A stretch of 64,000 nucleotides of DNA. Source: Nitrosopumilus sp. (GTDB taxonomy: Archaea > Thermoproteota > Nitrososphaeria > Nitrososphaerales > Nitrosopumilaceae). Numbering within the stretch: position 1 is the stretch's first letter; every line of letters starts with the position of its first letter. A program made the translations under genes and the position numbers. Shown piece by piece: positions 1-64,000 of the stretch. Location of the stretch: NCBI GenBank assembly GCA_965224195.1, contig OZ245040.1, positions 1,984,001 through 2,048,000 on the forward strand. Direction: 5' to 3'. Under the pieces are notes generated by a model. The model was not told the origin of the DNA and did not search any database. It saw only the letters and a list, made by a program, of their open reading frames with translations.

Positions 1-1
1 T

Positions 2-340
2 GGTTCAACAATAATTGAGATTGGTCCAGGCTCTTCAACACAAACTCCAACAGTACCTGAGAAAACACCAATTCCTAGTTGGATTAAAAATAATGCAGAA
101 TGGTGGGCAGCAGGACAAATCGATGATGGTTCATTTATTCAAGGAATTCAATATTTGATTAAAGAAGATGTTCTAAAAATCCCTCCAACTTCACAAGGAA
201 CCAGTTCTGGTTCAAATGATATCCCAGGCTGGATTAAAAATAATGCAGAATGGTGGGCAGCAGGACAAATAGATGATGGTTCTTTTGTTCAAGGCATTCA
301 ATATTTGATTAAAGAAGGAATTATGAGAATTCAATCATAG
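2..340 (+). CDS. 3' end of a secreted thaumarchaeal protein with two IPxWIKNNAxWW...FxQGIQYLIK repeats (5'-partial)
   Basis: Open frame from base 2 (GSTIIEIGPG...IPSWIKNNAEWW) continuous with ORF 155..340. Confidence 0.85.
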   Translation, partial: GSTIIEIGPGSSTQTPTVPEKTPIPSWIKNNAEWWAAGQIDDGSFIQGIQYLIKEDVLKIPPTSQGTSSGSNDIPGWIKNNAEWWAAGQIDDGSFVQGIQYLIKEGIMRIQS

Positions 341-373
341 GTTTTTAAATAAATTCTGTTAAGTGATAGTATA

Positions 374-580
374 ATGAAAGACATCAATGATATCATGCCA
401 AAAGTTCAGAACATGAGATGGGGTGCTTTGATGAATCAAGCACCAACAAATGATAAGGTTGAAGAAATGAATAAAATTTTTCCAGATAACGGTAGATGGC
501 ATACAGTTTTTGAAGAACAAGATCAAGTTACAGTTGATGGAAAAGAAATTAGAAAGAAAAATCCTGACAAGTGGACCTAG
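374..580 (+). CDS. Small hypothetical protein
   Basis: 68-aa ATG ORF preceded by TATA-like TTTAAATA. Confidence 0.7.
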   Translation: MKDINDIMPKVQNMRWGALMNQAPTNDKVEEMNKIFPDNGRWHTVFEEQDQVTVDGKEIRKKNPDKWT

Positions 581-2138
581 ATTGAAAAGTTTTTCATTAC
601 TTGCATTTTTAATAATTTTAGCTGTTTTAGCTATTGGATTTGATAATGTATATGGCCATGGTGTAGGAAGTGAAATTTTTCCTCCTGTTGATCTAAATGG
701 AAAGCAAGTCACTCTTGAAGTATCATCATCAAAAAGTGATCCTAACGAAAGTGATGATCAACAAATTTCAATATCATTAATTGATTTTAATTCAAAAATT
801 ACTCTACGAGATGTTACATTTCAAATTAAATCTGAACGTGGAGAACAATTCCTCTTTGAGCAAGAATTCAAAGCAGACAATGGATTCATAGTTTTTAATT
901 TTGTATCAGAAGAAACTAATTCAATAATTTTAGAAGAAGAAAATGGTGGTGGAATATTTGGTTCATTATTGGGATTAGAAAGCAGAATGGTGCATGTTAA
1001 AGGGCCTAAACTTAGTGAAGGTGGTCTATACAAATTAGATGTGAGTGTCTTAACTGCTGATGGATATTCTCAAAAATTAGATGAACCTCTAGTCTTCAAC
1101 GCTGGAATTTCAATAGCTCAAACATCTAGACATAATTTTATTGATCCAAATTTTGGTGAACAAAACATCCATGTGGTTACTTACTATGATGAAATTTCAA
1201 ATTTCAATTATGATTTTGGCTCTAAAGAAATTAGCTTTTTCATGCCTTTTGAATGGAATCAATTAAACATTAACCAAACCTCAGTAGTTCATGAAGAATT
1301 AGTTATTCCAAAACAATTTGGTGATTTACTAGTATCTGGCTTCACAATGTCTGTAAATGGAGTACAATTATCTGAAGATATTGTAAATATTGATGATTTC
1401 TTTGCTGATGGTAGAATTGTTCATTTTATAATATATCAAAAAGAATTACAGAAAGTTTTTGATAATAATTCAAATCAAAACGGAATGGATTTTGTTATAT
1501 CACCAGACCGTGATTATACTCATCTAAGTGCAGTTACTGATAATGGACAATTTAGAGTTCTAATATACTCAGAACCAGACAATCTAAAATCAAATTCAAA
1601 TGCAAAAATACTTTTTGATGTAACTGATATTTTCTTAAAGAACAAGCTAGTTGCAACAAATTATGAATTTTCAGTAACTCAAAATGAAAGAATAATTTTT
1701 GAACAAAGTGGAATAAGTACTGATTCAAAAGATGAACATAACCTAGCAGAATTTTTTATTCATGAAGATGTTTCAGGCATTGTGAATCTAAATTTTAAAA
1801 ATCTAGATAACAACAATCTTGCAAAGATAACAATTCCAATTGTGATTGATAGAATATCAACAAATGAAGAGATTTCATTACCTGATTGGATTAAAAATAA
1901 TGCATTATGGTGGTCAGAAGAACAAATTGATGATAATACATTCATTCAAGGAATTGAATACATGATTAAAAATAAAATAATTTCAATCCCGCAAACTCCA
2001 CGAGAAACTTCAACATCTGAAGAAATCCCATCTTGGATTAAAAATAATGCAGCTTGGTGGGCTAATGGTCAAATTGATGATAAAACATTTGTTCAAGGTT
2101 TGGAATTTATGATAAAGGCGGGTATTCTTCATGTTTGA
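510..2138 (+). CDS. Secreted/surface protein with C-terminal WIKNNA repeats (true start probably near 570-580)
   Basis: Signal-peptide-like hydrophobic stretch, 542-aa ORF, two C-terminal PxWIKNNAxWW repeats. Confidence 0.85.
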   Translation: MKNKIKLQLMEKKLERKILTSGPRLKSFSLLAFLIILAVLAIGFDNVYGHGVGSEIFPPVDLNGKQVTLEVSSSKSDPNESDDQQISISLIDFNSKITLRDVTFQIKSERGEQFLFEQEFKADNGFIVFNFVSEETNSIILEEENGGGIFGSLLGLESRMVHVKGPKLSEGGLYKLDVSVLTADGYSQKLDEPLVFNAGISIAQTSRHNFIDPNFGEQNIHVVTYYDEISNFNYDFGSKEISFFMPFEWNQLNINQTSVVHEELVIPKQFGDLLVSGFTMSVNGVQLSEDIVNIDDFFADGRIVHFIIYQKELQKVFDNNSNQNGMDFVISPDRDYTHLSAVTDNGQFRVLIYSEPDNLKSNSNAKILFDVTDIFLKNKLVATNYEFSVTQNERIIFEQSGISTDSKDEHNLAEFFIHEDVSGIVNLNFKNLDNNNLAKITIPIVIDRISTNEEISLPDWIKNNALWWSEEQIDDNTFIQGIEYMIKNKIISIPQTPRETSTSEEIPSWIKNNAAWWANGQIDDKTFVQGLEFMIKAGILHV

Positions 2139-2157
2139 TCGATTCCTATTCGATCAA
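2135..2157. promoter_or_regulatory. Inverted repeat TTGATCGA-N7-TCGATCAA, candidate operator
   Basis: Perfect 8-bp arms just upstream of a TTTAAA box and the 2202 gene. Confidence 0.45.
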
Positions 2158-2201
2158 TGAACCAGTCGCTTTAAATCTCTAAAACCATAATTCTGATCAC
2201 T

Positions 2202-2594
2202 TTGTTTAGGCCTGAGAGCATAGTTGAGAAAAAATCGACTTTATTTTCTATTGTGGTTGCTGGTGTAATTGCAATTTTAGCAATGCCGATTATTATTCCG
2301 CATTTGTTACATGGGTATCATTTGGCACACATCTTTTTACACATTGGAGGAATTACACTTGCAGTCTTTATTTCTGTACTTGTAACTTTTGCATATTATA
2401 GATTAAGAACAAAACGACTTTTACTAAGTGCAATTGCTTTTACAAATTTCATTGCAGCTGAAGTTGTATTACTCGTTGATGCAACCTGGCCATCTATTTT
2501 TGATATTGGTGATATGACTCTTCCAGAAGTAGGACATTTATTGACGTTTATCACATTAGGATTGCTGGCATTAGGAGTGTTTAGAAATGACTAA
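2202..2594 (+). CDS. Small integral membrane protein (about 4 TM, His-rich)
   Basis: Hydrophobic helices with PHLLHGYHLAHIFLH segment. Confidence 0.75.
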   Translation: MFRPESIVEKKSTLFSIVVAGVIAILAMPIIIPHLLHGYHLAHIFLHIGGITLAVFISVLVTFAYYRLRTKRLLLSAIAFTNFIAAEVVLLVDATWPSIFDIGDMTLPEVGHLLTFITLGLLALGVFRND

Positions 2595-3085
2595 TAGAGA
2601 TTTACAATTACAACAAATTATTGAACAAAACCCTGGGATTCAATTCCGTGAAATTATGCGTTCATCTGGATTAAAAAATGGCGTATTGAGTCATTATTTG
2701 GGTAAATTAGAAAAAAGTGGAATAGTCAAAGTAATTCGTGAACCACGTCAAGCAAGATTTTATCCACCAAAAATTACTGAAGATGAATCAATTGAAATCA
2801 AAGCTTTAAGAAAACAAACTCCACGAGATTTACTACTTGCATTAATTGAAAATGACGGATTAGAATTTTCTCAACTTGTTAAAGCAGTTAAAAAATCTCC
2901 GTCAACTGTTTCATTATATTTGTCACAAATTGTAGAAGATGAATTAGTTGAAATCAAAATTGTTGAACTCAAAGAAATATCATATTAAAGCAAGAGATCT
3001 TATAGATAAATTAATTGAAGATTACAGACCAAGCTTGCTTGAAAAACCAACATCTGGATTTGAAGATATCATCAATTCATTCTAG
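2587..3085 (+). pseudogene. Double winged-helix transcriptional regulator, frameshifted near 2971
   Basis: NPGIQFREIMR...LSHYLGKLE HTH; C-terminus KYHIKARDLIDKLIEDYRP...IINSF* continues in another frame to TAG 3083-3085. Confidence 0.7.
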
Positions 3086-3683
3086 AGTTTTAGTCTCAAA
3101 ATCTACTATATTCTTAATAGGATTTTTATTTTCTTTAATGTTAATACCACAAGTTTCTTTTTCTGAAGTTTTTATTCCAACTGATGAATACATTGGGTAT
3201 TTTGATTCTAATGGAATCTATACAGTTGTTAGAAATGTAAAAAATAAATTTAGTTATGCAGTAATCCCTACAATTACTGTATCAGTAAAAGAGAATTCTG
3301 AAATATTTTCTAAAACAATTACTCATGTACCTTTAGGTTCTGGCGCTGAAATCCCATTTAAAATAAAGTTCTTAGAAATTTTTAACAATCCGGTCTTACT
3401 TCCAGTTGATTTGTCATATGAAAGAACCACTAAAGATGTAATTCCAATTATTGTTCTTTATGACGAAACTTTGATAAAATATGACGATGGTCATCTTACT
3501 GGTAGAATTCAAAACACTGGAGAACAGACTATCTACAATCCTAAAATTTTTGCAGTTATTCATGGGTATGATCAAGTCTTAGACATTGGACAAAACATAG
3601 AATTTATTGAAAAAATTGAACCAGGAGAAATTTTAAATTTCTCAATGTATCCTGATTGGTGCTTGTGTGACTTGCGGCAGTGA
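3015..3683 (+). pseudogene. Exported FxLYD-like domain protein, apparently 3'-truncated near 3657 (true start probably downstream of 3085)
   Basis: Signal peptide, VRNVKN and GRIQNTG beta-sandwich motifs; ends abruptly in atypical WCLCDLRQ where composition changes. Confidence 0.55.
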
Positions 3684-3755
3684 GAACATTTTTGGTTTTT
3701 ACAGAGAAACCCTCCCATCAATACCTAGCATGATAATAGATTTTATTAGTTTTTA

Positions 3756-4145
3756 TCAATAATCCTGTTTGCGTATTCTTTTGCGAAAATCACTAAAGGG
3801 CTCATTAGGGTTTGCCTCTGTCTTGTAGCGTTTTCTTAGCTCTGCAAGAGTTAAGCGCCAGTGCTTTGCATTTATTGTAATCTTTTTTACAGCAGAGTTT
3901 AGTGCCAAGATGCCCTGCGGGGTTGTAATCCATATAGGATCAGTATCAGCCTTGCTTGTTTTGTTTACATATCCATACATGTCTAACTGCGCCAAGTATG
4001 TAGACATTGTTCTTAGCCCCACATGCATCTTATCGCAGTTCTGTGAGTCTGCATTCTGTGTGGCATAGTTTTAGTATCTTGCAGTGATGTATGGTAAATG
4101 TTCCAGGTATGACTCTGAATCTCTTTGCCAATACAGTTTGTACAT
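3756..4145 (-). pseudogene. Hypothetical (possible wHTH) gene with in-frame stop
   Basis: ATG at 4145 in frame with ORF 3756..4028 but interrupted by TAA; RTMSTYLAQLDMYGYV is HTH-like. Confidence 0.4.
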
Positions 4146-4258
4146 TGTATACTAGTTATATATGTCAGTTCAAGACACGTTTTAAAATTATGTAAGCCAT
4201 ACTATCATACAAAATAATTAATTTACAATTATGGCTGCCCTATAATTAATAGAAAATG

Positions 4259-4771
4259 TTATTTTTTCAAGCCAGGAGTTGGTACTTTTTTGTATGTAAC
4301 GTTACTTACTACACTTTTAATGTCAATGTTGGCATCATCGTTGATAAATGAAGGATATGCACCAGTGTATAGCATATACCAGTTCTGAACAGGTGTGGAG
4401 CCAACATATGAAAACTGGTTATAGACCTGGTTGGTAGTAGGATTGGAGCCCTTTGTACTGTAATATTTTAGAAGAAGTGTAGATGGATTTATCGACTCTG
4501 TTGCATTATCATAATGCATGTTGATGTTTGTCTTGTATAAAATACTTGCAACACTTGTAAGCCCAACATCATGGGAATCCACGGCATTTATTTTAAGATA
4601 GGATGAAGCAACTGCCACCTTAAAGGTGATGGTCTTTTGTGTAACTGTTAAAAGTCTCGAAGTAAGATCTACAGAGCTAGCATCATCAAAAAGTGGTTTG
4701 GTAAGTTGTGGGTTATTACTGTATGCCATAAATGATGTCGAAGGACTGTCATTGAACTTTATCGTACCTTG
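4259..4771 (-). pseudogene. C-terminal fragment of an unknown gene cut by the IS5 element
   Basis: Long open frame whose only start lies inside the IS terminal repeat. Confidence 0.5.
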
Positions 4772-5774
4772 TACTCTGTCGAACAAATCATTTCCAACTA
4801 GTTTTTGATTTCATTCCCTCAAGCACCTGCAAACAGATTGTACAGCTCGACTTTTAATTTTAATTCCTTTGCCATGTATTTTCTTTTGTGAGCCATGACA
4901 TACTCACCAAACATCCTTTTGAATGTTGAAAACACACACTCTGCAATCCACCTGTCCCCATAGCTAACGCTGCGCTTCCACAAATCCAAATTATACGTTT
5001 GAGCCAAAACTGATTTCTTTCTCGGATAACATTTTGTTTTGAGAGATGATGTCTTTCTAACTTTGATTGCAGGCAGTGCATCTGTGTTGTGGTACAGATA
5101 TGAGAAGTTGTTTTCTGAATCATATGCGCCATCTGCCAGTACCTTAATTACATTTCCTTTGTACAATGCCTGCTGTACTAGTTCTGGCAGATGTGCAGGC
5201 ATCATGGGATGAATCATCTGTTATTTTGAGTGAAACTATTTTCTTTGATTTCACATCTGCACCAACATGAATTTTCAAGAATCCTCTCCTCATGTGCCAT
5301 TTCTGTCGCATCCATTTGTCTCTGTTTGCAGCCTTAATTCCAGTGCTGTCAATTGCCAAAATGATATCATCATCCACTGAATCATTATTCATTGATTCAT
5401 CCATCCTGATGTCAAGCTTGTTTACTCTTTTGTGGATTGATGTAAAATCAGGAACTGCTGGAATGCGTCTGGAATATGCACGAATCATTCCTTCTGTTTG
5501 TCTGAATGGTAATTCAAAATAGATTCTCGCATAACCTAGCAATTTCATAAACGAGTCAGGATAGTCAAACTTTCTACCTCTTTTGTTGTGATTCATGACC
5601 TCTAGTTCTTTATGCCAGTTATCAATAACATCAAATGACATTATGATCTTCACCATTTCTGACTAGTTTCTCATTGTATTGACTCCATTGTACCATGAAA
5701 ATAATCAGAATGTGAGATCCAAAGCTATTGTGGTGCAATGATATTGATCAGATTGTTATTTGTTTGACAAAGTA
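4772..5774 (-). mobile_element. IS5-family element, copy 1 (defective, no TSD)
   Basis: TIRs TACTCTGTCGAACAAAT / ATTTGTTTGACAAAGTA; high similarity to copy at 55482-56473. Confidence 0.92.
4819..5696 (-). pseudogene. IS5-family DDE transposase with two +1 frameshifts
   Basis: AIDSTG, KIHVG, ADGAYD, RWIAECVFS motifs split over ORFs 5144..5656 and 4819..5217; ATG at 5696. Confidence 0.9.
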
Positions 5775-6004
5775 AAATGAACAAGACGATCAGGATATTC
5801 CTCTTGTTGTATTACATAAATAGCACCCAAATATGCAGATTTAATTTTTTCATCGTATCTATACAGTTGTAAGGCAAGATCTTTTTGCTTTGAATTTAAT
5901 TTGGGATATTTGATCAATAATCATCACAAATACTCACATGACATTTCATTATATAACAAGGGTATTATAGAATAACCACATAATCAATCTCTCGTACAAT
6001 CAAC

Positions 6005-6460
6005 TCATCCCAATACTCTCCAATACATCATGATACATGCCAAGTAAACAAATGACAAATAATTATCATAATTCTTTTCGTATCTAATTCTTGTTCTATG
6101 AAATCCATTTTTCAACCAAGCAAATAACCGTTCCACTACAAATCTTGTTTTGTTGTAATTGCTGTAACCCTTATTTTGTATGTTATTTTATAAAATAATT
6201 CTTGAATTCTTTTTGTATGGAATGCAGCAATCAATGCCGTTGTTCCTCAGATAATTTCTAATGTATTTTGGCATCGTAACCTTTGTCTACAAAACAAGAT
6301 ACAATTTATTTGACGGAATTATAATCAAAAAAATCTAAAATGGATTCCATAACGTCAATGAATTTTGTACTGTCATGAATATTTGCAGAACTGCACACAA
6401 CGGATATCAGCAAGCCGTTTTGTTCTACTACAACATGTATTTTTGTGCCTGTTGTTCTTT
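6005..6460 (-). pseudogene. Second, different IS5-family transposase remnant (IS427/IS1031-like)
   Basis: Manual translation: GTKIHVVVEQNGLLISVVCSSANIHDS ... RFVVERLFAWLKNGFHRTRIRYEK...YWRVLG*. Confidence 0.8.
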
Positions 6461-6504
6461 TGAAATTGCCATTACTACAGAACCTGAATTAAATGGTTTT
6501 AGGA

Positions 6505-6805
6505 CAGTACAGATCCACCATGTTTGATTACTTCATTCATGGTCTCTTTGTTTTCTTTTGCCAAAATAACTACAACTTTAGCTTGTGGATTATATGTTGT
6601 AATTGCCTGAGTTGCTTTTATTCCATCCACATCAGGCATCACAATATCCATCATAACCACATGTGGTTGATGTGCCATATATTGAGGAATATCTTCTTTT
6701 CCATCTTTTGCTTCATAGTATACACTTCCAATTTTAGCATCGATAAGAATTTTTTTAATCGATGATCTAAAAATGATGAATCATCAGCGACGGGAATTTT
6801 GCCAT
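6505..6805 (-). pseudogene. CheY-like response regulator receiver, frameshifted
   Basis: Manual translation: VADDSS...EAKDGKE...PHVVMMDIVMPDVDGIKATQAI...AKVVVI. Confidence 0.75.
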
Positions 6806-6973
6806 AACGTAAAAGATTCAATCATACTCAAAATAAAATTTTGTAAATGTCTTATAGTATTCTGTAAGCCCATAAAATACAGTTAAAATGATTATTAAAA
6901 TGCATGTTAATTTTCATTTTCTCCAATATGCCTGAATTCAAAATTCATACAGAATACCCATATCAGGAATCCA

Positions 6974-7135
6974 CATTATGGAAATCGACCTTCATCGATT
7001 AATTCTTTGTACATTACTGATTCAATACGATTTTGTGCAGCACCGCATTTACTACACATGCCTGTTTCATCAGGATTCTTTTTCATTTTCTTCTCACATT
7101 CTACACACTTGTTAATGCCTTTTTTGAATCCATAT
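6974..7135 (-). pseudogene. Small zinc-ribbon protein remnant
   Basis: KCVECEKK...MCSKCGAAQ...GRFP*; no clear start. Confidence 0.4.
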
Positions 7136-7276
7136 CAGGATTTTTTTCTAATCTAGATAATAACTATATCTTCAAAATTAGGGTTTTGTTGTCAAATCAA
7201 AATTTAGCCCTTCAAATATACTATTGATTTTAATTTGGGATTTTTACAAAAATTAAAAATATTGAAAAAATCGAAA

Positions 7277-7349
7277 GGCCCTCGAGGGGAATCGAACTCC
7301 TGTCCGAGGATCCACAATCCTCTATACTAACCACTGTACTACGAGGGCC
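7277..7349 (-). tRNA. tRNA-His(GTG)
   Basis: Cloverleaf GCCCTCG...GAGGATTGTGGATCCTC...TTCGATT...CGAGGGCC, with an upstream G that could be the encoded G-1. Confidence 0.93.
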
Positions 7350-7443
7350 ACAAAGAAAGAAGCTTGTTCAACCAGTAATAATCTTTAAGATCTAACTGGA
7401 AACTATACTGTAGATTTATTATTGACTAAATAAAATCATCAAC

Positions 7444-7524
7444 ATGCGTCTATGGTGGTTTGCAATGGGAGCAACAGTAGTAGCAGTTTGGATAGGAGTA
7501 AACTATCTTCTTCCGTGGGTATAA
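7444..7524 (+). CDS. 26-aa single-TM peptide
   Basis: MRLWWFAMGATVVAVWIGVNYLLPWV*, TATA-like TTTATT about 25 bp upstream. Confidence 0.45.
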   Translation: MRLWWFAMGATVVAVWIGVNYLLPWV

Positions 7525-7622
7525 ACTTGGCCAACTCTTTTGTTCATCTAGCCTCAAATCCAAAAATAATTTTTGAATCATAATAGCGATCGCTTTAAAT
7601 TTGTTGTATCAGGGTTTTCGAC

Positions 7623-8645
7623 ATGAGAAAGGGTTTCATTACAAATAGGCTACGTTCAAACAAAAAATTAGTAGACGTTCCTATTGAAAATAAGATTGAA
7701 ACCATTCAAGGTGAGAAATTTGTATGGATTGATTTGCAAAATCCAGATAGAAATGATGTTGAAAAATTAGCTGAAAAATACAATTTCAATGCATTAAACA
7801 TAGAAGATTGCATGACTAAATTTGAGCTTCCAAAATTAGATAGTTATGATGATCATTTCTTTGTAATTCTTCATTTTCCACCATTAGCACAAAAAATTGG
7901 AATATCAAAAAATAGTCAATTATCAATATTTATAGGAAAAGATTTCATGGTGACGGTTCATCAAGGAGATCTTAAACCACTTGTAGAATTAGTAGAAATT
8001 TGTAAAACAAATGTTGATCAACAAAGAAAAGATAGATTATTAGGAAAATCATCGGGATTACTACTCCACGAAATCTTGGATGTGTTAGTAGATGATCTTT
8101 TACACACATCAAGGAAAATTATTGCAAATCTAGATGAAATTGAAGATAGGGTTTTTGATGAAACAAAACCTGTAGCTAGAAGTATTGCATTACTTAGAAG
8201 AGAAATTAATAGATTAAGAAGAATAGTAAATCCGTTAAAGAAATTCGTATTAGAAATAACAAAGCATGTTAAACAATTTTCAGATAGTGAAGATGATGAA
8301 CTCACATTATTCTATGATGACGTAATAGATCACATTGACAAAGTAATTGAAACATTAGAAGAATCCAGAGAAACCATGGAAATTTACAAAGATACAGATT
8401 TTGTGTTAAGTACGGAAAAAACAAACAAAGTTCTTGCGGTATTAACAATAATTTTCACATTAGCAATTCCATCAACTGTAATTGGAACATTTTATGGAAT
8501 GAATGTTGATTTACCAGGAGGGATTGGAAATAATTCAATATTTTTAGGACCATTTACAACTTTTATCATAGTAATAATCGCATCAGCGATTCCTGCAATC
8601 ATGATGTTTACATATTTCAAGAAATTAGGCTGGATTAGCAGTTAA
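7623..8645 (+). CDS. corA: CorA-family Mg/Co transporter
   Basis: WIDL, YGMN signature, two C-terminal TM helices. Confidence 0.92.
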   Translation: MRKGFITNRLRSNKKLVDVPIENKIETIQGEKFVWIDLQNPDRNDVEKLAEKYNFNALNIEDCMTKFELPKLDSYDDHFFVILHFPPLAQKIGISKNSQLSIFIGKDFMVTVHQGDLKPLVELVEICKTNVDQQRKDRLLGKSSGLLLHEILDVLVDDLLHTSRKIIANLDEIEDRVFDETKPVARSIALLRREINRLRRIVNPLKKFVLEITKHVKQFSDSEDDELTLFYDDVIDHIDKVIETLEESRETMEIYKDTDFVLSTEKTNKVLAVLTIIFTLAIPSTVIGTFYGMNVDLPGGIGNNSIFLGPFTTFIIVIIASAIPAIMMFTYFKKLGWISS

Positions 8646-8713
8646 AACAAAAAATCTAGATCTACTCATGAAAAATGAGCTTAGATAAATACAAGATAAT
8701 TCAATCATAATTT

Positions 8714-8974
8714 ATGGGGAAAATTAGAATTAGAACAGGTAGAGGCACAGGAACTATAGAAGTTGATGATGATGCTTCAAAATGGTCTGGAGATGATTTC
8801 AAAAGGATCCAAGAAGCAAGAAAAAAAGCAGCAGCTAATAGAACAGTCTCATCAGGTAGAGGAACTGGTACAAGAAAACTAGGAGATACACCTGAGCCTA
8901 AAAAAGCAGCAGATACCAAAGGAATGACTAGAAGTACAGGTAGAGGAACTGGCTCTAGAAAAAGTAGAGGATAG
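8714..8974 (+). CDS. Basic low-complexity protein with three (T/S)GRGTG repeats
   Basis: 86-aa ATG ORF with host-like codon usage. Confidence 0.65.
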   Translation: MGKIRIRTGRGTGTIEVDDDASKWSGDDFKRIQEARKKAAANRTVSSGRGTGTRKLGDTPEPKKAADTKGMTRSTGRGTGSRKSRG

Positions 8975-9031
8975 AGAAATTAAAATAATTTTTCATTAAA
9001 AATTTTTCTTTAATCTTCTCAAAAAATTTTA

Positions 9032-9697
9032 TTATATTTTGATATCAGGATTTCCAGATTTTAGCTTGTCCCAATCAGCAAGAAAGTTATCCAAGCCAAT
9101 TTTTGTTAATGGATGTAACATCATTTTATCCAATACTGCAGGAGGTAATGTGACAACATCTGCACCAATTTTTGCCGCATCAACAACATGTACTGGATGA
9201 CGAACACTTGCAACAAGGATTTGAGTTCCAAAATTATAATTTGAAAAAATTTCTTTAATTTCTTGAATTAAGTTCATTCCATCTTGGCCAACGTCATCCA
9301 ATCTTCCAATAAATGGACTAACATATTTTGCGCCAGCTTTTGCAGCAAGCAAAGCTTGATTTGCAGAAAAGATCAAGGTTACGTTAACAGGAATTCCTTC
9401 AGATGAAAATGATTTACAAGCTCTAAGACCATCAGGAGTCATAGGGACTTTGACAACTACATTGTCACCATATTGACGAAGACGTTTACCTTCTTCCATC
9501 ATTCCAGAATATTCAGTACTAACAACTTCTAAACTAACATCACCTTTGATAATTTTTGTAATTTCTTTCATAGCATCTTTTGGATTACCACCTTCCTTGA
9601 ACATTAGTGAAGGATTAGTTGTTATTCCATCTAACAAACCCATGTCGTTGAATTTTCTTATGGATTCAAGATTAGCAGTATCAAGAAAAATTTTCAT
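9032..9697 (-). CDS. tal: Transaldolase / fructose-6-phosphate aldolase
   Basis: FLDTA, GITTNPSL, VVVKVP, VNVTLIFS, YVSPFIGR. Confidence 0.95.
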   Translation of the reverse strand: MKIFLDTANLESIRKFNDMGLLDGITTNPSLMFKEGGNPKDAMKEITKIIKGDVSLEVVSTEYSGMMEEGKRLRQYGDNVVVKVPMTPDGLRACKSFSSEGIPVNVTLIFSANQALLAAKAGAKYVSPFIGRLDDVGQDGMNLIQEIKEIFSNYNFGTQILVASVRHPVHVVDAAKIGADVVTLPPAVLDKMMLHPLTKIGLDNFLADWDKLKSGNPDIKI

Positions 9698-10668
9698 AAT
9701 TTTTTACTCCTAATTTCTTTAACTTGTTTTGCCATATTAAAAGATGTTATTCCATGTTTCTCCAAGAGTAATGGAACTTCTTTATCACGTGCAGACTCGC
9801 CAAACATATCCTGGGCTCCAATTCTTTTGATAGGTACTGGATAAGATTCTGAAACAGATTCTGCTACTGCAGAACCCATTCCACCAATAATATTATGTTC
9901 TTCAGTAGTTACTATACAACCAGTTTCTCTAGCTGCTTTTTCTAAAATTTCATGGTCGATAGGTTTGATTGAAAACATATCTAAAACTCTACAAGAGATT
10001 CCCTCTTGTTGTAAATATTCAGCAGATTCTAAAGCCATTCTAACAGTAATGCCACACGCGGCAATTGTACAATCATTGCCATCCCTTAATGTAATTCCCT
10101 TTCCAATTTGAAATTCTTGAGATTCAGAATGAACAAGAGGCGTTTTTGATCTTACCATCCTCATGTAAAATGGACCATACTCTCTAGCCATTAATTGTGT
10201 CAACTTTGAAACGGCAACAGTATCAGCAGGAATAAAGACTCTGAAATTCGGAATGACTCTCATTATAGCAATATCTTCAATTGTTTGATGTGACCCTCCA
10301 TCAGGACCTACTGACAAACCACCATGTGATGTAACCAATTTTACATTAAGACCTTTTTTCCCAGAAGGTGACGGATATGCAATATTATTTCGGATTTGAT
10401 CAACTGCTCTACCAGGTAAAAATATTGCATAAGTACTAGCAAAAGATGTTTTTCCAGACACTGCCAATCCGGCAGACATTGTAACTAGATTAGCTTCAGC
10501 AATACCCACATTAAAAAATCGATTAGGGAATTCCTTTCCAAATCCTGAAGTTTTTAATGAATCAGTTGTATCTGCACCTAAAACAACAACATTTGGATTT
10601 TCTTTTCCTAATTGAATTAAAGATTTAGAATATTCTGAACGCATGTCGGACATTATTGGTTCATTCAA
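9694..10668 (-). CDS. Transketolase C-terminal subunit
   Basis: NVGIAE, GPDGGSHQ, EEHNIIGGMG. Confidence 0.93.
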   Translation of the reverse strand: MNEPIMSDMRSEYSKSLIQLGKENPNVVVLGADTTDSLKTSGFGKEFPNRFFNVGIAEANLVTMSAGLAVSGKTSFASTYAIFLPGRAVDQIRNNIAYPSPSGKKGLNVKLVTSHGGLSVGPDGGSHQTIEDIAIMRVIPNFRVFIPADTVAVSKLTQLMAREYGPFYMRMVRSKTPLVHSESQEFQIGKGITLRDGNDCTIAACGITVRMALESAEYLQQEGISCRVLDMFSIKPIDHEILEKAARETGCIVTTEEHNIIGGMGSAVAESVSESYPVPIKRIGAQDMFGESARDKEVPLLLEKHGITSFNMAKQVKEIRSKKL

Positions 10669-12341
10669 ATGTATCCTGCCTCCTGTGCTATTTTTTTAAT
10701 TTGTTCTTGTTTTTCACCAATTACATGTAATCCAATCCATTTGTTTACCAAGTCACTTCCACCAAGTTCATTTGCTTTTGCAAGTAATTCATGTCTTCTT
10801 GATTTCAAAACTTCATTTCTAAAATCTCTAATTGCTGCTCGAACATCTTGTTGACCAATTATTGCACCACCTCCAACAAAAACACGTGCACCATCAGCAA
10901 ATACAGAACCGATATTTTCTAGATTTACCCCTCCATCAGCCTCAATATAGCCCGAAAAATTATGCTGTTTCAAAACAGAATTCAATCTTGTCATTTTTCC
11001 ATGTGTTTCTTCAATGTATTTTTGACCAGATTTTCCAGGTACAACAGACATTACAATAAGTTGATCAAGTGATTTTAAGAATTTGTAAGACCATTCAGGT
11101 AATTCAGTGTCAGGATTTATTGAAAATCCCACACCTACCTGATTTTGTTTTAAGATATCATGTATTTCTCCAAAACTAGATTCATCAGTTACTTCAGCAT
11201 GAACAGTAACAATATCACTACCAGCATCAACATAGTCTTTCACATGTTTTACAGGTTCACTAATCATCAAATGAGTATCAAATGGAATCACTGTGAGTGG
11301 TCTTAGCTCTTTGATTTTATTGTGATCAAATGTTTTTGTTGGAACAAATTGGCCATCCATTACATCAAGATGAATGTAATCGGTTCTACCAGTTACACAT
11401 CGTTTAATTTCATTTTCTAAATTTGTCATATCTCCTGCAATAATAGAAGGTGCAATCATGAATTGTGAATCTAATTCAAGATTAATTATTGGAACAACAT
11501 CAGAATCTGGTGCTTTACCATGCCACTGGGGATTATCTTCCATATGTTCAACAGATTTTCCTTTAATTGTTCTTGAAATTATAATTGTTGGAACACATTT
11601 GGTAGAATTAGCTTTTGTAATAGCAGCATCAATTTGCTCAACTCTATGTCCATCAATTTCAATAACGTTCCAACCAAATGATCTCCACTTATCACCAGTT
11701 TTCCAACGTGATGCATCTTTCCACATTTCAGAAATTTCTAAACCTTCTAAATTTTCATCTAGTGGCATAATTTTTTCAGTGTACGAATCTTGTTGAATGA
11801 AATTTCTATCAAGAAATGCTGTAAGATTATCGACTTTGTATTTTGAAGCAGTCATTGCAGCCTCCCAGACTTGTCCTTCATCAGACTCGCCATCCCCAAT
11901 GATAGTGTAGACATGATGATCTTTAGAATCAATTTTTGCTGCAAGTGCAATTCCTATCGAATAGGATAATCCAGTACCTAACGAACCACCACAAAATTCT
12001 ACTCCAGGACATTTTAGATCTGGATGTCCTTGTAATTTACTGCCAAATTTTCTTAATGTTTCAATTTCAGACTCTGGAAAATATCCTGCAACGGCCATGT
12101 TTGAAAACAACCCAGGAGCTGCATGGCCTTTAGATAAAACTAATCTATCCCTATCTTCCCATTGAGGATTTTTAGGATCAAATTTTAGATATTTGTTAAA
12201 CAGACATCCTAAAATTTCGGCCATAGAAAATGAACCTCCAGGATGACCAGATCCTGCAGCATTAGTTCCCTTAATCACTAATTTACGAGCTCGAAGAATA
12301 TGTTTCTTAATTTGATAATAGTTAAGCCTCATCTGCAACAT
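10665..12341 (-). CDS. Transketolase N-terminal subunit fused to ribulose-phosphate 3-epimerase
   Basis: SGHPGG, LSKGH, GDGE motifs, then IAPSI, HLDVMDGQFVP, MSVVPG, ADGG (Rpe). Confidence 0.93.
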   Translation of the reverse strand: MLQMRLNYYQIKKHILRARKLVIKGTNAAGSGHPGGSFSMAEILGCLFNKYLKFDPKNPQWEDRDRLVLSKGHAAPGLFSNMAVAGYFPESEIETLRKFGSKLQGHPDLKCPGVEFCGGSLGTGLSYSIGIALAAKIDSKDHHVYTIIGDGESDEGQVWEAAMTASKYKVDNLTAFLDRNFIQQDSYTEKIMPLDENLEGLEISEMWKDASRWKTGDKWRSFGWNVIEIDGHRVEQIDAAITKANSTKCVPTIIISRTIKGKSVEHMEDNPQWHGKAPDSDVVPIINLELDSQFMIAPSIIAGDMTNLENEIKRCVTGRTDYIHLDVMDGQFVPTKTFDHNKIKELRPLTVIPFDTHLMISEPVKHVKDYVDAGSDIVTVHAEVTDESSFGEIHDILKQNQVGVGFSINPDTELPEWSYKFLKSLDQLIVMSVVPGKSGQKYIEETHGKMTRLNSVLKQHNFSGYIEADGGVNLENIGSVFADGARVFVGGGAIIGQQDVRAAIRDFRNEVLKSRRHELLAKANELGGSDLVNKWIGLHVIGEKQEQIKKIAQEAGYI

Positions 12342-12434
12342 TATCCCTACAAATTGAATAAAAATCTACTTCTAAAGAAAACCACTTAATACGAAACTTC
12401 AAGAAAAGTAGGGATCTTAATACAAATCACACAA

Positions 12435-13001
12435 TCAAGATCTCAAAGAGAATTCTACTTTATCTAACATAAATTTTAAAAATACAGATAATGGTTTTTT
12501 TGTTACATGCTTTGCATTCCATTCCTTAACAAGATCATCATAGAACTTCCACTCAGATGCATCTTTTTTAAGATGACTTACCATCATTTTCTCAAATTCT
12601 GCAAGATCCCAATCTACTGGGCACATTATATTGTCCATCTGGATTAATTTTCCATTTTTCATTGAGAATGGATATGATTTGCACACTCCAGGCTTGAAAT
12701 CATTTACTGTGCATCTAAAGATGTCTTTAGTTTCTTCAAGGAATTCACATCCACCATTTTTTTGTTTCAAGGCAAGATCAACTAGACCTTCTTCCACCTG
12801 AATTCCAAGAGAATAATCTTTTGCACCATAAATTTCTAAGAATTTTTTAGGCGCCATCCCCAATCCTGTTGATAGTCTGTAAACATCATGGGCGTTTACA
12901 AATATCATATATTCTTTACAACAATCAGTATGACATGATACACAAGGGAATTCTCCAGTTTTAGTATGGCTAGAATCATGATTATCTACAATTAATGTCA
13001 T
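12435..13001 (-). CDS. YkgJ-family cysteine-cluster protein
   Basis: CxxCxxxCC, CEFL, KPGVCKSYPF. Confidence 0.85.
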   Translation of the reverse strand: MTLIVDNHDSSHTKTGEFPCVSCHTDCCKEYMIFVNAHDVYRLSTGLGMAPKKFLEIYGAKDYSLGIQVEEGLVDLALKQKNGGCEFLEETKDIFRCTVNDFKPGVCKSYPFSMKNGKLIQMDNIMCPVDWDLAEFEKMMVSHLKKDASEWKFYDDLVKEWNAKHVTKKPLSVFLKFMLDKVEFSLRS

Positions 13002-13069
13002 AAATAATTAAAATAAAATTCAAGTATTAAGTTTGTAAAATTTTAATTTGATCGTTATTCTATAATATT

Positions 13070-13447
13070 ATGGAAATTAAGGAAAATATTCCAATCGTAT
13101 TATTTGATAATCAGTGTTATTTGTGTATGAGATTTGCAAATACAGTTAATTTTTTTGCCAGAGGTAAAATAACAATGGTAGGGCATTATTCAGAATTTGG
13201 GGAAAAAATTAGAAAGAATATTTTGGATGAATCAGCATTGGAAATGTTTTGGTTTATTAATCAAAAACGAGCATATGGAGGAAGAGCAGCTTTACTTCCT
13301 TTGATAAAATCAATTTTATCTAAAAAAACAAGAAAATCACCAATGTCTAAAATTAATGATGAATGTCAAAAAAATTGTAAAACAGTCAAAGCCGTATTTG
13401 TAAGATCAGCAAGTCTGATAACCAGCAGCAAGATAATAGATCTATAG
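13070..13447 (+). CDS. DCC/DUF393 thiol-disulfide oxidoreductase-like protein
   Basis: LFDNQCYLC (DxxCxxC). Confidence 0.75.
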   Translation: MEIKENIPIVLFDNQCYLCMRFANTVNFFARGKITMVGHYSEFGEKIRKNILDESALEMFWFINQKRAYGGRAALLPLIKSILSKKTRKSPMSKINDECQKNCKTVKAVFVRSASLITSSKIIDL

Positions 13448-13484
13448 TAAATCTAAATAATACTTTAAAAAAGAGAATTTCAAC

Positions 13485-14954
13485 ATGAAGATAAAAACTG
13501 AAAGTTCTGCAAAAAAGAAAACGAGTCTTCTATGTGGATTTGTACTAGAAAGTTCTAACAAAGTTCTAGGATTACCAAAATTTGACACTAAAACTGCATC
13601 GGCAATTAATCAATCTCTAAAAGATATGGAAGGAAAATTAGGTAAACTTAGCATTATTCCAATACCTGGAAAACCTATACAAAGAATCCTGCTTGCAGGT
13701 ATAGGGAAAAAAGAGAATCTAACAAAAGATACTATTAGATTTACATCAGGAAAAATTGCTCAAAAAGCAAGAGAGTTAAAATTATCTGAATTTTCAATTA
13801 TATCACCACCAAGTTTTGTAACAGACCCAATTTCTGCAGTGTCTCAGATCATCGAAGGAACAAAAATGGCTCTTTACAAATTTGAAAAATTCAAGACTGA
13901 AAAAATTGAAACTTCACCAAATCTCACCATCATTGTTTCAAAATCAAACAAAATTTCAAAAGCTGTCAAAATAGCTGAGATTGTTGCAGATGGTGCGATA
14001 TTTACTAAAAGCATTGCCAATTTACCTCCAAACGAATGTACTCCTACAACATTAGCAAATTTTGCAAAAAGTATGTCAAAGAAAAATAAAATGAAATGTA
14101 ATATCATTTCAGAACCTGAACTAAAGAAAAAAGGCTTTGGTGGAATTTCAGCAGTAGGTAAAGGAAGTACCAATCAACCAAAATTAATTATTCTAGAACA
14201 TAGTCGCGGTAGAAAAAATGACAAACCGATTGTCCTTGTAGGAAAAGCAGTGACATTTGATACAGGCGGCATTTCATTAAAACCAGGGGCAGCAATGGAT
14301 GAGATGAAATTTGACAAATGTGGCGGATGTACAGTTTTAGGGATAATGAAATCTATTTCAGAGTTAAAACTACCAATCAATGTTGTAGGTATTGTTCCTT
14401 CAGTTGAAAATATGCCAAGTGGAGAAGCATACAGACCAGGAGATATTTTAAAATTGTACAGTGGAAAAACAGCTGAAATTCTAAATACAGATGCTGAGGG
14501 AAGATTGATTTTAGCTGATGCATTATCGTATGGAGAAAAACATTATTCTCCAAAAGCAATCATTGATTTTGCTACTCTTACAGGTGCATGTATTGTAGCA
14601 CTTGGAACTAATGTAGCAGCAATTGTATCAAATGATGAAAAACTAACAAAGAAAATCAATGATTCTTCCAAAAGAACAACTGAAGAAGTTTGGGAATTAC
14701 CATTGAATCAAGACTATATGGATATGATAAAATCAGATGTTGCAGATATGAAAAATGTTGGAATTGGAAGAGCAGCTGGAACAATCACCGCAGCCGCATT
14801 TTTGAAAAATGCAATTGAAAAAACACCATGGACACATATTGATATTGCAGGAGTTGCATGGACACAAGGAGCTACAAAAGAAAAATCATACAATCCAAAA
14901 GGCGCTACAGGTTTTGGTGTAAGATTAATTTTAGATTATTTACAAAATTTGTAA
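13485..14954 (+). CDS. pepA: Leucyl aminopeptidase (M17)
   Basis: GKAVTFDTGG, MKFDKCG, NTDAEGRL, ATLTGA. Confidence 0.96.
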   Translation: MKIKTESSAKKKTSLLCGFVLESSNKVLGLPKFDTKTASAINQSLKDMEGKLGKLSIIPIPGKPIQRILLAGIGKKENLTKDTIRFTSGKIAQKARELKLSEFSIISPPSFVTDPISAVSQIIEGTKMALYKFEKFKTEKIETSPNLTIIVSKSNKISKAVKIAEIVADGAIFTKSIANLPPNECTPTTLANFAKSMSKKNKMKCNIISEPELKKKGFGGISAVGKGSTNQPKLIILEHSRGRKNDKPIVLVGKAVTFDTGGISLKPGAAMDEMKFDKCGGCTVLGIMKSISELKLPINVVGIVPSVENMPSGEAYRPGDILKLYSGKTAEILNTDAEGRLILADALSYGEKHYSPKAIIDFATLTGACIVALGTNVAAIVSNDEKLTKKINDSSKRTTEEVWELPLNQDYMDMIKSDVADMKNVGIGRAAGTITAAAFLKNAIEKTPWTHIDIAGVAWTQGATKEKSYNPKGATGFGVRLILDYLQNL

Positions 14955-14956
14955 AA

Positions 14957-15085
14957 TTAGTATCCTCTACTATTTCTATCAGGTGCACTAACATTTGGAT
15001 TTCTCCAACCATGTTTTTCCATCATATGATTTAGCAGTCGTATATCATTGTCACATACTTCTCCACAAACACTACAATTTGGCAT
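14957..15085 (-). CDS. 42-aa C2H2 zinc-finger protein
   Basis: MPNCSVCGEVCDNDIRLLNHMMEKHGW... (C-x2-C-x12-H-x4-H). Confidence 0.65.
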   Translation of the reverse strand: MPNCSVCGEVCDNDIRLLNHMMEKHGWRNPNVSAPDRNSRGY

Positions 15086-15142
15086 ATCGAATTCACATCA
15101 ATCCAATTAATTCAATATTAAAAGATTGATTGAAAAGTAGAA

Positions 15143-15260
15143 AATGCCAGCACTGTTGCTTCCCAAGAGCTCTCGCATCTTAGTAGCACAACAGCGACAT
15201 TAGGTTTGACTTCCAAGTTCGGAACGGGATTGGGTCGCACCCTAACGCTATGGCCGGCTT
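15143..15260 (-). rRNA. rrf: 5S rRNA
   Basis: GCCGGCCATAGCG...CCCGTTCCGAAC..GGAAGTCAAACC...GTGCTGGC with paired ends. Confidence 0.93.
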
Positions 15261-15354
15261 GAAAATTGATGTCAAATTCTCATCTATTAACGTAACGCCA
15301 GATTTGAGTAATGCTCAAAATAGGTATAAAGCAAAGAAAATATCGAATTACAAC

Positions 15355-17142
15355 ATGACTCATAGAGTAGCGGTTTTAGATCAGGATCTTTGTCAGCCAC
15401 AAAAATGTGGTTTAGAATGTATAAAATATTGTCCAGTCAACAAATCAGGCGCAGAATGTGTTACTATAAACGAAGAATCAAAAAAGGCTCAAATTGATGA
15501 GGACATTTGTAATGGATGTGGAATCTGTGTCAAAGTGTGCCCTTTTGATGCAATAACAATTGTCAATTTAGCAAGTGAACTAGCTACAGATAAAATTCAT
15601 CAATATGGAATGAATTCATTTCGACTTTACAAATTACCTACTCCAAAGAAAGGTGAAGTTGTAGGACTTTTGGGAAGAAACGGAATGGGGAAAAGTACAG
15701 TAGTTAACATCCTATCAGGGAATCTTAAACCAAATTTAGGTAGATATGAAAATCCACCTGAATGGGATGAAGTTTTAAAACATTACAGTGGAACAGAGCT
15801 TAAGCAACATTTTGAAAAGATTGAACAAAAACAAATTCGAGCTTCAATAAAACCCCAACAAGTACATCATATTGCTCAAGCGTTTGATGGGACAGGAAAA
15901 GAATTACTTGACAAATATGATGAACGAGGAGTATCAAGGGAATTAATCAAAACATTAGGATTAGAAAACTCAATGGAGCAAAATTTGAAAGAACTAAGTG
16001 GTGGTGAATTACAAAGAATTGCAGTTGCAGCAGCAGCATCTAAAGATACAGAATTTTACTTTTTTGATGAACCATCTTCATACAACGACGTTTTCCAAAG
16101 AACAGGTGTAGCAAGAGTAATACAAAATTTAGCTAAAATTGGAAAAAGTGTAATGGTAGTAGAACACGATTTAACATTATTAGATTTTCTAAGTGATTAT
16201 ATCGAAGTATTATATGGAGAACCTACAGCATATGGAATCGTTTCAGGTATTTTATCTACCAAAGTTGGAATCAATGTTTTTCTTGATGGATATTTACCAA
16301 ATGAAAATGTAAGATTTAGAGATAAGAAATTTTCTTTTGATGTATCATCTTCATCAACTGATATTTTTCAAGAAGGAAGTGATATTCTCACATATCCAAA
16401 ACTAGAGAAAAGATATCCATCATTTTCAGTAGCAGTTGAGCCTGGAAGAGTCAGAAAAGGAGAGGTTTTAGGAATAATGGGAGCTAATGCACTGGGTAAA
16501 ACAACTCTAATGAAAATGATTGCAGGAGTTGAAAAGTCAGATTCTGGCAGTATTAGTAAAAAAATCAAGATAGCATACAAGCCACAGTATCTCCAAAATG
16601 ATCTTGATGTAGAAGTTCTTTCCGTATTAGAACAAGCAAATGGAGGTCAAGTTGAAGAAAGTATGGAAGAAGAACAAATTCTCGACCCATTAAAAATTAA
16701 AAAACTATACAATAAATCTATCAAAAAACTTTCTGGAGGAGAATTACAAAAAGTAGCTGTTGCATCATGTCTATTACAAAAAGTTGATTTGTATGCATTA
16801 GATGAACCTTCAGCATTTTTAGATGTAGAAGATAGAATCGCAGTAGCAAAATTTTTACAAAAGTTTGTACGCTCGTTTGGAAAGTCTGCAATTATTATTG
16901 ATCACGATTTACAATTAATGGACTTGGTTTCAGATTCAATGATAATATTTGAAGGAGAATCAGGTTCTGTAGGAATTGCTACATCGCCAATGCCAAAACC
17001 TGATGCAATGAATAGATTTCTCAAATCATTAGACATGTCATTTAGAAGAGACGAGAAAAGTCTAAGACCACGGGTAAATAAACTAGAAAGCAGATTAGAT
17101 AAAGATCAAAAAACAAGTGGAAATTTCTACTACAAACATTGA
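15355..17142 (+). CDS. ABCE1/Rli1 ribosome-recycling ATPase
   Basis: N-terminal Fe-S Cys motifs, two ABC domains (GRNGMGKS, LSGGELQ); start at MTHRVAV. Confidence 0.96.
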   Translation: MTHRVAVLDQDLCQPQKCGLECIKYCPVNKSGAECVTINEESKKAQIDEDICNGCGICVKVCPFDAITIVNLASELATDKIHQYGMNSFRLYKLPTPKKGEVVGLLGRNGMGKSTVVNILSGNLKPNLGRYENPPEWDEVLKHYSGTELKQHFEKIEQKQIRASIKPQQVHHIAQAFDGTGKELLDKYDERGVSRELIKTLGLENSMEQNLKELSGGELQRIAVAAAASKDTEFYFFDEPSSYNDVFQRTGVARVIQNLAKIGKSVMVVEHDLTLLDFLSDYIEVLYGEPTAYGIVSGILSTKVGINVFLDGYLPNENVRFRDKKFSFDVSSSSTDIFQEGSDILTYPKLEKRYPSFSVAVEPGRVRKGEVLGIMGANALGKTTLMKMIAGVEKSDSGSISKKIKIAYKPQYLQNDLDVEVLSVLEQANGGQVEESMEEEQILDPLKIKKLYNKSIKKLSGGELQKVAVASCLLQKVDLYALDEPSAFLDVEDRIAVAKFLQKFVRSFGKSAIIIDHDLQLMDLVSDSMIIFEGESGSVGIATSPMPKPDAMNRFLKSLDMSFRRDEKSLRPRVNKLESRLDKDQKTSGNFYYKH

Positions 17143-17975
17143 CTCGAATGTTGAAAAAAGCACTGGAAAATGTGCTTTCAGAGAAAGAAAGTAATGAATT
17201 AATTTCTGCTTTTGATCAGATAGGTGAAATAATTATTGTGAGGATTCCAGATTCACTTCTCTCAAAAAAGAAAATCATTGGAAAAGCATTGTTAGATGAT
17301 GTAAAAATTGTAAGAAGTGTATTCTATCAAGCCTCTGCTGTAAGTGGGGATTTTCGAACAAGGGACTTAGAAATACTTGCAGGAGAAGACAATACAGGAA
17401 CAGAATACAAGGAATTTGGATGTAGATTTACAGTAGATGTTGAAAATGCATTTTTTTCCCCTAGACTGTCTACTGAAAGAGAGAGAATTGCTAATTTGGT
17501 TCAAAATGGTGAGATAATGACTAACATGTTTGCAGGCATTGGAATGTTTTCAATAATGGCTGCAAAGAAGAAAAAGTGTACGGTATATAGTCTTGATATC
17601 AATCCGATTGCTTCAAAATTATGTGAAACAAATATTGGATTAAACAAACTTGTTGGAAATATAATTTCAATTAATGGCGATGCGTCAAAAATTATCAAAG
17701 AGCAATTGATCAATAAATCCGATAGAACATTGATGTTATTACCTGAAAGATCAGATGAGTTTTTAGAATCAGCAATAGACACAACCAAAGATGGAGGCAT
17801 CATTCATTATTATTCACATATTCATGCAGATAAAAAAACAGAAGCAGGGAAACTTTCAGAAGAACATTATCTTAAAGTCACTCCAGTAAAATCAGAAATA
17901 TTACATTCAAAAATTGTCAGACCTGTAGGTCCAAGATATTATCAAACAGTTGTAGATGTTAAAATTTCTAAATAA
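17139..17975 (+). CDS. Trm5/TYW2-family SAM-dependent tRNA methyltransferase
   Basis: FFSPRLSTER, MFAGIG, DINP. Confidence 0.85.
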   Translation: MTRMLKKALENVLSEKESNELISAFDQIGEIIIVRIPDSLLSKKKIIGKALLDDVKIVRSVFYQASAVSGDFRTRDLEILAGEDNTGTEYKEFGCRFTVDVENAFFSPRLSTERERIANLVQNGEIMTNMFAGIGMFSIMAAKKKKCTVYSLDINPIASKLCETNIGLNKLVGNIISINGDASKIIKEQLINKSDRTLMLLPERSDEFLESAIDTTKDGGIIHYYSHIHADKKTEAGKLSEEHYLKVTPVKSEILHSKIVRPVGPRYYQTVVDVKISK

Positions 17976-17976
17976 C

Positions 17977-18195
17977 CTAATCTTCAGAAGTAATAGAAGC
18001 TGATGAAGGTTTTGTTGTGGCCATTACATACCCAATCCAAGTAATTACTCCTAAAATTCCTCCTGCAATCATTAGAACAGATAGTTGTAGTACAATAGGG
18101 CTCCATTCAGAAAGCATTAACAAATATGCATAAAGGAAAAAACCACCAATACATAAAACAAAAATGGTAATACCCATTACTTTTCGTTTATCCAT
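17977..18195 (-). CDS. Small two-TM membrane protein
   Basis: 72-aa ORF, two hydrophobic helices. Confidence 0.7.
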   Translation of the reverse strand: MDKRKVMGITIFVLCIGGFFLYAYLLMLSEWSPIVLQLSVLMIAGGILGVITWIGYVMATTKPSSASITSED

Positions 18196-18215
18196 GGCGA
18201 AGAATTTTTTGTGAG

Positions 18216-18725
18216 TTATTTATTGGTTTGAACTAATTCAATTGCCATAAGATATGCATCCTCGCCATCTCGATAATAGGCGTTTAATTGTTGTCTGATT
18301 GCAAATCCCATTTTTTCATATAATCTGACAGCATCAGTATTACTACATCTTACTTCTAAATAGAATTCATCACAATTTCTTAACTGTACACCATTGACAG
18401 ATTCTTCTACTAGTGCATTTCCTATTCCTTTTCTTCGATGTTCCTCAACTACTGCAATAGATACAACGTGACCTTTTTTTACAAAACCTAATTTCTTAAA
18501 ATTTGAAAAGCCAAATTCAGTTTTACACATAATGTATCCAACATGTTTGCCTCCAATTTCAGCAATAATGAAAGCCTCAGGTAACTCAGCAAGTAAACTT
18601 TCGTAAAAATAATCTGAATAATGTTCAGGTAGAGTTTTTAGATTAATTTCCATTACAGAAATTAGATCGCTTGGTCCCGCTCTTCGAATATTACAATCCC
18701 CTAATTGTTTTAGAATTACTTGCAT
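18216..18725 (-). CDS. N-terminal acetyltransferase (Ard1/RimI family)
   Basis: LPEHY, HVVSIAV, RRKGIG, LEVRCSN, YYRDGEDA. Confidence 0.92.
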   Translation of the reverse strand: MQVILKQLGDCNIRRAGPSDLISVMEINLKTLPEHYSDYFYESLLAELPEAFIIAEIGGKHVGYIMCKTEFGFSNFKKLGFVKKGHVVSIAVVEEHRRKGIGNALVEESVNGVQLRNCDEFYLEVRCSNTDAVRLYEKMGFAIRQQLNAYYRDGEDAYLMAIELVQTNK

Positions 18726-18775
18726 GATGGGGCATAGTTTTATCAATATTTAATTTTAAACCAAAAGACCATTTA

Positions 18776-19909
18776 ATGGAAAAATATAGTATTAAACAGA
18801 TGGAGGATCCCTCACAAGAAGATATTATTTCATTAGTTAACTCTATATTTCAGGTCAGTGATTTCACTAAAACTGAATTTTCATTAGAATTTAAAATTGA
18901 AGATATGGATTTCAAGTCAAAATTTGAAGGATTAGCAAGAAAATTAGAAGATATGAGATATGTTTGCAAATTAGAAAAGATGGAAGAGGGAGGACTATAT
19001 GTCATCATTCAGAAATTCACCCCGAAGAAACAGAGAAAGTGGATGAGTACATCATGGACTCCAAGAATATTGTTTGTAATTGTTATTTCATTTGTAATGG
19101 TAGATGGATACTATAGGACATCAGGTACAAATTCTATTGTAGAAATTGGAGATCCCCTAGAAATGGCAGCTGTGTATACACTGTCATTATTAGGAATTTT
19201 AGGAATTCATGAACTTGGTCATATTATTGCTGCAAAAGCACACGATCTAAAAACAACATGGCCATATTTCATTCCAGGACTTCCAATAATTGGAATTCCA
19301 ACATTTGGGGCATTTATTCAATCAAAAGGATTAACGATTAATCGAGAAATATTATTTGATGTTGCTATAGCAGGTCCAATTGCAGGATTAGTTATTGCAA
19401 TAATAGTTTCAATTTATGGTGCATATACTGCGCCAATTTTAGATCCTGATATTGCTGCAGGCTTGTTTGAGGAATCAAGATTGATTGAGTGGAATCAAGG
19501 AGAGCCATTATTGATGACTGCTAGTTTAGCATTATTTGGTAAAGGTGGGGCAGGACACGAAGTGATTATGACACCTGTAATGTTTGCAGCATGGATTGGT
19601 TTCTTAATTACATTTTTGAATTTATTGCCTGCATGGCAATTGGATGGTGGACACATGGCAAGAACATTGCTTGGGGTTAAACTTCACAAATATGCAACTT
19701 ATGGAAGTATGGCAATTCTTGTTTTACTAAACTATTGGTTAATGGCACTTTTAATTTTGTTTATGAGTTCAAGAAATCCTAGTGCATCTCCATTAGATGA
19801 TGTTTCACCACTATCAAGAAATAGAAAACTTGCATATCTTGGAATTATTGTATTAGCAGTTTTATGCGCACCTTTACCAACAGGATTTTGGTCAGGTATA
19901 CTACCTTAA
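18776..19909 (+). CDS. Site-2 protease (M50) family
   Basis: HELGH, IAGP, NLLPAWQLDGGH. Confidence 0.92.
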   Translation: MEKYSIKQMEDPSQEDIISLVNSIFQVSDFTKTEFSLEFKIEDMDFKSKFEGLARKLEDMRYVCKLEKMEEGGLYVIIQKFTPKKQRKWMSTSWTPRILFVIVISFVMVDGYYRTSGTNSIVEIGDPLEMAAVYTLSLLGILGIHELGHIIAAKAHDLKTTWPYFIPGLPIIGIPTFGAFIQSKGLTINREILFDVAIAGPIAGLVIAIIVSIYGAYTAPILDPDIAAGLFEESRLIEWNQGEPLLMTASLALFGKGGAGHEVIMTPVMFAAWIGFLITFLNLLPAWQLDGGHMARTLLGVKLHKYATYGSMAILVLLNYWLMALLILFMSSRNPSASPLDDVSPLSRNRKLAYLGIIVLAVLCAPLPTGFWSGILP

Positions 19910-20983
19910 CAATAATCTTGCACCATCAGTAACTACTGCAACTTTTTGGCGTGGCCCTTGAGTTTTTAGAATATAATCCATAGAATATTTTATACCCTGC
20001 ATAGAAATCATATTTAATTTCTTAGCATAAAATTCAGGTAAAATTGAGACTAGTCCTATTTGAAAATTCTTTTGTATTTCTGAAAGAAATAGTAAATTCT
20101 CCATTCCGTCAATGTATTTTGTGGGATTTCGTAATTGTTCTATAGTCAATCTATCTTCAATGTATTGTTGAAGGGCATCAGAACCTAAACCACCTTTACA
20201 TTCAGCAACTAAAATAGCAAGACCGTCTTTTTTAATTGCATTAGAGCAATTCCAAAGTGAAGAAAATGAATTTCCAAGATTGTCATTACTTGCATCTTTT
20301 CCAGTACTTATCACCATTGTTTTATGTTGACCCACGTCTTTGATAGAATTTGATTCTAGAATTTTTGTTGATGCAATAGTTTCTGAAGGATGTCCTATTG
20401 AGAAATCAACAATCCCTTCAGAATTTGCAATTATCTCTATTCCTTGAATTTCAAAATTATCTGCAAATTTTTTTGCTTCAGTTAAACTTTCAGAGTATTG
20501 TCCAGGAGTAGGAAGATTGCCTTGTCTTTTTGCATATGCAGAAAGCATTGATTCTTGACCAAATTTTTTGATAAGACGTGTGGAAATAGTCTCATATCCA
20601 AATAATCCATTGAATTCCATCTCACCCATGAATACTAGATTTGAATTTGAAATTCCTATATCCTCAAATTCATTAATTGAACTTCCTTCAGGCAGTCCAG
20701 ACTTTACTAAATTTAGAATTTTTTTATCAGTTAGGATTTTGGGAAACGGTTTGGATTTTTGTTCACATAACGTAAACAAAGAAGAGATGATCTTTAGAAT
20801 AGATTTAGAATTATGTAACACAACAAGTTCCATCGGTTTTGACAAATCAAGAGTGTTTAATTTTTCATTGATCGCTGAATCATCTAGAATTTTTCCCTCA
20901 GAATCAATTTTTTGCTCTAGATTTTCTGCCTTTATATCTAAAACGACGTCTGTAATTCCATAATTTAACCAAATTTCAGGCAT
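19901..20983 (-). CDS. LarA/DUF2088-like protein
   Basis: IWLNYG N-terminus and ILVAECKGGLG resemble the lactate-racemase-domain family. Confidence 0.55.
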   Translation of the reverse strand: MPEIWLNYGITDVVLDIKAENLEQKIDSEGKILDDSAINEKLNTLDLSKPMELVVLHNSKSILKIISSLFTLCEQKSKPFPKILTDKKILNLVKSGLPEGSSINEFEDIGISNSNLVFMGEMEFNGLFGYETISTRLIKKFGQESMLSAYAKRQGNLPTPGQYSESLTEAKKFADNFEIQGIEIIANSEGIVDFSIGHPSETIASTKILESNSIKDVGQHKTMVISTGKDASNDNLGNSFSSLWNCSNAIKKDGLAILVAECKGGLGSDALQQYIEDRLTIEQLRNPTKYIDGMENLLFLSEIQKNFQIGLVSILPEFYAKKLNMISMQGIKYSMDYILKTQGPRQKVAVVTDGARLLLR

Positions 20984-21033
20984 ATTTATCACTCAATACA
21001 AAACAAAATAAATCCAATGTAGTTAACTTTTGT

Positions 21034-21639
21034 ATGGAATTTGTAAAAGAGTTTGCAACCTTTTTGCATCAAAATAGCATCATAAAATTTGGGGACTTTA
21101 CACTAGCAAGTGGAAAAAAGAGTTCGTATTATGTAGATTTGAGATTAGTACCAAGTTATCCTATTGAATTTAGAAAAATGGTGAAATATCTTGAAAATGA
21201 GATTGGGCAAGATATTGGATTAGATAATTTTGATTCAATTGTGTCAGTACCCACAGGAGGTTTAGTAATTGCATCAGCGTTGGCAATTGAAACCGTAAAA
21301 CCGTTAATCTATGTAAGAAGTAAACCGAAAGATTATGGAACATCAAAATCAGTTGAAGGTGAAATTCATGACGACATGAAAGTTGTAATGATTGATGATG
21401 TTGCTACTACTGGAGGTTCAGTAGTTAATGCCATCAAATCTTTGAAAGAAGTAAACATTACAGTAAAAGATGCTTATGTGATTGTAAACCGAATGGAGGG
21501 GGCGGATGAAGCATTGTTAGAATTAGGAGTCAAAATGCATTCAATTCTAAATATTTTACAAATTACAGAGGCTTTGTTTGAACAAAATCTCATTGATGCA
21601 AGTGTCTTAGAAAAAGTGAAAAAACAAATCAGTAAATGA
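21034..21639 (+). CDS. pyrE: Orotate phosphoribosyltransferase
   Basis: FTLASGKKS, KDYG, VMIDDVATTGGS. Confidence 0.95.
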   Translation: MEFVKEFATFLHQNSIIKFGDFTLASGKKSSYYVDLRLVPSYPIEFRKMVKYLENEIGQDIGLDNFDSIVSVPTGGLVIASALAIETVKPLIYVRSKPKDYGTSKSVEGEIHDDMKVVMIDDVATTGGSVVNAIKSLKEVNITVKDAYVIVNRMEGADEALLELGVKMHSILNILQITEALFEQNLIDASVLEKVKKQISK

Positions 21640-21750
21640 GTTTTGGCTGCTCAGTCAAATGCCTTCCAATCATCAATTCAGATATAACTCTGATTCTTCA
21701 TCGCGGCCAGATAATTTTTAATTCGCTCATTTTAAAACTAATGGAAATAA

Positions 21751-21824
21751 TGGGCCCGAAGGGCTTCGATCCCTTGGCTCACCGGTTATGAGCCGGTTAC
21801 TCTACCAAGCTGAGTTACGGGCCC
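21751..21824 (-). tRNA. tRNA with CAT anticodon (Ile2 or elongator Met)
   Basis: GGGCCCG...ACCGGCTCATAACCGGT...CGGGCCCA; not initiator-like. Confidence 0.88.
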
Positions 21825-21865
21825 TAAGCAAAGGAATTTTTTCTCAGGTATAAAATGTTATGAGA

Positions 21866-22498
21866 TTAACAGTATTCTTCGTAGCAACTATCAAGTAACA
21901 AGTTTTGTGCTGAAATTGATTTATCTGCAATTTCAATCAAATTACTCGAATCAATTGAAAATCTCTCCAAAATATTTCTCCAGGATGCTGCATGTCTAAT
22001 GTCAGCTTCTGTGTGAAGTTTGAAGTATTCTGTAGCTTCATTGCTAGTCATTCCATAAAATTCTGCTAAACCATCAAGTTTAGTTTGACTAATTTTTGGA
22101 ATTTCTTTTTCAAAAGCATACATGGCACAAGCACCACCGTCAAAAGTATCCATTAATTGATTCAAGTCGGATACTGCTTTCTGGATTTTAGTTGTTCCAG
22201 AATATGAGATTAATTCATCTTCAGATATTCCAAGTTCGCCAGCAAAGGTAATCCATGATTTAATATGATCAGATTCTTCTTGTTGATTTTCTACCAACTC
22301 ACCAACTACGGATTCAGGAGATTTTTTAATTATCGGAGTCATAAAGGAAGGAACTGCTTTTACAAGTTGAAAATATTCTTTTGAATAACCTGCTAGAGAT
22401 TCCTGGGTTAATTTTCCATCAGACCACATTTGGTAAAATGGGTGTTTTAGTAAACTTCTTTCTTCTATCATTTCATCAATTTTTTTAATTATATTCAT
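21866..22498 (-). CDS. PqqC/TenA/CADD-like heme-oxygenase-fold protein
   Basis: LLKHPFYQ, EESDH, YFKLHTEADIRH; start at MNIIKK. Confidence 0.85.
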   Translation of the reverse strand: MNIIKKIDEMIEERSLLKHPFYQMWSDGKLTQESLAGYSKEYFQLVKAVPSFMTPIIKKSPESVVGELVENQQEESDHIKSWITFAGELGISEDELISYSGTTKIQKAVSDLNQLMDTFDGGACAMYAFEKEIPKISQTKLDGLAEFYGMTSNEATEYFKLHTEADIRHAASWRNILERFSIDSSNLIEIADKSISAQNLLLDSCYEEYC

Positions 22499-22578
22499 GA
22501 TACAACTCCACAAGAGCCAATAAAAAAATCTTTGTGGTTTACAAAAGATTTTATGGTCATAAAAAATAATTTTCATGG

Positions 22579-22657
22579 GTTCCAGTGGTGTAGACCGGTC
22601 AAGCATTTTGCCCTTTCAAGGCAAAGATCCCGGGTTCAAATCCCGGCTGGAGCACCA
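22579..22657 (+). tRNA. tRNA-Glu(TTC) with encoded CCA
   Basis: TTGCC-CTTTCAA-GGCAA anticodon arm, GGTTCAAATCC, ends ACCA. Confidence 0.94.
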
Positions 22658-22684
22658 AGATTTATTTACGTATGGTAAAGTTTT

Positions 22685-23551
22685 TTGATCAGGCCCATCT
22701 TGGACAGGAAAAATATCGAGATAAATCCTCTACTTGAAACTTATGGCAAGTACATTCAACAAATTGATCAAGCTTTAGAAAATGAATTGGGCATCTATTC
22801 TGAATCAGAGTTTATTGAGCCTCTAAAATATTCCCTAGAGGGAGGAAAGCGAATTAGGCCTATAATTTTGAATTTAGCTGCAGAGAGTGTAGGTGAAATT
22901 GATGAAAATGTACTTTCAGCTTCATGTGCTGTCGAATTTCTTCACATGGAATCAATAATTCATGATGATATTATCGATAATGAAACAATGAGAAGACAAA
23001 AGGAGCCATTCCACATCAAATACGGATACAATACAAGTGTACTAACTGGAGATTTTGTTTTAGGATTAATTCTTGCAATATCATCTAGATTAGATAATGC
23101 TAGAATTACAAAAGATTTGGCTACCACTGCTATGCTAATGAGTGAAGGAGAAATGATTGAAGGTAGATTAGAAACAAGTGAGGACGTAACATTTGATGAT
23201 TATCTAAAAGTAATTGAATACAAGACTGCAGTGGCATTTCAAGTTGCAGCTAGAATTGGTGCAATTATTGCAAATGGAACTGAAGAACAAATTGAAGCAT
23301 TAGATGAATATGGGAAAAATCTTGGAATTGCATATCAAATTAGAGATGATTTGTTTGATTGGAAAAATGAGGACAAGTTATTCAATTTATTAATCAAAAA
23401 AAGTTCTGATCCAAGAGATGTCTTTAATAAAATGGAAGAGATGTTAAAAGAATATTCAGAAAAAGCAAGAATGGCATTAAGAAAAATTCCAGATAGTGAT
23501 GCTAGAATAAATTTAGATAATTTAATTAAATTTACTTCATTTAAGGCATAA
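22685..23551 (+). CDS. Polyprenyl diphosphate synthase (GGPP synthase-like)
   Basis: GGKRIRP, HDDIID, YQIRDD. Confidence 0.92.
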   Translation: MIRPILDRKNIEINPLLETYGKYIQQIDQALENELGIYSESEFIEPLKYSLEGGKRIRPIILNLAAESVGEIDENVLSASCAVEFLHMESIIHDDIIDNETMRRQKEPFHIKYGYNTSVLTGDFVLGLILAISSRLDNARITKDLATTAMLMSEGEMIEGRLETSEDVTFDDYLKVIEYKTAVAFQVAARIGAIIANGTEEQIEALDEYGKNLGIAYQIRDDLFDWKNEDKLFNLLIKKSSDPRDVFNKMEEMLKEYSEKARMALRKIPDSDARINLDNLIKFTSFKA

Positions 23552-25025
23552 GACCTAAACTAATTACTGGAGTTGCAAACTCTACAAATTTGAGTAATGG
23601 TTCTGGATATACACCAAATCCTACCAAGAAGATTGTTGAGAAAATCATTACAGCAATAATAGATCTTGGTTCTACAACTCTCTTTTCTGTTTCTCCTTCA
23701 AAGTACATCTTTCGTGTAAGCCAACCATAGTAAGCAAGAGATAATGCACTGTTAAGGACACCTGCAATTGCAAGCCAAGGTGCCCACCATAATGCAGAAC
23801 TAGCATCTAAAGCACTTCCAAACAACATCAATTTACTCCAGAATCCAGAAAGTGGTGGAATTCCTGCCAATGCAAATAATGCAATAACTAATCCTAGTGC
23901 AGTGATAGGCATTCTTCTTCCTAGCCCTTGTAATTTGTCAATATGTGTGACTGCAAGTGTTGTGACAATACCTGTAACTGCAATAAATGCAGCACCTTTC
24001 ATTACAGCGTGATTCATAATTTGATATAACGAACCTTGTAGTCCAAGTGAGCTGTGTGGAGCTACTGCAAGTCCAATCAAAATGTATCCTGCATGAGCGA
24101 TACTAGAATATGCCAACATTCTTGAAATGTTCTTTTGCATAATTGCTGCAACATTTCCAATCGTCATTGTCATTACTGCGATAATTCCAAGAGCCAAAGT
24201 CCAATCAAGATTCAAAACAACCATTCCAAGAACTACAATTCTAATAGTTGCAGCAAATCCGGCTTTCTTGGTTGCAGCTGCTAGTAATGCTGTAATTGTT
24301 GGTGGAGCACCTTCATAGGTATCTGGCAACCATTGATGGAAAGGAACAAGTCCCATTTTAAATCCAAATCCCGCAATAAACATTCCAACTGAAAGTAATG
24401 CAAGCGGCAACATGGAAGGATCAAGTGTCGCATAACCTTGAATGACTTCTCCAATATTTGTAGAACCAGTTAATCCATAAGAAATTGAAATTCCGTAAAC
24501 TATGATTGCAGATGACAATGCACCAAAGAGGAAATATTTTAGAGCGGCTTCATTGGAACTTGGATTCTTTTTCATATATCCAACCAAGATATATGTTGGA
24601 ATACTCATCAATTCCCATGCAACAAACAACATTATCAAATCAGTAGAATATGCAACTAGAACCATACCAATTGTAGCCAGTAAAATTAGTGAATAGTAAA
24701 CTGCAGGTGAGTTATGCTTTCGCATATAATTGAAAGAGCCAACAGTTGTGAAAATAGCAACAATAAGCATTGCAATTGCAAAGAATCCACCAAATGCATC
24801 ATCTACAATTACATCTTCAGAAAATAATGCAGATGAAGCAATGTTTTCTGCATAAAATTGATATCCAACATAACCCATGGATACAATTAATGCTGCAAAT
24901 GCAATGACTGCATAAAATGAATTTGAGCCTTGTTCTTTTCTTGCGATGCTGATTATTGGTAGAAGAATTCCAACAGTGCCCAAAATTGCAATTAATATCA
25001 ATGGAGTTGAGGTAATTTCTAACAT
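23541..25025 (-). CDS. nuoN: NADH-quinone oxidoreductase subunit N
   Basis: EAALKYF, PFHQWLPDTYEGAP. Confidence 0.95.
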   Translation of the reverse strand: MLEITSTPLILIAILGTVGILLPIISIARKEQGSNSFYAVIAFAALIVSMGYVGYQFYAENIASSALFSEDVIVDDAFGGFFAIAMLIVAIFTTVGSFNYMRKHNSPAVYYSLILLATIGMVLVAYSTDLIMLFVAWELMSIPTYILVGYMKKNPSSNEAALKYFLFGALSSAIIVYGISISYGLTGSTNIGEVIQGYATLDPSMLPLALLSVGMFIAGFGFKMGLVPFHQWLPDTYEGAPPTITALLAAATKKAGFAATIRIVVLGMVVLNLDWTLALGIIAVMTMTIGNVAAIMQKNISRMLAYSSIAHAGYILIGLAVAPHSSLGLQGSLYQIMNHAVMKGAAFIAVTGIVTTLAVTHIDKLQGLGRRMPITALGLVIALFALAGIPPLSGFWSKLMLFGSALDASSALWWAPWLAIAGVLNSALSLAYYGWLTRKMYFEGETEKRVVEPRSIIAVMIFSTIFLVGFGVYPEPLLKFVEFATPVISLGLMP

Positions 25026-25038
25026 TTCATCATTTCTC

Positions 25039-27117
25039 CTATATCAACAATATCAGGACTACGAATAGTAATCCTGCTCCAAATACGAATAGATATGATT
25101 GTGAAACACCAGTTTGAGTTCCTTGAACGACTTTGGCACTCCATCCAACTGCTTTTTGGACTCCAGCATTCATACCGTAATCGATAGCGGTCTTTTCAAA
25201 GTATCGGAATACTCCTCTTGCAAGCCATAGAGGAGCTACAACAAAGCACCAATAGATTATGGCGTTTAGATACCATCTGTTTAAGATGAGTTTGTGAAGT
25301 GAGTAAAAGAAAATATTTGAATTAACAAATTTCACAGGATCTACCCATCTTCCAATATAGAAGATGTAACCTAGTCCAATTCCTGTAGCAAATGCTACCA
25401 ATGACGAACCAAGTGCAACTGGATTAAGTCCTTGTAAGAATTCTGGTAAAATTGATGCTTCATTTGCAACATGTGCTGTATGAATACCAAATGAATGCTC
25501 CAAGTATTCAGTGAATAAATGATGTAGTCCTTCTTCTGCAGATAATCCAATAAGACCAATACCAATTGTTAGTACTGCAAGAATTCCATATGGAATCCAC
25601 ATTGACATTGGTGCTTCATGAATATGGTGTCCTTCTTCTTCCATCTTTTCAACGTGTTTGCTCTTCTTTCCAAAGAAGACTAGTCCAATCATTCTTGTTG
25701 TATAAAATGCAGTGATAACAGCAGTTAGAACAGCAATAATGTAGAGTGGCATTGCCCATTCATTTCCAGATGTATAAACTGCAGCAAAGACTGCATCCTT
25801 ACTCCAGAAACCGGTTGTGATAAATGGTGCACCCATTAAACCAAGACCAGCAGCCCACATGAATGCATAAGTTTTCTTCATTTGTTTTCTCAAGCCGCCC
25901 ATATCACTCATAAATCTAGAACCAACAATATGCAACAGAGAACCTGCTGCCATGAACAATGAAGCCTTGAACATTGCATGAGAAATTAAATGGAAAAATC
26001 CTGCAGTATAACCATCAACATATTGATGAGACAATCCTGCAACGCCTAATGCCATCATCATATAACCAATTTGAGAACCAGTAGAATATGCAAGAACTTT
26101 CTTAATTTCGTTATTCACCATACCTTGTGTTGCAAGTAATAATGCAGTGATAGCACCAACCCAAGCAATAATTTCAAAGAATTGATCAGCCATAATTCCT
26201 GCTGCACCTAATGCAAATACAAGTGGACCAATTCTTGCAACCAAGAAAACACCTGCTTTGACCATTGTAGCTGCGTGAATTAATGCAGATACGGCAGTAG
26301 GACCAGTCATTGCTTCTAACAGCCATTCGTTAAGTGGGAATTGAGCTGACTTTCCTATAGCACCACCAAATAGTAAAACAAACGCAGGAACAAGTAGTCC
26401 CTCAGCTTGCATTGCAACCGCCCAATCAGTAGAATCCATTAATTCCTTAAATCCAAATGTACCTGCATACAAGAATATCAAAAGCATACCAGCAATCATC
26501 ATTACATCACCAACTTTTGTCATGATGAATGCCTTCATACCAGCGTGAGTTGGTGCATAGTAATCTAACATACCAAGAACAGTTCTACCCTCAACACCTA
26601 CATGATCTTTCTTTTTATCACGATACCAAAAGCTAATCAAAGCATATGATGCAAGTCCTACTCCTTCCCATCCGAAGAAGATTTGTAACAAATTATCAGA
26701 TAGTACGATTAATTGCATTGAACCAATAAAGAACAACATCCAAAACCAAAATCTTGTAATGCCTTTGTCACCTTTCATGTAACCTGTACTGTAAATCATA
26801 ATGAGGAATGAAATCCAGCCAACTACATTTGCCATTATTATTGAAAGTGGATCTGCTAATACGCCGGCTTTAAGACCAATTGCCTCTATCCACATTATCT
26901 GATCATGGATTTCATGAGCCTCCAAAGCCATTGGAAGAAGTGATGCAGCAGATAATGCACTCATCAAAGCAAATGCTACTGCAACAAAGCCAGTTGCATG
27001 TTTTGATAGTTTACCAACACCTGGAATAATTAATGCAGCAGCAAATGGTAGAATCCAAACCAACCAAGCACTTGCGACTCCAATTTCAAATGGTAATCCA
27101 AAAGCTTCTGTTGCCAT
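25039..27117 (-). CDS. nuoL: NADH-quinone oxidoreductase subunit L
   Basis: GWEGVG, KSAQFPL, AMTGPTAVSALIHAATMV. Confidence 0.95.
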   Translation of the reverse strand: MATEAFGLPFEIGVASAWLVWILPFAAALIIPGVGKLSKHATGFVAVAFALMSALSAASLLPMALEAHEIHDQIMWIEAIGLKAGVLADPLSIIMANVVGWISFLIMIYSTGYMKGDKGITRFWFWMLFFIGSMQLIVLSDNLLQIFFGWEGVGLASYALISFWYRDKKKDHVGVEGRTVLGMLDYYAPTHAGMKAFIMTKVGDVMMIAGMLLIFLYAGTFGFKELMDSTDWAVAMQAEGLLVPAFVLLFGGAIGKSAQFPLNEWLLEAMTGPTAVSALIHAATMVKAGVFLVARIGPLVFALGAAGIMADQFFEIIAWVGAITALLLATQGMVNNEIKKVLAYSTGSQIGYMMMALGVAGLSHQYVDGYTAGFFHLISHAMFKASLFMAAGSLLHIVGSRFMSDMGGLRKQMKKTYAFMWAAGLGLMGAPFITTGFWSKDAVFAAVYTSGNEWAMPLYIIAVLTAVITAFYTTRMIGLVFFGKKSKHVEKMEEEGHHIHEAPMSMWIPYGILAVLTIGIGLIGLSAEEGLHHLFTEYLEHSFGIHTAHVANEASILPEFLQGLNPVALGSSLVAFATGIGLGYIFYIGRWVDPVKFVNSNIFFYSLHKLILNRWYLNAIIYWCFVVAPLWLARGVFRYFEKTAIDYGMNAGVQKAVGWSAKVVQGTQTGVSQSYLFVFGAGLLFVVLILLI

Positions 27118-27120
27118 AAT

Positions 27121-28674
27121 CTAAACCCCCAACACTCCATTCATGTATGGAATGATTGTCTTCAAGAAAATATCTGGATAAATACCAACTACAATTGAGA
27201 ATCCTGCCAACACCATCATTGGAGCAGTCATATACCAACTTCCTTCCTTCACATGTTCAAGATGTTCTGGAGTTTTTCCAAAGAATACACGTTTTAGCAT
27301 CCATAACATGTAAGACATTGTAAGAGCTGTTGCAACAAGTCCTAGACCAAAGGTTACTGCTCTAAGTGTTGAACCTTCTTCAATAGCAGTTTCTAATGCA
27401 CCGAAAAAGAGAATCCATTCTCCCATAAAACCACTTGTTGGTGGAACACCCATAATTGTTAATGCACCAATAACCGCACAGACAGCGGTAATTGGCATTT
27501 TTCCTGCCAATCCTCCTAATTTGGAAATACTTCTAGTTCCAACTTTGACAATTATAATTCCGGCCATCATGAAAAGAATACCTTTTCCAATTGCGTGTGT
27601 TACATACATCATTTCTGCACCTGTAAGACCAAGTACAGATATCGAACCAATGCCAAATAGGATGTAACCCATCTGACTAATACTAGAATATGCAAGCATA
27701 CGTTTTAGATCATCTTGCATTAGTGCCATGGCACCACCGTAAATCATTGTTACAAGACCCCAAATGTGGAACCATATTGAAAGATCTACAAATGTTAATG
27801 GTAAAAATTCAACAATTAATCTGAAAAGACCATAAGCTCCAATTCCAATCATTGCAGGAGATAGCAATGCACTGATTGGTGTAGGTGCTGAACCGTGAAC
27901 ATATGGAAGCCAAACATGGAACATAAAGACGGCGAGTTTAACTCCTAATCCTATTGAAATTGCAACTGCAGAATACATTGCAATATCTGCAGGAATTTCA
28001 GATTCTTTGATATCTGCAAAGTCAAAACTTCCAAGTGTAAGACCAATCATTAAAAATCCCAATAGTAAAACTACTGCACCTGCATGAGTCCAAAATAAGA
28101 ACATTAAACCAATCTTTCTTCTAGGACCATCACCCCAAAGGGCTACCAAAAAGAAACCAGGAATTAGCATAACTTCAAAGAAAATGTAAAATTCAATAAG
28201 ATTAGTTGATAGAACCGTTCCAAGCATACCCATTGCAAATACAAGGAATAGTGCAAAGTAAAGTCCAGATTTAGCATTTACATAATTAGTAAGAGAGGAG
28301 GATTCAATGATAGATGTTTGACCACCAGATGATGAAACAATCTTCTGTTCTTCTTCAAATTGTTCGTGGAATTTATGAACCATGTATGGTTTTGAATAAA
28401 TTGCCAAGATTGTAGATAAAACGTAAATCATTATTGCAAATGGTGATGCTAGTCCATCTAACAAGAAACCAAATTCTCCAAACTGTTCAGTCCATGGATA
28501 ATGTTCCTCGACAGTTCCAGAAAGTGCTGCATTGATTACAAGAATTGTGGTGTATAACAGAATTGCAAATGTAAACCACATTGCAGGTGTTGGTCCTACT
28601 TTTCTTCCAATAATGTATGCAACTGGAGATAAAAGTAATGGTAGGAAAACTGCCTGTAATAGCGCGTATTCCAT
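27121..28674 (-). CDS. nuoM: NADH-quinone oxidoreductase subunit M
   Basis: FYIFFE, HVWLP, AYSSISQMG. Confidence 0.94.
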   Translation of the reverse strand: MEYALLQAVFLPLLLSPVAYIIGRKVGPTPAMWFTFAILLYTTILVINAALSGTVEEHYPWTEQFGEFGFLLDGLASPFAIMIYVLSTILAIYSKPYMVHKFHEQFEEEQKIVSSSGGQTSIIESSSLTNYVNAKSGLYFALFLVFAMGMLGTVLSTNLIEFYIFFEVMLIPGFFLVALWGDGPRRKIGLMFLFWTHAGAVVLLLGFLMIGLTLGSFDFADIKESEIPADIAMYSAVAISIGLGVKLAVFMFHVWLPYVHGSAPTPISALLSPAMIGIGAYGLFRLIVEFLPLTFVDLSIWFHIWGLVTMIYGGAMALMQDDLKRMLAYSSISQMGYILFGIGSISVLGLTGAEMMYVTHAIGKGILFMMAGIIIVKVGTRSISKLGGLAGKMPITAVCAVIGALTIMGVPPTSGFMGEWILFFGALETAIEEGSTLRAVTFGLGLVATALTMSYMLWMLKRVFFGKTPEHLEHVKEGSWYMTAPMMVLAGFSIVVGIYPDIFLKTIIPYMNGVLGV

Positions 28675-28979
28675 TATCCCTTCAAGCTCCTAAAGTCTGC
28701 AATATCGACATTCTGATACATACGATAAGCTACAATGATTAATGACAATCCGACTGCCACTTCTGCTGCAGCAATTGCAATTGAAAATAATGCCATGGTT
28801 TGACCACCAATGTGAGGTAAGAATCTACCAAATGCAACAATGTTCAAGTTTGCTGCATTGATAATAATTTCAACTGCAAAAAGCATTCGAATGAAATTAC
28901 GTTTAACTGCAAGACCATAGATTCCTATGCCCAGTAAGGCAACAGATACTAAAGTAAAATCAATTAGCTCGCTGGTCAT
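28674..28979 (-). CDS. nuoK: NADH-quinone oxidoreductase subunit K
   Basis: AAAEVAVGL. Confidence 0.93.
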   Translation of the reverse strand: MTSELIDFTLVSVALLGIGIYGLAVKRNFIRMLFAVEIIINAANLNIVAFGRFLPHIGGQTMALFSIAIAAAEVAVGLSLIIVAYRMYQNVDIADFRSLKG

Positions 28980-29472
28980 TCTCCACATCCTCTCGTTTTG
29001 CTAAAACTAGTGCACCAGTAACAGATCCTGCAAGAAGTAATCCCATCAAGATTAATGCTGGCCAGTAGTATGTCACAAAGTCAATTCCGATATCCCTAAA
29101 GTCAGGGGCAGGCTCATCAGTAGTTATTGTTTTAATTCCAGAATCTAAGAATACTGCACCTAATGAAATCATAATTATTAACATCAAACCAATACCTGCA
29201 AATTTTCTTCGTTTATCCTCAATTTTTTTAAAGATTAATTCTCTTTTTACTAACATCACAGTAAACAAAATCAAAACCGCAATAGAACCAACATAAACTG
29301 CTATTTGGAATAATGCAACAAATGGTGCATCAAGCAAGAAAAAGAATCCTGCAATACCACCCAAAGTTCCCATCAAAGCAATAGAACCATAAATCAATGA
29401 TCTCATTTCAAGTGCTGCAATTGCAGAACCAATAGTAATTACAGTTAATGCAAGAAAAACAGCATCAGCCAT
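28960..29472 (-). CDS. nuoJ: NADH-quinone oxidoreductase subunit J
   Basis: QIAVYVGSIAVLILF. Confidence 0.92.
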   Translation of the reverse strand: MADAVFLALTVITIGSAIAALEMRSLIYGSIALMGTLGGIAGFFFLLDAPFVALFQIAVYVGSIAVLILFTVMLVKRELIFKKIEDKRRKFAGIGLMLIIMISLGAVFLDSGIKTITTDEPAPDFRDIGIDFVTYYWPALILMGLLLAGSVTGALVLAKREDVENDQRAN

Positions 29473-29962
29473 GTGTTGCACCTCTATCAGAAATTTGTAT
29501 TTCACTGTCTTGTGCAACGTATGGTTTAACTTGTAATTGAGCAGGAGTATAGATTAAACCTTCTTTTGAAAATGAAGATAACTCATAATCATTTGTCATG
29601 TAAAGAGCATAAAATGGACATGCATCAACACAAAGACCACAGAAGACACATTTTCCATAATCAATTTGTGGCATGATTGATTTTTTATTTTGTTTTTGTT
29701 CTTCTGGAACTTTTACCATTGCAATAGCTTCTGCAACACCTTCACATGCAATCGAACATAATTGACAACCAGTACAATGATCATGGAATAACATATGACG
29801 TCCTTTAAGTCCAGCAATACCAACACCTGTAGATGGATCAAATTGATATCCATCACCTACAAACTTTAATTTCTCTTCAGGATATCGAAGAGTGAATCTC
29901 TTCGTTGCAATGTGTTTAATTCCAGAATTTAATGCACGAATAATACCAGTTGCAGTTCCCAT
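29465..29962 (-). CDS. nuoI: NADH-quinone oxidoreductase subunit I
   Basis: YPEE, two 4Fe-4S Cys motifs. Confidence 0.94.
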   Translation of the reverse strand: MGTATGIIRALNSGIKHIATKRFTLRYPEEKLKFVGDGYQFDPSTGVGIAGLKGRHMLFHDHCTGCQLCSIACEGVAEAIAMVKVPEEQKQNKKSIMPQIDYGKCVFCGLCVDACPFYALYMTNDYELSSFSKEGLIYTPAQLQVKPYVAQDSEIQISDRGATHG

Positions 29963-31260
29963 TATTGTAATCCTCCTGGTCCTAGCACTCCAGCGTAAAG
30001 CAATCCAAGTGCAATAAAGATGTTAACGAAGGCTAATCCAATTAATTTACTCCATCCAAGATTCAACAACATGTCAACTCTAATTCTTGGGAAAACACCT
30101 CTTGGTAGCAATATGAAGAATATGACACCAGCAGTTTTCAAAACAAACCAAAGTGTACCATTAAGCATTTCTTGATCAAATAATGGCAATCCAGGGAATG
30201 GGCCTATAGTGACAGGACCCATTTCAATTCCAGTAAGAAGTTCTGCTGGGAATGGAGGTACCGCCATTGGACCATTCCAACCACCAAGGAAAAGAACTAC
30301 AAACAAACCTGCAAACGCGTAAAGTTTCAGATATGTTCCTAATTGAACAAGTCCATACATCATTCCAGATAATTCAGTTAACCATCCAGCGACAATTTCA
30401 CTTTCTGCCTCAGGTAAATCAAATGGAATTCTCTCTAATTCTGCAAGCATTGTGATAAAGAATACAATAGCACCTACTGGTAAAAATACAATCCATGGAA
30501 AGCTAGATTGACTTGCAGCAATTTCAGAGAGATTAAGAGAACCAGTTAACATTACTACGCCCAACAAAGATAGAATTAATGGAATTTCAAATGAGACCAT
30601 TTGGAATAAAGCCCTGATACCACCAATGAATGGGAATTTACTGTTTGCAGACCATGCAGAAAGAATTGTAATGATTGGGAAGAATCCTATTACCGCAAAT
30701 ACACCAAGTAATCCTAGATCTACATCTGCAACCACCCAACCAGGTGCAACAGGAATGAACGCAACAAATGCTGCTGCTGCTGCAACAAAAAGAACTGGAG
30801 CTGCCCAGAAAATTGGTTTGTCAGCTTTTGCTGGAATAATAATTTCTTTTGAGATTAATTTTAAACCATCACCCATTAATTGCAAGATTCCTTCAAACTT
30901 TCCACAATAAAATGGACCAACTCTTAATTGTAATTTTGCAAGCATTTTTCTTTCAACAAAAATTGTACCAGCAGCTAATAATGCTGCAAATCCAAATCCA
31001 GGAAATGCCATTACTCTAAAGATATCAGTTGCCATGAATGCTTTTACAACAGGAAGAATTCGTGACGGGTCCGCTAACCAAGTTAATGCAAGAAATGGTG
31101 TAAGTAACTCACCATCAATTACGGGCATTTCAATAACAAATAGAATCATGAAGACTGCAGGAAGACCAACTAAAACTAGAATGAGAATAATCCAGAATAT
31201 GTTATCAAGTAATGATTTGATAAACTCACTTAGTTTGAATTTTGGTGCAATAACTGACAT
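29962..31260 (-). CDS. nuoH: NADH-quinone oxidoreductase subunit H
   Basis: ERKMLAKLQLRVGP, PFDLPEAESE. Confidence 0.95.
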   Translation of the reverse strand: MSVIAPKFKLSEFIKSLLDNIFWIILILVLVGLPAVFMILFVIEMPVIDGELLTPFLALTWLADPSRILPVVKAFMATDIFRVMAFPGFGFAALLAAGTIFVERKMLAKLQLRVGPFYCGKFEGILQLMGDGLKLISKEIIIPAKADKPIFWAAPVLFVAAAAAFVAFIPVAPGWVVADVDLGLLGVFAVIGFFPIITILSAWSANSKFPFIGGIRALFQMVSFEIPLILSLLGVVMLTGSLNLSEIAASQSSFPWIVFLPVGAIVFFITMLAELERIPFDLPEAESEIVAGWLTELSGMMYGLVQLGTYLKLYAFAGLFVVLFLGGWNGPMAVPPFPAELLTGIEMGPVTIGPFPGLPLFDQEMLNGTLWFVLKTAGVIFFILLPRGVFPRIRVDMLLNLGWSKLIGLAFVNIFIALGLLYAGVLGPGGLQ

Positions 31261-32397
31261 TTATCGGTCTGCCTCCACTGGCCAATAATTTAGACTCCAA
31301 TAAACTGATGGCATGTTACCTAGTTTTTCTCCTTTGAGAAGATTTGGTAATGCAATCAAATTTCTAAAGGAAGGAACACTCAACTTAACTCTGTATGGCT
31401 CCACTTTTCCATCAGAAACAATATAGCAACCCAATGAACCTCTGCCTGATTCTACACGCTTGTAAACAGATTCAAGTCCTTTGGTTTTTGGATTTGGTTT
31501 TAGTTTAACTCTGACTGAACCGGACTTTGGCATTTTTTGTAAAGCTTGTCTAATAATATTACAACTTTCCAACATGTCAAGCCATGGGATTTTGGATCTT
31601 GCATAAGAATCACCTTCCTTCATTACATTAGTATGAACATCTAATTCATCATAGACATCATATGGCTCCTTTACTCTAAGATCATAATCTACACCACTAG
31701 CTCGAAGTACAGAACCAGTTGTTCCATATCTAATTGCATCTTGTCTTGATAAAACACCAGTGTCTCTAGTTCTTGCAATTAGAATAGGGTTATCATAAAA
31801 GATTGCAGCATATTCTTTAATTCGTTTTTCAAAATAGTTTACTTGTCGCAAACAGACATCTTCAAAGTTTGGTGGTAAATCATTTCTAACCCCACCTGGA
31901 ACAAAATGTGCATGTGTTACTCTAGCACCAGTCATTTTTTCCATAAGATCAATTAAGAGTTCACGATCTCCTGCTGGCCACATAAACATTGTAGAATGAC
32001 CCAAAAAGATTCCGTAAATTGCAAGCCAGTACATGATGTAGATACATCGGTTTAATTCAGATGCAATTACTCTAACATACTTTGCACGTTCTGGAACTTC
32101 TATTCCAAGTAATTCTTCTGCTCCCAAAACATATGGATAAAGTACATTACATGAATCATGAATTACAGGTCTTTCCAAGTGAGGAATATTTGTGATATAG
32201 TTTCTATATTCAGCCATCTTCTCCTCACCACGATGAACGTATCCTGGATCTGGATCACATGCGACAATGTAATCACCATCAATTTGAACAATAATTCTCA
32301 TATGGCCTGAACCTGGATGTTGTGGTCCAACATTGAGAGTCATTATTCTTTCGTCAACTTTTTGGAGTGCTAATCCTGGTGGTAAATTAAAAGTCAT
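31261..32397 (-). CDS. nuoD: NADH-quinone oxidoreductase subunit D
   Basis: GPQHP, GYVHRG. Confidence 0.95.
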   Translation of the reverse strand: MTFNLPPGLALQKVDERIMTLNVGPQHPGSGHMRIIVQIDGDYIVACDPDPGYVHRGEEKMAEYRNYITNIPHLERPVIHDSCNVLYPYVLGAEELLGIEVPERAKYVRVIASELNRCIYIMYWLAIYGIFLGHSTMFMWPAGDRELLIDLMEKMTGARVTHAHFVPGGVRNDLPPNFEDVCLRQVNYFEKRIKEYAAIFYDNPILIARTRDTGVLSRQDAIRYGTTGSVLRASGVDYDLRVKEPYDVYDELDVHTNVMKEGDSYARSKIPWLDMLESCNIIRQALQKMPKSGSVRVKLKPNPKTKGLESVYKRVESGRGSLGCYIVSDGKVEPYRVKLSVPSFRNLIALPNLLKGEKLGNMPSVYWSLNYWPVEADR

Positions 32398-32399
32398 CT

Positions 32400-32996
32400 C
32401 TATCTACCTTTTATTGCAAAGTCCTTTCGAAGTGGAGGTAAGTCTGCCCAGTCTTCTGGCAAAAGTAATCGTCTATTATCAGGATGTCCTTCAAAGAAAA
32501 CTCCAAACATTTCAAAAACTTCTCTTTCATGAAATTCTACACTGTAAAATACATCTCTAAGAGTTGGAAGACGGGTTGCATCATTTCCAGGAATTGGATT
32601 AGTTTCTCTAGTAGCCCTAGTAGCTAAGACTAGAATTTGTCTGGCTAAGGATGATTCAGTGTAAGACCCAATATGGTAAACAACTTCAATTTCATTATCT
32701 TGAGGATAATCTACGCCTGAAACAGATTCAACATGGTCATAATTTAAGGCATCACGAATGAATTCAGCAACATCGTGTACATTTTCTTTACCAACATTAA
32801 TTCTCACCCTATCTTCTTTTACAAATCCAACTTCAACTTTATCTCCAAATTTTTCAACTATTTTATCAGAAATGCTTTTTTCAAATGCTGGTAACTCCAC
32901 AGGTGCTGCTTCAGGTTTCTTTGGTGCAGGTTTTGGTGGAGGAGATTTAACTTCAGGTTTAGCATCTGCAGGAGGATTTTCTGTTTCAGTACTCAT
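32400..32996 (-). CDS. nuoC: NADH-quinone oxidoreductase subunit C
   Basis: EREVFEMFG..FEGHP, PLRKDF. Confidence 0.94.
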   Translation of the reverse strand: MSTETENPPADAKPEVKSPPPKPAPKKPEAAPVELPAFEKSISDKIVEKFGDKVEVGFVKEDRVRINVGKENVHDVAEFIRDALNYDHVESVSGVDYPQDNEIEVVYHIGSYTESSLARQILVLATRATRETNPIPGNDATRLPTLRDVFYSVEFHEREVFEMFGVFFEGHPDNRRLLLPEDWADLPPLRKDFAIKGR

Positions 32997-33520
32997 TATA
33001 CAAACTTCCTAGCCTTCATTCTCTTGATTTTTTCTTGCAATAACATACATCCTTGAATAAGAGTTTCAGGTCTAGGTGGGCAACCTGGAACATATACATC
33101 AACTGGAATTACTCCGTCAATTCCTGGAAGTACATTGTATGAATCAAAATACAAACCTCCAGTAATTGCACAAGCTCCCATAGCAATTACATACTTTGGT
33201 TCTGGCATTTGATCGTAAACTAATCTGAGACGTGGTGCCATTTTTCTTGTAATGGTTCCTTGTACAACTACAAGATCACATTGTCTAAGTGAACCAAATG
33301 CTTCAATGATACCAAATCTTTCAACATCATATCGTGGACTTGATGCTGCACCAAATTCTACACTGCAACAAGCTGTTTCAATATGAACAGGCCAGAGTGA
33401 CCAAATTCTACCCCAGTTAATGGCATATCCCAATGGTTTATCAATTGCTTTTTCTAAAATATCTCCTAACTTTCCGATAAAGACATTTGCGTTTTCTGGT
33501 GTAACTAAATCTTTAAGCAA
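32996..33520 (-). CDS. nuoB: NADH-quinone oxidoreductase subunit B
   Basis: ACCSVE, GACA, PGCPPRP. Confidence 0.95.
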   Translation of the reverse strand: MLKDLVTPENANVFIGKLGDILEKAIDKPLGYAINWGRIWSLWPVHIETACCSVEFGAASSPRYDVERFGIIEAFGSLRQCDLVVVQGTITRKMAPRLRLVYDQMPEPKYVIAMGACAITGGLYFDSYNVLPGIDGVIPVDVYVPGCPPRPETLIQGCMLLQEKIKRMKARKFV

Positions 33521-33560
33521 TCTTATCCCCTATCCTCGTAAATACAATTTATATAAAAAA

Positions 33561-33935
33561 CTACCATATTCTTCTTCTCCCAGATTGATACAAAGCAAAT
33601 GCCATTGCTCCAAACATAATAGCTAAAAATCCCATCATCGGTAAAGTTGCCATCTTTGGAATTTCTAATAGTGCACTACCCCATGCATACAAGAAAATTG
33701 CCATCACATCAAATACTACAAACATCAGAATATACGGATAATACTGCATCATGAAATGAGTTCTACCTTCACCAGTTGGAACTTGTCCACATTCCATTGG
33801 AAGGAATTTTACTGGATTGCTTCTTTTTCGCGGAGAAATCATTCTTGAAATAATTAAAGCTGGAGCCATTGCTACTACGGCAAAGCCAAACATCAATACA
33901 ACGGTACTATAATTGCCCGCTAATTCCCCGACCAA
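33561..33935 (-). CDS. nuoA: NADH-quinone oxidoreductase subunit A
   Basis: ECG, FVVFDV. Confidence 0.92.
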   Translation of the reverse strand: MVGELAGNYSTVVLMFGFAVVAMAPALIISRMISPRKRSNPVKFLPMECGQVPTGEGRTHFMMQYYPYILMFVVFDVMAIFLYAWGSALLEIPKMATLPMMGFLAIMFGAMAFALYQSGRRRIW

Positions 33936-34048
33936 TTTAGCTTTTCACTCCAATTTTTGTATAAAAAGGTATGTTTCGTTTTTGGGATCAATTTTTTAAA
34001 AAAAATATTTTTGTAAAGAACTTAATAGGATAACCTCAAATCGCGATC

Positions 34049-34513
34049 ATGTCAGTAAATGTAGGAGATATTGCTCCAGATTTTGAACTTGCAGACACTG
34101 AATTAAAACTGAGGAATTTGGATGAATTTAAAGGTGGAAAAATAGTATTATCTTTCATAGTCGCAGCAAGTTCTCCTGTATGTGAAGTAGAACTTTGTTC
34201 ATTTAGAGATTCTTGGAAAGAAATTTCAGATTTAGGAGCTAAAGTCATAGCAATTAGTAATGATGGCCCATTTGCAAACAAGGCGTTTGCAGAAAAAAAT
34301 AACTTTAACTTTCCATTATTAGCTGATTATACTAGTAAAACAATTCGAGATTATGATATTTTGATGCCAGATTTACTTCACATTAAAGATTACAATGCTG
34401 CAAAACGTTCAATTTTCATCATCAATGAAGATGGAAAAATTGGTTACAAATGGGTTTCAGAAGATCCATTAAAAGAACCAAACTATGAAGAAATTAAAAA
34501 TTTCTTAAAATAA
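34049..34513 (+). CDS. Peroxiredoxin (BCP/AhpC-TSA)
   Basis: GDIAPDF, SPVCEVELC. Confidence 0.88.
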   Translation: MSVNVGDIAPDFELADTELKLRNLDEFKGGKIVLSFIVAASSPVCEVELCSFRDSWKEISDLGAKVIAISNDGPFANKAFAEKNNFNFPLLADYTSKTIRDYDILMPDLLHIKDYNAAKRSIFIINEDGKIGYKWVSEDPLKEPNYEEIKNFLK

Positions 34514-34518
34514 AAAAT

Positions 34519-35031
34519 TTATTCTATTTCTGCAACAACGTCGCCTTTAGCAACAGTTCCAGTTTCTTTGACTTTAATTGTTTTTACAACTCCATCTTTA
34601 TGAGATTTTATAGCAACTTGCATTTTCATAGATTCTAAAATACACACTACATCTCCTTTCTTTACAAAATCACCTTCTGCAACAGATATGGATACAACTT
34701 TACCAGGAATTTGGCTTTTCAAAGCTAATTGTGCATTGCCAGAACCACCTCCACCCGAATTTTTGTAAACAATTTCATCAAAGTGCGTGTGTAAGTTTAG
34801 TGTGATTGGAACATTATCAATTACAATATTCATTTCATTTGTAGATTGATCCAAATATTTTGCTTTGTGATATTTATTATCTAAAACAAATTCAATTCCA
34901 TTAGAATTCATTGATATAATTTTTAAATTATGTTCGTTGTCGTTAATTTTAACTACATAGTCATTATTTCCAAGATTCTCTACAATCTTTCCATCAAATG
35001 ATTTTTCAATATCTTGTATTTTATAATTCAT
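34519..35031 (-). CDS. accB: Biotin carboxyl carrier protein of acetyl/propionyl-CoA carboxylase
   Basis: ESMKM biotinylation motif. Confidence 0.92.
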   Translation of the reverse strand: MNYKIQDIEKSFDGKIVENLGNNDYVVKINDNEHNLKIISMNSNGIEFVLDNKYHKAKYLDQSTNEMNIVIDNVPITLNLHTHFDEIVYKNSGGGGSGNAQLALKSQIPGKVVSISVAEGDFVKKGDVVCILESMKMQVAIKSHKDGVVKTIKVKETGTVAKGDVVAEIE

Positions 35032-35037
35032 GTATCA

Positions 35038-36525
35038 TCAATCCAGTTTGTATTTCCAATTAGAATTATTGGCAATACTATTTTGAGCTCTGCTCTTAAA
35101 GTATTCAGAATGAATGATTGCTGCTGCTAATGCAGCCTCACTTTTTTCTTCTTTTTCTTTTTTAAGATCTTCAGTTAGTCTATCAATCATATCATAGCGT
35201 TTTAGAAAGTCTGTAGAAAGATCACCATTTTTGTATTCATCAGAATTGAGAATTGTTTTGTAAAGAGGTATTAAGGTTTCAACTCCCTGAATGTAAAAGT
35301 CATTTAGTGCAGCAAGCATTCTTGTTCTTGATTCTTCAAATGTTTGCCCCCAAGTAACGAGTTTTGCCATAAGAGAATCATAAAATGGAGAAACAGTACA
35401 ACCAGGATAAAGATAGGTATCACATCTAACACTTGGTCCAGCTGGAATTGTAACATCAGGTACAGGTCCTGTGGATGGAGCAAAGTCTAGGAAAGTATCT
35501 TCCGCATTAATTCTACATTCAATAGCATAGCCATTCATTTTAAGATCACTTTGTTTGAATTGAATTGCCTCACCATTTGCAATATCTAGTTGTAATTTGA
35601 CCAAGTCTAATCCAGAAACAAATTCTGTAATTGGATGTTCTACTTGTAATCTAGCATTAATTTCAATAAAATAAAATTCACCATTATCAGCCCTAAGAAA
35701 TTCAGCAGTACCCAAATTGGTATACCCTACTGCATCAGCAGCTCTACAGACAGATTCGCCTACACGTGCTCGTGTTTCTTCATCAACAATAGGTGAAGGA
35801 GTTTGTTCGATTAATTTTTGGTTACGTCGTTGAATGGAGCATTCTCTTTCAAAGATATGTACAGTGTTACCATGAATATCTCTAGCAAATTGATATTCAA
35901 TATGTCGTGTTTTTTCTAAATATTTTTCTACAAGAATTGCAGATTTGCCAACGGCTGCAATTGATTCACCAGTAACGGATTCAAAGCCATCTTGCAATTC
36001 TTTATCATTAGTTACAATTCGAATTCCACGACCTCCACCACCATATACTGACTTTAACATTACAGGGTATCCAATTTCATTTGCAATCTTTTCTGCTTCA
36101 TCTGCATCTTTTACGAGGTCAGGACTTCCAGGTACTGTTGGAACTTTTGCTTTAAGCATTGCATCTTTACATTTCATTTTATCTCCACAGAGATTCATAG
36201 ATTCTGCAGTAGGACCAATAAAGGTAATTTTATTTTTCTCACATAGATTTGCAAAATCATCATTTTCTGAAAGAAAACCATAACCTGGATGTACAGCATC
36301 AGTTCCTGATTTGTGCATCACCTCAAGAATTTTATCTTGATTAAGATATGATTTTGCAGGAGCTGCTTCACCAATATGATATGCTTCAGTAGCTTGTTTG
36401 ACATGCATTGAATTTCGATCTTCATCAGAATAAACAGCAACTGTCTTAATTCCGAGTGCTTTGCATGTTCTAATTACACGTAAGGCAATTTCTCCCCTGT
36501 TTGCGATAAGTACTTTTTCAATCAT
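35038..36525 (-). CDS. accC: Biotin carboxylase subunit
   Basis: IANRGEIA, HPGYGFLSEN, GGGGRG, RLQVEH. Confidence 0.95.
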   Translation of the reverse strand: MIEKVLIANRGEIALRVIRTCKALGIKTVAVYSDEDRNSMHVKQATEAYHIGEAAPAKSYLNQDKILEVMHKSGTDAVHPGYGFLSENDDFANLCEKNKITFIGPTAESMNLCGDKMKCKDAMLKAKVPTVPGSPDLVKDADEAEKIANEIGYPVMLKSVYGGGGRGIRIVTNDKELQDGFESVTGESIAAVGKSAILVEKYLEKTRHIEYQFARDIHGNTVHIFERECSIQRRNQKLIEQTPSPIVDEETRARVGESVCRAADAVGYTNLGTAEFLRADNGEFYFIEINARLQVEHPITEFVSGLDLVKLQLDIANGEAIQFKQSDLKMNGYAIECRINAEDTFLDFAPSTGPVPDVTIPAGPSVRCDTYLYPGCTVSPFYDSLMAKLVTWGQTFEESRTRMLAALNDFYIQGVETLIPLYKTILNSDEYKNGDLSTDFLKRYDMIDRLTEDLKKEKEEKSEAALAAAIIHSEYFKSRAQNSIANNSNWKYKLD

Positions 36526-36531
36526 ATCTAA

Positions 36532-38079
36532 TCACAAATTGATATTCCCATGTTTTCTTGGTAATTGTTTTACTCTTTTGTTTTCTAACATTTCGAGTGC
36601 TTTAATCAACATAGGTCTTGTTTCAGCAGGATCAATTACATTATCCACAGTTCCGTGAGATGCTGCAACGTAAGGATTTTCAAATTTTTCTGTAAATTCA
36701 TCGATTAACTGTTTTTTTAGTGCTTCAGCATCTTCAGCTTCACTAAGATCTTTTCTATACATGATTTTTACAGCAGCCTCTCCACCCAATACGGCACATC
36801 GTGCAGTAGGCCATGCATAATTAATGTCAGTTCTGAGATTTTTACTTCCCATTGCAATGTATGCACCACCATATGCTTTACCAATAACTAAAGTAATTCT
36901 TGGAACAGTTGCTTCACAATATGCATAAAGTAACTTACTTCCATGTCTAATGATGCCATTATGTTCTTGATTTGAACCCGGCATGTATCCAGGGGTATCC
37001 ACTAAAGTAATGATTGGAACATTAAATGAATCACAGAATCGAATGAAACGTGCTGCTTTGTTTGATGAATCAATGTCAAGTGCACCTGCAAGTACAATAG
37101 GTTGATTTGCAACAATTCCAACTACCTTACCATTCAGTCTTCCAAAACCAACAACAATATTTGCAGCAAACAATTCATGGACTTCAAAGAATTCATGATT
37201 ATCAACAATTGAGTTTATGATTTCTTTCATATCATATGGTTGCAAAGGATTTTCGGGAATGATATTGATCAAATTATGATCCATTCTGTTTGGATCGTCA
37301 TCAGTTTCAATTTTTGGTGGTGCTTCAGTATTATTTTGAGGTAAATATGAAATTAGTTTTTTAATGTAATCCATACATTCGTATTCATTTTGTGCAACAA
37401 AATGCGCAACACCGCTTTTTGAACCATGGGTCATTGCTCCACCAAGATCATCAAATGAAATTTCTTCTCCTAATACAGTCTTGACAACATCAGGTCCTGT
37501 GACAAACATTGTTCCTACTTTTTCAACCATAATTACAAAGTCAGTCATTGCAGGAGAGTAAACAGAACCACCTGCTGATGGGCCAATACTTGCAGTGATT
37601 TGTGGAATTACGCCAGAAGCTAATTGATTGTGATAAAAGATATCTGCAAATCCATCAAGACTCATTATTCCTTCCTGAATTCTAGCTCCACCAGAATCCA
37701 TTATACCAATTATTGGACACCCAGTTTGAACTGCATGATCCATTAGTTTACATATTTTTTTAGCACCCATTTGACTTAGTGTTCCACCAAGTACAGTGAA
37801 ATCATAAGCAAAGACAAAGATTTGTCTACCATCTACATTTCCATAACCACCAATTACTCCATCGGTAAAAAATTTCTTTTTTTGCATGTCATATTCGTGA
37901 TAATGATGTGTTGTTAATGGATCAATTTCAGTAAAAGTTCCTTCATCAAGTAAAAGGTGAATTCTTTCACGAGCAGTTAATTTACCCTTATCGTGTTGAG
38001 CCTTAATTCTATCTTGACCCCCACCTTGTAATGCTGTATTATTTTTTTTAGTATACCCTTCAATCTTTTCAGAATGCAC
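36532..38079 (-). CDS. pccB: Acetyl/propionyl-CoA carboxylase carboxyltransferase subunit
   Basis: GKLTARER, DSGGARIQEG, KAYGGAY, KHGN. Confidence 0.93.
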   Translation of the reverse strand: MHSEKIEGYTKKNNTALQGGGQDRIKAQHDKGKLTARERIHLLLDEGTFTEIDPLTTHHYHEYDMQKKKFFTDGVIGGYGNVDGRQIFVFAYDFTVLGGTLSQMGAKKICKLMDHAVQTGCPIIGIMDSGGARIQEGIMSLDGFADIFYHNQLASGVIPQITASIGPSAGGSVYSPAMTDFVIMVEKVGTMFVTGPDVVKTVLGEEISFDDLGGAMTHGSKSGVAHFVAQNEYECMDYIKKLISYLPQNNTEAPPKIETDDDPNRMDHNLINIIPENPLQPYDMKEIINSIVDNHEFFEVHELFAANIVVGFGRLNGKVVGIVANQPIVLAGALDIDSSNKAARFIRFCDSFNVPIITLVDTPGYMPGSNQEHNGIIRHGSKLLYAYCEATVPRITLVIGKAYGGAYIAMGSKNLRTDINYAWPTARCAVLGGEAAVKIMYRKDLSEAEDAEALKKQLIDEFTEKFENPYVAASHGTVDNVIDPAETRPMLIKALEMLENKRVKQLPRKHGNINL

Positions 38080-38181
38080 AGTATTCTAAAGCATGAAGGT
38101 TTCCTATATTAATTTAATTTGAAATAAACAAGATATGAAATTTTTACAAAAATTCAAAGATCATTGTTTTTTTTTAGAGTT

Positions 38182-38493
38182 TCAGGAGTTTAGAAGTGGA
38201 AATTTCTTCTTTACTGATTTTTGATAAGAGCTAAATGCATCTTTTTCCTCACTACATTTCTTACAGATGCATAATTGAGAGACATTTGAAATATCACAAA
38301 TTTTTTGGAATTCACATTGAGGGCAACCTGCAGGAGCCCCACATACTATACATTGTAATTCGTTAATTTGGGCACATTTTTCATGTTTAACACCCAAACC
38401 TTTTGCCCATAAACCAATTTCATTGACAGGAATTTTTTCATTACAAACAATACAAGTTCCAGGAAATTTCATAGGAATTTTTCTCCAACTCAT
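38182..38493 (-). CDS. Cys-rich conserved hypothetical protein
   Basis: Multiple CxxC motifs, co-oriented with neighbours. Confidence 0.75.
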   Translation of the reverse strand: MSWRKIPMKFPGTCIVCNEKIPVNEIGLWAKGLGVKHEKCAQINELQCIVCGAPAGCPQCEFQKICDISNVSQLCICKKCSEEKDAFSSYQKSVKKKFPLLNS

Positions 38494-39647
38494 TTTATTA
38501 GTTCAATCTCCTTTTCAATAATATCCCCAAATGTTTCTTCTAATTCCAATTCAAGAGTTTTATTTTTGATACAAAGCAAAACATATGGCAAACATAAAGT
38601 TACAAAAGAACTAGAAGACAAATGTAATTTTCTTGCCATAACATTAGATAGTGATTTTATTTTTGCACCATCCCAACGAATTCTATTCAGTAAAGGCCAC
38701 GATAAATTGTATTTGGCATATCTTATTCTATCATCATTTTGATATAATTTAATTAAAGTGTCATTCAAATATCTAAGCAATCTCCAATTTTGTGTTTTCA
38801 TTATTCTTCCAAAAAGCATGTCTGCTGTAGATATTATTTCTAAATATTTTGCAAGTGTTTGAGTATCTAACTCACTAGTAATAATACTAGAATAGAATGC
38901 GTTGATTTTTTCCCTGGGATCAATTTGCATTGAATAAAGAACACTACGAGCTTCTTCAATTGAATTGGCTTTAAAGAAAGCATTTACTCCATCTTCAACA
39001 TTCACACTCTCAAAAAATTGTTCAGTTTGAGGATTAAATCCAGTTACAAAAGACTGGGTAAGATTAATCATTGAACGAATATCACCTTTAGATTTGTTAA
39101 TTACTTTAATTAAAGAACCAGGACTAAGTTTTGCACTTTGTTTTTTCAAAATATTTTCAAGATATACTCTTAATAATCTAGGAGGGATTTTTTTAAATTG
39201 AATTGTTTTTACAACTTTTTTGATACTTTTCATTTTATCAGAAACATCGCTGTTTGCAGCAAGAACAATTGGAACTGTAGGTTCTTTTAGAATATCAACA
39301 AGTGCAGACGCACCACCATAATCACCCCTACCATGAATGCCATCTACTTCATCCACAAAAATTATCGGAGTTCCTAAAACACTTACATTTCCTAAAACAG
39401 GCATGAGAATTTCATTTATTCTCGATTTACTTCTAACATCACTGGCGTTAAGTCCAATCATATCATATCCAAATTGTTTAGCAACAAGATATGCTATGGT
39501 AGTTTTTCCTATTCCAGGAGGACCTACTAAAAGCAATGGCTTTGTACCTTTTTTCCATTTTACAAACCATTCAGTTATTGCTGCTCGGGCTTCTTCATTT
39601 CCAACCATATCAGAAATTATCTGAGGTCGGTATTTTTCAGACCACAT
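38490..39647 (-). CDS. rfcL: Replication factor C large subunit
   Basis: WSEKYRP, GPPGIGKT, LNASD, DEVD, GDIR. Confidence 0.88.
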   Translation of the reverse strand: MWSEKYRPQIISDMVGNEEARAAITEWFVKWKKGTKPLLLVGPPGIGKTTIAYLVAKQFGYDMIGLNASDVRSKSRINEILMPVLGNVSVLGTPIIFVDEVDGIHGRGDYGGASALVDILKEPTVPIVLAANSDVSDKMKSIKKVVKTIQFKKIPPRLLRVYLENILKKQSAKLSPGSLIKVINKSKGDIRSMINLTQSFVTGFNPQTEQFFESVNVEDGVNAFFKANSIEEARSVLYSMQIDPREKINAFYSSIITSELDTQTLAKYLEIISTADMLFGRIMKTQNWRLLRYLNDTLIKLYQNDDRIRYAKYNLSWPLLNRIRWDGAKIKSLSNVMARKLHLSSSSFVTLCLPYVLLCIKNKTLELELEETFGDIIEKEIELIK

Positions 39648-39655
39648 CAATATTA

Positions 39656-40771
39656 TCACTTAGGAAGTTTAGATTGATACTCTGACCATTTGTTGGCTTT
39701 TTGTAATTTATTGTACCAATATTGATTGTAATGTTCAACAGTCAAAAATAAGAATTCTAAAAATTCTTTATGAGAAAAATCATCAGGCAGCAATTCAAGT
39801 GTAAGCCTTGCATCTTGTAAATACAAATTACTTTTTTCTATAGTAACTTCGAATCCTTTTTTCACATCATTTGCTAATAATGAATAGTAAAGTGGCCAAG
39901 AAGGTATTTTTACAAATCCATTTTTAATAGAATCTTCAATTTCATTTCCACATCCAACACCTTCAGCAGCTCTTGCCATACCTAAATAGAAAATTTCTCC
40001 CAAAGGTCTTTCTGCCAAAGCCATATTTCTTCCAGCAGTTCCCATAACGGCACGATATTTTTTGTAAGATAAAGTCATCTCTTCTTCAGTAATTTCAGTT
40101 GGTTTTGATTTTAATTTTTCATCTAAATATTGTCCAATTCTTGCATCTTCAAAACCTGCTTCAAATTCTTTTAAAACTTGTTCACCGCCTTTTGAAATTT
40201 TATCTCTAGCCAATTTCAAAATGTATGGATTCATTAGCTTGTAATCATCAAGAAATTCTAAATCTTCGTCTTTGTCTACAATTCTATCCATAGGCTCACT
40301 TAGATCAATTGCAAGAATATGTCCTTCAACCATATCTTGCTTTAATTGAGGATCATCTCTTCCAGAATATTCTGCTGCTGCATCAAATAATCCATTAAAA
40401 ACAGGAAAAGTCATTTTTACAAAATTTGAATTTAAAATTCGGTTTACTCTATCTTGCATTACTTCAAGACTATCTAATTTGGATTTTATAGGCTCAATTT
40501 CAGATGCATTTAAGATAATTTCAGTAGAGCCTACTTCATTACCAAATGCTTGCTGAGTGGCATTTGGATTAGTATCAGATTGTATCTCATGCAACAACCC
40601 TTTTGCAAATCTTTCTGCAAAATTCGGGAATTGTTTTTCAGTTTCTTCTTTGTATTTGTTAAATAATTTGTAACCTTTAGATTTGAACAAAGCTTGTTTT
40701 ATAATCTGTTTTCCAGGTTTTGTACTCATCAAAGATTCTTTATTAATTACAGATTGATCTTTACCACTCAC
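39656..40771 (-). CDS. Conserved hypothetical protein
   Basis: 371-aa ORF, host-like composition, overlaps rfc start region. Confidence 0.8.
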   Translation of the reverse strand: MSGKDQSVINKESLMSTKPGKQIIKQALFKSKGYKLFNKYKEETEKQFPNFAERFAKGLLHEIQSDTNPNATQQAFGNEVGSTEIILNASEIEPIKSKLDSLEVMQDRVNRILNSNFVKMTFPVFNGLFDAAAEYSGRDDPQLKQDMVEGHILAIDLSEPMDRIVDKDEDLEFLDDYKLMNPYILKLARDKISKGGEQVLKEFEAGFEDARIGQYLDEKLKSKPTEITEEEMTLSYKKYRAVMGTAGRNMALAERPLGEIFYLGMARAAEGVGCGNEIEDSIKNGFVKIPSWPLYYSLLANDVKKGFEVTIEKSNLYLQDARLTLELLPDDFSHKEFLEFLFLTVEHYNQYWYNKLQKANKWSEYQSKLPK

Positions 40772-40854
40772 AAACGTTAATCTTTTTTATTGTTATTTAT
40801 GCTTTCAAACTAAAAATTTTCTTCACTTAAATTACGAGCGACTAGATTATCAAC

Positions 40855-41655
40855 ATGGAAGTTTTAGATATTCTTCGTGAAGCTTCAAACAGAATTTATG
40901 AAAATGTAAAAGATCTTGCCGGAACAGATGATGCTGCAGGAGATTTTGGTGTGGGGGCAGGTGGGGATATTTCAAGAAACATAGACATTATTGCTGAAAA
41001 AACTGTTTTAGATTATCTAAAGGAAATTAATTTTGAATGTGTAGTATTAGGTGAAGAGTGTGGACGAGTTGAATTATCAGACAAGCCAAAAGGATTTGTC
41101 ATCATGGATGCAATAGATGGTTCTGCAAATGCAGTACGAGGTGTTCCTTTTTTCTGTAGTTCATTAGCATTTGCAACAGAAAATAAGCTTAGTTCAATTA
41201 CCGATGGGGTTATTACAAATCTCTCAAACGGTGAAATGTATTGGGCATCTAAAAATAAAGGTGCATTTTATAACAGTAAACAAATCAAAGTTCACAAAAA
41301 AGATCCAATCTACAAAATAGTTGGAATTAACACATCAGGTTCATCAATTGAACTAATGAATAAATTACATTCAATTTTTGAAAATCATAATCATACTAGA
41401 CATTTTGGTGCAAATGCACTTGAAATGGCAATGTTTGCAAGAGGATTGATGGATATTTTTATTGATTTAAGAGATAAAATTAGAATTCAAGATATTGCTG
41501 CAGGATATGTAATTGTTAAAGAGGCTGGCGGGATGTTATTAGATGCTAATTTGAATCCACTTGATGCAGATCTAAGTTATGAGACAAGAGTTTCTTTCAT
41601 TGCAGCTGCAAATCAAGAAATTCTTGATGAAATAATGTCACAAATCAATAATTGA
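40855..41655 (+). CDS. Inositol monophosphatase / FBPase family
   Basis: GEE, DAIDGS, DIAAG. Confidence 0.9.
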   Translation: MEVLDILREASNRIYENVKDLAGTDDAAGDFGVGAGGDISRNIDIIAEKTVLDYLKEINFECVVLGEECGRVELSDKPKGFVIMDAIDGSANAVRGVPFFCSSLAFATENKLSSITDGVITNLSNGEMYWASKNKGAFYNSKQIKVHKKDPIYKIVGINTSGSSIELMNKLHSIFENHNHTRHFGANALEMAMFARGLMDIFIDLRDKIRIQDIAAGYVIVKEAGGMLLDANLNPLDADLSYETRVSFIAAANQEILDEIMSQINN

Positions 41656-41788
41656 ATTTTTAGAATAAAAAATTGTAAATTTGTGAATAGTTTGATAATT
41701 TATTTGACATTTTTGAGCTTTCAATAGATCCTGTAAGTCAGATACTAAGAGAAATATATTTAACCAAAGTCAGGAAAAAACTTCTTGT

Positions 41789-42628
41789 ATGGTAACTGAG
41801 ATGAAAGCGAAAGTCGTCTATAGAGAGATACTCAAAGAGGATCTGGTAATCATCAGATTAGTTCCAGAAAAAGGAATGCCAGAATACAAAACAGGTCAAT
41901 TTTTAACAATAGGTCTTCCAATTCCTTCAGAAAAAAAAGTTGTTAGAAGAGCATATTCTATAGCATCACATGCAGAAAATAGAGATTATTTTGAATTTGT
42001 AATTAGATGGGTAAGAAAACCACTTCCAGGTCGTGTAACTACTGAATTATTTTATCTAAGTGTTGGTGATGAAGTTTCGCTTGGTGATCCAACTGGTGCT
42101 GCATTACAAATTAGTGATAAGCTACCTAACGGACAAAAAGATAATAGAAGAATAATTTGTGTAGGTGGAGGTACAGGTTTAGCACCATTCATTGCATTTG
42201 CAAAACATTTTCACGATACTAATGATAAACGAGAAGTGATTGTTCTTCATGGGGCAAGTTATGTTGATGAGTTAAGCTACAAACGACTATTGACAGATTT
42301 AGAATTAGAAAGCGAAAAAGATAGAGACAAATGGAATTTTAGATACAGAGCAGCAATCAGTAGACCAAAAGAATTCTTTAATAGATCTTGGAATGGTCAT
42401 GTAGGCAGAGTTGAATCATTCTTCAAACCAGATAAAAAATCAGGATTATCGCCAGTTGAAGAAATGGTAGGTGAGGAACTTTCTCCAGAAAATACCATTA
42501 TCTACATTTGTGGATATCAAGGAACAATTGATGGTGTAATTGACTATTTAGGTTCAAAAGATTTTGTTACAGAGCATGAGAAAAAACCAGATGGAAGCTT
42601 TGGAATCAAGTTTGAATCTTACGGATAA
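41789..42628 (+). CDS. Ferredoxin-NAD(P) reductase (FNR-like)
   Basis: RAYSIAS, GGGTGLAPF, YICG. Confidence 0.9.
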   Translation: MVTEMKAKVVYREILKEDLVIIRLVPEKGMPEYKTGQFLTIGLPIPSEKKVVRRAYSIASHAENRDYFEFVIRWVRKPLPGRVTTELFYLSVGDEVSLGDPTGAALQISDKLPNGQKDNRRIICVGGGTGLAPFIAFAKHFHDTNDKREVIVLHGASYVDELSYKRLLTDLELESEKDRDKWNFRYRAAISRPKEFFNRSWNGHVGRVESFFKPDKKSGLSPVEEMVGEELSPENTIIYICGYQGTIDGVIDYLGSKDFVTEHEKKPDGSFGIKFESYG

Positions 42629-42729
42629 ATAATTTAGAAACAGTAATTTTCATTTTTGGGATTTAGATTATAATTATACCTAGTAGAATATACCTGTGGA
42701 TTTTTATATTGATTATTTTTCACCAAAGC

Positions 42730-42897
42730 ATGGCAAAACTCAAGTGTAATGATTATGGATTTGAGTGTGAATTTGTAGCTGAAGGAGAAATGGAAGATGT
42801 TATTGACAAGTTTAGAACCCACACAGATAACAAACATGGTATAGATTATTCAAAAGAAGCAGTAATGCAATTTCTCTTAAGAAAACAAGGATTATAG
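42730..42897 (+). CDS. DUF1059 small metal-binding protein
   Basis: LKCNDYGFECEF...H...H. Confidence 0.8.
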   Translation: MAKLKCNDYGFECEFVAEGEMEDVIDKFRTHTDNKHGIDYSKEAVMQFLLRKQGL

Positions 42898-42902
42898 TAA
42901 AA

Positions 42903-43988
42903 TTAAGCGTCTAGTCTTTTCATTCTAGCAGATAAAACTGGGAGTTCTTTTTCTATGATTTTCTCTACTGCAGGAACAATGCCTACTCTAGCTTTTACAC
43001 TTTCTTCATAAAGTTCTGCGATTTGATCTCTGAATAATAATTTGATTCCAGGAAGTGCGGTGATTCCTTCATCAACAGTTCTTGGATCAGATAAATCTAG
43101 AACGAGTGTACCTTTTTTCTTGTCTTCCATAACTAATCGAATTCTTTCATATGTGATTAAGAAGTAATCAGAAGTAGTTGCAACAAAAATAATATCATAT
43201 TTGGCAAACCCTACTAAAACATCGTTAAAATCAACAGGTGTTCCGCCAAGAATAGTTGTAAAACCAGTAGCACGCTCTAAACTTCTACTAGATACATCAA
43301 AATTAACATCTTTTTTCTTCAAAGTTTTCGCAAGCATTGCTGCAGGCTCACCTGTACCAATTATCAGCACTTTCTTCTTAGAATCAAGTCCTGCTTTTTC
43401 ATCAACTAATTTAACGGCTATATCACCTAATGAAATAACATCCTTTGCTATTCCAGTAGTATCTCTCATTCTAATTGCTAATCGTATTACACTGTCAAAT
43501 AATTTATTTAAAATATTTCCAGAAACTCCAGCACTCTTTGCATTAGCCAAAGATTGAACAATTTCATCAAAAATTTCTTGTTTTCCAACTACAACAGAGT
43601 CTAATCCAGATGCCAATCGTAATAGATGCAGGTAAACATCATCTCCTTTGTAAACTTCAAGTGTTTGATCAAAGTGATCAATATCAATTCGTTCTAATGC
43701 AGAGAGAGATACCCAAGTATCTTTAATTTGGTTTAACACAAGTGCTTTGCCTTCGGCTCTTCTTGCATCAGGGGAATCTTCAGTTTCTACATTACTTACT
43801 GTAAATATTTCTACACGACTTGCTGTTTGAATAATAATACATTCTTCTACGCCAGAAATCTTTTTGAATTCTTCACATGCTACAGCAACATCTTTGAAAG
43901 TGAATTTTGATAATGTGTGTAATGGAATATTTTTAAAAGTTACACGTGCATTTAAAACATCAAAAGATACTTGACCCATACCATTCAC
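42903..43988 (-). CDS. hemA: Glutamyl-tRNA reductase-like protein
   Basis: TASRVE (for TCNRxE), SGLDSVVVG, IGTG, DLSDPR. Confidence 0.8.
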   Translation of the reverse strand: MNGMGQVSFDVLNARVTFKNIPLHTLSKFTFKDVAVACEEFKKISGVEECIIIQTASRVEIFTVSNVETEDSPDARRAEGKALVLNQIKDTWVSLSALERIDIDHFDQTLEVYKGDDVYLHLLRLASGLDSVVVGKQEIFDEIVQSLANAKSAGVSGNILNKLFDSVIRLAIRMRDTTGIAKDVISLGDIAVKLVDEKAGLDSKKKVLIIGTGEPAAMLAKTLKKKDVNFDVSSRSLERATGFTTILGGTPVDFNDVLVGFAKYDIIFVATTSDYFLITYERIRLVMEDKKKGTLVLDLSDPRTVDEGITALPGIKLLFRDQIAELYEESVKARVGIVPAVEKIIEKELPVLSARMKRLDA

Positions 43989-44705
43989 CTATGCATTAAT
44001 CCTATCCCTACCACCTTTGGCAGTTCTAAAAACATTCATTCCAATAAAGAAATTTTCATGTAAAGATTCTAAGTAAATAATTTCATTCTCTGTTTCTTTA
44101 ATTTCTTTTTTAGTTACATCAGGGTTATTTTTTAATTGTTCAAGTTTTTGTTTGGTTTCTTCTAAAAATGAATCAACAGCACGTTCATAATTTGAAACAC
44201 CAGCAAATTCTGGACTAAGAACATGTTCAGGAACATAAGCAGGAGTATGATCATGATATACCTCTGCTTGTCTAGTGAGGGATTCTTGTTCATCTGCTGA
44301 AAGAATTGGTCGTGGGAAACGATCTGCTTTATCTAACCAAAATTCAGGTTCACCCATATCTCGTCTAAAAATTTCTTCGCCTTGCCTCTTGAATGTATGA
44401 TCTGATTTTACAGCTGCATCTGCTTTTACTTCAGCTGCAATTGCTTTGTATTCTTCTTCAGCTGCTGATTCTGCATCTGCTTTAGCTGCTTCTGCTTTGG
44501 CAAGAGCTTCTTTTACTGCTAGTTCTGCTTCCTCAACTGCTTTTACAGCTGCTTCTGCTTTAACAATTGCAGCTTCTGATACTTTAGATTCTTCTGCTGC
44601 CTTAGATTCTAGTTTTGCAGTTTCATCCGTAGTTGTATTTTCAGATGAAGAATCTTCAGTAGTTTTTGCATCCACTTTAGATTCTTTTTTCTCTTCAGAC
44701 AACAA
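43989..44705 (-). CDS. Hypothetical protein with Ala/Glu/Lys-rich N-terminal coiled coil
   Basis: 238-aa ORF. Confidence 0.7.
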   Translation of the reverse strand: MLSEEKKESKVDAKTTEDSSSENTTTDETAKLESKAAEESKVSEAAIVKAEAAVKAVEEAELAVKEALAKAEAAKADAESAAEEEYKAIAAEVKADAAVKSDHTFKRQGEEIFRRDMGEPEFWLDKADRFPRPILSADEQESLTRQAEVYHDHTPAYVPEHVLSPEFAGVSNYERAVDSFLEETKQKLEQLKNNPDVTKKEIKETENEIIYLESLHENFFIGMNVFRTAKGGRDRINA

Positions 44706-44838
44706 ATTTTACTAAAATTGCCTGAATTTTAATATTCTTGTGAGATTCATCGACAGTCCATTCCTTTTTCAATAATATTTTCTAGAAATTTAATTCTGAT
44801 CGATGTAAATGATATCAAAATGTAAAAAATAGAAATAA

Positions 44839-44859
44839 TGGCGCCCTCGGCGGGATTTG
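44839..44859 (-). repeat. att site: duplicated tRNA-Asp 3' end including CCA
   Basis: GCGCCCTCGGCGGGATTTG at 44841-44859 identical to 57921-57939. Confidence 0.92.
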
Positions 44860-45081
44860 TGAGATCAGTTTGACCACCTCACAGACTTGGGTGTGAACTT
44901 TGATGAATTTAACCACAAAATTTTAGTTCAAATTCAAAGAAATTTTGTTATACAGAATTAACTGATTTTAGATTTTGATGTGACTACGGTTCAAATTTAC
45001 CTCTACCATAAATAACACGGGGAATATAGGTACGACTTAACATTTTGTATTATTTTAGAGGAATTTTCGTTCTAGGAGTAG

Positions 45082-45189
45082 GATCTGCTTGAGTGGACAG
45101 AGACTCAAATTGAGACATCCAGATTTACAAACTATTCTCATGCCATACAGTACTCTGTAAGGCAATTAAAAGAAAGTGGAGAAGAGTAG
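45082..45189 (+). pseudogene. Ribbon-helix-helix protein remnant
   Basis: DLLEWTETQIETSRFTNYSHAIQYSVRQL, preceded by in-frame TAG. Confidence 0.5.
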
Positions 45190-45262
45190 AAACTCAAAAG
45201 TTTGGATTTAACAAAACAAATTTTCAATTAATGTTATTAACTTAAGAATTTATAATATATCA

Positions 45263-45841
45263 GTGGAAGAGATAAAAGAAGATAGTAAGACTTTTGATAA
45301 AATCAAGGTTTTTTATTCAGAAGATGACAAATTGAAGATTTTCGGCGAGTTGTTAAGTAACAAATCAAGTAGAGACATCATTAAGTTCTTGATTGAAAAG
45401 GAGAGGTATACAAATGAGATTGCAAAAAAATTAGAGATTAGACCAAATTTAGTAATACATCATCTAAAAAAGATGGAAGAATTAGGATTATTAGAAATTA
45501 CAGAAAAAAAAATTTCTAAAAATGGTAATAAACATAAATTTTACAAAATGATTCCAAATGTGTTCATTTCTCCAAATTATTCAAAACAAGAGTTTGAAAA
45601 GAAAGTAATGTTTAAGAAAATTTTCAAACAAGGATTAAAGTTTGCAACAATTGGATTAGTGGCTAGTGCGGTTTGGATGGCTGATGTAGTAAAGTTAACA
45701 AATACCAAAGAAATTTATCCTGTTCCATTTGGAACTCAAACTCAACAATTAGATCCGTTAATTCCAGCTTTAATTATAATAATTATTGGTTTAGTTCTAG
45801 AGAGAATTTTTAGTTTAAAAAAAAAGAAAAAAAGGGGTTAG
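45263..45841 (+). CDS. ArsR-like wHTH regulator with C-terminal membrane anchor
   Basis: LSNKSSRDII...EIAKKL...HHLKKMEELGLL; two hydrophobic segments and a poly-Lys tail. Confidence 0.8.
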   Translation: MEEIKEDSKTFDKIKVFYSEDDKLKIFGELLSNKSSRDIIKFLIEKERYTNEIAKKLEIRPNLVIHHLKKMEELGLLEITEKKISKNGNKHKFYKMIPNVFISPNYSKQEFEKKVMFKKIFKQGLKFATIGLVASAVWMADVVKLTNTKEIYPVPFGTQTQQLDPLIPALIIIIIGLVLERIFSLKKKKKRG

Positions 45842-46794
45842 TTGTTGTTGAACATTTCAACATCTGATTGATCAACTACTGTTGTGGTTTGCCCACAGAA
45901 AGAACCTTGAGAACCAGTGGCACTGAAATTATCAGTATCTCCAGTATGGTATATTGGATCGAAATTTAGATCACCCTGTAGCTCATTACAGTCACTATGT
46001 AGATCATAGGTTTCAACTGCAACTAATCCTACTTTCATTGTAGTAGATGAATATACAATGTATGAGTCATTAGCTGCTGAATAATCATAGTTTTTCATAG
46101 ATATTGTCCAATAGTTATTAGATTCACTAATTGTTCCTCTAAGTCTATCATCATAATCTGCATCTTCACAAGGAGTTCCCCAAGCATTTCCACCTACATA
46201 GACTAGGGCATAAGTTACCCAATCATCACCAGCATCACAATAGGAGCTATATCCATGTTGTAATACAGGTTGCAAGATAATACTTGATGAACCAGTTGGC
46301 TGAATTGCTGGGAATGAGAAATTAGTTCCACCATCAAAATCTGTTGGTGCATCTGGTACATTTCAATATGCTCTTAGATATGAAAAATCATTGTTTGCAC
46401 TGCTTTTGTGTGCAACTTGATTGTATCCATCACCAGCTTCTGCTAATGGAATAGTGAATAGATTCGTTAATGTTTGAATCCAATCAAATGACGTTTTGAT
46501 AGTTTCTGATTTTTCTGCTTTTTCTATCATAGCATCGAGGTCTAATACTTTCTCTTTTGTTTCAGGATGATCTCTGTAGATAGGCTCCATTTGCTTTATT
46601 TCACTTGGTTTAACCCATCCGACACCAGGATACAGTTTGTAGCCTGCTGCTAGTTTTAGATCTCTTTCTTCGTTTGGTATTGTTAAACTATCAATAACTT
46701 TTTCTGCTTGTGCTGTCTGCATTCCAGAGAATGAGGCAAACAAAGCAATTGTTAAAGAAGCAAACAATACTGTTTTGATTGTTTTTGATGTCAT
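45838..46794 (-). pseudogene. Secreted protein, possibly glutamic-peptidase (G1)-like, split by a TGA at 46363-46365
   Basis: ORFs 46363..46806 and 45838..46275 share a frame; readthrough gives YLRAY*NVPDAP...FPAIQP...ILQPVLQ. Confidence 0.7.
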
Positions 46795-46824
46795 TGATAT
46801 ACACAAAACTATTATGTTAATAAA

Positions 46825-46852
46825 AATTAGTTCAATTTGGATTGAACTAATT
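46825..46852. promoter_or_regulatory. Perfect 12-bp inverted repeat AATTAGTTCAAT-N4-ATTGAACTAATT
   Basis: Directly upstream of the minus-strand TTTATTAA box of the secreted-protein gene. Confidence 0.6.
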
Positions 46853-47124
46853 CTTTAGTAATAATATAATATATCATCGTATGATTAACTGTACAACGAA
46901 GAACATAGAAAATCCAATTGGAAGAATTATCAAAAGTCTAGTTTTCAATTACTCAAGCTAAAATTATAAGGTTCATAAGTACTTCAAATCTTTAACTTCT
47001 TCAAAGGAATTTGAAGAGTTAGTTTAACATCCTACAAGATCAAACCCAGTAGAGTTTAAACAATGTGGAACTGTTGAGTTCCACATTTTTGATAGTTCTT
47101 AAAAATCAAAAATGGTGTAAACAA

Positions 47125-47190
47125 ATGTCTAGAACCGTTTCTGCACGCATATCTACAAAAATGCATAATGAATTAAGAGAAAGATTCTAG
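47125..47190 (+). pseudogene. Truncated ribbon-helix-helix gene
   Basis: MSRTVSARISTKMHNELRERF*. Confidence 0.4.
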
Positions 47191-47265
47191 GAATATTGTA
47201 AAGAATATGTGATTTACTAAGAGAATTTTATGATCTTTTATTATTGATAGTTACAAAATATCATC

Positions 47266-47367
47266 ATGAATACTGCACCAATTTGGTCTAGCCCAAAGTG
47301 TTCTGATTGTAAAAGAATTAGATGCAGTAAGGGGTGTAACTGTGATTGTCATTGGAATAGAAGATAA
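47266..47367 (+). CDS. 33-aa Cys-rich peptide
   Basis: MNTAPIWSSPKCSDCKRIRCSKGCNCDCHWNRR*. Confidence 0.5.
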   Translation: MNTAPIWSSPKCSDCKRIRCSKGCNCDCHWNRR

Positions 47368-47910
47368 CCCATACCATTCTATCAAAAGTTACTGCAGAAA
47401 GGGTTCGAAAATTCTCAAAGTCAGTTACTAACAAACTATCAAAATTTCAATAATCCTAACTATGATTATTGGGAACATCCACGCACAAAATAATCATTAT
47501 TGTTGTAGATTTGTAAAACATCAACAATTATTCCACAACATCACTCCACGCATGGAACTCTGTGGATGCGGTGTTTTTGTAAACTTCCATGCGTGGTGAC
47601 CATTAACTTCCATGCGTGGAAAGTGTGTTTTGATGTGTTATGAGTTGACGTTTTATTGTTGACGTTTACAACAGTTGATGTCAACACTATCCAAACGTCC
47701 ACGCGTGGACATATTTTCATCTTTTGTTGTAGTTTTCCAATAATCCTAAATCTCATAATTAGGATTATTGTGGATTAGATGGATGATACAATAGATCTAA
47801 CTCTTATCCATTCTGTCAATAATTACTGCAGAAAGGGTTCGAAAAATTTCAAAGTCAGGCACAACTAAAATATCATATTTCCAATAATCATAACTAGGAT
47901 TATTGGAAAT
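47356..47910. repeat. Two about 120-bp imperfect direct repeats ending in palindromes and enclosing short repeated motifs
   Basis: TTACTGCAGAAAGGGTTCGAAAA exact at 47389 and 47823; CAATAATC..GATTATTG palindromes at 47448, 47738 and 47882. Confidence 0.85.
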
Positions 47911-47970
47911 TGAGTATTTCTGGTATATCTTAATCTTGAAAATTTTTGAGGCTTTTCTGTAGAAAAAAAA

Positions 47971-48102
47971 TTATTGAGATACAAATGTTTGACAAGTGCA
48001 CTCTGAACCATCAGATAGAGTTTTGGAACATTTGCCCTCTGATGGATGGTCTTTTCTATAATGTGGACAACTGGTGTTACCACATTCGTCATAATCTCCC
48101 AT
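47971..48102 (-). CDS. 43-aa Cys/His-rich zinc-binding peptide
   Basis: MGDYDECGNTSCPHYRKDHPSEGKCSKTLSDGSECTCQTFVSQ*. Confidence 0.55.
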   Translation of the reverse strand: MGDYDECGNTSCPHYRKDHPSEGKCSKTLSDGSECTCQTFVSQ

Positions 48103-48212
48103 AATTATACAACAAATTTAATATATTTAATTTTGATCTTGCAATAATAGTCAAGTCATAATCAACATAATATCACTAAATAGTTTGTAACAAAATACAA
48201 TCGATTCTTTTT

Positions 48213-49172
48213 TTGGTTAGATCGCTACAAAATCTGATATTGTCAGATAATACAAACATTCATGAGAAAAGCGATAGAGAGGTCTTGATGGTATTATTTG
48301 AAGACCTGCAATCAATCAAAGAGAAACTAGGAATAGAAGAAAAACGATTTACTGCAATAACGAATTATGAAGGTACAATATCCCACTATGAGGAATTTGC
48401 CAAATCTGAACTAAATCTGAATTCGGGTACAATAAAGAACCATGTAGGTGCTTTAAGAAAATTCTTGGAATTCTGCAATGGTAACATCACAGAAGATATG
48501 GTAAAAAATTATCTTGATTCAATGGAACAATCAAGCCAAACAAACCAACTCAAAGTACTAAGACGATTCATTAGAGATTATCTAAAACTAGGCAACTGGA
48601 TAAACGAGATATCATTCAAGACACAGAAAACCAAACTAAAAACTCAGAAACTACCAAACAATGAAGAACTATCCACATTTTGTACAGAACTTGAAACATT
48701 GCAGATGCAGCTAGTATTTTTTATTTGCTTTAATTCTGGTTTGAGGGTAAATGAGACGTTACAGATAGAGACAGACAAGATGGATTATTCATTAAACTGT
48801 ATTGATGTATCAGAGGTTCACACAGGTGATACAAAATCATCATGGTTTGGATTCTTTACAACTCAAACAGCAGAGTATCTTGAGAATTACACAAGTAACA
48901 ATTATCTTGATGGCAAGATATTTGATGTAACATATGACCAGGTGTATGCAGAATTCAAGAGAGTAAGTGCGATTACAGGGATAGAACTAACACCAAAATC
49001 ACTAAGAATGATTTTTGTTGAGAGATGTATTGATGCCAAAATTGATAAAAATGTGATTGATATTTTTGAGGGTTGAATCCCTAAAGGTGTCCAGTCTAAA
49101 ATTTATCGTAATTATTCACCTGAGAGATTAAAAGAACATTACAATAAAGTTGAAGAATTATTGATTTTGTAA
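48213..49172 (+). pseudogene. Second tyrosine recombinase with premature TGA at 49074-49076
   Basis: SGLRVNE, TK, PKSLR; after the stop IPKGVQSKIYRNYSPERLKEHY carries the probable catalytic Tyr. Confidence 0.85.
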
Positions 49173-49345
49173 GTCAATCTTAAAAAAAAATATCATATTG
49201 AACAATCTAATTAGATTCATGAATTGATAAAAAGACATATTGATTTACTTTTTTAATTATCATCTTAGAATGGATTAGAATTTAACTAATAGTCAACACC
49301 TTGTAAAATTATAACAAATAAACTATAATCATGTAATAGTATTAG

Positions 49346-50212
49346 ATGAAAATAAGAAATAGTATTTTACATCATCCTTTTGCTACAATGATTGCCTTAC
49401 CCATCATGGAATTTGCAATAATTTGGGGTATTTTATTTCAACCATCTTCTTCAGATATTTCTGAATATCAAATAGAAATAACAAATGCAATAATCACCTC
49501 ACTGATAATTGTTTTTTGTGTTTTGATATTGTCACTTTTTGGCTCGAAAGTAATTGGTAAAACAATTGAAGTAATTTATGAGAAATTAAAGTCAAAAGAT
49601 TTTATCATGACTTTTGATTCTTATCGATATGCATATCCAATTTATTTTATTTTTCTTATAATATTGAGTATGATTATTGTAATCAATTCGAATGTAAATA
49701 ATATTCAATTAGAAGATAGAATTAAATTATTTATTATTTTTCTATGGATGCATTGCATGGGTACAGTTATGATACATTCCAATAGACATACTACATTACT
49801 CTTACAAAATAAAAAAAACTGGTTTTTGGCAAAAGCCAATTTTGAACTAACAAAAAATGCAAAGACTGAGAATAACAAGTTACGTTATTTCACTAGAGCA
49901 TTGTTAGAACTAGATAATTTTTATAAAAAAAATTGTGGCTTACAAATCAAAATAAAAATGAAAAACATGATAACAAATGATTTTGTAAAAAATATTGAGC
50001 ATAGTGAAACAATGAAAAAATATCAAACAATATTTGATTGTGAGAAAATATCTTGTTTGCGAATGCAACTACAAAATAATTTTACTAAAAAAGAAGAATG
50101 TTTTGCAGCACATCAACCACAACCAAATTATCAAAAAATTTCAATAGTAATTGCATTATTTTTGTTAGGGATAGTGGGAAGTAAATTTTTGATTGATTTT
50201 ATATTTATATAA
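49346..50212 (+). CDS. Low-GC multi-TM cargo protein of unknown function
   Basis: 288-aa ORF with about 5 hydrophobic segments. Confidence 0.65.
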   Translation: MKIRNSILHHPFATMIALPIMEFAIIWGILFQPSSSDISEYQIEITNAIITSLIIVFCVLILSLFGSKVIGKTIEVIYEKLKSKDFIMTFDSYRYAYPIYFIFLIILSMIIVINSNVNNIQLEDRIKLFIIFLWMHCMGTVMIHSNRHTTLLLQNKKNWFLAKANFELTKNAKTENNKLRYFTRALLELDNFYKKNCGLQIKIKMKNMITNDFVKNIEHSETMKKYQTIFDCEKISCLRMQLQNNFTKKEECFAAHQPQPNYQKISIVIALFLLGIVGSKFLIDFIFI

Positions 50213-50240
50213 AAAAGATGTGTGTAGATAATAAAAAAAT

Positions 50241-50575
50241 CTACTTTGCTAACACTGTTTGTTTTTTCATCAGTTCTATTCTATTGACGTTGATTGTATA
50301 CTTGTCACGTCCATAAGGCTCAGGTAGTATTGGTATATGTTGACCTACCATCTTTATCGTGTCATTTCCAAATTTGTCAATCAGTGAATTTTTTGACTGT
50401 TTGTTGAGTGTCCATACTCCTATGGTCTCTTTTTTGTCATTACACTGGACTCTTGTCTTTACAGTACTACCAAACCCGTTATCAGGCATCTTTGGCTCCT
50501 CAAGAATGATTAATTTTGTGATGCGATTCTCTTTTACAAAATCACCGTCTAGTTCTCTATCTAATTCTATTTCAT
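50241..50575 (-). pseudogene. Small mobile-element protein (possibly OB-fold/SSB-like), start apparently frameshifted
   Basis: WTLNKQSKNSLIDKFGNDT..MVG motif; frame extends upstream to IELDRELDGDFVK, one base off ATG 50575. Confidence 0.45.
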
Positions 50576-51524
50576 TTCACCCCCTCTTATGTCACACAAG
50601 TCACATACGATATGGTGTAATTCAGGATCATTATCATGCATATTCTTTAGAGAATATGGCAAGATTCCCTTTTTGTAGACCTCTTTGAGTTTGTAATTAA
50701 TTAATTGTCCAGATACAGAGTTTCCAAAATAATCTAAAAGTATTTTTTCACATTCTTGTAACGTTAATTTTTTTACATTAACCAAGTATGGACATAGAAC
50801 TAGAGCAAATATTCTTTTTTTATCATCAGTGATTTTGTTTTGTAGGATTTTTTCAATGTATTTTATTTTACCTTGATTAGTAAAATTTCCATTATACCTT
50901 TGTTGTTCTAGTTTATGCAAGTGTGCTAAAAATGGCAGATTATTTACTTGTGGTCTAATGCCATTCCATTCAGAATAATTTTAACCTGTGATTCTTCTTT
51001 TGATTTTCCATATAACAATGATTTTTTGTTGTATGAATATGGCACTCTAATCATACAGGATTTTAAACTTGGATGATTTGCACCATCACATTTTGAATTT
51101 GATAGATATCTTTCTGCAAACTGTAAGAATTTTTTAGAATATCAAAGATTTGTTTTTGGTGTAGTGTTGTATTTGTAAATGAAATTATATCTATTGGTTG
51201 AATTACTGCATAACCATTACCAGTGTCTAGAACCAGAGGTATACCGTTAATCTCTTTGTGAAATAGTGCTAATGTTTCATTTAGTGCTGTCTTATCATCT
51301 AGATCTACAAATATCAAATTAGGTTTTTCTTGATTAATTTCCTCTAGTCCAAAAGCGGATAATCTGCAATCTATTAGATTAGATTTTACAAAAAATTCTA
51401 GTGCTTCTGCTTTAGAGTAAACTTGTACCTGTTTGTTTTCTGTAGCTAGTGTTGATACGGTTCTTGGGAATTTGCTCTCAAAATGATTCAAGAGGTAATC
51501 TAACCCATATTCTATATCTATCAA
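50567..51524 (-). pseudogene. AEP primase domain fused to a PriX-like domain, two frameshifts
   Basis: IFVDLDD, TGNGY, MIRVPYSYN (alternative frame), YIEKILQ...LCPYLVNVKKL. Confidence 0.7.
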
Positions 51525-53739
51525 GATTTAGTCCTCGCCTCTTTTTGGTCAAAATATTGAATAGAATGACCTAGTTTTTTATGGAAATTTAATATGCTCT
51601 CTTTGTTTATTCCTCTCTCATCAATTCCAAATTCACCAGCATTACAGGTTGTACATTTGAAATGAGTGTATTTCTTAGATCTATTATCTGACGAATTTTT
51701 ATCATTTTTTGTGACTGATTTTTTATTTTTTATTTTTTTATCAGAGGTAGGCAAAGTGCACGTGTCAGACGTGTCAGCGTGCCAACCCTCTTTTTTGTGA
51801 CTAGATTTACTATTTTGTGACACGTGCATACTATTTTTCTTTGATTTATCCGTGTCAGTAGACGTGTCAGTCTTTGAGGATTTTTTATCATTTTTGTCTG
51901 ATTTGTTAGGTGACACGTTGACACGTGCACCATTTTTCGTAGACGTGTCAATATTTGGGTCATTTTGTGCCTGATTTTCACTAGTGACACGTTGACACGT
52001 TGACACGTCTACTTTACTTTCTAATCTGGATTGATTAGGTGTGCTAGAAGCTATTTTCAGAATCAATGAGCCACGCTTGAATTTATTATCCCTTGAATTG
52101 TATCTGTGACTTGAAATTAGATATCCAGAATTTCTAAATGATTCACTGAATCGGGTTAGTTGGCCAGATAGTTTTGATTTTGTTTTTGGAAATCTTGAAA
52201 GTCTGGATTTACGATCTATGTTTTTACTATCTGCAACTTGTACAGACTGGTTATAAAGTTCATCAATTGTAATATCAAAAGGTGTTTTTTTATTCTTAAA
52301 TAAATCTAAAACAATGTCAATTATAGGCCATGTATCAGATGCACCTAGAGAATTAGAATCTAGATTTTGTTTGTATGCTTCAAGAAATTCAAAGTTATCA
52401 AATCCCAAACTTCTAGAAATACATTCACCAAAAACTATAAAATCTGCCATTCTTTCCTTAGATGTTATTTCTTTTTTTACACCATCAAAAATATTCAATG
52501 TGTTTGATAGAGTGTTAAAACATTGGTCTAACAAATATGGGACTAGTGAATTTATTTTTTTATCAAACTCTTCTTCTGTAAGTCTTTCATTTTTTGGAAT
52601 GTATTTGGTTTCATAAAAAACAGACCTCTGCATTAAATCTGGGTATTCTATATTTGGTGTATCCCATTTAGAATAATTCTTGTCTGAATTTTTAGTATAA
52701 TTTCTTTTGAATCTTGATATAACTCTCTTTTGATATGTGTGTGTCCTGTAACTGCACGGCATAGATTATCACTAACTTCATGGTCAAAATAAGAAATATT
52801 ATCAAAGTTTGACAGATATCTATTATACAGATGAATATTCAAATCATCAATCTTTTTTGGCATGCTTGCTAAATTCTCAGGGCTTGGGTCAATGATTTTT
52901 TTGATCGTGCTAGTCGTCGTACTCTTAGAACTGCCTTGCTCACCATGAAAAATCATGACTGGTATTGGATAGGATTCTAAGAATAATGATACTAGATGGA
53001 CTTTGAATAATAATTTATTCTGCTGTTGTATTTTTAATAGATTGCATAGTTCGTCTAGAGGATTTTTTGATTTTGATTTTTTTGGTTTGACCTGTTCTAA
53101 TGGACTTGATTTTCTTCTAAATAGAGGGGTATTGTGGTCTATCTTCTCTATTGAATAGCCGTTTTTGGTAATTTTCACTAGTTCGTATTTATCATTACAT
53201 AAATCATAAAAAATCTCATTCTCTAGAAAAGCAACTCTACTGAAGATATTCTCAATTTTAATCTCATTTACTATAGAATGAGATGTAATAACAGATAATG
53301 CAGTTTTGTATAATTCATCACTAAATATTTCACCTGTTGCAGATTCGTAAACTGATTTAATCCATTGTACAGAATCCCATGAGCCAACCTCTATGGTTTT
53401 GTAATGGTTGTTTATCTTAACTAGCGCATATACTCTGTTATGGTCTCCTGCACTTCTAACTTTTTTTATTATTTGTGATTGCGCAAAATCATAAACTTGT
53501 CTAACATTGTTTGCATTATTATCATCATCTTTTGAGATTTTAGATTTTTCATATTCTGGATTATCTTGTTTGGAATTAAATTTTTTCCATTTACATTTTC
53601 CTAAATACTTGTTTTTCTCAATGTGTTCTAGTTGCACTTTAGAACCCTTAATCATGGAGCCTTGTTTCTCGTGTTTTAGATTTGTACAGATTATCAGATT
53701 ATCATCAGGGTTTTTCTTATCTGATTTTTTGACTACCAC
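51521..53739 (-). pseudogene. P-loop ATPase / putative replicative helicase, frameshifted near 52660
   Basis: GEQGSSKS Walker A, FDN, RELY, ILNGI then PDLMQRS in the next frame; RMADF. Confidence 0.75.
51761..52007. repeat. Cluster of 11 TGACACG/CGTGTCA heptamers, candidate replication origin
   Basis: Exact copies at 51761, 51770, 51818, 51851, 51863, 51911, 51919, 51944, 51985, 51993, 52001. Confidence 0.8.
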
Positions 53740-53966
53740 TAAACTTCAACTCCAGAAAAATCAGACAATACATCTACAAACCATAAAGGATTACGATGGT
53801 CATTTACAAAGTCAATCAGTCCTAGTGAAAATGCGGTTTCTTGTTTTTCCTTATAACCGTGGTCATATCTTAGATGCCTCTTTATCTGTGAAAGGTCAGA
53901 TGTGACAGGTTTTGTATGAAATTTGCATCCAAAAACAGGGCATATGCGTGGTATTATGAGGCTCAA
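53739..53966 (-). CDS. Small C2H2-type zinc-finger protein
   Basis: CPVFGC...RHLRYDH. Confidence 0.6.
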   Translation of the reverse strand: MSLIIPRICPVFGCKFHTKPVTSDLSQIKRHLRYDHGYKEKQETAFSLGLIDFVNDHRNPLWFVDVLSDFSGVEV

Positions 53967-54115
53967 ATAGAGTCACCTGTGGATTTGTGATGTTGTGTAA
54001 TATGGTATCTTAGGGCATATTGAGAGACAAATCGTTTAGATCTGCCTTTGATTTTTTTACATATATGACAAAGAATTAGATTAGAATGCTTTTTTGGTGA
54101 GATAATCTTACTCAT
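53963..54115 (-). CDS. 50-aa C2H2-type zinc-finger protein
   Basis: LCHICKK...ALRYHITQHH; overlaps next gene by 4 bp. Confidence 0.55.
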   Translation of the reverse strand: MSKIISPKKHSNLILCHICKKIKGRSKRFVSQYALRYHITQHHKSTGDSI

Positions 54116-54163
54116 AATATACACTTCCTAAGATGGGATTTGTAAAACTTGAAAGAAAGTCCG

Positions 54164-54517
54164 TCAAAACATATCTTTCAAGTATTTTTTTAATTTTATA
54201 ATAAAAAATAGAGTTTCTAATATCACTGAAAGCAATACTAGAACTCTATGGTGTAGGTTTGTTGAACCATTACAGTTGCACTCAACATGTTTCACAATTT
54301 CATCAGTTCTGTATCTAGATTCTCTAGCAGATGAGATATTATCTCCACTGAGAAATTGATTGAAAAAAATAATGATACCTGTAACAGTATCATTATTTTG
54401 GTGTAGGAGTTGCCCATTCATTTCTACAAGTTTGCAAATTTGTCTAAGATGTTTCTGAATTTTCAGCATCTGAGATTTCTCTCTTATTACAAATTGAACT
54501 AATGAGTTAGAATTCAA
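54164..54517 (-). CDS. Hypothetical element protein
   Basis: 117-aa ORF co-oriented in leftward operon. Confidence 0.4.
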   Translation of the reverse strand: MNSNSLVQFVIREKSQMLKIQKHLRQICKLVEMNGQLLHQNNDTVTGIIIFFNQFLSGDNISSARESRYRTDEIVKHVECNCNGSTNLHHRVLVLLSVILETLFFIIKLKKYLKDMF

Positions 54518-54528
54518 GAGTTATCCTC

Positions 54529-54717
54529 TTATGATTTTTGTTTGATTTCTTTTCTAAGTACAGTTAGGTTTTTTCTTGAAAGTTGTACTAGCTGTTTTAG
54601 ATTGTATTGTTGGTTTTGTTTTTTGTAGTGTAGAATAATGGATGTTATGATTTCTGATTTGTAGATTCCAATTTCTTGTATGATTTTCTTTTCATATACA
54701 GTAAGTTGAAGATTCAA
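54529..54717 (-). CDS. Hypothetical element protein
   Basis: 62-aa ORF co-oriented in leftward operon. Confidence 0.4.
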   Translation of the reverse strand: MNLQLTVYEKKIIQEIGIYKSEIITSIILHYKKQNQQYNLKQLVQLSRKNLTVLRKEIKQKS

Positions 54718-55043
54718 TTTTGTAAAACCTCTTCTTTAATTTTAGTTTCAGAAATGAATCCATCAAAATCAGGGTCATGTTTACAAGAATCACAAACTAA
54801 GAATTCATATCAAGAATCATTCAAAATACCTACAAGTTTAATTTTTTCTGTTTTATGTTCACATGTTCTGTGTATGATCGAACTCATTATTTTGAACCGC
54901 CTTTGGAATTTAGATAAAAGTTCAAAATAATATCAAACTGTTCTACTTGAGATCTTTTTTCAGTTTTACATACAGAATCAAATTTTTTCTTTGCTTTTGG
55001 TCGTATGTTTATACCATCATAAGATTTTATTTCTACCAATATT

Positions 55044-55059
55044 TACATACTAGTATGTA
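55044..55059. promoter_or_regulatory. Perfect 16-bp palindrome TACATACTAGTATGTA, candidate operator
   Basis: Between a TATA-like run (55061-55070) and the first TTG (55039) of the leftward operon. Confidence 0.55.
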
Positions 55060-55481
55060 GTATTATATATCTGTAGTCCTACCAAAATTTACTTAACACA
55101 AACATTAACAAAAGTCTCAATATGTAAATATATGTAGATTTTAGATCATAAAATATGGGAAATAGAGATAATTGGTCATATATCCAAATGCCCAAAACAG
55201 TGTTTGAAGAAGTTGAAAAAATGTTAAAATCTGAAGAATTCACAAAAATAGGAATTTTTAAACCTAAAGATATTGCTCTTATTCTATTTAGAGATTTCAT
55301 AGAAAATGGTTCAAGCATATTAGACATCACATCAAAAGTAAAAAGATTACAAATTGAAGTAGATACAACAAACAATATACTATACATGATAACTCAAAAT
55401 AAACTAGATAGGAAAAAATTTGAAAACATAAACCATGAACAAACAATAGACAAGGAAACTATTCTAAATGATGATAATATC

Positions 55482-56473
55482 TACTTTGTCGAACAAATAA
55501 CAATCTGATCAACTTTATTTCATAACAATAGCTTTGGATCTCACATTCTGACCATTCTCATGGTTAACTGGAATCAATACAATGAAAAACTAGTCAGAAG
55601 AGGCGAGATCATAATGTCATTTGATGCTATTGATAACTGGCATAAAGAATTAGAGGTCATGAATCACAACAAAAGAGGTAGAAAGTTTGACTATCCTGAT
55701 TCATTCATGAAATTATTGGGTTATGCTAGAATCTATTTTGGATTACCATTCAGACAAACAGAAGGAATGATACGTGCATATTGTAATAGAGTTCCAGCAG
55801 TTCCTGATTTCACATCAATCCACAAGAGAATAAACAAGCTTGACATCAAAACTGATGATTCCATTGGAGATAATAATGAAATCATTTTGGCAATTGACAG
55901 CACAGGAATCAAGGTTGCAAACAGGGGCGAATGGATGAGACAGAAATGGCACATGAGGAGAGGATTTCTAAAAATCCATGTTGGTGCCGATGTCAAATCA
56001 AAGAAAATAGTTTCACTGAAAATAACAGATGATTCATCCCATGATGCTGCACATCTGCCAGAACTGGTACAGCAGGCATCACAGAAAGGAAATGTAATCA
56101 AGGTTCTAGCTGATGGCGCATATGATTCAGAAAACAACTTCTCATATCTATATCACAACACAGATGCACTGCCTGCAATCAAAGTTAGAAAGACATCATC
56201 TCTCAAAACAAAATGTTATCCGAGAAAGAAATCAGTCTTGGCTCAAATGTATAATTTGGATTTGTGGAAGCGCAGCGTCAGCTATGGGGACAGGTGGATT
56301 GTAGAGTGTGTGTTTTCAACATTCAAAAGGATGTTTGGTGAGTATGTCATGGCTCACAAAAGAAAATACATGGCAAAGGAATTAAAATTAAAAGTCGAGC
56401 TGTACAATCTGTTTGCAGGTGCTTGAGGGAATGAAATCAAAAACTAGTTAGAAATGATTTGTTCGACAGAGTA
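55482..56473 (+). mobile_element. IS5-family element, copy 2 (intact, 992 bp)
   Basis: 17-bp TIRs TACT(T/C)TGTCGAACAAAT; 8-bp TSD ATAATATC at 55474-55481 and 56474-56481. Confidence 0.95.
55560..56426 (+). CDS. IS5-family DDE transposase (IS903/ISH1-like)
   Basis: NWNQYNEKLVRRG, AIDSTG, ADGAYD, RWIVECVFS. Confidence 0.93.
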   Translation: MVNWNQYNEKLVRRGEIIMSFDAIDNWHKELEVMNHNKRGRKFDYPDSFMKLLGYARIYFGLPFRQTEGMIRAYCNRVPAVPDFTSIHKRINKLDIKTDDSIGDNNEIILAIDSTGIKVANRGEWMRQKWHMRRGFLKIHVGADVKSKKIVSLKITDDSSHDAAHLPELVQQASQKGNVIKVLADGAYDSENNFSYLYHNTDALPAIKVRKTSSLKTKCYPRKKSVLAQMYNLDLWKRSVSYGDRWIVECVFSTFKRMFGEYVMAHKRKYMAKELKLKVELYNLFAGA

Positions 56474-56609
56474 ATAATATCAATAAACAAGTTAAAATTA
56501 TTCACAAGGACAACATACCATATTGTACACATGATAAAACTAACAATTGCATTCATACGTATTATATGATAATACTATCTAAATTAATTAATTTAAAAAA
56601 AATGAAAGA

Positions 56610-57878
56610 TTAATTTTCATTATACTTCTTAAGTAATCTAATTTCTCTTTTCATTTCATTAAATTCTTTTTCTGATTCTTCTTCTAAGTTTTTCATTCTT
56701 TCTTGTAGTAATTCTTTTTCTTCTCGTTCTTTCTCTTCTAATTCCATTGCAGTTTGAAGGTCTAAAGGTTTTCCACATTTTGAACAAGAATTAGATTCAG
56801 GTGGATTTGGCATTTCACAAATATTACAAATCTTTGGTGCTTTTGGTTTATCTTCATTATTAGATTCAATTCCAAAATGTTTCAAGATAGCGTTATCGAC
56901 ATCAGAGTCTGTCAGATGAGTATATCTATCAGGCATCTTTGAATCACCTACCCAGCCATGTCTTTTCGTCATTTGTGCTTGAGTCATATAATTAGCGGCT
57001 TTAGTTGCTGCACTATGTCTAAATAAAGTAAAATGTATTTTTTTGGTAAATCCAGGATGTTTTCTTTGAGCATTTTTAGCAGATCTAATCAATACCTGAC
57101 GTGCAGCAGAATAAGTCAAAGGTTTTCCATAATTATTTTTTGTAAGTTGTGGCCATAATGGAGCATCAGAATTATTTTTGAGAGGATGATTATTCATCCA
57201 TAATGCTAATTTTGGTGCAGCCTCAATAATTCTAATTGGTCTTTGACCTGTTTTACCATCCACCTTTAAAATAAATCCATATTTGTCTTGTGATACATGT
57301 TTGATTTTTAAATTCAAAATTTCACCAGCCCTAGAACCTGCATCTATTGCACAATCAATTAATGCTTCATTTCTTGGATTTCTATTACATCCATCCAAAA
57401 GTTTCAATCTATCATCAGAAGTCAAAAGATCTTCTCTAGTCAAAGAATTTGAAACTTTTTTTATTTTGATGTCTTTGGTCTCTATTGGATCACCAACACT
57501 ATCTTTACTTCTACTTCCAAGTTTCAACCATCTAAAAAATATCTTTAAAACTTTTTTATGATCATGACTTGAATGGGTCTCTTTACCTCTTGGGTCTGAA
57601 TAAGTATCTACAATATTTTTTACTAGTTTTGCAATATCAAATTTTGTTACATCATTCCAATTTTTTTCTAACATTCTACTCAAATTCAATAAAGTTTGAA
57701 TATGCTTATGTCTACCAGCCTTAGAAATTTGTTCTTGAATCATAACCATATCATAATTAGTGATTAAATCTAAGTTTTCTGCACTAAATTCTTTTTTTAT
57801 CAAATTGTATGTAGATTTAATTCTACGATCATAATCATAAATTGAAAAACTATCTGATTGTGATGTTCTTTGTTTCAA
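56610..57878 (-). CDS. Tyrosine integrase with C-terminal zinc ribbon
   Basis: GSRAGE, DGKTG, LFRHS, RHGW, DRY; CNICE...CSKCG; begins next to the tRNA-Asp 3' end. Confidence 0.92.
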   Translation of the reverse strand: MKQRTSQSDSFSIYDYDRRIKSTYNLIKKEFSAENLDLITNYDMVMIQEQISKAGRHKHIQTLLNLSRMLEKNWNDVTKFDIAKLVKNIVDTYSDPRGKETHSSHDHKKVLKIFFRWLKLGSRSKDSVGDPIETKDIKIKKVSNSLTREDLLTSDDRLKLLDGCNRNPRNEALIDCAIDAGSRAGEILNLKIKHVSQDKYGFILKVDGKTGQRPIRIIEAAPKLALWMNNHPLKNNSDAPLWPQLTKNNYGKPLTYSAARQVLIRSAKNAQRKHPGFTKKIHFTLFRHSAATKAANYMTQAQMTKRHGWVGDSKMPDRYTHLTDSDVDNAILKHFGIESNNEDKPKAPKICNICEMPNPPESNSCSKCGKPLDLQTAMELEEKEREEKELLQERMKNLEEESEKEFNEMKREIRLLKKYNEN

Positions 57879-57921
57879 TGAGTAGTGTAGGTAAAAATAG
57901 GGATTTAAACAAGATTATGAG

Positions 57922-57996
57922 CGCCCTCGGCGGGATTTGAACACGCGTCTCAGCCGTGACAGGGCCGAATTCTAGACCGGGCTATACTACAAGGGC
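57922..57996 (-). tRNA. tRNA-Asp(GTC), integration target
   Basis: CGGCC-CTGTCAC-GGCTG anticodon arm; 3' end duplicated at 44841. Confidence 0.93.
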
Positions 57997-58092
57997 ACAA
58001 ATTGTTAGAGTCAAAATGCCAGATTAAAAGTTTCTGTCACAACAAAATCTTTTGTAAAAGACTAAATTATACAATTAAGGCATTTTTTACGA

Positions 58093-58166
58093 GGGTCTAT
58101 GGCGCAGCCAGGTAGCGCACCGGACTTTTAATCCGGTTGTCAAGGGTCCGAATCCCTTTAGACCCG
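58093..58166 (+). tRNA. tRNA-Lys(TTT)
   Basis: GGGTCTA...CCGGA-CTTTTAA-TCCGG...TAGACCCG. Confidence 0.9.
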
Positions 58167-58184
58167 CTCTCTATTCTTTATTTA

Positions 58185-59642
58185 CTAAATTACTGCTTTA
58201 ACTTGCTTTTTCAAATCATCAATTGCAGCATTAATTTTGTTTTCTCTTTGTAACACATTAGATCTGTACTGATTAATTTTTTGAGTTCTATCAGAAATCA
58301 TTCTTTTTTGTTCATCATATCCTGAAGAACCAAAAGACTTTCTGTCCTTAAGAGATGAAACAACGGTAGTAGAAGATATGATTTTTAAGACAATCTTATG
58401 GTCAACTTTTGTGTCAGCCACAGATTTTTTAATTTCAGACAAGGTTAATTTTGAAATAGGTTTTTTTGAATCATATGCCAGTTGAACTAGTATTCCTGAA
58501 ATTTTATGGATCACTCTAAACGGAATTCCTTCTTGAACTAATTTTTCAGCAATGTCTAATGCAATTAGATTACTTGACTCTGTAACTTTTTTCATTTGTT
58601 TCTCATTTACTTTCAAAGTTAGAAGAATTGATTTTAAAATTAATAATGCACTGATAGAAATTTTTGATGTAGACCAGATAGATGATTTAATTTGTTGTAA
58701 ATCTCGCCCATATCCAGATGCCAATCCTTTAACAGTTGTTAAAATTGCAGTTAGATTTCCAATGACTTCTGCTGTTTTACCTCGTGTAAGTTCTAAAATA
58801 TCAGGATTCTTTTTTTGAGGCATCACACTAGATGGAGATGTAAATTCATCTGATAGTTCAATAAATGAAAATTCAGAAGTAGACCAAATTACAAAATCTT
58901 CAGAAATTTTACTAAGATTAGTCATCAAGATAGAAATCATTGCCACATATTCTGCTACAAAATCCCTGGTACTTGTTGCATCAATTGAATTTTCAACCAA
59001 ACCATCAAAGCCCAACATCTTTGCAGTGCTATGTCTATCAATAGGAATACTTGTTCCTCCAACAGGACCTGCTCCAAGTGGACTTTGGTTTATTCGTTCA
59101 AACGTTCCAAATAATCTTTCAAAATCTCGTGTCAAAACATCAGCATGTGCTAAAAGATAATGAGAAAAAAGACCTGCTTGTGCTTGTTGAAGATGAGTGT
59201 ATAGTGGCATGATTGTTTTTTGGTGGTTTTTAGCCACGGATACAAGGGCTTCAATGGTATCTAAAAGACAATTACAAATGATGTTGATATCGTCTCTTAT
59301 TTTCATTCGAATATCTAAAACAACTTGATCATTTCGAGATCTTGCCGTATGCATTTTTCCTCCACTGGCCATTCCAGCTTTTTTTATCACCAATGTTTCA
59401 ATTAGCTCATGAATATCTTCTGCGCCTGATGAAGCATCAAATTTTTTATTTTTCAAACTCTCTAAAGCAGTCAAAATTTTTTTGACATCATTATTTGTTA
59501 TGATATTTTGTTGAAATAACATCAAAGCGTGAGCTTGGCTTCCAAGAATATCATAAAGTGCAATTTCAGAATCATCATTAATTGATGAAACATAATCCAA
59601 AGTGATATCACTCAAATCAGTACCAAGACGTGAACGATACAT
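58185..59642 (-). CDS. argH: Argininosuccinate lyase
   Basis: HTARSRNDQ, YTHLQ, SSVMPQKKNPD. Confidence 0.96.
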   Translation of the reverse strand: MYRSRLGTDLSDITLDYVSSINDDSEIALYDILGSQAHALMLFQQNIITNNDVKKILTALESLKNKKFDASSGAEDIHELIETLVIKKAGMASGGKMHTARSRNDQVVLDIRMKIRDDINIICNCLLDTIEALVSVAKNHQKTIMPLYTHLQQAQAGLFSHYLLAHADVLTRDFERLFGTFERINQSPLGAGPVGGTSIPIDRHSTAKMLGFDGLVENSIDATSTRDFVAEYVAMISILMTNLSKISEDFVIWSTSEFSFIELSDEFTSPSSVMPQKKNPDILELTRGKTAEVIGNLTAILTTVKGLASGYGRDLQQIKSSIWSTSKISISALLILKSILLTLKVNEKQMKKVTESSNLIALDIAEKLVQEGIPFRVIHKISGILVQLAYDSKKPISKLTLSEIKKSVADTKVDHKIVLKIISSTTVVSSLKDRKSFGSSGYDEQKRMISDRTQKINQYRSNVLQRENKINAAIDDLKKQVKAVI

Positions 59643-59691
59643 TACCTAAGGTTCTATAATGGTTATATATAGCAACGATGGTTTTCACGAC

Positions 59692-60015
59692 ATGAGCCAA
59701 GATATCAAACTGATGCGAGTTAAAATATTTGATGAGCTATCAAAGATTGTAGATCCAGAAATTAACACATCAATTGTAGAACTAGAATTAATTGATGAAG
59801 TTGATATCAACGACAGTAATGTCAAAGTGGATTTACATCTTACCAGTCCGTTCTGTCCAGCAGTATTTGGTTTTAAGATTTGTCAAGATGTACATGATAA
59901 TCTTTTGAAAGTAGATGGTGTAAAAGATGTTAAAGTTAATGTCTCAAATCACTTTATGGCTGAACAGATTAACAATCAAGTAAACAATAGCCCAAATCCA
60001 AAAAAATTAGGTTAA
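59692..60015 (+). CDS. DUF59/SufT metal-sulfur cluster assembly factor
   Basis: DPEINTSIVELELI, LTSPFCP. Confidence 0.88.
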   Translation: MSQDIKLMRVKIFDELSKIVDPEINTSIVELELIDEVDINDSNVKVDLHLTSPFCPAVFGFKICQDVHDNLLKVDGVKDVKVNVSNHFMAEQINNQVNNSPNPKKLG

Positions 60016-60767
60016 CTTCTAAAACCTAACATATATCCTCTAAGTAGTTGAATTCCCATAGCAGGATCAACTCCTTTTGGACATACTTGACTACAAGAAC
60101 CAGCAAAATGACATCTCCAAATACCATGAGAATCATCAATCACTTTTAATCTAGAATCCTTACCCTTATCTCTACTATCAGCAACATATCGATATGCTTG
60201 AGCTAATGCTTGAGGTCCAACAAATGATGAATCAGTAGCCATTGTAGGACATGCAGAATTACACAAACCACATTTGATACAATTTGCAAATTGGATGTAT
60301 TGTTCTACTTCTTCAGGAGTTTGTAAGAATTCTTTTTCATTAGATGCTAGTTCAGAATCATCTCTAATTAGATATGGTTTAATTTTTTGATGAGTATCAA
60401 ATAATTTTTCAAACTTGACAGCTAAATCACGAATTACTGGGAAATTATTCATTGGTTCAACAGTTACAGTGTTAGAATCTAATTCACTAATTTTTGTAAA
60501 ACATGCTAATCTTGGTTTTCCATTAATTATCATTCCACATGAACCACATGTAGCTTGTCTACAAGAATAACGAACCGCTACAGAATGATCAAAATATTTT
60601 TTCACATCAAGGATTGCTTCTAGGACGGTTGTCCATTTTTCATATTTCACATTAAATTCCATAAATCCACTTGATTTATCATGTTCTGGATTAAATCTTG
60701 AAATTTTAAGAATTGCAGATTTTGCGGTTGGTGATTGTTCGTTTGAAACACTAGAAACTTGAGCCAT
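60012..60767 (-). CDS. sdhB: Succinate dehydrogenase Fe-S subunit
   Basis: SCRQATCGSC, CIKCGLC, CPKG. Confidence 0.95.
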   Translation of the reverse strand: MAQVSSVSNEQSPTAKSAILKISRFNPEHDKSSGFMEFNVKYEKWTTVLEAILDVKKYFDHSVAVRYSCRQATCGSCGMIINGKPRLACFTKISELDSNTVTVEPMNNFPVIRDLAVKFEKLFDTHQKIKPYLIRDDSELASNEKEFLQTPEEVEQYIQFANCIKCGLCNSACPTMATDSSFVGPQALAQAYRYVADSRDKGKDSRLKVIDDSHGIWRCHFAGSCSQVCPKGVDPAMGIQLLRGYMLGFRS

Positions 60768-60769
60768 TT

Positions 60770-61114
60770 CTATACCATTCCCATGTTAGTCATAATAATT
60801 GTTCTTGAACCATATGCTATTAATCCAATCATTGCTGCAAGACAACCGTAAGAAACAGCTTTTTCATAAAGTCTTCCTTGTTTTAATTCAAGTAAGATCA
60901 CTCTTAGTCCATTAAATCCATGAACTGAAAGTAAAATTAGAATTAGTTCTAACATTATAGCATATGGGACAAATTTATAATTAGCAAGTACATTCTCATA
61001 TTCTAGAGACTCAGCATAGTTCATTGTGAGGCGCATCAAAATATGAACTGCGACTAAAGCCACAGATGCCAAAGCAGTCCCATAGTGAATTTTCATAATT
61101 GTACTTTCTTTCAT
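60770..61114 (-). CDS. sdhD: Succinate dehydrogenase membrane anchor
   Basis: TM helices, HGFNGLR, operon position. Confidence 0.85.
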   Translation of the reverse strand: MKESTIMKIHYGTALASVALVAVHILMRLTMNYAESLEYENVLANYKFVPYAIMLELILILLSVHGFNGLRVILLELKQGRLYEKAVSYGCLAAMIGLIAYGSRTIIMTNMGMV

Positions 61115-61115
61115 T

Positions 61116-61547
61116 TTATTCACCAAACATTACCGCCAAACCATACATCATTGCAACTGCTGCAAGAACTATTGCAGAATAAATTCCAATTTTATGTCTA
61201 TAATTTTGTGATGCTGGATCATATGGATAATCAGGTCTTGCAGGTTTTCCTACACCCACACCCCCATGTCCCAACATTACTCGAACTCCATTTACAGTGT
61301 GAAATACACACATCGCAATCACAATAGACATAATGATGTGTCCTTCAGTGGTCGAAATCATTTCCATGAAATCATCCCATCCAACTTGACCTCGTAAAAT
61401 ATTACTTGTTTCATAAATATGACCAATAAAATATGCCAATAATCCCAATCCACTTAATCTCATTAACAAATATGCAACACGTTCAATTCCATATCGACGA
61501 GGGTTGATCATTCCGCCAATGCCTTCTTTATGTTCATCTTGTGGCAT
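61116..61547 (-). CDS. sdhC: Succinate dehydrogenase cytochrome b subunit
   Basis: RLSGLGL, FHTVNGVR. Confidence 0.87.
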   Translation of the reverse strand: MPQDEHKEGIGGMINPRRYGIERVAYLLMRLSGLGLLAYFIGHIYETSNILRGQVGWDDFMEMISTTEGHIIMSIVIAMCVFHTVNGVRVMLGHGGVGVGKPARPDYPYDPASQNYRHKIGIYSAIVLAAVAMMYGLAVMFGE

Positions 61548-63260
61548 CTAGTATTTCCTCTCCACTGGCTGATACTTGGTAATTGTGACTGGATGTGTTT
61601 TCATTATTGGTTCGTTTGGATCATAATAAGCAAGAGTATGATGTAAAAAGTTAGCATCATCACGTTTTGGATAATCAGTTCTTGCATGAGCTCCGCGAGA
61701 TTCTTTTCTATTAATTGCACCAAGCAAGACAATCTCGGCTACTCTAAACATAGAGTCAAGCTCCATCACATTTGCAAAATTGGTGTTGTACTCTTTTGCT
61801 TTATCATCCACATGTTTCCAAGTCTGTTTCTTTAAATCTCGAATTGTTTTAAGACCTTCAATCAGATTGGTTTCATTTTTGTAGACATATGCTTTATCAT
61901 TCATTGTGTCAGTAAGCTGTTGTCTAATTTCATATGGATTAACATCACCACTTCCTCTAAAGATTCCATCATAGATTCTCTTTTCTTCAGCTGTAACCAT
62001 ATGATGTGGCCAAGGATTTGTTTGTGGGTTATTTTGTATATAGTCAATTGCTAATTCGCCTGTGATTTTACCCCAAACAATACATTCAGACGTCGAATTT
62101 GCCCCTAAACGATTAGAACCATGAGCACTGTTACATGCGGCCTCTCCTGCAGCCCAAACTCCTTGAATTTCAGTTGCACCATCAATGTCAGTATGTAGTC
62201 CACCCATCATGTAATGGCATACAGGTCTAATGTCAAGTAAATCCGTTGCAGGATCTTGACCTGAAAATTTAATAGATATTTCTCTAATTCCACCTAATTT
62301 TTCTTTGATTTTTTCATCACCAAGATGTCGTAAATCAAGTTTCATACAATCCTCACCAGTTTCATGTTTGAATCCTCGGCCTTCTTGAATTTCAGTCATT
62401 ATTGATCTTGATACAATATCACGTGGAGCTAATTCCATTTTACCTGCTGCATATGTTTTCATAAATCGTTCACCCTTGTTGTTAAGAAGATAACCGCCTT
62501 CGCCTCTTGCACCCTCAGTGATTAGAATGCCAGACGGTAAAATTCCAGTTGGATGGAATTGAACAAACTCCATGTCTTTGAGTGCCATACCAGCACGTAA
62601 TCCCATATCCAAGCCATCAGGAGTTGAAGAAAGAGCATAAGTAGAAAAGCTGTATAATCTTCCAGCACCGCCAGTTGCAATGATGAGAGCTTTTCCTCTG
62701 ATAGTGTAAAAATTACCAGAGCCTAATTCAATTGCAGTGACACCCATGAATCGTTTACCATCATGAATAATTGATGTAACAAACCATTCGTTAAGATATT
62801 CAATATTCTCAAATTTTTGACATGTATCATACAAAGTTTGCATTTCAAAGAAACCGACTTTATCAGATGCATATGTTGCTCTAGGAAAACTATAGCCTCC
62901 AAAGTTTCGTTGATCAATTCTTCCATCCTTTCGTCTTGACCATGGCATTCCCCAATGATCTAATTGATGAATTTCTTGTGGCATTTCAACACAGAGTCTT
63001 TCAGCAACATCTTGGTCTGCAAGAAAGTCACTTCCTTTTACAGTATCATAAACATGAGATTCAATAGTATCACCCTCATCCTCAAAAAGAACTGCAGCAG
63101 TTCCACCTTCTGCTGAAACAGAATGAGAGCGCATTACTTGGACTTTGGAGACAACTCCAATTTTGAGATGAGGTCCTTTTTTTGCAGCGGCAATGGCTGC
63201 TCGCAGGCCTGCTAATCCAGAGCCACAAATGATCAAGTCAAACTCTATGGAATCTGCCAT
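61548..63260 (-). CDS. sdhA: Succinate dehydrogenase flavoprotein
   Basis: GSGLAG, RSHSVSAEGG, QFHPT, HGSNRLG, ESRGAH. Confidence 0.96.
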   Translation of the reverse strand: MADSIEFDLIICGSGLAGLRAAIAAAKKGPHLKIGVVSKVQVMRSHSVSAEGGTAAVLFEDEGDTIESHVYDTVKGSDFLADQDVAERLCVEMPQEIHQLDHWGMPWSRRKDGRIDQRNFGGYSFPRATYASDKVGFFEMQTLYDTCQKFENIEYLNEWFVTSIIHDGKRFMGVTAIELGSGNFYTIRGKALIIATGGAGRLYSFSTYALSSTPDGLDMGLRAGMALKDMEFVQFHPTGILPSGILITEGARGEGGYLLNNKGERFMKTYAAGKMELAPRDIVSRSIMTEIQEGRGFKHETGEDCMKLDLRHLGDEKIKEKLGGIREISIKFSGQDPATDLLDIRPVCHYMMGGLHTDIDGATEIQGVWAAGEAACNSAHGSNRLGANSTSECIVWGKITGELAIDYIQNNPQTNPWPHHMVTAEEKRIYDGIFRGSGDVNPYEIRQQLTDTMNDKAYVYKNETNLIEGLKTIRDLKKQTWKHVDDKAKEYNTNFANVMELDSMFRVAEIVLLGAINRKESRGAHARTDYPKRDDANFLHHTLAYYDPNEPIMKTHPVTITKYQPVERKY

Positions 63261-63815
63261 TTTTCAATCAAACTTGCTTTAGGCTGGATAAATATGTAAT
63301 AGTTGGTAGGCATGATCCAAATTACGTCATGAAACGGCCGGTTCTTCTCGTGCCACAGAATGGCTGATATGTCCTGCTATTAATTCCAATTTTCAGCTAG
63401 AAAATTCATCAGATTTTCATCACCAATCTGGCCAAGCAACTGACTTTTTTGGTTTAAAAAACATCATTCTAGGCTGTTGCTGTAATTGTTGATACTGCTT
63501 ATCGCAAACTGAAATGAGTATCGTCCATCCTGTCCTTCAATGTTGCAAGGGGTATTTTTCTATCAACATCGTAATATTGTATGTATCTGGCATAATTTTA
63601 TCTACTTCATGTAAAGCCAAGACTGAAAACTTGATCTGTTCATGTATAAGACTTTAATATTATCCATAAAATCTGATTTTCCATCCATCATTGCCTCTTG
63701 AACTTTAGGCCAAAAATGTTCTCGAATTGCACCTAATGGAAAACTATGATTTTCTGTTGCTCAAAACGCTAATTCTGCATTGAAAATGGAATATAAAATT
63801 ATTTGCAATAGAATG

Positions 63816-63927
63816 CTGTAGCAATTTCTTAAATTGACAAAGATGCTTTTTAGCAGTCCAATTGCCTTTACATCGTCTGTCCACTGGTCCTGTAGCAATT
63901 TCTTAAATTGGCAAAGATGCTTTTTAG
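63816..63927. repeat. Two 38-bp direct repeats (1 mismatch) separated by 36 bp; CRISPR-like unit
   Basis: CTGTAGCAATTTCTTAAATTG(A/G)CAAAGATGCTTTTTAG at 63816-63853 and 63890-63927. Confidence 0.8.
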
Positions 63928-64000
63928 ATTCAAGTGTATAACAATGCTAGTGTTCAATAGAAAGAAAACATCGATGTGAAAAAAATAAAAAGAACCGATC

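Follow-up and report, generated by a model that had tools for sequence, protein, structure and literature searches.

Small archaeal replicons of the pRN family from Sulfolobales (pRN1, pSSVx) replicate with a primase and a superfamily 3 (SF3) helicase, carry small DNA-binding regulators upstream and occur in satellite form as well as integrated in tRNA genes. P4 and the PICIs span 10-15 kb; their integrase adjoins a tRNA att site, their regulatory region is divergent, and their primase/helicase genes lie near an iteron origin. Cryptic integrated elements (CIEs) are also known in Thaumarchaeota, as an earlier note on the present locus had stated, and carry AEP and S3H replication proteins according to the passages of Krupovic et al. 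(2019, PMC6563490) used here.

The DNA analysed here is a 64,000-nucleotide window of a Nitrosopumilus sp. genome, and its tRNA-Asp gene holds an insert (Table 1) that is probably a CIE with a plasmid-like replicon, which entered the gene by tyrosine-integrase recombination and is decaying in place. It belongs to an already known class, the cryptic integrated elements of Thaumarchaeota, and resembles those in the passages cited above in its size (13 kb, against a median of 17 kb), its short att (19 bp, against a median of 17 bp), its use of the 3′ part of a tRNA gene as target by a tyrosine integrase, its absence of viral or conjugative hallmark genes, and its MGE-type AEP primase and SF3 helicase, likewise separate genes in CalSub-E1. 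However, the sole tRNA-Asp target in the table of that paper is that of a 140-kb Nitrososphaera ICE with a different att. The fusion of a RepB′-like AEP to a PriX-like bundle, the iterons in the helicase linker, and the conserved second recombinase (rec2) with its palindromic sites are not described in those passages, and the copy here is inactivated.

With the pRN family the insert shares the character of a small archaeal replicon, a primase and SF3 helicase, upstream DNA-binding regulators and tRNA integration. Here, however, primase and helicase are separate genes, and the primase is nearer RepB′ than pRN1, with a helix bundle that scores as PriX rather than PriCT-1. A model of the primase weakly matches pRN1 primase-polymerase structures (3m1m, E=0.016; 9aam, E=0.071), and neither PlrA nor a clear CopG homologue was detected in the element with Pfam and NCBIfam. 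P4 and the PICIs are alike in the integrase by the tRNA att, the divergent region, the primase/helicase with iterons and the size, but packaging, capsid-remodelling and helper-sensing genes went undetected here and this copy has broken replication genes. With RepB′ of plasmid RSF1010 and the PrimPol-PV1 supergroup, as presented in the passages of Kazlauskas et al. (2018, PMC5862659) used here, the primase has in common a helix-bundle domain that comes after the AEP catalytic domain, a Gln for the motif II His, a conserved Arg motif and integrated mobile elements as carriers; it differs in being archaeal (Nitrosopumilaceae) rather than bacterial, and in a bundle that matches PriX (Pfam PF18689) and not PriCT-1.

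Table 1 Features of the tRNA-Asp insert, in window coordinates
Feature	Position	Strand	Basis and remarks
attL, displaced original tRNA-Asp 3′ end	44841..44859		Exact repeat; alignment with four empty sites
ArsR-type winged-helix protein, 192 aa, variable cargo	45263..45841	+	Pfam HTH_5, E=2e-9
Two ORFs, 145 and 147 aa, variable cargo	45838..46806	-	147-aa ORF with hydrophobic N-terminus
Non-coding region upstream of rec2	47200..48212		Palindromic sites and direct repeats
rec2, tyrosine recombinase, pseudogene	48213..49172	+	Pfam PF00589, 27.7 bits
Hydrophobic 288-aa protein	49346..50212	+	Translation; conserved in G078 at 60% identity
82-aa protein, no assigned function	50241..50489	-	Downstream of primase in G078 and G275, 76-77% identity
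AEP primase with C-terminal PriX-like helix bundle, pseudogene	50567..51524	-	Pfam PriX, E=2.5e-13, 3′ piece
D5-like SF3 helicase, pseudogene	51521..53739	-	Walker A GEQGSSKS; one frameshift at about 52659
Iteron cluster, putative replication origin	51760..52010		10 copies of TGACACGT/ACGTGTCA, 8 bp
Two C2H2 zinc-finger proteins, 75 and 53 aa	53739..54124	-	CxxC...HxxxH patterns in translations
Small leftward ORFs, 117, 62 and 50 aa	54164..55039	-	Translations; comparison with G009
Divergently oriented ORF, 3′ end replaced by IS	55155..55508	+	Homologue in G009 is 131 aa
IS5-family insertion sequence	55474..56481	+	NCBIfam transpos_IS5_2, E=2e-74
Tyrosine integrase, 422 aa, C-terminal zinc ribbon and charged tail	56610..57878	-	Pfam PF00589, 42.4 bits
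Present tRNA-Asp(GTC)	57921..57996	-	ARAGORN; attR is 57921-57939; 3′ end supplied by element

Integration site and related genomes

The 19-bp sequence GCGCCCTCGGCGGGATTTG is present in exactly two copies in the window, bracketing 13,080 bp, and 0 of 100 shuffles reached two matches to it; the att duplication described in the earlier note is thus exact. Before the distal copy, tgg at 44839-44841 gives CCA on the tRNA strand, and the present tRNA-Asp gene continues ...GGGCGC-TCA, without an encoded CCA. Relatives have a 78-nt tRNA-Asp gene that does encode CCA, so the distal copy represents the original 3′ end, now displaced, as that note had proposed. A 3′ CCA is found in only 11 of the 46 tRNA genes of the source genome by a rough script count.

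The same note had called for a search of related genomes for an empty site. At nine of 11 related loci the insert is absent, and the left flank is followed by an intact tRNA-Asp (78 nt, CCA encoded) and tRNA-Lys; four of the nine were aligned base by base. These empty sites bear out a mobile element integrated at the 3′ end of tRNA-Asp. The remaining two loci also hold insert DNA at this gene. In genome G009 it is a 15.6-kb related element, bounded on either side by the same 19-bp att; in G021 it measures about 5.5 kb, retains residues 1-76 of an integrase and has one att copy.

Among 301 family genomes, the window's own included, the integrase is present in 66, the helicase in 22, rec2 in 13 and the primase in seven, and tRNA genes adjoin integrase homologues at 11 of 16 scanned loci. 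Genome G078 holds an intact 11.4-kb relative, which likewise has no packaging or capsid-redirecting gene. In the intact 10-11 kb relatives (the G078 element and metagenome locus L057) the genes follow the same compact order, and structural genes are absent. The G009 copy is damaged too, with a frameshift in the helicase, a conserved primase N-terminus that has no start codon, and IS fragments. Identity to G009 is 42% for the helicase as against 81% for the integrase, which shows that the family is mosaic; an intact relative therefore serves as a model, not as an ancestor.

Gene content

The integrase matches PF00589 over positions 3-170 of 172, has no internal stops, and appears intact by comparison with its 421-aa counterpart in G009. 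The neighbouring reading frame (55560-56426), taken for a regulator in the earlier note, is an IS5-family transposase that scores 250.5 bits against an NCBIfam cut-off of 140. On this match the regulator identity was rejected. The IS body (55482-56473) has imperfect terminal inverted repeats (about 17 bp, 16 of 17) and is flanked by an 8-bp duplication, ATAATATC, at 55474-55481 and 56474-56481. The other assignments in that gene order (integrase, Zn genes, ATPase with iterons, primase, second recombinase) stood, but the broken genes had been missed. The source genome contains 10 near-full copies of the IS, and a contig from sequencing run X2 joins 55473 to 56474 with the IS absent, so the insertion is polymorphic between sequencing runs. 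The IS-free allele of the adjacent divergent ORF would encode 152 aa.

Of the small leftward ORFs, the 50-aa one has a conserved counterpart in G009, and its sequence shows a weak, sub-cut-off likeness to a ribbon-helix-helix N-terminus (E=0.016 to the NCBIfam BfmA N-terminus). The zinc-finger genes lie immediately upstream of the helicase gene and overlap it; their Pfam match is weak (zf-C2H2_6, E=0.003), and homologues also precede the helicase in G009, G078 and metagenome loci.

The helicase is laid out as an N-terminal domain, a P-loop core, a helical domain, a disordered linker and a C-terminal Zn-finger-like domain. The database matches listed all end at query residues 359-363 while the matched proteins run on, and the 730-aa relative P0001 (57% identical) aligns to the gene in two frames. 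Relatives comprise 11,599 representatives at E<=0.001; among 13 that were scanned, four are fused to Prim-Pol and two to DnaG/Toprim primases. The structure model of P0001 (pLDDT 79.9) matches the folds of ASFV PrimPol (E=2.4e-11), poxvirus D5/E5, SCCmec Cch and the NrS-1 helicase. The iterons, also seen in the earlier note, sit within the linker-coding part of the gene (model residues 567-678) and are the highest-ranking 8-mer cluster of the window, with 10 copies observed where 80 shuffles peaked at 2-4; the cluster holds 10 of the 11 window occurrences of the 7-mer core GACACGT/ACGTGTC. Different iterons occupy the equivalent helicase position in G009, G042 and one IMG/VR contig. Position and conservation suggest a putative replication origin, and we infer that the helicase recognises the iterons.

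Intact primase relatives of ~320 aa align to the primase gene in three frames. PriX is the sole Pfam annotation of 120 homologues of about 317-323 aa, and similarity of the sequence to Pfam Prim-Pol models was undetectable. In the structure model (pLDDT 94.5), the C-terminal part matches PriX (TM 0.80-0.83) and the whole length matches RepB′ (E=6.9e-5; best whole-protein structure 3h20), with weaker matches to the pRN1 primase and CAPP. The RepB′/PolpTN2 families have a His-to-Gln change in motif II and an Arg motif IV, as given in the passages used of PMC5862659, and the residues conserved in the primase alignment (D80/D82, G108/G110/Q115, D153/H157, R166) match this Gln and Arg.

Three palindromic sites lie upstream of rec2: A at 47448-47471, B at 47736-47771 and a further A-like site at 47882-47905. 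The region also has 102-nt direct repeats (47374-47475 and 47808-47909). The pattern AATAATC-N8-GATTATT is confined in the 2.07-Mb genome to two places, both upstream of rec2, and the G009 and G078 elements have one occurrence apiece; when the three elements are aligned, sites A and B stand out as invariant islands. Position and conservation suggest that a working rec2 would most likely resolve multimers via these sites. The 288-aa hydrophobic protein and the 145- and 147-aa ORFs have no match in Pfam, PHROGs, NCBIfam or PADLOC. The ArsR-type protein is hydrophobic in its C-terminal half, and a homologue is absent from the G009 and G078 elements.

Lesions and competing explanations

The copy carries four lesions. 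Apart from the helicase frameshift, the primase has two, in the A6 run at 51130-51135 and at about 50976, and rec2 has a TGA at 49074-49076 in place of an Arg codon, with a loss of about 30 C-terminal residues that include the presumed catalytic Tyr. A tblastn alignment of the 312-aa G009 protein continues past this stop at 70% identity. Slippage is conceivable at the A6 run, as is partial function of the split proteins. Versions without such damage are found in G078, G275 and the metagenome loci L057 and L058; a genus-mate and marine metagenomes thus supply intact relatives. Since the replication genes and rec2 are pseudogenes, this copy is a decaying remnant and not a working replicon, and autonomous replication has presumably been lost.

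It is very improbable that these lesions are assembly errors in a fully functional integrative plasmid, even though one frameshift falls in a homopolymer and long reads often underlie genomes of this type. Separately built contigs from runs X1 (depth 461, over 44500-55481) and X2 (depth 94, over 44724-55473) show neither a difference nor a gap relative to the window, all four lesions included; X1 and X2 belong to a single study, which may underlie the assembly, and are not independent strains, but their contigs rule out long-read homopolymer error. A contig from run X3 has 0 differences over 51064-52165, spanning the A6 site. Two of the frameshifts lie outside long homopolymers, and what changed in rec2 is a substitution to TGA. 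The earlier note had proposed a satellite in need of a helper, on the sole basis of absent capsid genes. Pfam and PHROGs indeed found no virion or conjugation gene, as it had stated; packaging and capsid-redirecting genes are also missing from the intact 11.4-kb relative, which fits an integrative plasmid at least as well as a satellite. That the element is active as a P4-, PICI- or pSSVx-like satellite of some archaeal virus, dormant until helper-triggered excision, replicating from its own origin and packaged in helper capsids, is unlikely, the more so with helicase, primase and rec2 broken. The layout of int, divergent small regulators, primase-helicase and origin does resemble that of satellites, and IMG/VR contig L030 has a same-family helicase and iteron module adjoining a terminase-large-subunit-like ORF (phrog_2, E=3e-15), indicating that the module circulates in viruses. 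However, no packaging, capsid-size, small terminase or capsid-redirecting gene was found in the element with PHROGs and Pfam; against 50,697 phage records, tblastn with the intact primase relative P0158 gave no match, and the intact helicase relative P0001 matched only one Microbacterium phage (two records). Neither a helper-like sequence nor a free circular relative was found, and no excised circle, circle junction or empty-site read was seen in the run contigs, which could miss rare forms.

A provirus whose structural module was deleted, leaving integration and replication genes, is similarly doubtful. Both att sites are exact and intact, the intact G078 and L057 relatives are equally compact, and fragments of capsid, portal or tail genes were not detected with Pfam and PHROGs; these points stand against the terminase-like gene of L030, the clear decay of this copy and the still smaller remnant at the same site in G021.

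With a cryptic integrated element as the preferred reading, entry would have occurred by integrase-mediated recombination of the 19-bp attP with attB at the tRNA-Asp 3′ end. Judging from intact relatives, in a working element the tRNA-proximal integrase would carry out integration and excision, the C2H2 zinc-finger proteins and possibly the ribbon-helix-helix protein would control the leftward operon, the helicase would recognise element-specific 8-bp iterons within its own gene, the RepB′-like primase with its fused PriX-type bundle would prime synthesis, and the second recombinase would act on its upstream palindromic sites, most likely in multimer resolution. Helicase, primase and rec2 are by now inactivated, and the integrase has an inserted IS5 copy as its neighbour. 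With an apparently intact integrase and two intact att sites, the element may at most still be excised.

Integration at the 3′ end of tRNA-Asp

The 19-bp att duplication that an earlier note on this DNA had described proved exact: the 64-kb window contains GCGCCCTCGGCGGGATTTG at just two places, which delimit an att-to-att unit of 13,080 bp, and two matches were found in 0 of 100 dinucleotide-preserving shuffles. The present tRNA-Asp gene ends in GGGCGC followed by TCA, and next to the distal copy a CA on the tRNA strand completes the CCA (tgg, 44839-44841). The GC content of the element (~0.24-0.36, versus 0.30-0.34 in the nearest flanks) is not distinctive in this low-GC host. A flank search found the left flank in 26 of 41 genomes, the window's own counted, and at 9 of the 11 related loci fetched this flank directly abuts a 78-nt tRNA-Asp gene, then tRNA-Lys, with no insert; the empty site looked for in related genomes was thus found. 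Base-level alignment of four of the nine empty sites (flanks 91-82% identical) reproduced the left flank of the window as far as the repeat and its tRNA from there on, with the CCA encoded. These alignments show that the insert is an integration in the tRNA 3′ end and that the distal copy is the displaced original end, which bears out what had been proposed from the retained CCA.

Two of the related genomes also hold DNA at this site. G009 carries a 15.6-kb element with an exact 19-bp GCGCCCTCGGCGGGATTTG copy on each side, and G021 has ~5.5 kb of insert DNA between the 238-aa gene and its 78-nt tRNA-Asp, with a single att copy and a fragment beside the tRNA that matches integrase residues 1-76. 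With the window's own insert, 3 of the 12 fetched-locus genomes are therefore occupied, in three states of preservation. The G021 locus (L056, C1:298500-314500) also shows an extra gap of ~6.9 kb, relative to the window, between tRNA-Lys and the argininosuccinate lyase gene, possibly a second insertion. In sequencing run X1, a 2380-nt contig at a depth of 10.4 versus 461 matches 44762-44881 across attL with 11 differences, including 22 nt of element sequence, and may come from a related minority strain whose own insert is also related.

Features of the element and its flanks, in window coordinates
Feature	Position	Strand	Remarks
Left flank			glutamyl-tRNA reductase gene and 238-aa gene
att repeat, distal copy	44841-44859
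attL-proximal 2 kb			ArsR-type HTH protein with hydrophobic tail; two family-less ORFs
Direct repeats, 102 nt	47374-47909		enclose the 22-bp palindromes
Conserved site A	47448-47471
22-bp palindromes	47449 and 47883		AATAATC-N8-GATTATT
Conserved site B	47736-47771		11-9-11 palindrome
Second tyrosine recombinase (rec2)	48213-49076		PF00589, 27.7 bits (cut-off 27.1); PHROGs integrase, E=3.6e-14
Primase, 3′ piece	50567-50920		PriX, Pfam E=2.5e-13
Primase, 5′ piece	51063-51524		no family match
Helicase, continuation	51521-52762		413-aa ORF
Iteron cluster	51760-52010		10 copies of TGACACGT or complement
Helicase, 5′ part	52648-53739		363-aa ORF, Walker A motif; no Pfam family matched
C2H2 zinc-finger proteins (two)	53963-54124 and 53739-53966		second overlaps helicase start
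Small leftward ORFs			50, 62 and 117 aa
Divergent ORF	55155-55508		3′ end clipped by IS; IS-free allele 152 aa, G009 homologue 131 aa
IS body	55482-56473		terminal inverted repeats ~17 bp, imperfect (16/17); 8-bp duplication ATAATATC
IS5-family transposase	55560-56426		NCBIfam transpos_IS5_2, 250.5 bits (cut-off 140)
Tyrosine integrase	56610-57878	minus	422 aa; PF00589, 42.4 bits (cut-off 27.1)
att repeat, tRNA copy	57921-57939
tRNA-Asp(GTC)	57921-57996	minus	3′ end is the second GCGCCCTCGGCGGGATTTG copy
Right flank			tRNA-Lys and argininosuccinate lyase gene

The integrase beside the tRNA is free of internal stops and is 81% identical to a 421-aa protein of G009. Of 301 family genomes, 66 have homologues at E<=1e-30, and these adjoin tRNA genes (labelled His, Glu, Thr, Ser, Phe, Cys and SeC) at 11 of the 16 loci scanned from a set of 18, the two from genomes flagged as unpublished being left out. 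On contig C1, outside the window, a 43% identical paralogue with an internal TAG (1798161-1799366) begins 70 bp from tRNA-Glu(CTC) (1798016-1798090) and a partial paralogue lies at 1663105-1663719; the two are probably further decayed integrated elements.

The neighbouring gene that had been taken for a regulator is, on its NCBIfam score, an IS5-family transposase, which rules that identity out; the rest of the proposed gene order (integrase, small zinc-finger genes, helicase with iterons, primase, second recombinase) stands. The insertion sequence has the DDE transposase, inverted repeats, target duplication and multiple copies of the IS5 family, with 10 near-full copies in the genome, 4 of them at >=99.6% identity. 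A further IS5-family copy, 91% identical, lies in the window at ~4772-5774 (C1:1988772-1989774). Contig depth over the IS in X1 is ~34x that of the element, and a 12,227-nt contig of run X2, whose depth of 94 equals that of the element, runs from 44724 to 55473 and then directly from 56474 to 57950 without the IS. X1 holds both forms, with a joint depth of 145 versus 461. The excess depth and the IS-less contig indicate that the insertion is recent and polymorphic, and the polymorphic copy at 55474-56481 together with the ~34x depth indicates that the IS family is active now, in culture or in the population.

A broken replication module

The ATPase gene is divided between two ORFs that form a single frame, of up to 868 aa, in related genomes. 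An intact 730-aa relative (P0001, 57% identical) aligns to the window in two frames with a junction at ~52659, where one base has been lost right after a conserved ILNG motif and ahead of a PDLxxR motif. Relatives at E<=0.001 number 11,599 (of 1.84 billion representatives), and essentially all of those listed stop at query residues 359-363, with subject proteins that run 200-370 residues further. An AlphaFold model of P0001 (pLDDT 79.9) matched the helicase part of ASFV PrimPol (E=2.4e-11) as well as vaccinia D5, mpox E5, SCCmec Cch and phage NrS-1 (Foldseek range E=1e-8 to 2e-11). In a 43-sequence alignment K271, D283 and N313 are invariant and N357 is near-invariant, and R337/R371 are present. 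With a P-loop core, Walker A/B motifs, a sensor Asn and a D5-type fold in the model, the protein is, by structure prediction, a D5-like superfamily 3 helicase. Against solved structures, sequence search gave only a weak match to an NrS-1 primase chain (E=0.019) and profile matches were confined to P-loop segments. Among the 13 relatives scanned, an N-terminal Prim-Pol domain is present in 4 and a DnaG/Toprim primase in 2. The helicase occurs in 22 of 301 family genomes; single-protein searches of genome contigs and of viral contigs for related helicase loci found none, and the related loci described here came from alignment-based scans.

The iterons ascribed to this ATPase lie within the gene itself. 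The TGACACGT cluster is the strongest 8-mer cluster in the window, its 10 copies comparing with a maximum of 2-4 per 300 bp in 80 shuffles, and 10 of the 11 window occurrences of the 7-mer core GACACGT/ACGTGTC fall inside it. On the P0001 model the iterons map to residues 567-678 (pLDDT <50), which link the helicase body to a small zinc-finger-like domain at the C-terminus. At the equivalent position G009 has 6 copies of another word, CCCTTAGC, and the related genome G042 has 7 copies of ATCCTCAC; the G078 element has a different helicase core and repeated DNA at the equivalent place. Iterons that differ between elements but always sit in one place beside the initiator have the look of a replication origin, and the cluster is, from its sequence and position, a putative replication origin. 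An IMG/VR contig, L030 (9254 bp), carries the C-terminal part of a helicase of the same family with 8 ATCCTCAC iterons (822-1045), followed by a 341-aa ORF that matches the terminase large subunit (phrog_2, E=3e-15); its source is a putative head-tailed virus carrying the replication module.

The proposed primase was likewise borne out. Its 3′ piece scores 50.6 bits against Pfam PF18689 (cut-off 25) and 60.5 against NCBIfam primase_PriX (cut-off 50), and its N-terminal piece gave no useful match to solved structures by sequence search. Intact relatives are single proteins of ~317-323 aa whose alignment to the window is spread over three frames, with one base lost from the A run at 51130-51135 and another at ~50976. 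In a model of the intact relative P0158 (pLDDT 94.5), the C-terminal third matches the PriX structures 4wyh and 5of3 (TM 0.80-0.83), and the whole chain matches RSF1010 RepB' 3h20 (Foldseek E=6.9e-5, prob 1.0), with weaker matches to pRN1 primase-polymerase, a CRISPR-associated Prim-Pol and cyanophage S-2L PrimPol. Across 58 aligned sequences D80/D82, G108/G110/Q115, D153/H157 and R166 are invariant or near-invariant. Kazlauskas et al. (PMC5862659) describe the RepB' and PolpTN2 families as having Gln in place of the His of motif II, along with a conserved Arg motif, and they relate PriCT domains to PriX. The intact relatives have the features of a RepB'/PolpTN2-like (PrimPol-PV1) AEP, and the window copy has two frameshifts; the helix bundle is PriX-like, as a domain of an AEP fusion and not as a free non-catalytic subunit. 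By fold matches and conserved motifs together, the element's gene is a catalytic AEP primase to which a PriX-type bundle is fused, broken in the window copy. At least 120 intact relatives were found, annotated with PF18689 only, and two (Nitrosopumilus/Nitrosarchaeum) are named 'DNA primase noncatalytic subunit PriX' by NCBI. This label is wrong, as these proteins combine an AEP catalytic domain with a PriX-like bundle and reside on mobile elements. The primase is rarer than the helicase (7 versus 22 of 301 family genomes), and a single-protein search of viral contigs for related primase loci found none.

Logan contigs of X1 (depth 461; 44500-55481) and X2 (depth 94; 44724-55473), both also covering 56474-57950, showed 0 substitutions and 0 gaps against the window, a contig of run X3 from another study showed 0 differences over 51064-52165, and no indel at the lesions was reported in the contigs of these three runs. 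As the runs may include the assembly's own data, consensus error is excluded, but the lesions may be a strain-specific state. Programmed frameshifting was also considered and judged unlikely, since the frame of relatives runs unbroken through all three positions and just one of the sites is a homopolymer.

A second recombinase with conserved palindromic sites

The second recombinase (rec2) is, as had been claimed, a tyrosine recombinase, here with a TGA stop. The 312-aa homologue of G009 aligns through this stop at 70% identity, with Arg at the position of the TGA (49074-49076), and the lost tail (IPKGVQSKIYRNYSPERL...) presumably contains the catalytic Tyr. The family is present in 13 of 301 genomes, often within a few kb of the helicase (the window's own genome, G009, G042, G130 and two G249 contigs). 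In the 1-kb non-coding region upstream of rec2 lies a 22-bp palindrome whose only 2 occurrences in the 2.07-Mb genome are listed in the table, and one copy occurs in each of the G009 and G078 elements. In a three-element alignment, sites A and B are invariant amid diverged sequence. The two window palindromes are in direct orientation, 434 bp apart, and flank three AACTTCCATGCGTGG copies (47582, 47605 and 47694); recombination at this pair would remove the stretch that they enclose or turn it into a circle. We infer that the palindromes are rec2 target sites and that rec2 with its sites may form a multimer-resolution module, a reading suggested by each of the three elements having a separate edge integrase, that of G078 being a different, distantly related tyrosine-recombinase type. 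rec2 scores 70.7 bits against NCBIfam XerA (cut-off 220), and its conserved sites are 7-8-7 and 11-9-11 palindromes, not dif-like 11-6-11 sites. That rec2 is the integrase of a nested second element was rejected, as the window, G009 and G078 elements each pair a variable-type edge integrase with a conserved rec2.

Between primase and rec2, an 82-aa and a hydrophobic 288-aa gene recur in the same order in G078 (76% and 60% identity), which marks them as family genes and not random cargo. Neither matched a family in Pfam, PHROGs, NCBIfam or PADLOC, and the 288-aa protein scored 0.83 in the ESM Atlas, under the informative range. The attL-proximal 2 kb is not common to relatives. PADLOC found no defence system, its sole match being generic HTH similarity of the ArsR-like protein, and Rfam (E<=0.1, 44500-58300) found no RNA family other than the two tRNAs, leaving aside two hits below threshold that lie beyond the element.

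Relatives, classification and significance

The related genome G078 carries an intact 11.4-kb insert beside a 3-hydroxyacyl-CoA dehydrogenase gene, breaking synteny that is continuous in the window's genome, with a short shared TAATGTATTT at both ends. It encodes a 353-aa integrase, an HTH protein, a DUF5615-like protein, a zinc-finger gene, a 729-aa helicase and a 322-aa primase that overlaps the helicase stop, followed by the 82-aa and 288-aa homologues, a 311-aa rec2, the palindromes, a rhodanese-like gene and a 91-nt tRNA. The marine metagenome loci L057 and L058 have integrase, zinc finger, intact helicase and primase in the same order, and among 34 loci of >=6 kb this helicase type stands beside the primase in 8, while an integrase homologue is present in 6 of the 34. 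The G009 element is damaged at sites unlike those of the window, with a helicase frameshift further downstream, three transposase fragments and a TGA where the conserved primase N-terminus should begin, so that no start codon is available there. The 91-nt tRNAs of G009 (L025:2943-3033) and G078 (L051:15819-15909) differ at 2 of 91 positions and have an ~18-nt variable arm like tRNA-Leu/Ser, a CUGAAAA loop with anticodon GAA (Phe) and an Rfam tRNA score of 58.3 bits. The window's element lacks this long-arm tRNA; its genome has a similar 83-nt gene outside the window (C1:507533-507615), as well as an ordinary tRNA-Phe and complete sets for Leu and Ser.

Krupovic et al. (PMC6563490) describe thaumarchaeal cryptic integrated elements, which target tRNA 3′ ends, are bounded by short att sites and encode AEP and S3H replication proteins of MGE type, without viral or conjugative hallmarks. 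The window element, which encodes an integrase, has att direct repeats and is absent from related genomes, fits this class; the sole tRNA-Asp case in the table there is a 140-kb Nitrososphaera ICE with a different att. The family itself seems undescribed, as within the limited literature set searched that paper was the only relevant one for thaumarchaeal elements with these features. Unlike pRN-type plasmids, with their fused prim-pol/SF3 RepA, CopG and PlrA, the element has primase and helicase as separate genes, and NCBIfam gave no family match for PlrA or CopG (a ribbon-helix-helix-like match fell below cut-off, E=0.016).

The earlier note had likened the element to a phage satellite dependent on a helper. 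A satellite is possible, but this reading has no positive support. The one link to viruses is L030, in which the helicase and iterons precede a terminase-like ORF, so that the replication module is shared with viruses. No packaging or capsid-redirection module of the P4 or PICI type was found, no element ORF matching a PHROGs 'head and packaging' family. No viral hallmark (capsid, terminase) or conjugation (VirB4/VirD4-type) gene was matched among 21 element ORFs (PHROGs and Pfam, the latter scan also taking three flanking host genes) or 18 ORFs (NCBIfam), as had been claimed, in scans that could miss very divergent proteins. No known archaeal virus relative was found among cultured phage records, where tblastn gave no match for P0158 and, for P0001, one Microbacterium phage in two records. 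The expected attP circle did not appear: the contigs of four runs, which drop rare forms, contain no 57920-44860 joint, empty-site joint or circle junction (joints in run X4, with 20-21-nt sides in AT-rich sequence, were disregarded). Homologous circles were not recovered either, as 0 of 80 primase-encoding metagenome loci, some not whole contigs, have a terminal direct overlap of >=15 bp. What stands is a mobile element in tRNA-Asp without capsid or conjugation genes; a working replicon does not, since three conserved core genes of the window copy are dead. It is best described as an integrative, plasmid-like element in decay, perhaps still capable of excision.

A further proposal, which we regard as unlikely, is that the G078, L057 and L058 relatives represent an undescribed Nitrosopumilaceae integrative replicon family and that the window copy is excisable and replicated in trans. 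Such a family may be marked by origin iterons inside a disordered helicase linker that change together with the helicase, by a RepB'-like AEP-PriX primase carrying the database name 'non-catalytic PriX', and by a conserved rec2 with its own palindromic sites, joined in two members by the long-variable-arm tRNA with a Phe (GAA) anticodon. The crippled window copy, with its intact integrase, att sites and iterons, could still be excised and then replicated in trans by an iteron-matched relative or virus; if true, the copy would count as a satellite, dependent on a plasmid or a virus.

To our knowledge, few plasmids have been characterised in marine ammonia-oxidising archaea, and genetic tools for them are likewise scarce. 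Shuttle or integration vectors could be built from a compact replicon that combines a defined origin, a primase, a helicase and an integrase/att pair; the intact relatives, not the window copy, would be the starting point. The element itself is a typical member of its class. Of lasting value are the AEP-PriX re-annotation, the iterons within the linker of the helicase, the conserved sites of rec2 and the hotspot at tRNA-Asp, where inserts at the tRNA-Asp/tRNA-Lys locus differ in decay stage and so provide a small natural series of element erosion.

Follow-up and report, generated by a model that had tools for sequence, protein, structure and literature searches.

Dif-like palindromes linked to an XerA-like recombinase in integrated elements of ammonia-oxidising archaea: probable sites of resolution and cassette exchange

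Palindromes that lie in and between two long direct repeats upstream of a broken tyrosine recombinase gene, Rec2, in a 64,000-nt stretch of a Nitrosopumilus sp. genome (contig OZ245040.1, positions 1,984,001 to 2,048,000; hereafter the window) are probably dif-like core sites of that recombinase, used for resolution and for the capture and exchange of cassettes, and the copy in the window would be a fossil of such a system. The DNA of related elements shows directly that the sites exist, that they are linked to Rec2 and vary along with it, and that they lie at the borders of gene modules. More tentatively, these ammonia-oxidising archaea (AOA) may harbour a family of small plasmid-like integrating elements in which the second, Xer-like recombinase runs an "addressed" cassette platform, where dif-like sites stand in order, different centres serve as addresses and each slot gains, loses or exchanges unrelated genes independently of its neighbours; the window would then hold a dead copy with one filled slot.

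The sites belong to a 13.1-kb element that is integrated at a tRNA-Asp gene and bracketed by exact 19-nt copies of that gene's 3' end (Table 1). Inward from the tRNA, the element carries Int1, an IS transposase, unannotated ORFs, a PriX-type primase gene, a membrane protein gene and Rec2. Beyond Rec2 follow a 1.4-kb non-coding stretch with repeats, in which the sites lie upstream of the recombinase gene, and then a few small genes until attL. The element is decaying, as seen from the TGA in Rec2, the frameshifted primase gene and the inserted IS. Two ORFs of 413 and 363 aa beside the primase gene (51521-53739) have no match in Pfam, NCBIfam or PHROG and are without counterpart in the element of the related genome G038.

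Table 1. Coordinates of the integrated element and of the repeats, palindromes and genes around its sites (positions in the window).
Feature	Position	Strand	Remarks
attL: 19-nt exact copy of tRNA-Asp 3' end	44841..44859	.	100% identity with 57921-57939; left border of the element
Cys-rich small ORF, 33 aa, MNTAPIW..CSDCKR..CSKGCNCDCHW	47268..47367	+	3' end overlaps start of left repeat
DR-L, left long direct repeat, closing in left palindrome	47356..47475	+	repeat search (47374-47475)
N8-L, left dif-like site: TTTCAATAATC-CTAACTAT-GATTATTGGGA	47442..47478	.	core 47448-47471
Element-specific iterons: 4x TCCAYGCRTGGA + 2x GTTGACGTTT (47644, 47658)	47545..47709	.	
12-9-12 palindrome (N17 type), CAATAATCCTAA-N9-TTAGGATTATTG	47738..47770	.	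conserved in close relatives
DR-R, right long direct repeat, closing in right palindrome	47790..47910	+	repeat search (47808-47909)
N8-R, right dif-like site, perfect 13-8-13	47877..47910	.	central TAACTA as in N8-L
Cys-rich ORF, 43 aa, between sites and Rec2	47971..48102	-	DNA 76% identical to G254 stretch
Rec2, XerA-like tyrosine recombinase	48213..49172	+	in-frame TGA 49074-49076 at invariant Arg, 10 codons before catalytic Tyr
PriX-containing primase gene, frameshifted	50600..51506	-	three pieces in different frames, against 322-aa G038 protein
IS transposase (DDE_Tnp_1), inserted in element	55560..56426	+	domain search
Int1, integrase of the element adjoining tRNA-Asp	56610..57878	-	
tRNA-Asp	57921..57996	-	3' 19 nt (57921-57939) = attR

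An earlier note on this DNA had described two imperfect direct repeats of about 120 bp, each ending in a palindrome, together with a perfect 13-8-13 site on the right and a variant with 12-bp arms, and all of this is borne out by the sequence. The repeats align without gaps over 102 nt (47374-47475 and 47808-47909) with 83% identity and a spacing of 434, and by eye they reach about 47356 and 47790 with one indel included. The left palindrome reads CAATAATC-CTAACTAT-GATTATTG (47448-47471, an 8-8-8 core), and the third palindrome is a perfect 12-9-12. The 23-nt exact core to which the note had drawn attention does occur in both repeats (47389-47411 and 47823-47845), and these are its sole two matches in the window at up to 3 mismatches. 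By our own arithmetic, however, about 0.2 exact runs of 23 are expected in a 102-nt repeat at 83% identity, and therefore this "core" is not clearly above chance. A tRNA-like reading of GGGTTCGAA within it was rejected, since the tRNA search gave no call there.

Searched with up to 2 mismatches, the pattern CAATAATC-N8-GATTATTG has three matches in the window against 0.05 expected, a count that 0 of 100 shuffles reached. The third match (49488, 1 mismatch) falls inside a coding frame, and in the 2.07-Mb genome the exact pattern occurs at the two N8 sites only. These share the centre TAACTA and stand in direct order around a 434-bp unit that bears iterons, with the inner arm bases swapped between them (CC/CA and CA/CC). 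Their geometry is that of Xer/dif-type sites, with arms of about 11-13 bp and a centre of 6-8 bp (13-8-13 in N8-R, the 8-8-8 core in N8-L); the 12-9-12 sites lie outside it, their 9-bp centre exceeding the 6-8 bp usual for the cores of tyrosine recombinases. The clustered repeats between the sites are specific to the locus. The palindrome TCCAYGCRTGGA is found four times (47545, 47586, 47609, 47698) against 0.32 expected, all three of its exact copies in the genome fall at the site locus, and the two copies of GTTGACGTTT between the long repeats are likewise confined to it. As a host origin box or a mimic of a chromosomal repeat, TCCAYGCRTGGA was rejected on account of the lack of exact copies elsewhere in the genome.

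Read through its stop codon, Rec2 passes the cut-off of PF00589, the tyrosine recombinase superfamily (30.0 bits against 27.1, E=5.3e-7; 31.3 bits for the G038 homologue). Its nearest solved relative is XerA of P. abyssi (4a8e, E=5e-14, both domains), with which the catalytic R, R and Y of the Rec2 family align, and no sequence match to Cre was found at E up to 0.01. The loxP geometry proposed in the earlier note thus holds as a resemblance of the 13-8-13 site, whereas the protein is XerA-like and not Cre-like. With the XerA equivalog model of NCBIfam, NF040815, the Rec2 family scores 70-93 bits, below the cut-off of 220, and with the integron-integrase model TIGR02249 it scores 19-34 bits, below the cut-off of 265; the structure of IntI4 is matched with E=6.5e-4 over 64 residues only. 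Residues R175, K205, R262, R285 and Y295/Y298 are invariant in nine homologues, and Y295 of the intact homologues aligns with Y261 of XerA, of which the Y261F mutant is inactive according to the available portions of two reports (PMC2958812; PMC3646895). In the window, the TGA sits at the codon of the invariant R285, so that the catalytic Tyr is lost and the catalytic set is incomplete; no variant at the TGA was found in the contigs of two runs or in raw reads. With a TGA before the catalytic Tyr, no Rec2 activity is expected in this genome. Rec2 is, to judge from its gene, a dead enzyme here, and, as it cannot be active, nothing in this genome tests the recombination model. A string, GATTCTTTTTTTGGTTAGA, is conserved at or just before the start of Rec2 in four loci (window 48190-48215, G038, G177 and G274). 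In the distant homologue L066, the open frame is 318 codons long, and no start codon of the ATG, GTG or TTG kind precedes codon 155.

Homologues of Rec2 are found in 24 of 301 genomes of the host family at E up to 1e-3, a tally that includes G000 and the unpublished G206, and in the loci annotated they always lie inside integrated elements. The named records with homologues are all from Nitrososphaerota except for one haloarchaeal match of 30% identity, and a search of viral contigs found no relative of Rec2. A close clade comprises the window, G038, G291a, G291c, G177, G274 and the metagenome contig L109, its members being 53-74% identical to Rec2 or to the homologue in G038. The earlier note had attributed the palindromes to the recombinase at 48213, and the comparison agrees with it, as all seven close loci keep CAATAATC-type sites upstream of Rec2. 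In two of them, G038 and G291a, Rec2 is intact and the palindrome is present upstream; thus, the co-occurrence holds for intact genes. Common to all seven, the layout upstream of the gene consists of one CAATAATCC-N6-xGATTATTG site, followed by repeats and then by zero, one or two 12-9-12 sites. The repeats between the sites differ entirely from element to element, ranging from palindromic iterons to tandem arrays of 22 nt and 14 nt, and the intervening DNA of one locus is unrelated to that of the others. The G038 element is syntenic overall with that of the window (Int1, primase, Rec2 and sites in equal order), and two recombinases are therefore a regular feature of these elements. In the recombinase tree, the close clade sits on a long branch (1.18), and its layout is distinctive, with upstream sites, extra 12-9-12 sites and iterons between them.

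The arms of the close-clade sites bear on a further proposal of the earlier note, in which the two main sites of the window are reciprocal hybrids of two perfect palindromes. One such parent, a CC/CC site with a TAACTA centre, exists in G177 and L109, but no CA/CA site was found among the loci compared, and G038 and G291 have a single site in the asymmetric CC-arm/CA-arm form of N8-L. Only the window has the long flanking repeat; an extended site, made up of the core and a conserved flank, was rejected as a feature of the family, with flanks at least 55% alike over 60 nt in 1 of 116 site pairs from 15 arrays. Partial tRNA copies serving as att sites were not found within the 18-kb loci of G038, G291a and G177. 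In G291 (C1), a block made up of a tRNA, an N8 site, tandem repeats, a pair of 12-9-12 sites and Rec2 is present in two inverted copies at a distance of about 35 kb (around 557800-559700 and 593500-595100; L060 and L062). The second Rec2 copy is cut by IS transposases, and the numbers of tandem-repeat units between the sites differ between the copies.

Distant homologues, with 37-48% identity, have the same inner core, TAATC-N7/8-GATTA, within other outer arms (CGTAATC, GGGTAATC, TCATAATC). In 26 related loci, TAATC and GATTA are separated by 8 nt in 38 cases, by 7 nt in 14 and by 17 nt in nine, the last in the close clade only, and no other spacer from 0 to 30 is seen more than 5 times. In the 25 genome loci, 48 sites fall within 418 kb, where shuffled sequence gives 3.5 (at most 8). 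Because the pattern was broadened once some of these loci had been inspected, the 80 metagenome loci provide a fair, out-of-sample test. Here 91 sites lie downstream of the gene (124.5 kb in all), 7 lie upstream (180 kb; in 3 loci) and none lies inside it, with near-duplicate contigs (e.g., L115/L116 and L177/L182) counted in these tallies. Among the 44 metagenome loci with at least 400 nt of downstream DNA, a site is present in 34, within 400 nt in 31; the strict site is absent from 10 of these 44 and from 6 of the 23 genome loci with enough downstream DNA. Several homologue loci that duplicate DNA already sampled were left unpooled. The motif does not behave as a widespread generic site, a possibility raised in the earlier note, as its exact form is confined to the locus and the background of its own genome is at control level (15 sites per 2.07 Mb, or about 7 per Mb, against 10-16 for control patterns).

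The outer arms also follow the enzyme. On a tree of 82 recombinases with 48 rows, 15 changes in the arm class of the nearest site are counted, whereas 300 label shuffles give 30.3 on average and never fewer than 25. This co-variation supports direct recognition of the arms by the recombinase; co-inheritance could also explain it, and direct recognition is not proven by it, because kin share labels. The link between Rec2 and the sites is well supported by the comparison of these loci.

In the distant clades, the sites form arrays. Five long loci follow a common plan of host genes, Int1, a wHTH gene or small ORFs, a replication gene, Rec2, the site array and again host genes, in which the replication gene is of D5/DUF5906 or PriX type, with unannotated large ORFs in two loci, and the array runs through the cargo region downstream of Rec2. 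Arrays consist of 2-7 sites between genes and have a dedicated Xer-like gene at the head of each. In 17 genome loci, 41 of 41 sites are intergenic. When classified by gene orientation, which depends on ORFs of at least 70 aa, 24 of 39 sites separate convergent gene ends, 7 separate divergent starts and 8 lie where both neighbouring genes point the same way. The cargo comprises cupredoxin, NHL/MopE, TSP3, FG-GAP and β-propeller proteins, redoxin, P-II and HxlR, as well as sensor kinases, a methyltransferase, Mrr and an AAA ATPase, and 35 of the 54 cargo ORFs have no Pfam match.

Homology breakpoints and empty or filled slots coincide with these sites. For example, L083 and L085, contigs of one MAG, have identical sequence (100%) for 968 nt downstream of the gene and part ways 13 nt beyond the centre of a site, and between L114 and L157 homology resumes at the first base of a site; four further homologies begin or end 7-33 nt from a site. 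The centres recur as ordered types (TAGTACCA, TGTAGTTA, TTACTATG and CTATACAA; in another clade TTACTAG, TATACAG, TCTACAG and ATTAGAG), and CTATACAA comes last in all eight downstream arrays that hold it. Slots with equal site types contain unrelated DNA, with no tblastx match in 19 of 20 pairs. A slot that is empty in L142 is filled in L137 and L162 (0.7-0.9 kb), and at the far end of the filled slots the same site persists in decayed form. In L085, two direct CTATACAA sites surround 3 kb, and identical sites in inverse order flank segments in L079 (S3/S4), L114 (S2/S5) and L115 (S2/S4 and S1/S5). Two arm types, GGGTAATC and GTATAATC, are found inside one array. Also in L115, the sites at 14425 and 20119 have reverse-complementary centres (TTACTAT and ATAGTAA) and inverted flanks that are 75% alike; the 5.7 kb between them, with four cassettes, are a candidate invertible segment. 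Pairs of sites with different centres, 15-25 nt apart, occur in L081 (+1942/+1967 and +4788/+4812 nt after the recombinase) and in L162 (+935/+950 and +1178/+1203), and may mark empty slots or junctions of two types of site.

In the proposed mechanism, a dif-like core site is made up of inverted 11-13-bp arms ending in TAATC and a centre of 6-8 bp, and would be recognised by the adjoining Rec2. Rec2 is the second recombinase of a small plasmid-like element, whose integration into tRNA-Asp would be carried out by a different enzyme, Int1. Each site would be bound by Rec2 dimers, and sites with equal centres would synapse and exchange strands within the centre. In the circular form of the element, multimers would be resolved at the site beside the iteron region, a putative origin. 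A resolution site beside the origin is a common plasmid layout, and for this element the origin is best sought in the iterons between the sites. DNA segments bounded by such sites would be inserted, excised or swapped. Binding, strand exchange and their outcome constitute the proposed part of this account. For the window, the presence of two TAACTA sites in direct order around a 434-bp unit would be expected after capture of a circle or, by an alternative route, after formation of a cointegrate and subsequent deletion. The CC/CA and CA/CC arms would be the expected remnant of a circle with a CA/CA site that integrated into a CC/CC site, and the flanking repeat of 83% identity, which starts at the 3' end of the Cys-rich ORF, would fit a cointegrate of two related elements followed by deletion. 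Because the lone site of G038 and G291 has the CC/CA form, the asymmetry alone is no mark of recent exchange, and it may simply be ancestral. With Rec2 dead, the primase gene frameshifted and an IS landed, the arrangement in the window would now be frozen.

A role in capture or excision of the intervening unit, as suggested in the earlier note, gains from the wider family, in which the sites behave like recombination joints bounding cassettes, and loses from the window enzyme, which lacks its catalytic Tyr. The evidence for cassettes was gathered in distant clades and may not apply to the close clade. Reads lacking the 434-bp unit, which the note had proposed to look for, did not turn up. In four runs on 46300-49300, with 91 raw reads at a depth of about 1-8, no read or contig showed a joint, an indel or the loss of the unit, in a test of low power in which contigs hide rare forms. 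Such reads are not expected, because Rec2 is dead.

The palindromes could instead be operators for the wHTH or RHH factor of the element, or for Rec2 acting as a repressor only, and would then set the expression of Rec2 and its neighbours with no strand exchange. Palindromic sites suit this role, and the elements also encode wHTH proteins, which can in principle bind palindromes. The spacing of the 12-9-12 sites is odd for a recombination core; in G291a, G274 and L109 one such site stops short of the Rec2 start by about 60-100 nt, and two keep a 43-nt phase in G038 and G291. An operator role is possible for the 12-9-12 sites specifically. As an account of the palindromes in general it is unlikely, given that the majority of the classified sites lie between convergent gene ends, that the G038 sites lie at the tail of an ORF 830 nt from Rec2, that the centres are conserved and recur as types, and that breakpoints of homology and slots coincide with the sites. 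Rather improbable, too, is that 47.36-47.91 kb form a replication origin or partition site in which the iterons bind Rep and the palindromes are origin-boundary elements rather than recombination sites. The iterons are unique to the site locus, each close relative has iterons or tandem repeats of its own at the equivalent place, in distant loci, too, short repeats occupy the interval from Rec2 to the first site, and a primase or helicase module always adjoins. However, the palindromes are conserved and the iterons are not, and most sites of the distant clades lie kilobases from the repeat region, among cargo genes. For the iterons themselves, an origin is compatible with the preferred reading of the palindromes as dif-like sites, as it would place the origin beside a resolution site.

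A further explanation would make the palindromes transcribed 3' hairpins of upstream genes, either terminators or RNA-stability elements. Many sites begin 0-60 nt after a stop codon, and the arms vary yet stay complementary, as hairpins would. Pairing alone, however, would require neither the invariant TAATC/GATTA core nor the fixed spacer of 7-8, and the sites between divergent starts and the linkage of the sites to one recombinase family also argue against hairpins, as does Rfam, which returned only two tRNAs above threshold in 44000-60000. Hairpins are thus a highly improbable explanation.

Among known systems, the dif-like sites and Rec2 would in function be most like the pdif modules of Acinetobacter, and more loosely integrons; by their defining features, they are none of pdif modules, integrons or chromosomal XerA/dif. 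The pdif modules rely on chromosomal XerC/D, whereas Rec2 arrays are headed by a dedicated Xer-like gene. In both, short dif-like sites with inverted arms and a 6-8-bp centre bound modules of one or two genes on plasmid-like replicons, and some modules are flanked by inversely oriented identical sites (here in L079, L114 and L115). Three reports, in their available portions, describe the pdif modules of Acinetobacter plasmids as XerC/XerD-dependent (PMC11705084; PMC12907356; PMC9947245). Unlike these modules, the Rec2 arrays are found in archaea, in integrated elements and with many site types recurring in equal order, and their recombination is putative. XerA is the archaeal chromosome-dimer resolvase, with one copy in most genomes. 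As far as the available portions of the P. abyssi reports go, archaeal XerA/dif resembles the Rec2 system in its single recombinase, inverted arms of about 11 bp and short spacer, and the dif sites of Thermococcales do not adjoin xerA (PMC2958812; PMC3646895). Conversely, Rec2 is not the chromosomal enzyme, being found inside mobile elements of 24 of the 301 family genomes, and its loci carry many sites beside the gene.

In integrons, too, a tyrosine recombinase heads a series of cassettes of accessory genes, each followed by a recombination site, and the cargo is diverse and mostly unannotated, as here. The attC sites of integrons are long imperfect palindromes, and the cassettes lie in one orientation behind a common promoter. 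By contrast, the sites of the Rec2 family are near-perfect palindromes of 24-34 bp, cassettes in Rec2 arrays lie in both orientations with site types in set order, and Rec2 is not an integrase of IntI type as defined by TIGR02249. Plasmid multimer-resolution pairs with the site beside the gene include Cre/loxP of P1, ResD/rfsF of F and XerS/difSL. Like these, Rec2 is the second recombinase of its replicon, with a simple core site near its own gene and the replication region, and N8-R has the 13-8-13 geometry of loxP; the extra 12-9-12 sites and, in relatives, the whole site arrays set it apart. Thaumarchaeal elements of this kind are treated, in the available portion of one study, as "cryptic integrated elements" with integrases of the XerC/D family (PMC6563490). 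No account of the sites or arrays was found in the available portions of the literature, including PMC6563490 and PMC8371274, and the supplementary tables of the former may list relatives.

Should Rec2 be active on these sites, the ammonia-oxidising archaea, which have a key part in nitrogen cycling, would own a modular platform for gene exchange, which would help to explain the shuffling of accessory genes among integrated elements. The cargo at stake includes surface repeat proteins, P-II, sensor kinases, redoxins and restriction or defence genes. The pair would be simple, made up of an enzyme of about 315 aa and a site of about 30 bp with several mutually exclusive centres, and could seed genetic tools for organisms that are currently without any. 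An addressed platform, if real, would be a natural counterpart of cassette exchange with heterospecific lox sites and an archaeal analogue of integrons and pdif modules. For annotation, TAATC-N7/8-GATTA marks the cargo borders of this family of elements.

Two minor observations concern the DNA to the left of the sites. A Cys-rich peptide of 33-40 aa (MNTAPxW..CSDCKR..C.KGCNCDCHW) is encoded with 70-86% DNA identity in the window (47268-47367) and in loci L010-L028, with two copies in some genomes. A DNA query that includes this ORF has matches in 120 of the 301 family genomes (unpublished genomes included), and the part with the Cys-rich ORF accounts for most of them. This ORF was rejected as a regular partner of the sites, TAATC-N7/8-GATTA sites being near only 4 of its 19 copies. 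Further left, at 47125-47190, the short frame MSRTVSARISTKMHNELRERF stops at a TAG and seemingly continues in frame (EYCKEYVIY); by eye it resembles the start of a ribbon-helix-helix protein, which would be cut by the stop.
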